Source: an uncultured virus (IMG/VR IMGVR_UViG_3300038530_001278) (Duplodnaviria > Heunggongvirae > Uroviricota > Caudoviricetes). From it: 20,000 nucleotides of DNA. The stretch lies in the IMG/VR virus record IMGVR_UViG_3300038530_001278; one strand, given 5' to 3'. The notes beneath the pieces were generated by a model that was not told where the DNA came from, made no database searches, and saw only the letters and a list, made by a program, of their open reading frames with translations. Shown piece by piece: positions 1-20,000 of this stretch; the stretch's first letter is position 1, and the number at the start of each line of letters is the position of its first letter. A program made the position numbers and the translations under genes.

Positions 1-3000
1 ACTTTTAAATGTAGCAAGTATACCTGCTTGTCTACTAAGAAAGTCTGCTTCTGCATCAGTTCTAGGACCTTCTTGTAGTATCTCTTCAATATTGAATGGA
101 CCTTTAATATCTTGATCCATATTAGAACTAGTAATATCAATATTTTTCTTTGGGTTACCTTGTTTTACTTTTGCTCTTATTAAATCAAGAGCGTAGTTTT
201 GACCTTTATAGTTTGAAGGAATTGTAGTAGTTTCCTGTAATTTTGTATAGTATTTTAATATAGGTTGATTTATAAATAATAGAGATCTAAGCTGTCCAGC
301 TCCTACTGCAATCAAGTCTAGTAAAACAGTTGTCATATCAGAACTTAAGTTTACTTGTGCAGCTAATCCTAATTTAGCATTGTCAACAAACAATGTTATA
401 ATAGAAGAGATTGAATCAAACTTACTTCTTACACCTTCTGTTATATTTAGATCTGATCCTATGTCATCTTCTTTTTGTATTGTATAACTTTTATACTCTT
501 TACCATCAAAGATTACACCCGTAGGTTTAGCTAACATGTCTTCTCCAAACTGTGTTAATATTGAATATGCAGAGTTACCATTAGCACTTATACCTACACC
601 CTGTGCACTTCGTCTGTTTTCATTATGATAATCAAGTATACCTGTAACAGTAAAAGGAGATTTAGAAACTTCTCTTTCTCCATACATATCTACAAATGTT
701 TGAGCTTGTCCTGCAGTAGCCGGTGTAAACATAACTTCTTGTACTTCAGGTCTATTAAACACCTCAAACATATTATCTAACATTTTATTGTGTGATACTT
801 GTGGATGTGTATATACAGCTTGTCCTTCTTCGTTTAGTAATCCTAACCTTTGCATTGCCTCTGTAGGTCCTATTTTATACACTTGTTGTGCTAGTTTCAC
901 ATATTGATGATTAGACCAGTACTCTTTATACTGTTGTAAGTTTGGTTCATTGTCTAGTAGAACTCTAGTATTACCTTGTACTGTAGATGCATATCTATGT
1001 AAGTATAGTTTATCTAAGTCATAGTCAGATCCTGCTACAGCTCCTATCTGTCTAGGAACAACAATTGTATCTCCATGTGAATCTTCTAAGAACCCTACAA
1101 CCTTTAGAGGTATCATAGAGTGATAAGTTTGTACTGGTATACGTACACCAAATGCAGTTAGTAGTTTAGTAGGTACATCTTTAATATTAGTAAATTCATT
1201 TAGATTAAAAAACTTTCTAGATGCTAGTATTTCAGCATACTCTATAGCTCCATTTTTATTTCTATGTATCTTTAGTGGTTGTCCTGTTTGTGGATTTACC
1301 ATAAAACTACTAGAAGCAAGTGTAGCTTGTCCTCCAACTACTTCACTACGTAAAGCATCTCTATTAAATATGTCTACAATAGATTGTATAATAAGACTTC
1401 TAACATCTGGTAAATCTTCACTAAGAGTTTCTAACTTGTTTAATGTTTCTTCGTTCCTTATGCCTTTATTGTTATTAACTATTATTTGTTTTAGTAGTTC
1501 TATATTATCCGGATCATTTACAATAGCATTTATTAATTGATAGAATGTATTTTTACTATCTGCACTTGCTTGATTCATAGCTTCTACTATAGCTCTACCG
1601 TCCCCTACAACAACAGAACCAATAAGATCATGCAATTGTTTTGCTTGTGTTGCATAGGTCTCTAACCCGTATTTAGACTTAGTTCTGTTTACTACTTGAT
1701 CTCTTTCATATTGCATTTCTCCTTCCTGGATCAGATTATTAAACTGTCCTGCATCATCAGCAGTAGAGAAATAATTAGATGGTAAACTTTCTGGTGTCTT
1801 TCTTTTACTTGCACTTTCTGTTATTAAGTACATTACTTTTTGTGCATTAAGTGCATTATATATATTTAACAATACAGGATTACCAGCTACGTCTTGTTTT
1901 TCTGCCATCCTTTTTGTTATAATAAAGTCAGACTTTTTAAAGTATCTATTACCGTCTTCGTATACAGTCTTTGTACTATTTAAGTCAAGTTGATTTATTT
2001 CTCCTTGTGTAACAACTATATCCGGATCGTCTAAACTATCTCTTAGCTTTTCTAGTATTTTTCTTTGACTATCATTTTGATAGTTTTCTGATTCTAGTTC
2101 TCTGACGGCATACATTTCAAGAGTCATAAATACTTGTGCATCATTTGCACTTACTCCCTGTTGACCAAATGCTTCATCTTCTGAAAGTATATCATCTTGT
2201 ATTACAACATACTTGTATCCTATGTTTCCTTTCTTAAGACCTGCAGCATTAAATCCAGCAAGTCGTTTTACAAAGTCTTTGTCATCTTTAAAGTTAGAGT
2301 CACCGAGAGCTAATTGTGTATAATTACCCCCGTATATAAGATAGTTTATAGCAAGGTTACCTATCTTAGAATTAATATTACCAACGGAAGGACCTGTTAC
2401 TACTAACTTGTTAATCTCATCTAATAGTCCTAGTTCTTCTACTCTTTCTCTTAGATCTCTTACCACTTCTTGTAACATTGGTAAGATTATATTTTGTTTT
2501 ATAAATTGTTCTTGTCCATCTAATGTTTCTCTGTCTTTTAAATAGTCTTTTACTAACATTGTTTCACCATTAGGTGCTGTTATTGTTTTCTTTTCTAGTA
2601 TAGACAATATACCAAAGTAATTAGTTGAATCTAATTGTTCTTCTGGTGTTAAGTTACGTTCAAACTCTCTAACAAATAAACTTTTATATGCATCATCTAT
2701 TGCCTCTTGTGTGATGTTACCATCAAAATATATTTTCTTTGGAAGTTTTATTGCATACAAAGACTTTTTAGTTTCTATTACATGAGGCGTATAATATGCA
2801 TATCCTTCTGAGTCTTCTTCTAAGAATAAACTAAACATAAGAACAGCTCTTTGTTTTGCTGTAAGTGTTTTATTTGTAGCTGTATCATTACCTTCTACAA
2901 AGTCTCCTGCCATTTTTATTTCAATACCAGAAACTTTATTTTTTAGTAAGTTATTTTTAAATTTAGTTTCAAATAAACTATTCATTCTACCTTCTTGTAG

Positions 3001-6000
3001 CTTTCTAGCATTCTCCATATACAGATTTCTAGATACGTATTTATATCTTGACTTACCTTGTGCATCTCTATAGTTTGCTTCATATGTTTCAGGATCGAAT
3101 ATAGCAGCAATCTTTGCTAGTTTATAAAGCTTATCGTTTTGTTTTAGACTTAATGGTTTTTTGTTATATCTATCTAGCTTTTGTAGTGTTCCTCTAAATA
3201 GTGTTTTTATATTACCAAACTCGTTCATTTCTAGCTCTGGAAAAGCTTCCTTCATTTTTTGTTCACCTAGCATGTATGCTGCCGCTGCAGGTTCTATACT
3301 CCATCCTAGTTTATCAAAAGCATTTACAAGACTTTCTACTTTAGTATAAGGACTTGCTGGGTTATTAAAAATAGCTTCTATTTCTTCTATAGCAAGACGT
3401 TTAGTTTTGGGATCTATATTACTACTTCTACTATACCATTTATTTAATATTTGATTTATAGGTCCGTTTTGTACAGATTCTATTATAACTGCTTTATTCT
3501 TTTCTTTTAATAATTTTATATAGGGTAAATTAAATTTATTAAATGCATTTGTGAAAGAAGCTTCTATAGATGGATTTGCTTTTATAGCTAATACAACTCT
3601 AGATAACTGATCATCATACCTAGCAGCTGCTTCTAATCTTTTCATTACATCTCCCTCATCTATTTGATCTGAGACTACTTTCATTATATGTCCAGATATT
3701 GCATGACCGTCTAGTGTTTTTAGTATTTCTTTAGTCCCGTACTTTTCTGATTGCCATGTACGTCTACCAAATATATCTTCGCTTGGTGTAGTTATAGTTT
3801 TTATAAACTGTTTTACTCTTTGTGGAAGAGACGCAATTGCAGATATTTCGTTCCAGGCTATACTATAATTAGGATCTAGAACGTCTGGATCTTGCTGTGT
3901 ATATCTATAGTTGTATGTTACAGCTGTAATTATATCACTTCTATCAAAGTCAGGAGAGTTTAATATAGCTTTCTGACGTCTTGCAAATCTCATTTGTTCC
4001 TTAAGAATCTTAGCTTCTTCTGGAGTATATATATCTTTAGTTTTAAAAGATACTAAAGTTATACCTTCAATATACTCATCTAGCAACTCATTGATAGTAT
4101 TAGTTACATCCGGTAGATCTTTTGGATCTTTCTTCATGTATATTATAGGATCTACAGGTCCGTCTATAAGCTGAGCAGTAAGCTGATTAATAAGATCTAG
4201 TCTTACACCATTGTTAAGTCTATTAACATCTATGTTTTCTAATCTATCTTCTTTATTTAATTCATCTACTATATCTTCAAAGGTTTTATTTTTTTCTGGT
4301 GTTGGTTCAGGTTCTTGTTGAGTTCCTTCAGTCTCTGGTTTTTCTAATACAATTGGATTACCATCTTCATCAAAGAACTGTCCCTGTCCTACAAAAGTGC
4401 CTTCTGGTTCTACAGGTGCTTCTTCTACTTTAAGTTTAAATATATCATCACTTACTTCTATGGACATAGTAGCATTAGCAAATCCACCAGGTCCCATAGA
4501 AGACTCAAAGTTATCAGGTTCTATTTCTGATCCGTCATTAGGTATACTCTCTTTAAAACTTGTTTCATCTATAGCTGCGATGCCTTCGTATTTAGTAATA
4601 TACTGATTTATCGTATCTATTATAGTCTTTATAGATACGTTACTTCTAAGTCTAACATTTGGTATTATCTTTTGATCTGTACCATTAGCTTGTCTTTGAG
4701 ATCCGTATATACTTAGTTTATATGAGTTTGTTTTTCTATCTAAATCTACACCTACGTTTACATATAGATTTCTAGATCCTGCTATAAATAAATTTAATTT
4801 TTTATTTATTCTATTTATTTCGTTTGTAAAGTGTTTTTGTGTGTACTTGCCTTCCTTTATTTGTTTGTTAAGTGTAATAATCTCTGCTTTTACTTCATCT
4901 AATCTTTGTTTTAGTTGTTTTGTATTTACTCGTTTAGGAAATATTCTTACCCATTCAACAACCTCACCTTGTTTTACTAGTGCAAAGTATCTACCTTCAA
5001 AGGTATTTTCATTAGGAAGCTTAGCAAACTCTTTTTTAGATGGTGTTTTACCATATATTATTTTCTTTTCAAGTCTATCGTATATAATATAGTCTCCGTC
5101 ATAAGTATGTGGAACTACTTTATTAGTTAAAGATATACGGTTTTGTTGGTTAGGGGTCGGAGTAATCTTTGCACTAACATTAAACTTAAATAAACTATCA
5201 TCTAGTATCTGTGGTTTTTCTAGAGTTGCATTAGGATACAATTTTTCTAGTTGGTCTAATGTTTGTTTTAATGTTTTGTAATTATTACCCCAGGCTTTCC
5301 ATTGTTCATCTGTAAATGTACCTACCTTATTAAAGTTTTTTACAAAAAACTCTTCGGTCATTTGATCTCCCTCTATCAAATTACCATCTATATCATAAAA
5401 TCTATTATTAGATCTTACTACACCTAAGATAGTACCGTCTTCTCTATCTCTTATTATTAAGAAAGATCCGTTCATGTTTATTAGCATGCCTGGATTCTTT
5501 TTATGTGTATCTGATAACTTTCTAGGTATATTTACAAATTCTACTTGTATTCTTTTTCTCAGGTTTGGGTCGGTTGTTAGTAACCTTTCTAGTGTTTCTC
5601 TAGATATAGTATTCATAGATGCTTCTTCTGATGCTACCTGTAACCAGTAAGTATCTAAAAAGTTATCTCTATGTCTTGGATCTGCTTCAGAAGATAGCGA
5701 GACTAGTTCTACTACGCCTTTTCCTTCAGTAACTCTAATGTTTTTACCTTCTTCATCTTTTTCATCTAGTATATATTGTTTCTTTCCATTTGGTCCAACC
5801 TCTACATTTAGAACTCTCCCGGTTTTATCTTTACCATATTTAATATGTGTAGGACCTGCTTCAGGAACCATTTCAGAAAATACTTTAGATTCTGCTTTCT
5901 TTTGTGCTGCCTCTTCTCTTCTTTGTTGTGCATCTGCTTCTTGTTGTGCTTCTATTTGTGCTTTTTTTCTTCTTTCAAAGAAGTTTTCTTTTTTCTTTTT

Positions 6001-8679
6001 TGACGTGCTTTCTTTTTTTAGCGGCTCTTCATTTTCTTTTTCTTTTTCTAATGTTGTTTTTTTAGCTTCGTTAATATCGTTTTGCAGATTCTCCCAAGTA
6101 TCAGGAGAAGTTAGTAGTTCATTTATTTTATCGTCTGCTTGTTTTATTATATTATCATACTTCTCAGATAAGGCATTATATACATCATCTATTTTCTGTT
6201 GATCATCTGCTTGTTTTACTTTTAACGCTTCAAACACATCTTTAAACTGCGGATCTTTTTGTAAAGCTTTAAGCAGTTTATTAAAAGCAGCTGGGCTTTT
6301 TGATGCTTTTCTATAGAGCTCATCAAGCTGTTCTCTTTGTAGTTGTGCTTTTGTTTTACCAAGAGCTAAAGTTCTTAATCCATTAATTATTGAGACCGGT
6401 ATATTTTCTATATCAGATAGTCTAGCTTTTTCCGGGTCTGACATAATATCTAGTAAACTATTATTAACACTTTGTAAGTTTTCTAAATATTTCTTTTGTG
6501 CCTCTAGTTTTTTTAATGTTTTGTTTCTTACTGGTCTCGTTAAATTTTTGTTTGCTCTTGTTTTAGCTATTCTTTTATCTAAGCTTTCTATTTTTTCTTT
6601 ATAGTTTTGATCAAGCAATAAAGACTGTCCTGCTATATACTGTCCTTTTGGAGACAAATAGCTATATGCTATCTCATTATCTTTCCATAAGGCAGTCATG
6701 CCTTCTACTCTTCGTTTTAGTTTATTATACTGATACCTACTAATATTACCTGCAGCGTATATATTACTTAATTTATCTAGTATTCGATCTGATTTTCCCT
6801 CAGCTATTAAGCTCATGAGATCTGGATCATACGCAGCATTAGTAATTGTTCGAACTCCTGCTCCTAATATAAAGCCAATAGCTCCTTCTCCTAGCATTTG
6901 TTCTATATCAAACAGCTGTGTAGGGTCATCTCTAAATTTACCTGCTCCTTGTGTTGCTTCTTCTGGTGCAAAGTAAGCATTGTATGTTTGTTTTGTTGCA
7001 TCTATTACTGCACCTTGAGCTATTTCTTCTGTTCCTTCTTCAATACCTGAGCTTAATCCTCTACCTAGTCTTGTAGTTATTCCTCCTGCTCCTATTCTTT
7101 CTAACCTTTCAAATACATTTTTTAGTATAGGACCTGTCATTTTATCTAGGAACTCTTTGCTATTAACTTTCATTCCTGTTCTTTCAGCAAAGTTGAATAT
7201 AGCTCTGTATATTTCATTGTTGCCTCTAACTCCCATCATTCTATTTGCTAACCGGTTTGTACCAAAACCATACTCTATCAGAGTATTTATAAATCCTACG
7301 GTTAGTCCCATAGTAGCTGCTTCGTCATCATCTAATCCATCTAGCTTAGCTTGTTTATATATCTCACCGGCATTTATCGGCATACCTCCAGCCATATGAC
7401 CCATCATACTTGATAGTTTAGCAGGAAACTTCTTACCTAATTTTTTAGCTAGAAACAATCCTCCTTTTGTAAAAAGCTTAGAACCTACACTACCCATTCC
7501 CCAGAATGATAATAGTGATGCTAGTCCACTTCCTAATCCATTAGAAAAAGAAGCTCCACTTGCAAATAAATCATCTGTTTGTTCAGCTGCAGATCTACTA
7601 AATCTATTGAACTCTGTATTAACTCTTGCTTCAGATGCAACTCTATCAGTCCATCCGTCTGGATTAGAATCCCAATCTCCTGTACCAAAGAATTTATTAT
7701 ATCCTGCTTCTGCTAAGTCTGTAGTTAACTCTGCAAAGTTTAATAAATCAGGAACTAAACCACCAAGAGTATGACTAAACCCATCATTAAAAGCTTGTAA
7801 TGCACTTTTAGCCATAACATTAGGACCATGTGCGTTCATTAATGCTCCTCCTATTCTTCTAAACTCTTCTTCATCTAAGGTTTTACTTTCTTGTAGTATA
7901 AAGTCTCCGCTTTCTTCATCATATACAGGATAGAATCCTCTGTAAGCATAAGGATCTACATTCTTACCAGCATAACTACTACCAAATATTCTATCTAGAA
8001 TATTGTTTTCTCTTTCTTCTTGAAGTCTTTGAGAATAAGCATCTGGAAATAGCTCTCTGTAGGCAGCCTCTAGTCTTTTTGATTCTATGTGACTTTCTGT
8101 ATATCCTCGTAGTCTTAGTTCTTCATCAGTATATTTTTCAAATTGACTCGGGTTAAAGATAGAAGTAGGACTATAATCATAGGTTCTTCTAGGTTTATAG
8201 CCATTGATGTCTCTACCCATTAATCTATCTAAGAAACTTGCTTCATCAGCAATGTCTTGTATATTAACTATTTCACCTTCGACAGTACGAACTTTACCTT
8301 TTCTAAATAGCTCTATAGCTTTTTGTTGATAGGGTGTATTTGCTTCTGCTTGTGGTGAAGTTTCTGTTCCTCTAGATCTTATAGGACCAAATATAGGTGC
8401 ATTCTCTGGTAAGAAATCTTTAGGTACATTATCTTCATCTGGACTTATAAAAAAGTCTATGTTTTCTTGAACATTTTGTTCTCTGTTTCTAATGTTTTCT
8501 TGAAACGCTGCAATATCTAAACTAGGAAAAGATATTCTAGTATCATCCGGAGTAAGATCTAGTACACCTAAAGTATTTGTTACTGGTTGTTTATTAGGAT
8601 CAGTCTGCTGTTCAAATCTACGAGAAGACGGTCCAGGAGTAAAACCACCAGATTGCATATCTTTCTTTTTCTTCTGCAT
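1..8679 (-). CDS. Giant virion-associated RNA polymerase polyprotein (crAss-like two-barrel RNAP), 3'-truncated by the window edge, at least 2893 aa
   Basis: Manual translation from ATG at 8679 (MQKKKKDMQSGG..., 2 nt after the upstream stop) shows no in-frame stop to base 1, which explains its absence from the ORF track. Contains FGVRIPVQTYHSMIPLKVVGFLEDSHGDTIVVPRQIGAVAGSDYDLDKLYL (DxDxD at 1012-1026), plus FVKRLAG, ANDAQVF (DAQ 2134-2142), FVDNAK and FINQPII, resembling crAss-like virion RNAP motifs (phi14:2 gp66 type, DFDID). Confidence 0.93.
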   Translation of the reverse strand, partial: MQKKKKDMQSGGFTPGPSSRRFEQQTDPNKQPVTNTLGVLDLTPDDTRISFPSLDIAAFQENIRNREQNVQENIDFFISPDEDNVPKDFLPENAPIFGPIRSRGTETSPQAEANTPYQQKAIELFRKGKVRTVEGEIVNIQDIADEASFLDRLMGRDINGYKPRRTYDYSPTSIFNPSQFEKYTDEELRLRGYTESHIESKRLEAAYRELFPDAYSQRLQEERENNILDRIFGSSYAGKNVDPYAYRGFYPVYDEESGDFILQESKTLDEEEFRRIGGALMNAHGPNVMAKSALQAFNDGFSHTLGGLVPDLLNFAELTTDLAEAGYNKFFGTGDWDSNPDGWTDRVASEARVNTEFNRFSRSAAEQTDDLFASGASFSNGLGSGLASLLSFWGMGSVGSKLFTKGGLFLAKKLGKKFPAKLSSMMGHMAGGMPINAGEIYKQAKLDGLDDDEAATMGLTVGFINTLIEYGFGTNRLANRMMGVRGNNEIYRAIFNFAERTGMKVNSKEFLDKMTGPILKNVFERLERIGAGGITTRLGRGLSSGIEEGTEEIAQGAVIDATKQTYNAYFAPEEATQGAGKFRDDPTQLFDIEQMLGEGAIGFILGAGVRTITNAAYDPDLMSLIAEGKSDRILDKLSNIYAAGNISRYQYNKLKRRVEGMTALWKDNEIAYSYLSPKGQYIAGQSLLLDQNYKEKIESLDKRIAKTRANKNLTRPVRNKTLKKLEAQKKYLENLQSVNNSLLDIMSDPEKARLSDIENIPVSIINGLRTLALGKTKAQLQREQLDELYRKASKSPAAFNKLLKALQKDPQFKDVFEALKVKQADDQQKIDDVYNALSEKYDNIIKQADDKINELLTSPDTWENLQNDINEAKKTTLEKEKENEEPLKKESTSKKKKENFFERRKKAQIEAQQEADAQQRREEAAQKKAESKVFSEMVPEAGPTHIKYGKDKTGRVLNVEVGPNGKKQYILDEKDEEGKNIRVTEGKGVVELVSLSSEADPRHRDNFLDTYWLQVASEEASMNTISRETLERLLTTDPNLRKRIQVEFVNIPRKLSDTHKKNPGMLINMNGSFLIIRDREDGTILGVVRSNNRFYDIDGNLIEGDQMTEEFFVKNFNKVGTFTDEQWKAWGNNYKTLKQTLDQLEKLYPNATLEKPQILDDSLFKFNVSAKITPTPNQQNRISLTNKVVPHTYDGDYIIYDRLEKKIIYGKTPSKKEFAKLPNENTFEGRYFALVKQGEVVEWVRIFPKRVNTKQLKQRLDEVKAEIITLNKQIKEGKYTQKHFTNEINRINKKLNLFIAGSRNLYVNVGVDLDRKTNSYKLSIYGSQRQANGTDQKIIPNVRLRSNVSIKTIIDTINQYITKYEGIAAIDETSFKESIPNDGSEIEPDNFESSMGPGGFANATMSIEVSDDIFKLKVEEAPVEPEGTFVGQGQFFDEDGNPIVLEKPETEGTQQEPEPTPEKNKTFEDIVDELNKEDRLENIDVNRLNNGVRLDLINQLTAQLIDGPVDPIIYMKKDPKDLPDVTNTINELLDEYIEGITLVSFKTKDIYTPEEAKILKEQMRFARRQKAILNSPDFDRSDIITAVTYNYRYTQQDPDVLDPNYSIAWNEISAIASLPQRVKQFIKTITTPSEDIFGRRTWQSEKYGTKEILKTLDGHAISGHIMKVVSDQIDEGDVMKRLEAAARYDDQLSRVVLAIKANPSIEASFTNAFNKFNLPYIKLLKEKNKAVIIESVQNGPINQILNKWYSRSSNIDPKTKRLAIEEIEAIFNNPASPYTKVESLVNAFDKLGWSIEPAAAAYMLGEQKMKEAFPELEMNEFGNIKTLFRGTLQKLDRYNKKPLSLKQNDKLYKLAKIAAIFDPETYEANYRDAQGKSRYKYVSRNLYMENARKLQEGRMNSLFETKFKNNLLKNKVSGIEIKMAGDFVEGNDTATNKTLTAKQRAVLMFSLFLEEDSEGYAYYTPHVIETKKSLYAIKLPKKIYFDGNITQEAIDDAYKSLFVREFERNLTPEEQLDSTNYFGILSILEKKTITAPNGETMLVKDYLKDRETLDGQEQFIKQNIILPMLQEVVRDLRERVEELGLLDEINKLVVTGPSVGNINSKIGNLAINYLIYGGNYTQLALGDSNFKDDKDFVKRLAGFNAAGLKKGNIGYKYVVIQDDILSEDEAFGQQGVSANDAQVFMTLEMYAVRELESENYQNDSQRKILEKLRDSLDDPDIVVTQGEINQLDLNSTKTVYEDGNRYFKKSDFIITKRMAEKQDVAGNPVLLNIYNALNAQKVMYLITESASKRKTPESLPSNYFSTADDAGQFNNLIQEGEMQYERDQVVNRTKSKYGLETYATQAKQLHDLIGSVVVGDGRAIVEAMNQASADSKNTFYQLINAIVNDPDNIELLKQIIVNNNKGIRNEETLNKLETLSEDLPDVRSLIIQSIVDIFNRDALRSEVVGGQATLASSSFMVNPQTGQPLKIHRNKNGAIEYAEILASRKFFNLNEFTNIKDVPTKLLTAFGVRIPVQTYHSMIPLKVVGFLEDSHGDTIVVPRQIGAVAGSDYDLDKLYLHRYASTVQGNTRVLLDNEPNLQQYKEYWSNHQYVKLAQQVYKIGPTEAMQRLGLLNEEGQAVYTHPQVSHNKMLDNMFEVFNRPEVQEVMFTPATAGQAQTFVDMYGEREVSKSPFTVTGILDYHNENRRSAQGVGISANGNSAYSILTQFGEDMLAKPTGVIFDGKEYKSYTIQKEDDIGSDLNITEGVRSKFDSISSIITLFVDNAKLGLAAQVNLSSDMTTVLLDLIAVGAGQLRSLLFINQPILKYYTKLQETTTIPSNYKGQNYALDLIRAKVKQGNPKKNIDITSSNMDQDIKGPFNIEEILQEGPRTDAEADFLSRQAGILATFKS

Positions 8680-8681
8680 CT

Positions 8682-10553
8682 TTATGGTATTTCATTTAGC
8701 TTTGTTAATTCTGTAGGTCGTCTAAACATAGCCCCACTTGTTGCTTTTATAACTTCTGGAAGTATTCCTTGTCTTATATTATCAAGTACGTTTTGTTGTC
8801 TTGGAGTTAATTGTCTTCCTGCACGTACAGATGCTAATATTCCATTAACTTCATTTATAGCTGCAGCAACAATAGGACTACCTGCACCAGGTTGTAGTAT
8901 TTTTTGGTATTGTTGCAATCTTTGTTTTGTACTATGGAAGTCTGTTACTCCTCCTACAACTCTATATCCTGGCATCAATCCTCCTCCTGGAGTTCCTACA
9001 TTAAATACAACAGACTCAACAGGTGTAGGATCAGCAAGAACAAATCCTTGACTTACTTCTCCCTTTTCATCAAATACTTCATATTGTACTTTTGGTTTTT
9101 GTTCCACAATCAATGCTCTTCCATCTGTCATATTTAAATAAGTAACTTCTTGTCCATTAACATTTACACTTTTAGGTATAAATGATTCAAGATTTCTTTC
9201 TAGTTTATTTGAACCTCCAATAAATCCTCCAACTTTTCCACTAAAAGGTAGCTCGTTTGCAAAGTTTGCTTGTGTTTCTGCGTTCCATTCTAGACCTTGT
9301 TCTTTAAGAGCATCTGCTATATCTTGTGTTCTTAATCCAAATGCACCAGAACTCATGTCTGCAACTATAGGAACTAACTGAGCTGTTCCTGTTCTTCTAG
9401 CATTATAAGATTGTGTAGAAGGACCATCTGTAAACTTTGATCTAGAAACAAGATTACCACTAGCATCTGTTAAATCAATTATTTTTCCAGGTAATTGTCT
9501 TTGTCTAATATCCTCTTGTGAATAATTTGTGTTAATAGCATCTGCACTTGAATAGTATGATGCTTCATCATCTCCTGCCATACCCAAAATATTATAATCA
9601 TCTTCTTTAAAGCCTCTCATGTCTCCTTCAATGTATTGAGTTCCAAAGTCTGTTGGTAATGTTGTAGTATCTTGATTAGCTGCTAATAAAGCATTTCTAT
9701 AACTTGTATTTAAGTTAATACCTTCTTGATTATAAACAAACTCATTACCTACGTTTTGTAGTTGTGATTTCCATACATTATCAAATGCAGTCTTATCAAA
9801 AGGCTGTCCACTAAACTGAGCCTGTGCTTGAGCATTCTCTAACGACTGTTGATATTCTTTAGTTCTTGTTAAATCATCAAACACAGAGTTTACAATAGCG
9901 TCTATTCTTGGTTGAGACACTCCTTGACTAGTTAATACATCAAAGAACTGATTAACTTTATATCCTTTATTAGCTTTTAGATTTTCAAAGAAAGCTTCTA
10001 GTGCTGGTCTTCTATCTACAGTAGATCCTATATATGATTGATAAGCTTGAGGCGTACCATCTGGACCCATTGTAGTAAAGTTAGGATCTGATAAGTATAT
10101 AGGAGCAAGTCCTTTAACTCTCATTTCATCTAGTATTTTTTGATCTGCATCAAATTTCTTTTTGTTATCTATAGCTTGGTATAACCATGGATTTTTAGAT
10201 ACGTCTTTTGCTAGTCCTCTAACAAACTGATCGCCTTTTTCAAAAGCACCTCCTGTATCTTGTACAAAAGTATCTATCTGATCTTGTAATCCTTTGATTA
10301 AATTTTGTTTTTCAATAGAGTCTCCCTCCATAACTTGAGCAGCTGCTAATGCTTCTTGTAAACTATCTTTGTAATCTGCTACTCTTCTGTATTCTTTATT
10401 TAGTCCTTCCATAGCTGTTTGTACAGCTGTAACCGGAACGTCTGTATATAACTTACCTAATGAGGCTAGATTCATATCATCAAAAGGACTTCTCCTTCTT
10501 CTTCTACCTCTATAGTATTCTCTTGGTCCGTAATATCCTGGATAATAACTCAT
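8682..10553 (-). CDS. Putative virion cargo/ejection protein, 623 aa
   Basis: Long ORF tightly coupled between the cargo genes and the RNAP gene, the position of cargo proteins in crAss-like phages. Helical N-terminal half and a Tyr/Arg-rich N-terminal arm. Function inferred from position only. Confidence 0.65.
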   Translation of the reverse strand: MSYYPGYYGPREYYRGRRRRRSPFDDMNLASLGKLYTDVPVTAVQTAMEGLNKEYRRVADYKDSLQEALAAAQVMEGDSIEKQNLIKGLQDQIDTFVQDTGGAFEKGDQFVRGLAKDVSKNPWLYQAIDNKKKFDADQKILDEMRVKGLAPIYLSDPNFTTMGPDGTPQAYQSYIGSTVDRRPALEAFFENLKANKGYKVNQFFDVLTSQGVSQPRIDAIVNSVFDDLTRTKEYQQSLENAQAQAQFSGQPFDKTAFDNVWKSQLQNVGNEFVYNQEGINLNTSYRNALLAANQDTTTLPTDFGTQYIEGDMRGFKEDDYNILGMAGDDEASYYSSADAINTNYSQEDIRQRQLPGKIIDLTDASGNLVSRSKFTDGPSTQSYNARRTGTAQLVPIVADMSSGAFGLRTQDIADALKEQGLEWNAETQANFANELPFSGKVGGFIGGSNKLERNLESFIPKSVNVNGQEVTYLNMTDGRALIVEQKPKVQYEVFDEKGEVSQGFVLADPTPVESVVFNVGTPGGGLMPGYRVVGGVTDFHSTKQRLQQYQKILQPGAGSPIVAAAINEVNGILASVRAGRQLTPRQQNVLDNIRQGILPEVIKATSGAMFRRPTELTKLNEIP

Positions 10554-10555
10554 AT

Positions 10556-12133
10556 TTATGCTGGTTTATAAGAGCCGTCAGCTTGTTTTACATACCCTAA
10601 ATTACTAAATAGTGCATCTATTTGTGGGTCAGAAAAATAACCAGGAGCATAGGCTCTGTTCATAGCTCCATACATATTTAAGTAAGGTGCTAATGCTTGC
10701 AATTGTGCTTCTTGTGATCTCTTATTAGTTCTTTGTGTTAGTAGATCTTGTGCGTCTTGTACAACACCACTGAATAAATTTCTATTTGCTAATCTTCTTT
10801 GATTTAAAAAGTCTGCTAGTTGAAATTCATTATCAAAATCAGTTTTTATATTCTTTTCTTCTATTGGTTTATTAATAGCTGCTACTCTCATTCCTAATTG
10901 GTTCTCTAAGTTTCTTTTACCTGAAAATAGTTTACCTCTTGCTCTTGCTCCTGCTGTTACATCGGCTGCGGTGTTCTTATCAAAATTCTGTCTTTTTGTA
11001 GACATTTGTTTTCTTTGTTTTAAATTAAGTAATTGATTATCTGCAATTGCTTGTAGTTCTGGATTTATATCAACTTCTGTATTAGCATAGAATGGACTGA
11101 TTCTTCCCATAGGAGGTGGTGCTATCATACCTCTAATTGTATTAGCATCATTCATATACTCTAATCCTTTTGTAGCTCCTAATAAACCATCAACTATTTT
11201 GCCTACAATAGCTTGTCCTTTAGTTTTACCAGCACCTGTTGCTCCACTTGTACCTGTTTGAATTTCATTATTTGCAGGAGTACCTGGTATATTTATTGCT
11301 TGAGCTAAGTTAGATAAATCTACCTTTGGCAGTTCAGGTTCTAACATTACAGGTTGTTTTGGTTCAATAGCTAATACAGGTTTCTCTCTTGCGTCATTAA
11401 ACTCTTTTAATGCAGCAAAAGTATCTTTACCAAACTTGCCATCTATCCCTGCATTATTTACAGAAAACCTTCCTCCTTTATTAATAAACTCAAATTCATC
11501 ACCTGATAAAAATCTTTCAGAACCCGCTCCTGTATAACCACCTAGTAGTCCTTCTTGTAGTCTTTTTACATGCTCAGGGTTTCTAGGATTAAACTGATCA
11601 CCAAGTCCTGATATTAATCCAGCTTCACCTAATAACTCTTCTGTTAATTGATCATCTGTTATACCATCATATAACTGTCCGCCTGCTTGAAAAACTCCCC
11701 TACCTTTCAATACGTCAGCTCTAGTTATTTTGTCAAATGGTGGTGCTAATGCTGCAAGTTTCTTTTCTTTTGGCGTGAGTTTACCTCCTTTTTTCATATA
11801 CCCCATTGTGTTTCTAACCTCTTCAGGTAACTTAGGTAATCCTTTATTATCTGGTGGTATAGGTTTAAGCGTTCCGCCTTTTGCCATTCGCATTTCTCGT
11901 TGAGCAATGCTTTGATTAGGTGAATCAGGAGCAGTTTCTTTCTGATCCATTTTATTTGCTTGGTTTTGATTATCAAGCATAAGCTGATTCAGCCTATCTG
12001 ACACACGTTTTAACATAAGAGTAGCTGCATTCTTTTCTGCATCTGTTGTAGCATTCTGTAATGCACTATCATATTTATTATATGCGTTAGATAACTTCTC
12101 AGCTATATCTGCGTATGTCATTTTTTTAGCCAT
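10556..12133 (-). CDS. Putative virion cargo protein with peptidoglycan-binding-like domain, 525 aa
   Basis: HVKRLQEGLL...GIDGKFGKDTFAALKEF resembles the PG_binding_1 signature (LQ..L...DG.FG..T..A...F). Three hydrophobic-x-x-GG motifs (MAKGG, MKKGG, FQAGG). Helical N- and C-termini. Confidence 0.7.
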   Translation of the reverse strand: MAKKMTYADIAEKLSNAYNKYDSALQNATTDAEKNAATLMLKRVSDRLNQLMLDNQNQANKMDQKETAPDSPNQSIAQREMRMAKGGTLKPIPPDNKGLPKLPEEVRNTMGYMKKGGKLTPKEKKLAALAPPFDKITRADVLKGRGVFQAGGQLYDGITDDQLTEELLGEAGLISGLGDQFNPRNPEHVKRLQEGLLGGYTGAGSERFLSGDEFEFINKGGRFSVNNAGIDGKFGKDTFAALKEFNDAREKPVLAIEPKQPVMLEPELPKVDLSNLAQAINIPGTPANNEIQTGTSGATGAGKTKGQAIVGKIVDGLLGATKGLEYMNDANTIRGMIAPPPMGRISPFYANTEVDINPELQAIADNQLLNLKQRKQMSTKRQNFDKNTAADVTAGARARGKLFSGKRNLENQLGMRVAAINKPIEEKNIKTDFDNEFQLADFLNQRRLANRNLFSGVVQDAQDLLTQRTNKRSQEAQLQALAPYLNMYGAMNRAYAPGYFSDPQIDALFSNLGYVKQADGSYKPA

Positions 12134-12134
12134 A

Positions 12135-14654
12135 TTATATATTTTTTAAGTAATCTTCAACATTAGTTTTTAATCTATCGGAGAAAACAAACCCTGCATC
12201 TAATGCTTGGTTAGTTTGTGAACCAAATCCGGTGTTACCACCTTTTACTCCTATACCGCCTGAGGGTGCATCATGCGTGTCTCCTACAAATTTAAACATA
12301 TTTGGTCCAATTTTACGCACTTCTCCGTGTTTATCTGTCTTTGGCGGGTTATTTGCAGGTGCCATCATTAGCTCTCCTCCTTCTACCGTATAATCAGCAT
12401 CAGGTATCATACCGCCATCCTTAGCATAGTAGCTATAATTATCAACTCCCTCTGTAGGGTATTGACTTAACACACTAGCTGCTTGTACTTGATCTTGTGC
12501 AGACTGTGAAGCTAGTCTATTATTTAATCTATTTTCTTTATCTGCTTTCATTTTTGCTAATAGTTTTTTGTGTTGGCTTTTTCCTAATAGTCCACCACCT
12601 ATAGCACCTAGAACTCCACCTACTATAGCTCCTACAGGACCAAGTGCCATACCCAGAGATGCTCCTTGACCTGCCATATTAATTGCTTGTGCTGTTCCTG
12701 CCTCGCCTGGTGTAATCTCTGATGCATCATCACCTAAACTTGCTTGATAAATACCGCTACCTATAGTTCCTAGCTGATCAAACGGTATAGCTGACATTGT
12801 TTTAGCAAACTTACTTTGTCCTCCTCCAGAACTATTACCTTGATTTCCACTAGTTCCACTAGTTCCGCCACCTGTATTAAACTTTTTCTTTTTAGGTAAT
12901 ACTTTTATTTTACCATTGTGTGTTCTTGCATATCTATGTGTAGCTGTTTCTCTACTAGGTATTAAAGTACCGCTATACCTTTTACCTCCGAACATCCAAC
13001 TTACGTTTCCTCCTTTACCCATTGCTGGTGGAAGTGGTAGAGGCTCTGTTCTTATAGGCATGGCTGATACATCTACTATAGGACTAGGAGATAATGTACT
13101 TACTGCTACTGGAGAGCGTTGGTATCTACCACTATCTAACATATTTTGATATCGAGCTAGTTCGTTATTGAGGTTTTGCATATTGCCTGTATATCTAGTT
13201 ACTCTATATCCACTTTCAGGATCAGCAAAATCATATTCTACAGGTCTTGAAGATATTCCTTTTCTAAAACTTCCTCCCATATTTTCCATTATTATAGGAT
13301 TTCCAGCATCATCAAACTTTCCAGAGAATATTTGTGTATGTTGTCCTCCTTCAGGTCCACCCGTGCTATAGTTACTTACAATTCTATCTCCTGGTTGTAA
13401 GTCTGCGTATGATTGTGGGTTAATAACTTCCATTCCCATACCGGCAGGATTTGCTTGTATCATAGAATTCATCATAGCATTACCTGAAAAGATAGGCAAT
13501 CTACCAGGATTATAAGTACGACTACCATCTGGAGATTCAACTTCTCCATGTAATTCAGCTCCTGCTTCAGCTAATATTCCACAGCCGTAACTTGTACAAC
13601 CATAAGCATTTTTATTTTGTTCCTGTAAAGAGCTTAAATAATTAAACGTAGGACCTATAACTTCAGTTGAATCTACACTTTTTTGATTATATGGATCTCT
13701 ATTTCTTTCTTCTGCCGTAGCATATTTAGGTAGTTGATCTTGTATGTTTTGTTGAAACTGCTGTAATCTTTGTTGTTCTGCAGCCATAGCAGCATTTATT
13801 CTTGCCATTTCTGCATCTATTTGTTTTTTAGTCATCATCTTATCAGAGGACTGTGTGTCAGCTACGCTACCTCCTCCTTGTAAATCATCTTTATTATATG
13901 TTTCATAATAAACACGTAAACCTTCTTCTCCTCTTTTAGGATCAAGTGTGACTTGATTTTGTATATTAAAGTTTTGTGGTAAATAAGGTAAGTTAAAACT
14001 TGTTTGTCCTTCATTTATTCTTTTTTGTATTCTAGCATCTCTTAACTGATCTAATACCATACCTGTTCTATCATCACCATAACCAAAAAACATTGTATCA
14101 TTAGGTTGAAGATTAACTCTTTCAGCAAACTCATTATAAGTAGGTATGTTAAACTGTCTCTGTAGTTTTCTATCTTGAAATATTGGTGTTTTACCTCCAG
14201 CTTGAAATTGTTGTGTACTTAGTTTTGTCCCTTTATTAAGTACTTTACTAGCTACTTTTGCAGTTGTAGGATTTAATCCTGATGCTTTTAATGGTCTGGC
14301 AAAAGGGAACATACTTGCAAAACTCATTGCTGCATCTCCATATTTACCACCAGCCAAAGACTCCACACCTTTATAAAAAGTTCCAGGTATATTAGCCATA
14401 TTAAACGCTATATCCATAGGTTGTGATTCCACATTACCTGCTTCTAGAGCTTTATCAAAGTTATAAGGTAAATTCCCTGTTTGGAACTTCTGTCTTAGAG
14501 ATTGAAAAGGGTACTTAATAAAAGAACGTACATCGCTACCAAACTCCTGTAAAGCTGTAGGAGCCTCAGAGATCATAGCCTGCCCTGGGACAGGTGGAGG
14601 AGGAGTACCTCCCATTTGTTTTTTTCTAGGATCGTATGTATATTTTTTATTCAT
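12135..14654 (-). CDS. Putative virion cargo protein with NlpC/P60-like peptidase domain and glycine-zipper membrane segment, 839 aa
   Basis: GCTSY...LQPGDRIV...QHTQIF (Cys at 13596-13598, His at 13338-13340); GASLGMALGPVGAIVGGVLGAIGGGLLG glycine zipper; C-terminal VEGGE...GDTHDAPSGGI...FVFSDRLK block that I recall from crAss-like cargo proteins. Confidence 0.72.
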   Translation of the reverse strand: MNKKYTYDPRKKQMGGTPPPPVPGQAMISEAPTALQEFGSDVRSFIKYPFQSLRQKFQTGNLPYNFDKALEAGNVESQPMDIAFNMANIPGTFYKGVESLAGGKYGDAAMSFASMFPFARPLKASGLNPTTAKVASKVLNKGTKLSTQQFQAGGKTPIFQDRKLQRQFNIPTYNEFAERVNLQPNDTMFFGYGDDRTGMVLDQLRDARIQKRINEGQTSFNLPYLPQNFNIQNQVTLDPKRGEEGLRVYYETYNKDDLQGGGSVADTQSSDKMMTKKQIDAEMARINAAMAAEQQRLQQFQQNIQDQLPKYATAEERNRDPYNQKSVDSTEVIGPTFNYLSSLQEQNKNAYGCTSYGCGILAEAGAELHGEVESPDGSRTYNPGRLPIFSGNAMMNSMIQANPAGMGMEVINPQSYADLQPGDRIVSNYSTGGPEGGQHTQIFSGKFDDAGNPIIMENMGGSFRKGISSRPVEYDFADPESGYRVTRYTGNMQNLNNELARYQNMLDSGRYQRSPVAVSTLSPSPIVDVSAMPIRTEPLPLPPAMGKGGNVSWMFGGKRYSGTLIPSRETATHRYARTHNGKIKVLPKKKKFNTGGGTSGTSGNQGNSSGGGQSKFAKTMSAIPFDQLGTIGSGIYQASLGDDASEITPGEAGTAQAINMAGQGASLGMALGPVGAIVGGVLGAIGGGLLGKSQHKKLLAKMKADKENRLNNRLASQSAQDQVQAASVLSQYPTEGVDNYSYYAKDGGMIPDADYTVEGGELMMAPANNPPKTDKHGEVRKIGPNMFKFVGDTHDAPSGGIGVKGGNTGFGSQTNQALDAGFVFSDRLKTNVEDYLKNI

Positions 14655-15118
14655 TATTTATTTCTTATTGATTGAAACTTTTCTGCCCCACGCGAACCAA
14701 AATAAGCCACATACACGGTAACCAAAAGTGTCTGCAATAAATCTACCCAACCTTCAGATACACCAAAGCTCCACTCAAAACTATCTAGTAGTATAAGTAG
14801 AACCATAGATATAGTTAAGAAGATCAAACTCAGAGGTCTAGTATTCTTACTTAACCATGAGTCTGATTTCATATCGCTTTCCCATCGCTTTGAGACTTCT
14901 TGCATCTCAACCATATCAAGCTCAAGCAGTTTCATTGCTTTCTCTTTATCTTCTGGGGGTAGTACAGTGTCCGGTTCTTTTTCAATTAAACCTTTTACTA
15001 CACCTAATACTCCTGCATCAGGTAAAACATCTCCAACAACACCTAATATACTAGGTACTTTCTGAGACAGAAACTGTCCCACTTTAGTTTCAGAAAACTT
15101 CTTTTTTGGCTTACTCAT
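14654..15118 (-). CDS. Holin, 3TM (GTA-type) family-like, 154 aa
   Basis: Amphipathic N-terminus, then RWESDMKSDSWLSKNTRPL followed by two hydrophobic helices ending AYFGSRGAEK, the pattern of the 'holin of 3TMs' family. TAATG overlap with the downstream gene. Confidence 0.75.
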   Translation of the reverse strand: MSKPKKKFSETKVGQFLSQKVPSILGVVGDVLPDAGVLGVVKGLIEKEPDTVLPPEDKEKAMKLLELDMVEMQEVSKRWESDMKSDSWLSKNTRPLSLIFLTISMVLLILLDSFEWSFGVSEGWVDLLQTLLVTVYVAYFGSRGAEKFQSIRNK

Positions 15119-15122
15119 AATA

Positions 15123-15410
15123 TTAACATTTCCACCTACGTCTAGCTTGTCTTATTCTAGAGTTCGGATTATTTCTAGTTTTTGCACTAGATCTCTTGAG
15201 TTGTCCCAGGCTTCTAGCACAATACGATTTACGTCTTTTAGCAGCTTTACTGCCTCTTTTAACTTTGCCGGTAACTGCAGTCTTTAGTTTAGATCCAGGG
15301 TTAGCACGTCTATATGCTCTGACTCCTTTACGAGTCATGCCTGCACCTGACTTAGTTTTACGATAGTTACCGCCTTTGCCAGTAGTTCTCCTTATAGCTT
15401 TCTCTGCCAT
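15123..15410 (-). CDS. Small highly basic phage protein, 95 aa (RRKSYCARS...RRWKC type; DUF6321-like by recollection)
   Basis: Very Lys/Arg-rich, with RRKSYCAR and terminal WKC motifs familiar from aquatic phage proteins. Start overlaps the upstream stop (TAATG). Confidence 0.8.
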   Translation of the reverse strand: MAEKAIRRTTGKGGNYRKTKSGAGMTRKGVRAYRRANPGSKLKTAVTGKVKRGSKAAKRRKSYCARSLGQLKRSSAKTRNNPNSRIRQARRRWKC

Positions 15411-15580
15411 TATTTCTTCTTTTTTCTTTTCTTAGCTGTTTTTGCAGCTCTTCTGAAATTAGCAGCTGTAGGAGCTCCTTTAGAACCTGGTTTTCTCATT
15501 TTTTCACCAGATCCTGCTTTAATACGCTTTCTTTTAGCGTGTATGTTTGCGTACAAACCTTTTTTCTTCTTTTTTGCCAT
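15410..15580 (-). CDS. Small basic protein, 56 aa (MAKKKKKGLYANIHAKRKRIKAGSGEKMRKPGSKGAPTAANFRRAAKTAKKRKKKK)
   Basis: Manually translated, below the ORF-track cutoff. ATG 15580, TAA 15410-15412 overlapping the next ATG. The GLYANIHAKR motif is familiar from marine phages. Confidence 0.85.
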   Translation of the reverse strand: MAKKKKKGLYANIHAKRKRIKAGSGEKMRKPGSKGAPTAANFRRAAKTAKKRKKKK

Positions 15581-15588
15581 AATAATTA

Positions 15589-15711
15589 TTATTTACATCC
15601 GTCTTTACGGAATTTTTTTAAACTTAACATACCACCATGGGCGTAAGAGTAAGATCTTTTCTTCTTCTTACGTTTTGTTGTTCCACCTTTTTTCATGCAT
15701 CCACACCCCAT
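15589..15711 (-). CDS. Small basic protein, 40 aa (MGCGCMKKGGTTKRKKKKRSYSYAHGGMLSLKKFRKDGCK)
   Basis: Manually translated. Fills the gap between neighbours (2 nt after the upstream stop) and carries two GG motifs (MKKGG, YAHGG). Confidence 0.75.
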   Translation of the reverse strand: MGCGCMKKGGTTKRKKKKRSYSYAHGGMLSLKKFRKDGCK

Positions 15712-15713
15712 GA

Positions 15714-15881
15714 TTAAACATTTCTTCTTTTGATATTCATAGCAGCTAGCATTCCGCCACCCATCTTACTGAGCTTTTTATCTAGCATACCACCTATTGC
15801 ATACGGAGTTGGTTTATCCGTAGATCCGCCTGCTTTCATCTTCATCTTTTTCTTTTTCTTTGATTTTGTATGATATCCCAT
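15714..15881 (-). CDS. Small basic protein, 55 aa (MGYHTKSKKKKKMKMKAGG...YAIGGML...)
   Basis: C-terminal part of ORF-track entry 15714..15974. Start reassigned to ATG 15881 because the longer version overlaps the 15907-16056 gene. Carries GG motifs. Confidence 0.75.
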   Translation of the reverse strand: MGYHTKSKKKKKMKMKAGGSTDKPTPYAIGGMLDKKLSKMGGGMLAAMNIKRRNV

Positions 15882-15906
15882 AACTAAAAATTTATAAATT
15901 AAACAA

Positions 15907-16056
15907 CTATTTACCGCTATGCTTTTTTTGCACAGCAAAATTATACGATAAGCTTGCTCCTTTGTGTTTAACAAACTTGCCCGTATGTTTCATAAGTTTA
16001 GGGCTACCTTTACCAGCTTTCATCCAGTGATACCCCTTTGGTGCTTTTACTTTCAT
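15907..16056 (-). CDS. Small basic protein, 49 aa (MKVKAPKGYHWMKAGKGSPKLMKHTGKFVKHKGASLSYNFAVQKKHSGK)
   Basis: Manually translated. ATG 16056 one base after the upstream TAA, TAG stop at 15907-15909. Confidence 0.8.
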   Translation of the reverse strand: MKVKAPKGYHWMKAGKGSPKLMKHTGKFVKHKGASLSYNFAVQKKHSGK

Positions 16057-16057
16057 A

Positions 16058-16222
16058 TTAATGCCATCTAAATGTTATTGCAATTATAATTAAATAAATA
16101 TTTAGTTCATACCAATCTTCGTCTGCATATTCTGGTATTCTATCATCTTTACTAAAATAAGTAAATCCTAATAAAGCACCATCTCCTAAGAGACGCACAT
16201 GTATTAAACTAAATAAGTTCAT
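16058..16222 (-). CDS. Small hydrophobic protein, 54 aa (MNLFSLIHVRLLGDGALLGFTYFSKDDRIPEYADEDWYELNIYLIIIAITFRWH)
   Basis: Manually translated. TAATG overlap with the upstream gene; hydrophobic beta-strand-like termini around an acidic loop. Confidence 0.75.
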   Translation of the reverse strand: MNLFSLIHVRLLGDGALLGFTYFSKDDRIPEYADEDWYELNIYLIIIAITFRWH

Positions 16223-16440
16223 TATTTCTTTTTCTTTCTACCTTTTCTAGACTTGCCTTTAACTGCAGATCCAACATCTCCTAATTGATTACCAACTTCT
16301 GCAATTGCATCTTTGACATCAACTAGTTCTTGTCCTACATTTTTAGCACGTCTTTTTACTTCTTTAACTGTTGCTATGGCTTTCTCGTCTACTGTGGTCT
16401 TACTCCATAACTTAGTCCACCATTTTTTAAATATATTCAT
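16222..16440 (-). CDS. Hypothetical protein, 72 aa, amphipathic Trp-rich N-terminus and basic tail
   Basis: ORF track; MNIFKKWWTKLWSK amphipathic helix, helical middle, KSRKGRKKKK tail; coupled to the next gene. Confidence 0.75.
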   Translation of the reverse strand: MNIFKKWWTKLWSKTTVDEKAIATVKEVKRRAKNVGQELVDVKDAIAEVGNQLGDVGSAVKGKSRKGRKKKK

Positions 16441-16449
16441 ATCCTTAAA

Positions 16450-16860
16450 TTAAAATTGTCCCGCTTGTGCGGCATCATCTACTGCTTCTTGTATGTCAGC
16501 TAGATCTGCAGGTAGCAGTAGGTCTAACCCTGCTTTAAATGCTGACTCTTTTATACCGTCATAAAACACTATGACTGTGGGTGCCATACGCACCTTGTAT
16601 TTCTTTTTTGCATTAGGAGCTTTTGATATATCAACTCTATAGTATAATGCATTTTCGATCTTATCCCATTCGGCAAAACAATTCTGTTCGTTAAACTCTG
16701 CCCAGAATTCAACTACAACAGGTTGAAGCTCATCATCACCAAAAGCAGACTTTTGATTAATTTTGTCTTCAAAGTTACTATCGTCTATCCAATACTCTGC
16801 TGGTACATCACTTTGTGAATACGAGTAAAAGGATACCAACAGTATTATTATAAATCTCAT
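16450..16860 (-). CDS. Secreted thioredoxin-fold protein lacking CxxC, 136 aa
   Basis: Signal peptide MRFIIILLVSFYSYS|Q; IDDSNFEDKI...VVVEFWAEFN...YYRVDI...KYKVRMAPTVIVFYDG follows the thioredoxin pattern including the cis-Pro position (APT), but only one Cys is present. Confidence 0.8.
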   Translation of the reverse strand: MRFIIILLVSFYSYSQSDVPAEYWIDDSNFEDKINQKSAFGDDELQPVVVEFWAEFNEQNCFAEWDKIENALYYRVDISKAPNAKKKYKVRMAPTVIVFYDGIKESAFKAGLDLLLPADLADIQEAVDDAAQAGQF

Positions 16861-17180
16861 TACCTCTGTTTTTGTATTTCATAGAGTCTTTCATCTATCT
16901 TATCTAACTTTTCTTTTATATCTTCTACATCATCTTGTGTATCTAATATTGTAGATCTAATCAATTCATCTTTTAGATCATACTCTGTTCTAGATATCTC
17001 AGGCTTAGGTAGTTCTTTAGCTTCTGCAATATCAGCTTGCAGAGTAAACCACATACCTGCCAACGTAACAATACCTGCAATTAAGCCTCCTATCGTTTTC
17101 AACGATATAGCGAAATCTGATTTTCCGTCACCGTCTACATCTATTCCCATAGACGTGTTTTCATCTAATTGTCGTGCCAT
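16860..17180 (-). CDS. Single-pass membrane protein with C-terminal coiled coil, 106 aa
   Basis: IGGLIAGIVTLAGMWFTL hydrophobic helix; heptad-like VEDIKEKLDKIDERLYEI; N-terminal DVDGDGKSDF (DxDxDG) loop. Confidence 0.75.
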   Translation of the reverse strand: MARQLDENTSMGIDVDGDGKSDFAISLKTIGGLIAGIVTLAGMWFTLQADIAEAKELPKPEISRTEYDLKDELIRSTILDTQDDVEDIKEKLDKIDERLYEIQKQR

Positions 17181-17191
17181 AGTTTTTTTGT

Positions 17192-17248
17192 TTAATCACC
17201 ACATAGACCGCAGCCTATGCAAAATGGACATATAAAATTTGTTTTCAT
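17192..17248 (-). CDS. Putative 18-aa Cys-rich micropeptide MKTNFICPFCIGCGLCGD
   Basis: ATG at 17248 lies one base after the barrel gene's TAA (same TAA-T-ATG junction as at 12135/12133 and 16058/16056); TAA at 17192-17194; fills most of the 69-bp gap; four Cys spaced CxxCxxCxxC. Confidence 0.6.
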   Translation of the reverse strand: MKTNFICPFCIGCGLCGD

Positions 17249-17249
17249 A

Positions 17250-18515
17250 TTATCTAAATGTATAATTAATTCCAAAGGTTGAGTTAAAAAATTCAGTATC
17301 CCACATCTTAGTATATTCACCTTCTATGAATACGCCTAAGGTCTTGCTTATCTTCCATCCCATGTTCAGACCCCCTTGGTAGTCTGTCCATTGTTCAAAT
17401 TCGTTTTCATCTCCTGTAACAGGATCATACTTCCATCCGTTTCTATATCCATAGTTTAGTTCGTCCCATTCTCTATCGTTAAATATATATTTATGATAAG
17501 GAAGTAAGACACTAGCATACATATGTATCCAGAAGTTAGATTTATAATGATAGAAATCAAAGCCTGCAATAGGTGATACAACGTGGTATGGTTCTACTGT
17601 TTGCCAGAAGTCTGCATTATATCTATTCATAAGTTGTCTAAATACAGTGTTTCTAAACTGTAAGTCTGTATATGCAACTATGTTTCCTTGATCATCTCTC
17701 CATAACCAGTCTCCCATTTGTTCTGTTGTACCATCATTATTATATACAACAGATGAATAGTACACATCTTCGTATCCGTATTGATAACCAAGAGTCCACC
17801 AATAATTTGTAGGAGTTTGATTACCAAACTCATCTGTTTCCATTTGATTTAACCAAAGCTCTATTGGATTAAATCCATAACCACGTTGATGAGTACGGTA
17901 GATTGCACCGGCTGATATGCTAAACTTTTTACCGATCGGTAGTCTAGCTCTAATTTCTGCTGATTTATATTCAAAGTCTCTAGATCCTAGTTTTCTTTGT
18001 TCTAGTTTAACTATATGATAATCACCAGTATGTCTAATAAAGAATCTGGAGTTGTTCCAGACCTTGCCTCTATGTCTTTCTTTTTCGTAGTGTAGTAAGT
18101 ATTCTAAACCGTCAACTGCAGAAGTAGGAGCAGATAATGCATTTTGTTTTTCTCTTTTTACATTACCAGTCCAAAAGTTATCCGGCTTTCTCTCGTATCC
18201 AAAACGACCGAGTTTACGTATTCCAAATCCATATCTATAATCAAAAGGGTGTTTAGTAGTTACATCTATTACTTCTGGTACATCATATAATCCTCCGTCT
18301 TCTGGTGGTCTAACAAAAAAAGACTCTTGCTCTACCTGTGCGTTATTGATGTCTCCAGCTACGTAAATAGTTCCGTACTTAAACAGCTGTTCGTATATTG
18401 ATTTGAAAATGTTCTTTTTTTCTTTCTCCTCTTGTCCATAGGTTACGAAAGAACATAGCAAGAATATTAAGGTAAGGATGTAAGTACCCTTTTTATAAGT
18501 ATAAGAATCTCTCAT
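17250..18515 (-). CDS. Putative outer-membrane beta-barrel protein, 421 aa
   Basis: Signal peptide ...YILTLIFLLCSFVTYG|QEE; alternating aromatic/hydrophobic strands (YRYGFGIRK, FSISAGAIYR, AGFDFYHY, GVFIEGEY); C-terminal beta-signal-like FGINYTFR. Confidence 0.78.
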   Translation of the reverse strand: MRDSYTYKKGTYILTLIFLLCSFVTYGQEEKEKKNIFKSIYEQLFKYGTIYVAGDINNAQVEQESFFVRPPEDGGLYDVPEVIDVTTKHPFDYRYGFGIRKLGRFGYERKPDNFWTGNVKREKQNALSAPTSAVDGLEYLLHYEKERHRGKVWNNSRFFIRHTGDYHIVKLEQRKLGSRDFEYKSAEIRARLPIGKKFSISAGAIYRTHQRGYGFNPIELWLNQMETDEFGNQTPTNYWWTLGYQYGYEDVYYSSVVYNNDGTTEQMGDWLWRDDQGNIVAYTDLQFRNTVFRQLMNRYNADFWQTVEPYHVVSPIAGFDFYHYKSNFWIHMYASVLLPYHKYIFNDREWDELNYGYRNGWKYDPVTGDENEFEQWTDYQGGLNMGWKISKTLGVFIEGEYTKMWDTEFFNSTFGINYTFR

Positions 18516-18532
18516 TTTTATTTAGTGTTTAT

Positions 18533-18635
18533 TATCAGAGAGAGTCAGCGAGCTGCTGTTACTATGTAATTGGAGATTCTATACTAAATTTTGGTATTCT
18601 TTGGAACTTTATTACTACGCTGACTATCTTTGATA
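18533..18635. repeat. Imperfect 18-bp inverted repeat (TATCAGAGAGAGTCAGCG / CGCTGACTATCTTTGATA), 67-bp spacer
   Basis: Arms 18533-18550 and 18618-18635 are complementary at 16 of 18 positions; they occupy the only sizeable intergenic region of the window. Confidence 0.75.
18600..18632 (+). promoter_or_regulatory. Match to Bacteroidota housekeeping promoter consensus (TTTG-N21-TATCTTTG), antisense to the genes
   Basis: TTTG at 18600-18603 and TAnnTTTG at 18625-18632 with a 21-nt spacer. Could be a chance match in AT-rich DNA. Confidence 0.3.
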
Positions 18636-18648
18636 TCTAAAATTAATA

Positions 18649-19434
18649 TTATCTGGCAGATAATCTCATATTCGCACTAACATCATACAAATATAAACTA
18701 TTTTGAGTTGAATTGTCAAATGAAAAGCGAGAAATTATGAACTTATCTACAAACCTTTTTTGCTCATACCAAGGTTTATTAGTATTTATGTTACTTGTTA
18801 TTACGTCTAAGTTACTGTCTATGAAGGGGTTATCTGTGTTATCAACAAGATCTCGAAACTTATTAACGCCCCATGTTCCTTCTGTATTAAACATATTAAA
18901 ATTACGTATATCTGATTGATTTGCTGAGGTTTTTCTCGACAGATCTAAATTACCAGAGCATTGATATGAATTATATATTAGTAAATCAGTGATTGTACTA
19001 TTATATAAGTATGCTCCGTTTGATGCAGTTGTCTTTGATATCCAGTTGACTGTAGAAAACATTTTAGTTCTATCTGGATTTTCATTGAAGACGGCATCTA
19101 CGTAACTTGCATATGTTGGTTGTGTATTTCCTACAAAATAAAATCTTGCATATTTATCAGCTACATTGTGTTTATATATATCATCATAATCTATAGAGTA
19201 TAATACATTTCTTGTATTAACCATTAGGTAAGGAGTATAATCATGATATGATACCCAGGATTGTGTATCTAATGAAAAAGATAACGTCCAACTATTATCT
19301 GTAAAATAAGTAGCAAGCTGTGCTGCAGTAATTAACTGTAATACTTTCTTACCGTTAACTGTTGCAACAACATAATACTGTCCTTGATTAAGAACTAGTT
19401 GACCGTCTTGTAATGTGTTTATATTAGTTGGCAT
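18649..19434 (-). CDS. Tail protein resembling the C-terminal part of the crAss-like tail stabilization/muzzle protein, 261 aa
   Basis: SWTLSFSLDTQSWVSYHDYTP, VFNENPDRTKMFSTVNW, IYNSYQCSG, EGTWGVNKFRDL, KPWYEQKRF recall motifs of that family; beta-rich composition. Confidence 0.6.
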   Translation of the reverse strand: MPTNINTLQDGQLVLNQGQYYVVATVNGKKVLQLITAAQLATYFTDNSWTLSFSLDTQSWVSYHDYTPYLMVNTRNVLYSIDYDDIYKHNVADKYARFYFVGNTQPTYASYVDAVFNENPDRTKMFSTVNWISKTTASNGAYLYNSTITDLLIYNSYQCSGNLDLSRKTSANQSDIRNFNMFNTEGTWGVNKFRDLVDNTDNPFIDSNLDVITSNINTNKPWYEQKRFVDKFIISRFSFDNSTQNSLYLYDVSANMRLSAR

Positions 19435-19436
19435 AA

Positions 19437-20000
19437 TTAAAATGTATATCCTAGGTTTTCCATTGCTGTTTTTATTAAGTTGGTATAATAACCACTTGTT
19501 GTACTACTATCATTATTGGCAACTACATCATATGTAAATCCTACGTTACCAGACATATCACTCAAACCATTTGTTCCTGAGTAGTTGCCGGTTCCATTCT
19601 GACAGTTTTGTAAATATTGTTTGAATACTGCAAATTGTCCTGTTGTACTAGTAGCTATTTGAAATACATTAGCTCTATAAAAACTACTATCAGTGGTATT
19701 TAAATCAGTTATTGTATCTCTAAGATCTTCAATATCTGTATCATGTTGACTCGTTCTGTTTACAGCACTTGTAGTACTATGGTACGAATTTTCTGCTTCA
19801 TCTTGAAATATAAATACAAGTACTTTAGAAGCACTAGGGAACGGATCACTAGATCCTGTACCAAAGCCTGCACCTCCATTATTTAAACAATTCCAGGTTC
19901 TTTCAGTAGCACCTGAACCAAGTGATGAAATATCTCTTACTCTTACTTTATCCTCATATGCATCTTTTCCATTAGTTGTTGTATTTGTATTTCCCTGCCC
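19437..20000 (-). CDS. C-terminal part of a probable tail/structural protein with a possible vWA-like domain (5'-truncated)
   Basis: Manual translation is open from 20000 to TAA at 19437-19439 (187 aa): ...ERTWNCLNN...SKVLVFIFQDEAENSYH...FYRANVFQI...YYTNLIKTAMENLGYTF. Thr/Ser/Asn-rich; VLVFIFQDE resembles a vWA strand. Domain call is weak. Confidence 0.65.
   Translation of the reverse strand, partial: GQGNTNTTTNGKDAYEDKVRVRDISSLGSGATERTWNCLNNGGAGFGTGSSDPFPSASKVLVFIFQDEAENSYHSTTSAVNRTSQHDTDIEDLRDTITDLNTTDSSFYRANVFQIATSTTGQFAVFKQYLQNCQNGTGNYSGTNGLSDMSGNVGFTYDVVANNDSSTTSGYYTNLIKTAMENLGYTF

Follow-up and report, generated by a model that had tools for sequence, protein, structure and literature searches.

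The window, i.e., the whole 20,000-nucleotide stretch of DNA analysed here (IMG/VR record IMGVR_UViG_3300038530_001278), represents a block of cargo genes from an uncultured marine crAss-like phage, and its presumed cargo proteins are strings of small portable or swappable modules with one Gly-Gly peptide at their starts and joints. This motif is a real, selected feature limited to the presumed cargo set: the N-terminus of the giant virion RNA polymerase (RNAP), the 839-aa and 525-aa proteins, and tiny basic proteins. Tentatively, it is interpreted here as a probably uncut peptide that serves the cargo specifically as seam, leader and handle.

The set presumed to be packed in the head and injected most likely includes the giant RNAP, the 839-aa and 525-aa proteins, and several tiny basic proteins, all encoded, like every feature below, on the minus strand; they are read as virion cargo because of the synteny with crAss001 and phi14:2. 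The genes are arranged as muzzle ... 839 aa, 525 aa, 623 aa, RNAP, an order that parallels crAss001 gp44–gp47, and a Crass_capsid match places the phage in the HK97-fold tailed-phage lineage. A relative used for comparison was contig G001 (67 kb, 82% complete by CheckV, 63 ORFs called in this analysis). The RNAP polyprotein is represented in the window by its N-terminal 2893 aa (1..8679 in the ORF list, continuing past the window edge); its orthologue in G001 is a 4605-aa ORF, and orthologues of 34–50% identity occur in 16 loci. The part in the window matched no Pfam or PHROG entry, the name being based on size, crAss-like phage synteny and the label given in the initial annotation. The adjacent conserved 623-aa protein (8682..10553; N-terminus YYRGRRRRRSPF, kept in 5 orthologues among the matches listed) is devoid of the motif (0 vs. 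1.3 expected) and does not significantly resemble crAss001 gp46 (E 0.12).

Motif excess in the presumed cargo set

The five-residue instances reported in the initial annotation were all present, on the minus strand and exactly where reported: MQSGG at the RNAP N-terminus (8644–8658); MAKGG (11873–11887, at the joint of the N-domain and cassette A), MKKGG (11783–11797) and FQAGG (11678–11692) in the 525-aa protein; KQMGG (14607–14621), LQGGG (13869–13883), MGKGG (13008–13022), FNTGG (12867–12881) and AKDGG (12411–12425), along with a second FQAGG (see below), in the 839-aa protein. When the residues of every one of the 17 window proteins were permuted separately (2000 rounds), the pattern [MFYL][QKNGAE]xGG was observed 14 times vs. 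3.37 in the shuffles (reached in 0 of 2000), [MF]xxGG 11 times vs. 2.99 (P = 0.001), and [MFLYIVW]xxGG 20 times vs. 12.06 (P = 0.019). The set of the initial annotation itself, picked post hoc after the motif had been seen, yielded 15 vs. 4.68 (0 of 2000). The excess is confined to presumed cargo: the six non-cargo window proteins had 1 instance vs. 2.0 in the shuffles, and in G001 six cargo or small basic proteins contained 14 motifs vs. 4.11 (0 of 500 shuffles), whereas its 55 other ORFs were at chance for [MFYL][QKNGAE]xGG (14 vs. 14.11, P = 0.55, 500 shuffles). The G001 RNAP had 5 motifs vs. 3.53 (500 shuffles), and in a relative the motif was lacking in capsid, portal, terminase and replication proteins.

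The motif could also have arisen by chance from low-complexity sequence rich in Gly and Lys, given that the 839-aa protein harbors 98 Gly residues and 21 GG pairs and that the motif set was defined after the data were seen. Such an origin is highly improbable, since composition-keeping shuffles of the 17 window proteins give 3.4 vs. 14 observed, those of the G001 cargo set give 1.8 vs. 13, and the positions of the sites are conserved over clades. The Gly-Gly pair is retained at the RNAP N-terminus and at module joints in orthologues of 41–88% identity. In the 839-aa family (39 homologues; alignments A1 and p839fam), G15, G747 and G748 are invariant over 13 sequences of 41–88% identity, and G16, G261/262 and G548/549 are kept in at least 90%. 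The codons of the motif Gly residues vary synonymously (in the RNAP leader, GGT/GGA/GGC/GGG) with the residues unchanged; therefore, selection acts on the protein. The neighbors at −2, −1 and +1 are variable.

Leaders, joints and exchangeable modules

The RNAP leader (MQKKKKDMQSGG, 8644..8679) consists of Met, a basic run and M-Q-S-G-G. All 16 orthologues start similarly, with Met, 2–9 mostly basic residues and then [KM][LYM]QxGG; about 70 aa downstream of the leader are not conserved, yet the leader Gly-Gly is kept. No conserved motif was found inside the RNAP body. The leader of the 839-aa protein (MNKKYTYDPRKKQMGG, 14607..14654) carries G15, which is invariant, and G16; one relative (L001/G001) has GA in place of GG. 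The earlier remark that many instances follow a Lys/Arg run holds for leaders (MQKKKKDMQSGG, PRKKQMGG, KKKKFNTGG, KKKKKMKMKAGG) but not for every instance. The suggested location at apparent domain borders agrees with the alignments, where the limits of insertions and deletions fall at motif sites.

The 839-aa cargo protein (12135..14654), which may be the functional counterpart of crAss001 C1/gp45 judging by the parallel gene order, comprises the leader, modules, a CHAP-like domain, cassette C, a glycine zipper, a hook and a C-terminal beta domain. Its FQAGG joint (14193..14207), aligned with [FYM][QEN]xGG of relatives, forms the upstream end of a module of ~100 aa that is cleanly missing in 4 of 13 sequences; the downstream end is the DLQGGG joint (13869..13886) with G261 and G262, into which the preceding joint runs directly in P0006, P0018, P0019 and P0020. 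Cassette C (NVSWMFGGKRYSGTLIPSRETATHRYARTHNGKIKVLPKKKK) is situated between MGKGG and FNTGG (12867..13022), and it also occurs in the 525-aa family of five loci, likewise between xxxGG joints. Further downstream, the hydrophobic segment at aa 664–697 (12564..12665), helical in the AF2 model, resembles a glycine zipper (Pfam Gly-zipper_Omp, E 0.003, below the curated cut-off). The hook YYAKDGGM (aa 742–749, 12408..12431) borders the C-terminal domain on its N-terminal side, with Y742, Y743, A744, G747 and G748 invariant in A1. When 125 clusters (50% identity) are compared through one representative each, [YF][YF]AKxGG is the best-conserved element ahead of this domain; Gly fills profile column 48 in 113 of 115 sequences and column 49 in 106 of 117.

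The C-terminal beta domain itself (aa 750–839, 12138..12407; pLDDT 75–95) is found in 127 representative clusters at E ≤ 0.001. It may be distantly related to the portal-bound crAss_CARG1 domain (PF25725): hhalign gave a probability of 46% over 22 columns with the 125-sequence profile and 9.5% with the A3 profile, and PF25725 scored 24.6–24.8 bits, under its cut-off of 27, for 2 of 16 representatives.

In the 525-aa cargo-like protein (10556..12133), a conserved helical N-domain of ~80 aa and a conserved C-domain of ~330 aa enclose a cassette mosaic, which varies in the number and kind of cassettes over orthologues from 29 loci, every joint being xxxGG. Of the 30 orthologues in cluster C3, the 27 among the matches listed all have an N-domain that terminates with xxxGG. 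Cassette A (TLKPIPPDNKGLPKLPEEVRNTMGY-MKKGG, 11783..11872) is present in 1–3 copies in orthologues. The second cassette (11678..11782), ending with ...ADVLKGRGV-FQAGG, has its tail in common with cassette B (FPDLTGDGK..ADILKGRGVF), also found inside unrelated DUF6321 fusion proteins (P0253). Gly-Gly joints are the places where entire modules have been gained, lost or exchanged between the 839-aa and 525-aa families.

Of the tiny basic proteins, the 40-aa one (15589..15711), MGCGC-MKKGG-TTKRKKKKRSYS-YAHGG-MLSLKKFRKDGCK, bears two motifs; it has an orthologue of 85% identity in L001 and 54–60-aa forms, with three [YF]xxGG each, in six further loci. The 55-aa protein (15714..15881) features MKAGG, YAIGG(ML) and KMGGG(ML). 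The string YA[HI]GGML of these proteins reproduces the YYAKDGGMI hook found in the 839-aa protein. The 56-aa protein (phrog_16028, 15410..15580) is a stand-alone cassette D without the motif; cassette D is internal to the 525-aa orthologues of four loci, where it is flanked by FGNGGG and KAMGGS. Finally, the 95-aa protein (15123..15410) is a portable DUF6321 module (Pfam PF19846, E 1.9e-11) found in 1833 longer proteins, with 73–97% identity among the 120 matches listed; the upstream joints of the fusion proteins are likewise xxxGG. Its TGKGG is not a true instance of the motif, as fused relatives have GPGA or GPNA there.

Docking, cleavage or linker function

The peptide [M/F/Y/L]-[Q/K/A/G/N]-x-Gly-Gly marks N-terminal leaders, module joints and the border of the conserved C-terminal domain. 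According to the tentatively preferred seam and handle interpretation, its Gly-Gly would act as a flexible break that lets each module fold, unfold and travel through the portal and tail separately; combined with the hydrophobic residue, it may represent a short linear element which becomes ordered only upon docking to particle parts. The hook is likely flexible on its own because of its pLDDT of about 50 in the AF2 model. Similar sites of crAss001 seem to flank or open the gp45 segments on the tail barrel and portal wing. The ordered segments of gp45 (cargo protein C1) are, as given in sections of Bayfield 2023 (PMC10172136), 214–245 on the tail barrel and 425–552 on the portal wing (PDB 7QOG, 7QOI, 7QOJ, 7QOL, 8CKB; Pfam PF25725 crAss_CARG1). 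By count, the former begins 4 residues past SAYGG (206–210), and the latter exactly at A425-F-G-G428, PF25725 corresponding to 424–555. Since A425-F-G-G428 opens the ordered portal-bound domain, it is present and continuous with this domain, i.e., it appears uncut.

The main alternative, possible if rather doubtful, is that the motif serves as the cleavage code for a maturation protease, either host-derived or phage-encoded and unrecognised; leaders would then be removed, cassettes and tiny basic peptides freed in the head, and the 839-aa protein split into tail and capsid parts. Uniform Gly-Gly joints between unrelated modules, short leaders and basic tails resemble polyprotein cleavage sites, and a pure hinge needs no leader 10 residues from the N-terminus; both points count against the seam interpretation. 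The invariant Gly-Gly with its upstream hydrophobic residue follows short N-terminal leaders, precedes short basic C-terminal tails and joins unrelated modules, which are either fused or separate genes. The separate N-termini start where a cut after GG would fall, e.g., MG-LYANIN and MAKKKKKG-LYANIHAKR vs. FGNGGG-LWANIHAKR. Adenovirus core proteins, cut by adenain, provide a model for such processing. The fused RNAP polyprotein is regarded as “likely cleaved” in parts of Drobysheva et al. (bioRxiv 10.1101/2020.03.07.982082), where the need of proteolysis for activation “remains to be determined”, and autoprocessing of virion polyvalent proteins is proposed in sections of Iyer et al. 2017 (PMC5512222).

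Two candidate enzymatic domains occur in the cargo proteins or their orthologues. The only Cys-His domain, that of the 839-aa protein (aa 318–512, 13119..13703), may tentatively be assigned to the CHAP/NlpC-P60-like papain fold: C36...Q121-H122 is invariant in alignment A2, the best VIA Z was 4.1 with many CHAP, NlpC/P60 and C39-like chains, and ESM Atlas returned CHAP/NlpC_P60 clusters at 0.91–0.93 (TM about 0.5); the AF2 model is weak (pLDDT 56.7), and Foldseek retrieved nothing at E ≤ 0.001. Its predicted role is probably that of a cell-wall peptidase. Of the 17 aligned orthologues, 8, a clade with motifs retained, lack this domain, and a metallopeptidase-like HExxH domain occurs in only 2 of 16 RNAP orthologues, which argues against either as the maturation protease.

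Scans of G001 with Pfam (46 ORFs) and PHROGs (20 ORFs) detected no protease, and Peptidase_C48 (clan CE) was found in neither of two relative records. Still, G001 is 82% complete with many ORFs outside any family, so an unrecognised or host protease has room. The absence of conserved motifs within the RNAP body and the unconstrained residue after GG, Pro included (KYQAGGP, SAYGGP), also speak against cleavage. The adenain register, [hydrophobic]xGG, was not enriched in the window proteins (15 vs. 12.1 in the shuffles, P = 0.24), and the window motif is off by one residue, so the adenovirus parallel finds no support in the form drawn in the initial annotation. Of its two suggestions, a protease site or a capsid-loading tag, the second fits the restriction of the motif to the presumed cargo set, as expected of a tag that defines this set, and the first is disfavored by the lack of a protease family in the searches above and by gp45 A425-F-G-G428, although cleavage could take place elsewhere, most of all at the N-terminal leaders. 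The seam peptide is tentatively read as uncut, given the apparently uncut A425-F-G-G428 site in the ordered domain, the lack of a detected protease family and the patchy occurrence of the Cys-His domain.

It is unlikely that the motif is a generic helix stop with a flexible linker, devoid of partner or enzyme and recurring by descent and convenience as modules carry it. In helix capping, a hydrophobic residue precedes the Gly cap by three positions; the low modelled pLDDT of the hook region and the variable −2, −1 and +1 residues would be consistent with this, as would the frequent lack of the hydrophobic residue in DUF6321 fusion proteins (KPKGG, QGVGG, AKAGG). However, GG is better conserved than adjacent folded-domain residues (98% vs. 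62–66%, second GG), the leader motif lies 10 residues from the N-terminus with no helix or domain ahead, enrichment is seen in one functional protein set only, and the tiny proteins are made up mainly of these motifs.

Comparison with known systems

The literature search on the motif and cargo processing retrieved no description of the motif in print, although several systems share some of its traits. Adenain cuts adenovirus precursor proteins at (M/I/L)-X-G-G|X or (M/I/L)-X-G-X|G, and ASFV pS273R cuts at G-G|X. As in the window, Gly-Gly with an upstream hydrophobic residue occurs there in capsid-internal proteins, including very basic small carriers, but the lineages are unrelated, and the hydrophobic residue is located here three positions before the first Gly, one residue off the adenovirus register. 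Internal proteins of T4 bear a capsid-targeting sequence removed by a known prohead protease, gp21, with the code (L/I)xE. Like the window leaders, it is a short N-terminal tag common to head-loaded proteins; the window motif differs in sequence, is also internal and repeated, and no such protease was recognised here. Double-glycine leaders of peptides exported by an ABC transporter are cut by C39 peptidase domains. Gly-Gly ends these leaders as well, and C39-like chains weakly match the Cys-His domain (Z 2.4–3.7), with CHAP/NlpC-P60 chains scoring the same or better; the C39 leaders are longer, with another hydrophobic pattern, and neither exported peptides nor an ABC transporter were seen here.

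Polyvalent proteins, as portrayed in parts of the paper by Iyer, Burroughs, Anand, de Souza and Aravind 2017 (PMC5512222), are similar to the window proteins in being multi-module, extensively mosaic, virion-packed and co-delivered with DNA; the N4-type virion RNAP is listed among them, and processing by a built-in peptidase is proposed. No junction motif is named in the main text, where “glycine” and “linker” occur 0 times.

Another close parallel is crAss001 gp45, despite the absence of a significant sequence match: the 839-aa protein does not match PF25725, and the A3 profile search did not find 7QOG. In gp45 the glycine zipper is N-terminal, in the 839-aa protein it lies close to the C-terminus, the CHAP-like domain is peculiar to the latter, and the gp45 sites (A-[FY]-G-G) mostly have the aromatic residue at −1, unlike those of the 839-aa protein, and could therefore be distinct from the window motif. 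At the same time, both proteins (842 vs. 839 aa) are encoded after the muzzle gene and before the genes of a ~530-aa protein and the RNAP, and both possess a glycine-zipper segment and many GG sites (further AYGG/AFGG in gp45). The start of gp45, MAKKKIKRRGKMPPNIFDTGG, is a basic leader followed by Phi-x-x-G-G (FDTGG), like KQMGG of the 839-aa protein, and the C-terminal domains of the two have the strings EGG[SE] and [FY]VFSDR[LM] in common.

Gene content of the window and its relatives

All long ORFs of the window are located on the minus strand, and the G+C content is ~33%. In the direction of transcription, the series opens with the final portion of a giant tail-protein gene. A 261-aa protein encoded on the 5' side of the 839-aa gene matches the Crassvirus muzzle C-terminal domain (crAss_MUZ_C, PF25729; E = 1.2e-6). 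A 421-aa protein (17250-18515, minus strand) with a signal-peptide-like N-terminus and no family match is conserved in seven loci; situated within the structural block, it features aromatic-rich, strand-like stretches and ends in FGINYTFR, resembling an outer-membrane beta barrel. The window also harbors a thioredoxin-fold protein of 136 aa (16450-16860, minus strand; PF00085, E = 7.9e-6), which has a signal-peptide-like start and is conserved beside small basic genes, a holin-like small protein (phrog_3427, E = 3e-19), and a set of four very basic proteins (55, 40, 56, and 95 aa), of which the 56-aa member belongs to phrog_16028 and the 95-aa member to DUF6321. The remaining products are the 839-, 525-, and 623-aa proteins and then a giant RNA polymerase (RNAP) ORF that extends past the window edge and contributes its N-terminal 2893 aa.

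No similar phage was found in GenBank, either by DNA or with the 839-aa and 525-aa proteins as queries. Thirty related loci were drawn from IMG/VR and marine metagenomes, and a 67-kb contig of one relative, G001 (82% complete), was read end to end. The latter encodes a Crass_capsid major capsid protein, a portal, a large terminase, a family A DNA polymerase, and a 4605-aa RNAP ORF. The window, accordingly, is the cargo-encoding region of an uncultured marine crAss-like phage. Its gene order (839-, 525-, and 623-aa proteins, RNAP) parallels that of gp44 (muzzle), gp45 (cargo protein C1), gp46 (C2), and gp47 in crAss001; on the basis of synteny only, the modular proteins would be located in the virion.

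Two further products of G001 deserve mention. Between its portal and capsid genes lies the gene of a 374-aa protein (L032:15118-16239, plus strand), which is helical and strongly acidic but for its basic C-terminus (...RRMKGNKGGYNKTSKRPNIPSLDKLLG) and, therefore, scaffold-like; a KGG site is found close to its C-terminal end. Another protein, of 376 aa (L031:11817-12944, minus strand), strongly matches RIIB-type lysis-inhibition families (phrog_609, E = 2.8e-36).

Enrichment and conservation of the motif at leaders and joints

The motif, a short peptide ending in Gly-Gly and described by [MFYL][QKNGAE]xGG (Phi-x-x-G-G), is a real seam and leader peptide, specific to cargo and kept at the protein level. 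Each position assigned to it in the initial annotation proved exact. When residues were shuffled 2000 times inside each of the 17 window proteins, 11 instances of [MF]xxGG were observed vs. a shuffle mean of 2.99 (P = 0.001), and 14 instances of [MFYL][QKNGAE]xGG vs. a mean of 3.37, the observed count being reached in 0 of the 2000 shuffles. The register of the adenovirus protease, [MILFYVW]xGG, to which the motif had originally been likened, was not enriched in the same 17 proteins (15 vs. 12.1, P = 0.24); only runs such as MQGGG satisfy both the motif and the adenain registers. The 623-aa protein contains zero motifs, and the six non-cargo window proteins contain one vs. 2.0 expected.

The proteome-wide control suggested in the initial annotation was run on G001 (500 shuffles), where the enrichment turned out to be restricted to cargo and small basic proteins. 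Six such proteins carry 14 motifs vs. 4.11 expected (0 of 500 shuffles; 8.7 per 1000 aa), the cargo set being post hoc, since it was taken over from the annotation's own choice. The other 55 ORFs carry 14 vs. 14.11 (P = 0.55; 0.95 per 1000 aa), and the RNAP 5 vs. 3.53 (P = 0.29). The conservation data are independent of how the cargo set was chosen. That the motif is a chance product of glycine-rich composition appears very improbable.

Gly-Gly is kept in the orthologues of the 839-aa protein and of the RNAP. Among 13 homologues of the former (41-88% identity), G15, G747, and G748 are invariant, and G16, G261/262, and G548/549 are present in at least 90%. A module of ~100 aa flanked by FQAGG and LQGGG is missing from four of the 13, where the gap extends precisely from one joint to the other. 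In one clade (8 of 17 aligned orthologues), the whole central part of the protein is swapped for other sequence; retained are KYQAGG behind the leader, QMQSGGMV at a joint, YGNGGK, and, ahead of the C-terminal domain, YYAKYGGHI. The RNAP N-termini of all 16 orthologues consist of Met, 2-9 mostly basic residues, and [KM][LYM]QxGG, followed by 70 unconserved residues. The possibility that the motif is a junction code within the RNAP polyprotein was rejected: among nine GG positions in the first 2893 aa, only that of the leader is a conserved instance of the motif; HMAGG at position 431, though conserved, has His at -3 and sits in a conserved block.

The 525-aa family displays the same kind of architecture, with a conserved 80-aa N-domain terminated by xxxGG (among the 27 ends listed of 30 orthologues), a conserved C-domain, and a middle part composed as a mosaic of 25-100-aa cassettes, every one ending in [MFY]xxGG. 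The cassettes are portable: VSWMFGGK...THNGKIK belongs to the 839-aa protein in the window and to the 525-aa family at five other loci, and another cassette of this family equals the 56-aa protein that stands alone in the window. The same cassettes and joints recur in more distant proteins (1000-1400 aa), which have KQQGGQ at the N-terminus and LKQGGE at the C-terminus. Several unrelated portable domains are combined in one, presumably virion-delivered, polypeptide, as in the polyvalent or polyprotein virion proteins of Iyer et al. (2017). The tiny proteins are conserved as well and possess two or three sites apiece, of which YA[HI]GGML copies the YYAKDGGMI hook of the 839-aa protein. A DNA-level recombination signal was ruled out by the free variation of Gly codons at the motif sites, where GGT, GGA, GGC, and GGG are all used; selection operates on the protein. 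The reading that we favor, still tentatively, is that the motif represents an uncut seam or docking handle.

In 1833 longer proteins, the 95-aa DUF6321 protein (15123-15410, minus strand) recurs at the C-terminus as a module; the identity is 73-97% among the 120 matches listed of these 1833, and the contigs reach 121 kb. Conservation this high is unusual in a phage module that is small, very basic, and found in many different fusions. In 15 proteins read, DUF6321 is preceded by other portable basic modules, by cassette B of the 525-aa family, or by an intein-like insert, and the joints are MKNGGK, FKSGGR, MAKGGN, MKKGGM, or KPKGG without the hydrophobic residue. P0217 and P0253, which are small basic-module proteins, are interrupted by an intein-like insert (...VYPCVP...TGNSAYANGW...), after which come cassette B and DUF6321 with an xxxGG joint between them. 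DUF6321 is named in no searchable paper. Because joints of this kind connect portable basic modules in numerous further marine phage proteins, the motif rule may extend past Crassvirales. Within this order, it is not universal, since phi14:2 lacks the leader motif and has few sites in g065-g071.

Hook and C-terminal domain of the 839-aa protein

When 1.84 billion representatives were searched with a profile built on the C-terminal 140 aa of the 839-aa product, which take in the hook (YYAKDGGM, aa 742-749) and the C-terminal beta domain (aa 750-839), 127 clusters were retrieved; E was ≤ 1e-10 for 51 of these and ≤ 1e-30 for 14. In the 125 clusters aligned to the profile, the first Gly of the hook ([YF][YF]AKxGG) is present in 113 of 115 and the second in 106 of 117; in the same alignment, Gly of the downstream EGGE is retained in only 62-66%. 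Upstream of the hook, short proteins have a glycine zipper and a helix, and long ones have lysozyme-like or other domains. In the AlphaFold2 model of the region (44-row alignment, mean pLDDT 71.6), the beta domain scores 75-95 and the hook ~50, a low value as would be expected of a flexible element. A passive helix stop and linker, with no further role for Gly-Gly, would be compatible with the low pLDDT of the hook and is set here against the near-invariance of the hook glycines; we regard it as unlikely.

Fold-search matches for the C-terminal model were taken up by its long helix rather than its beta domain, and the sequence profiles of the 839-aa protein, the Cys-His domain, and the C-terminal domain revealed no solved relatives. 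PF25725 (crAss_CARG1; cut-off 27 bits), the portal-bound domain of gp45 spanning its residues 424-555, scores 222 bits against gp45 itself; the 839-aa protein gave no match to it at E ≤ 1, nor did 14 C-terminal domains at E ≤ 10. In favor of a possible distant kinship between the C-terminal domain and CARG1, two of 16 family representatives score 24.6-24.8 bits, just below the cut-off, and hhalign of the C-terminal domain against PF25725 gave a probability of 46% over 22 columns around VFSDR; the missing direct match speaks against it.

Candidate proteases and comparison with known systems

Processing of the crAss-type RNAP polyprotein was proposed by Drobysheva et al. and by Iyer et al.; the available portions of these papers neither name a site nor show cleavage, and that of Drobysheva et al. 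leaves the involvement of proteolysis undecided. The 2023 Crassvirales review mentions proteases zero times. As regards an adenain-type (clan CE) cysteine protease, no Peptidase_C48 was detected in two relative records or in G001 (82% complete), and no protease family among 46 (Pfam) or 20 (PHROGs) ORFs of G001, many of which are without a family. PF03412 (C39 peptidase) was absent from the Pfam results for the window and the 46 G001 ORFs.

The Cys-His domain of the 839-aa protein (aa 318-512) has Cys and Gln-His invariant in nine sequences and no Pfam match. The structural evidence on it is weak (AlphaFold2 pLDDT 56.7; Foldseek E ≥ 0.2); VIA returned many CHAP, NlpC/P60, and Tse1 chains at Z ≤ 4.1, along with C39-like chains (Z 2.4-3.7), and Atlas returned NlpC_P60/CHAP clusters at 0.91-0.93 with TM of about 0.5. 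Judging by these models, it is probably a CHAP/NlpC-P60-type peptidase, whose likeliest role would be opening the cell wall during ejection. As one clade (8 of 17 orthologues) lacks the domain yet keeps the motifs, it cannot be the enzyme that acts on the motif throughout. Neither HExxH nor HxxEH was found in the 17 window proteins (the RNAP C-terminus lies outside the window), nor the zincin-like metallopeptidase domain of the polyvalent proteins of Iyer et al. (2017). HExxH, as HEISH, occurs only in the RNAP N-terminal extensions of two related loci, L023 (7082-8100, plus strand) and L030 (4324-5340, plus strand), within an extra domain of ~335 aa flanked by KLQGGG and KMQGGG and lacking Pfam or PHROG matches; being found in only 2 of 16 RNAP orthologues, this domain was rejected as the protease of the motif. 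As for a transglutaminase Gln donor, Q at -2 is not universal among the sites.

In crAss001, gp45 starts with MAKKKIKRRGKMPPNIFDTGG and has further sites at SAYGG (206-210), FAEGGG (260-265), KAFGG (329-333), AFGG (425-428), and AYGG. According to Bayfield et al. (2023; PMC10172136), residues 214-245 form a helical segment on the tail-barrel rings R1 and R2, residues 425-552 are folded into a compact domain that interdigitates with the wing loops of the portal, and mass-spectrometry peptides cover 79-101, 181-190, 275-300, and 307-320; of the peptides named in that text, zero span or abut a Gly-Gly site. By our count, the first ordered segment begins four residues past a site and the second opens with the site itself; therefore, that Gly-Gly, at least, is seemingly present and continuous with its domain in the mature virion. 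The main text gives 13 bands for the crAss001 virion, without assignments. In pairwise BLAST, the 623-aa and 525-aa proteins gave nothing significant against gp46 and gp45 (E ≥ 0.12). The best local alignment (E = 0.12, a lead only) pairs aa 73-140 of the 525-aa protein (10556-12133, minus strand), i.e., cassette A (LKPIPPDNKGLPKLPEEVRNTMGYMKKGG), with aa 225-286 of gp45 (RLTSLPNSFQALPEMNTYNAFAEGGG), a stretch starting inside the tail-barrel-bound segment and extending beyond it.

A cleavage code, as the initial annotation had envisaged alongside a loading tag, is a possible but doubtful alternative; the leaders and joints described above are consistent with it, and the continuous gp45 site and the rejected peptidases are the observations to be set beside it. 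In its fullest form, which we consider similarly doubtful, the crAss lineage and the marine phages sharing its modules would possess a Gly-Gly processing code, with an unrecognised protease cutting leaders and cargo polyproteins at Phi-x-x-G-G inside the head. Were this true, small, very basic peptides would be released, condensing or escorting DNA, and the C1-type protein would be split into tail and capsid parts.

The cargo of crAss-like phages amounts to megadaltons of protein, including the giant RNA polymerase. Whether as a seam, a docking handle, or a cut site, the motif peptide offers a handle on how this cargo is selected and loaded, and how it stays inactive until it is threaded out. 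It predicts cargo proteins in uncultured phages, marks module boundaries for construct design, and is open to mutation or, since gp45 has similar sites, to a search in the existing crAss001 virion mass-spectrometry data. No published description of the motif or of its role in cargo processing was found in the literature covered, i.e., outside subscription journals.

With crAss001 C1, the 839-aa protein shares the gene position between the muzzle and C2/RNAP genes, a glycine-zipper segment (E = 0.003), and a basic leader. Adenain-type sites have a hydrophobic residue at P4 and Gly at P2 and P1 (or X, then Gly at P1'). Phi-Q-x-G-G-Q may resemble the C-terminus of Pup. In double-glycine systems, a C39 peptidase operates with an ABC transporter on leaders of a set pattern and 15-30 aa in length; the motif leaders are basic and 10-16 aa long. 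If the processing code were true, it would represent an HK97-lineage convergent counterpart of adenovirus core maturation.

Follow-up and report, generated by a model that had tools for sequence, protein, structure and literature searches.

Organization of the locus

We analysed a 20,000-nt window (the whole stretch of DNA under study) from a marine crAss-like phage, in which the list of open reading frames (ORFs) contains six tightly packed genes, all on the minus strand. These genes and the two neighbouring features needed to place them are as follows:

17250-18515, minus strand: barrel, a 421-aa predicted outer-membrane beta-barrel protein
17192-17248, minus strand: Cys micro-ORF, 18 aa with four cysteines
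16860-17180, minus strand: TMCC, a coiled-coil protein of 106 aa
16450-16860, minus strand: TRXL, a thioredoxin-like protein of 136 aa
16222-16440, minus strand: p72, 72 aa
16058-16222, minus strand: p54, 54 aa
14654-15118, minus strand: holin (phrog_3427, E 3e-19), which marks this phage's lysis cassette
18516-18648, minus strand: 133-nt spacer preceding the barrel gene and predicted to form a long-range stem (arms of about 8-11 nt)

From the barrel gene to p54, successive genes are separated by 1 nt, separated by 11 nt, overlap by 1 nt, are separated by 9 nt and finally overlap by 1 nt, so the ORF coordinates bear out the original prediction of six tightly coupled genes with junctions ranging from a 1-nt overlap to an 11-nt gap. 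Because thousands of homologues exist, we regard the six ORFs as real genes rather than chance reading frames. Upstream of the block lies a protein with a crAss muzzle C-terminal domain (PF25729, E 1.2e-6); downstream, the holin follows about 940 nt beyond p54, with five more small genes, mostly basic, in the interval. The window holin has tblastn matches to holin-annotated genes in Nonlabens and Vibrio phages, and a nucleotide search of the region against deposited phages returned no match. The 839-aa protein after the holin shows a weak match to a "tail associated lysin" that covers its Gly-zipper part alone; its residues 330-540 had no sequence match in the PDB, and the giant ORF had no match in Pfam.

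A structured region had also been predicted ahead of the block, and the folding calculations agree: the 18516-18648 spacer has a predicted RNA fold of -22.9 kcal/mol (z -2.67), equalled by 1 of 200 shuffles. The stem arms are invariant in the related locus L001 and in the more diverged L010, with differences in the loop and no compensatory changes among the three sequences. A sigma-70 promoter scan, using a model that is ill-suited to Bacteroidota, scored below the shuffle mean. The spacer may possibly be a regulatory element or the start of a transcription unit.

Barrel, TMCC and TRXL form a fixed trio

Among non-identical related loci with at least 1.5 kb of sequence on both sides, the trio of barrel, TMCC and TRXL was complete in 59 of 60, and the one exception (L043) carries a diverged thioredoxin-like gene that clusters with the TRXL family. 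The three genes are co-directional throughout and occur in two gene orders, with gaps of at most 20 nt at 73 of 76 TMCC-to-TRXL junctions and 58 of 68 barrel-to-TMCC junctions; on this sequence evidence we take them to be translationally coupled. The expectation that the genes of the block would co-occur was thus upheld for these three, which are near-invariably linked, and not for the rest: the micropeptide was found in 12 of 88 records, relatives of p72 in 34 and relatives of p54 in 9, making these three genes lineage-variable accessories outside the fixed trio.

The trio proteins belong to large families, with 2270 homologues for the barrel (whose family spans at least 597 IMG/VR contigs) and at least 6070 for TMCC. 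In a quick tree of the barrel, different phage backbones intermingle, and the data suggest that the trio is exchanged as a unit between backbones. Searches by tblastn of barrel, TMCC and TRXL against 50,697 deposited phage records gave no match. On the bacterial side, 1 genome among 401 from Flavobacteriaceae was matched by a profile of the barrel; scanning 185,579 species genomes for a pattern returned 4 loci, all in metagenome-assembled genomes from four unrelated lineages; and a single-protein scan of the species genomes returned none. Judged by these searches, the trio is phage-only.

PADLOC assigned 0 defence families to the 8 proteins submitted (module plus accessories). We found no description of the trio in the literature, in line with the original prediction that this combination has no described function, and the main text of a preprint on phage-encoded barrels (10.64898/2026.10.24.761521) does not mention thioredoxin, spanin or endolysin.

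Predicted folds and envelope compartments

The barrel protein begins with a hydrophobic segment that reads as a signal peptide. Its AlphaFold2 model, built from 36 sequences, has 12-14 long strands (pLDDT 78.6, pTM 0.71), and every top Foldseek match is an outer-membrane barrel, so that the model agrees with the original proposal of a membrane barrel; we therefore describe the 421-aa protein as a predicted outer-membrane beta-barrel. Its C-terminal motif resembles the consensus beta-signal of outer-membrane proteins. The model contains large inserts at about residues 210-309 and 338-377, as well as a long, conserved loop of low model confidence (residues 103-133) that is probably periplasmic.

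The best structural matches by VIA-align were the EstA beta-domain (Z 13.4), Tsx (Z 13.2; rmsd 4.0 over 194 residues), KdgM (12.9) and NanC (12.5), with the barrel enzymes OMPLA and LpxR at Z 10.9 and 10.7. Because these scores (Z 10.7-13.4) tie across unrelated 12-stranded families, the function of the barrel is not readable from its fold. Identification as OMPLA or LpxR was considered and dropped, their scores not being distinctive. No match to the barrel was found in Pfam, PHROGs, NCBIfam or PDB sequences, and its nearest clusters in the ESM Atlas are all viral and unnamed. Named ESM Atlas clusters were generic barrel families at 0.93 that share few common features with it, and serve as leads only.

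Barrel sequences are 55-66% identical between very different phages, with a mean column identity of 70% among 21 homologues, loops counted. Charged and histidine residues in the strands are near-invariant (E138, R147, K170, R189, R207, H209, H331, D378 and E398). Such unusual conservation may point to an enzyme, or to a host partner that is itself conserved.

TRXL matches the thioredoxin family PF00085 at E 7.9e-6 (26.3 bits, cut-off 23.5), and its model (pLDDT 86) has thioredoxins as best Foldseek matches (TMt 0.7-0.77). Across an alignment of 25 members, the place of the active site is without cysteine in every sequence, P94 at the cis-proline position is invariant and the terminal Phe is nearly so. 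TRXL, which unlike thioredoxin carries a signal peptide, is thus predicted to be an exported thioredoxin fold without the CxxC motif, as had been proposed from the window alone, and would for want of that motif carry out no redox chemistry. A role in serving ribonucleotide reductase was discarded, the protein being predicted to be exported and without active-site cysteines.

TMCC has one hydrophobic segment (residues 23-49, approximately), followed by an acidic, helical C-terminal part with a 3-4 heptad pattern; the exported part comprises about 57 residues. We expect an N-in/C-out topology, and the architecture reads as i-spanin-like. Its PHROG matches are weak and fall in families of unknown function, and tandem TMCC paralogues occur in 11 loci.

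Taken together, the predicted folds of the trio would fit three envelope compartments. The original assignment of the block's products to the outer membrane, periplasm and inner membrane accordingly holds at the level of prediction for barrel, TRXL and TMCC, and fails for p72, which is not membrane-prone.

The trio lies in lysis cassettes in most relatives

A recognised endolysin gene lies within 3 kb of the trio at 56 of 79 loci, on the trio's strand in all 56, at a median distance of 187 nt and within 300 nt in 36. Where the flanks extend to 3 kb or more, 32 of 44 loci have an endolysin within 3 kb, and 12 of 44 have neither a recognised endolysin nor a recognised holin in that range. The nearest endolysin is a Peptidase_M15_3 protein at 44 loci, a short Amidase_2 at 5, a PG_binding_1+Amidase_2 protein at 4 and a phrog_33083 endolysin at 3, four unrelated families in all; L083 has a glucosaminidase. 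Holin-like genes are also close to the trio. In the window itself, the trio is followed by p54, a small holin-associated gene, and about 940 nt further on by the holin. The records of two close relatives (73% and 82% complete) contain no Peptidase_M15_3, and at two loci (L055 and L057) the trio has only genes of the opposite strand around it. The original prediction had described the six genes as inserted between tail genes and the holin; the block is no foreign insert, the trio being part of the lysis cassette in most relatives.

Other genes recur in this neighbourhood. The cationic p72 occurs at 28 of the 79 loci and a lipoprotein rich in Pro and Asn at 18, with lipoprotein genes near the trio falling into three families (18/79, 11/79 and 13/79 loci). 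At 24 of 44 loci there is a ribonucleotide reductase gene no more than 3 kb away, at a median distance of 1257 nt and convergent with the trio in 18 of those 24. In some loci PAP2 phosphatase and sugar-modifying genes are found near the trio.

A candidate module for the outer-membrane step of lysis

Because the endolysin is on the same strand, close by and drawn from four unrelated families, our preferred reading is that the trio is a module of the lysis cassette that works at the outer-membrane step, following the logic of a spanin without being one; we give this reading a probability of roughly 40%. Of the functions suggested originally, this context favours outer-membrane disruption at lysis, and solute or metal uptake gained no support.

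Under this reading, the three proteins would be made together from translationally coupled genes and then exported. The host BAM machinery would put the barrel into the outer membrane, TMCC would be anchored N-in/C-out in the inner membrane, and the redox-dead TRXL would link the two from the periplasm, whether as adaptor or as chaperone, with barrel loop 103-133 as its possible docking site. Once holin and endolysin had removed the peptidoglycan, the complex would destabilise or fuse the outer membrane, such that the trio would do a spanin's job with the barrel replacing the lipoprotein. We infer the localisation, topology, complex formation, timing and membrane-breaking activity of the trio from the predictions and gene contexts given above.

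The closest parallel is with the two-component spanins (lambda Rz/Rz1 type; surveyed in PMC6139136), which are encoded in the lysis cassette beside endolysin and holin, and the trio shares this location. As read from its sequence, TMCC has the single N-terminal transmembrane segment and helical, coiled-coil-prone exported domain of a small inner-membrane i-spanin, and in both systems the genes are tightly coupled and a second subunit is aimed at the outer membrane. The differences are equally clear: the o-spanin is a small Pro-rich lipoprotein with a lipobox, and its gene lies within, overlaps or adjoins that of the i-spanin, whereas the outer-membrane partner in the trio is a barrel of about 400 aa with an ordinary signal peptide, and the trio has an obligatory third subunit with a thioredoxin fold. 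Because the exported parts of TMCC and barrel are without cysteine in the window, and the family is without conserved cysteine, the trio would not form the intermolecular disulfides typical of many spanins. Searches of Pfam, PHROGs and NCBIfam matched the trio to no spanin family at the thresholds applied, and no lipobox was found behind a signal peptide in any of the six window ORFs.

Unimolecular spanins of the T1 gp11 type share the trio's supposed role and cassette position; they differ in being one protein with a lipobox and a C-terminal transmembrane segment, as opposed to three proteins, none of which carries a lipobox in the window. The third known type of machinery, the disruptin, finds its nearest counterpart in p72 rather than in the trio. 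The disruptin phiKT gp28 (10.1101/515445) is, like p72, small, strongly cationic (+7, compared with +12 for p72), predicted to be helical, without signal or transmembrane segment and encoded among lysis genes. The two have no known sequence relation, and none is to be expected, since gp28 is described there as having almost no homologues. Relatives of p72 are found in only 34 of 88 records. Because many nearby small proteins are basic, the charge of p72 is weak evidence for a disruptin.

If the lysis reading is correct, the trio could constitute a fourth outer-membrane-breaking machinery, after two-component spanins, unimolecular spanins and disruptins: a three-layer, barrel-anchored device bridged by a redox-dead thioredoxin fold and widespread in uncultured ocean Bacteroidota phages. 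We put this broader claim forward tentatively, with the odds leaning against it. Accounts of how Bacteroidota phages pass the outer membrane at lysis are few: Bacteroidetes phages in one survey had unimolecular spanins only (PMC12596118), and cultured flavobacterial phages have few annotated spanins (PMC8776804). The trio is abundant, phage-restricted, placed in the lysis cassette and made of defined parts, which makes the question testable. Were the trio to break the outer membrane, it would found a further class among lysis proteins, put two common folds to new uses and serve as a marker by which lysis cassettes could be annotated across thousands of ocean phage genomes, and a fourth machinery would explain how many "spanin-less" Bacteroidota phages complete lysis.

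Alternative explanations

Some observations count against a lysis role. At 12 of the 44 loci with long flanks no endolysin or holin is recognised within 3 kb, at L055 and L057 the trio is isolated, the exported part of TMCC is short, and ribonucleotide reductase genes are frequent neighbours too. Besides the trio, many cassettes encode p72 or the Pro/Asn-rich lipoprotein, which are further candidates for the outer-membrane step, and unrelated accessory genes, lambda bor among them, are known to settle at lysis-cassette borders. The barrel's high conservation also argues against such a role, spanins being described as extremely diverse (PMC6139136). The main rival is superinfection exclusion or receptor masking, in which the barrel and its two partners would occupy or hide a host outer-membrane receptor, blocking later phages or sparing progeny from loss on debris. 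Such a role would suit proteins predicted to be envelope-targeted, a module that apparently passes, as accessory genes do, from one phage backbone to another, and the two loci (L055 and L057) where the trio is apart from any lysis gene. It also has a precedent, since Lom, a barrel of phage lambda, reportedly binds LamB and blocks superinfection, as cited in the preprint on phage-encoded barrels, which also counts 1,603 barrel outer-membrane proteins in huge phages (10.64898/2026.10.24.761521). Lom and the trio barrel are both phage-encoded outer-membrane beta-barrels; Lom, however, is small, 8-stranded, standalone and a member of the bacterial Ail/Lom family, whereas the trio barrel has 12-14 strands, is phage-restricted and always comes with two partners next to lysis genes. 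Masking leaves these obligatory inner-membrane and periplasmic partners unexplained, along with the same-strand endolysin adjacency at 56 of 79 loci. Moreover, fast divergence is usual for exclusion proteins and exposed loops, whereas the trio barrel stays 55-66% identical across very different phages and is kept by phages whose receptors presumably differ. We hold masking to be unlikely; if true, it would mean a widespread three-part exclusion system.

The barrel might instead be the sole effector, working on lipids or lipopolysaccharide as an enzyme or pore of the outer membrane, with TRXL as its private chaperone and TMCC as an assembly or control factor in envelope remodelling, whether lysis-linked or not. 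Its high conservation with near-invariant charged and histidine residues in the strands, the presence of OMPLA (Z 10.9) and LpxR (Z 10.7) among its structural matches, the nearby PAP2 phosphatase and sugar-modifying genes and the fact that thioredoxin folds without cysteines can serve as chaperones all favour this account. The enzyme matches nevertheless score below plain 12-stranded channels and autotransporter domains and indicate no specific family, none of the catalytic motifs known from OMPLA, PagP, PagL or LpxR was recognised, and the barrel has no family match by sequence. Tsx, KdgM/NanC, the autotransporter beta-domains, OMPLA and LpxR share the predicted fold and no sequence family with it, and the trio barrel differs from 12-stranded barrels in its large extra inserts and conserved 103-133 loop; we judge a sole effector improbable. 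Less probable again is control of lysis timing, with TMCC and TRXL as a holin/antiholin-like pair with a periplasmic sensor and the barrel as an outer-membrane input. A one-TM protein with a periplasmic domain plus a secreted partner resembles the T4 T/RI arrangement, the trio sits in the lysis cassette, and tandem TMCC paralogues occur in 11 loci. Separate holin-like genes are already present, however, no known timing system includes an outer-membrane barrel, and PHROGs show no sequence relation to T or RI. Least probable of all, in our estimation, is a channel for solute or nucleoside uptake feeding phage nucleotide metabolism. Among the structural matches the nucleoside channel Tsx ranks second (Z 13.2), and 24 of 44 loci have reductase genes no more than 3 kb away; but the Tsx score ties with unrelated 12-stranded barrels, 18 of the 24 reductase genes are on the other strand in what resembles a module border, the gene set has no inner-membrane transporter, and TRXL, exported and without its cysteines, cannot serve the reductase.

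Accessory genes

The motif of the micropeptide, CP-x-C-x-GC, occurs 12 times in a six-frame translation of 957,359 bases, in each case near the trio and on its strand, in 6 distinct peptide versions. Third codon positions of these micro-genes vary even where the residue is conserved. Within the micro-ORF, the window, L001 and L002 show 4 differences, all synonymous. The Cys micropeptide is therefore, from its sequence pattern, a recurrent CP-x-C-x-GC micro-gene and a separate small puzzle. Its interpretation as a lipoprotein signal was dropped, as it has no lipobox and is too short.

The two remaining genes had been described as small and membrane-prone, a description contradicted by p72, which carries a net charge of +12 and no hydrophobic segment; p54 is acidic and only weakly hydrophobic. 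In p72, a Trp-rich N-terminus is followed by a Lys/Arg tail, and its relatives lie mostly between trio and endolysin; tblastn against the 50,697 deposited phage records gave no match. We consider p72 disruptin-like by features only, in that it is small, cationic and predicted to be soluble. Relatives of p54 in other phages are 47-49 aa long and are encoded directly before the holin gene, which they overlap, as at L034, L038, L042, L056 and L067.

A conserved gene trio within the packed block

The window carries six genes between its tail genes and holin whose coordinates and junctions (ranging between 1 nt of overlap and a gap of 11 nt) agreed with the original prediction, and every long ORF in the window lies on the minus strand.

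Features of the window
18649-19434: muzzle-domain protein (crAss muzzle C-terminal domain PF25729, E 1.2e-6)
17250-18515, minus: barrel, a 421-aa predicted outer-membrane beta-barrel protein
17192-17248, minus: micro-ORF, an 18-aa micropeptide with four cysteines
16860-17180, minus: coiled-coil protein, 106 aa
16450-16860, minus: thioredoxin-like protein, 136 aa
16222-16440, minus: p72, a small protein
16058-16222, minus: p54, a small protein
14654-15118, minus: holin, 154 aa (phrog_3427, E 3e-19)

Among deposited sequences, the muzzle-domain protein comes closest to structural proteins found in Flavobacterium and Cellulophaga phages (41 records, identity no higher than 33%), and the holin is related to genes annotated as holins in Nonlabens and Vibrio phages. 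Because of these two proteins, we read the window by sequence as a piece of an uncultured crAss-like phage, most likely with a marine Flavobacteriia host; no near-identical deposited phage was found.

In an IMG/VR profile scan a barrel relative turned up on at least 597 contigs, from which we fetched the best 80, so that the sample leans to closer relatives; ORFs in the related loci were called by a simple script of our own and matched by phmmer. Of 88 records (given L numbers below), 84 yielded the barrel, 81 the coiled-coil protein and 77 the thioredoxin fold; the four barrel-less records are three whose match runs into the locus end and the 947-nt L007. Dropping identical barrels left 79 loci, 60 of them flanked on either side by 1.5 kb or more, and the complete trio of barrel, coiled-coil and thioredoxin-like genes was present in 59 of these 60 (the loci are mutually related, so counts here and below are not independent events); the remaining one holds a diverged copy that clusters with the family. 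The trio genes always share one strand and mostly abut, with the barrel first in most loci and last in about 12, and a quick tree of the barrel mixes different phage backbones. The proposal that all six genes form one set stood for the trio and failed for the micropeptide, p72 and p54, which vary by lineage.

A structured region had also been proposed ahead of the barrel gene, and the 133-nt spacer there (18516-18648) indeed folds better than its shuffles (z -2.67). In a diverged relative the arms of its predicted long-range stem are unchanged and the loop differs. Since there are no compensatory changes, we regard the spacer as a conserved element with a predicted structure.

Predicted structures of the trio proteins

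The barrel sequence has no matches in Pfam, PHROG, NCBIfam or PDB sequences, and none of the 120 listed homologues (from 2270 at E <= 0.001, among 4518 candidates) carries a Pfam domain. An AlphaFold2 model built from 36 diverse sequences (pLDDT 78.6, pTM 0.71) shows 12-14 long antiparallel strands, with inserts of helices and hairpins; residues 103-133 are modelled at low confidence. Foldseek matched this model to outer-membrane barrels only, in keeping with the predicted beta-barrel, and a structure search independent of Foldseek gave Z scores of 13.4 for the EstA beta-domain, 13.2 for Tsx, 12.9 for KdgM, 12.5 for NanC and near 10.8 for OMPLA and LpxR; this spread identifies the model as a predicted 12-stranded-barrel fold, with no single family indicated. 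Assuming the usual periplasmic N-terminus, loop 103-133 would face the periplasm, and it is a possible docking site; its conservation in the close set is 0.85 vs. 0.86 for the strands, the least conserved part being hairpin 249-273 (0.56).

The coiled-coil protein, with at least 6070 homologues, combines one hydrophobic segment with an acidic helical tail bearing a 3-4 hydrophobic repeat. The thioredoxin-like protein scores above the Pfam thioredoxin cut-off and its model (pLDDT 86) has the classical thioredoxin fold; the cis-proline position and a C-terminal Phe are conserved in the family, and the active-site place is free of cysteine in 25 of 25 members, as expected from the CxxC-less form first described. 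Localisation, topology and binding of all three proteins are predictions.

A second coiled-coil paralogue, matching phrog_20984 (unknown function), lies in tandem with the first in 11 loci and apart from it in 3; it shares the N-terminal TM half and has a different tail containing Pro and Gly. Copies of this paralogue include L014 7212-7517, L017 7185-7499, L032 7134-7448, L080 7176-7478 and L050 8578-8901. By alignment, barrel-last loci (L005, L034, L038, L039, L043, L047, L048 and L082) have a coiled-coil protein seven residues (one heptad) longer and a thioredoxin fold without the ~25-residue N-terminal extension, length changes by which the partners may compensate for each other, or which may just mark a single lineage.

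Restriction to phages

A search of 50,697 deposited phage records gave no match to any of the trio proteins, and Atlas neighbours were all viral. In 185,579 species genomes a pattern scan returned 4 loci, all of them in metagenome-assembled genomes that bear the labels of four unrelated lineages, which fits mis-binned phage contigs. The barrel profile search of 401 Flavobacteriaceae genomes gave a single match, one that was already known. This copy, in a Flavobacteriaceae metagenome-assembled genome (L006/L088; G003, contig C114), provides the sole bacterial-looking context, with the trio at the very end of the contig and upstream genes that include an Hsp90-family gene; it may mark the edge of a prophage, result from a chimeric assembly or be a rare copy on the chromosome.

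Position beside the endolysin and possible function

We clustered neighbour genes and annotated cluster representatives, a procedure in which real genes were at times displaced by antisense ORFs. In 56 of 79 loci the trio has a recognised endolysin no more than 3 kb away, always on the same strand (56/56) and at a median distance of 187 nt; in 36 of the 56 it is within 300 nt and in 44 it is downstream. Its type differs between lineages: Peptidase_M15_3 in 44, short Amidase_2 in 5, PG_binding_1 + Amidase_2 in 4 and a phrog_33083 endolysin in 3. One locus has a glucosaminidase, another a PG_binding_1 protein immediately after the trio, and GTA 3-TM-type holins and small 2-TM proteins are also frequent nearby. 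The trio thus stays beside whichever endolysin the phage uses, and it is mainly because of this kept place that we assign it to lysis.

We predict, at a probability of roughly 40%, that the trio forms a three-layer complex acting at the outer membrane during lysis, resembling spanins in logic and cassette position but failing spanin membership, with neither a lipoprotein partner nor a sequence relation. Against a lysis role, 12 of the 44 loci flanked by 3 kb or more lack any recognised lysis gene over that distance, and in the near-identical L055 and L057 the trio stands alone among opposite-strand genes. Ribonucleotide reductase genes within 3 kb in 24 of 44 loci also count against it; this neighbourhood looks like a module border because the genes are mostly convergent (18/24), at a median of 1257 nt. 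Further points against the predicted complex are that the barrel is highly conserved, that the coiled-coil protein exports only a short part, and that there are other candidates (p72 and a Pro/Asn-rich lipoprotein). The main rival is receptor masking, which we hold to be unlikely; it gains from the Lom-LamB case, a reported precedent that a 2026 preprint about phage barrel proteins cites. Lesser alternatives to the predicted lysis complex are that the barrel is an enzyme with helpers of its own, that the trio is a timing device, or that it is a channel for uptake. The literature covered by our full-text search yielded no description of the trio, and thioredoxin, spanin and endolysin are absent from the main text of the huge-phage barrel-protein preprint, whose supplements might list the family.

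Some phages carry envelope-chemistry genes near the trio, namely a PAP2-family phosphatase directly after it (L013 8178-8732, L022 8676-9323, L053 8113-8760) and, on the opposite strand, a family-29 glycosyltransferase, a DAHP-synthase-family enzyme and a cupin (L046 6594-7382 (-), L051 6480-7259 (-)).

Variable small genes around the trio

The micropeptide motif CP-x-C-x-GC occurs 12 times in a six-frame translation of 957,359 bases, in every case (12/12) on the same strand as the trio and no more than ~650 nt from one of its genes, in ORFs of 12-18 residues with 6 distinct peptide versions.

Small genes in the window and related loci
CP-x-C-x-GC micro-genes: window 17192-17248 (-); L014 ~8890-8931; L025 ~7876-7920; L031 ~4532-4570; L069 ~3937-3978; L082 ~2012-2053
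p54 relatives: L034 3893-4036; L038 7643-7786; L042 4406-4555; L056 3379-3522; L067 1693-1836

Third codon positions vary while residues are kept, and all 4 differences that the micro-ORF shows among the window and its two close relatives are synonymous. The micro-gene sits between the barrel and coiled-coil genes in the window's lineage, directly after the thioredoxin gene in three versions, and overlaps another ORF in two. We take it as a real, mobile micro-gene, possibly for a small metal-binding peptide.

The last two genes had been described as membrane-prone, which is wrong for p72 (no hydrophobic segment, net charge +12) and holds weakly for p54. The cationic p72 is Trp-rich, helical and free of a TM segment, and its relatives usually lie between trio and endolysin. 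It resembles by features only the phiKT disruptin gp28, described as 56 aa, +7 and without an export signal (10.1101/515445); as many other small basic proteins are encoded nearby, a disruptin-like role of p72 in damaging the outer membrane is no more than a lead. p54 is small, acidic and weakly hydrophobic, and may be a holin partner or antiholin, since its relatives in five loci directly precede and overlap the holin gene. Genes for lipoproteins of three families are also found close to the trio, in 18, 11 and 13 of 79 loci respectively, with no member in the window.

No endolysin was identified for the window's lineage. An 839-aa protein after the holin (12135-14654 (-)) contains a Gly-zipper region and weakly matches 'tail associated lysin', with no recognisable catalytic domain, and an ORF of at least 2893 aa (1-8679 (-)) has no Pfam matches. 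Between module and holin (15123-16056 (-)) runs a series of five very small genes, most of them Lys/Arg-rich and including DUF6321 and a phrog_16028 member, whose relatives are dispersed in related loci alongside DUF5872 proteins.
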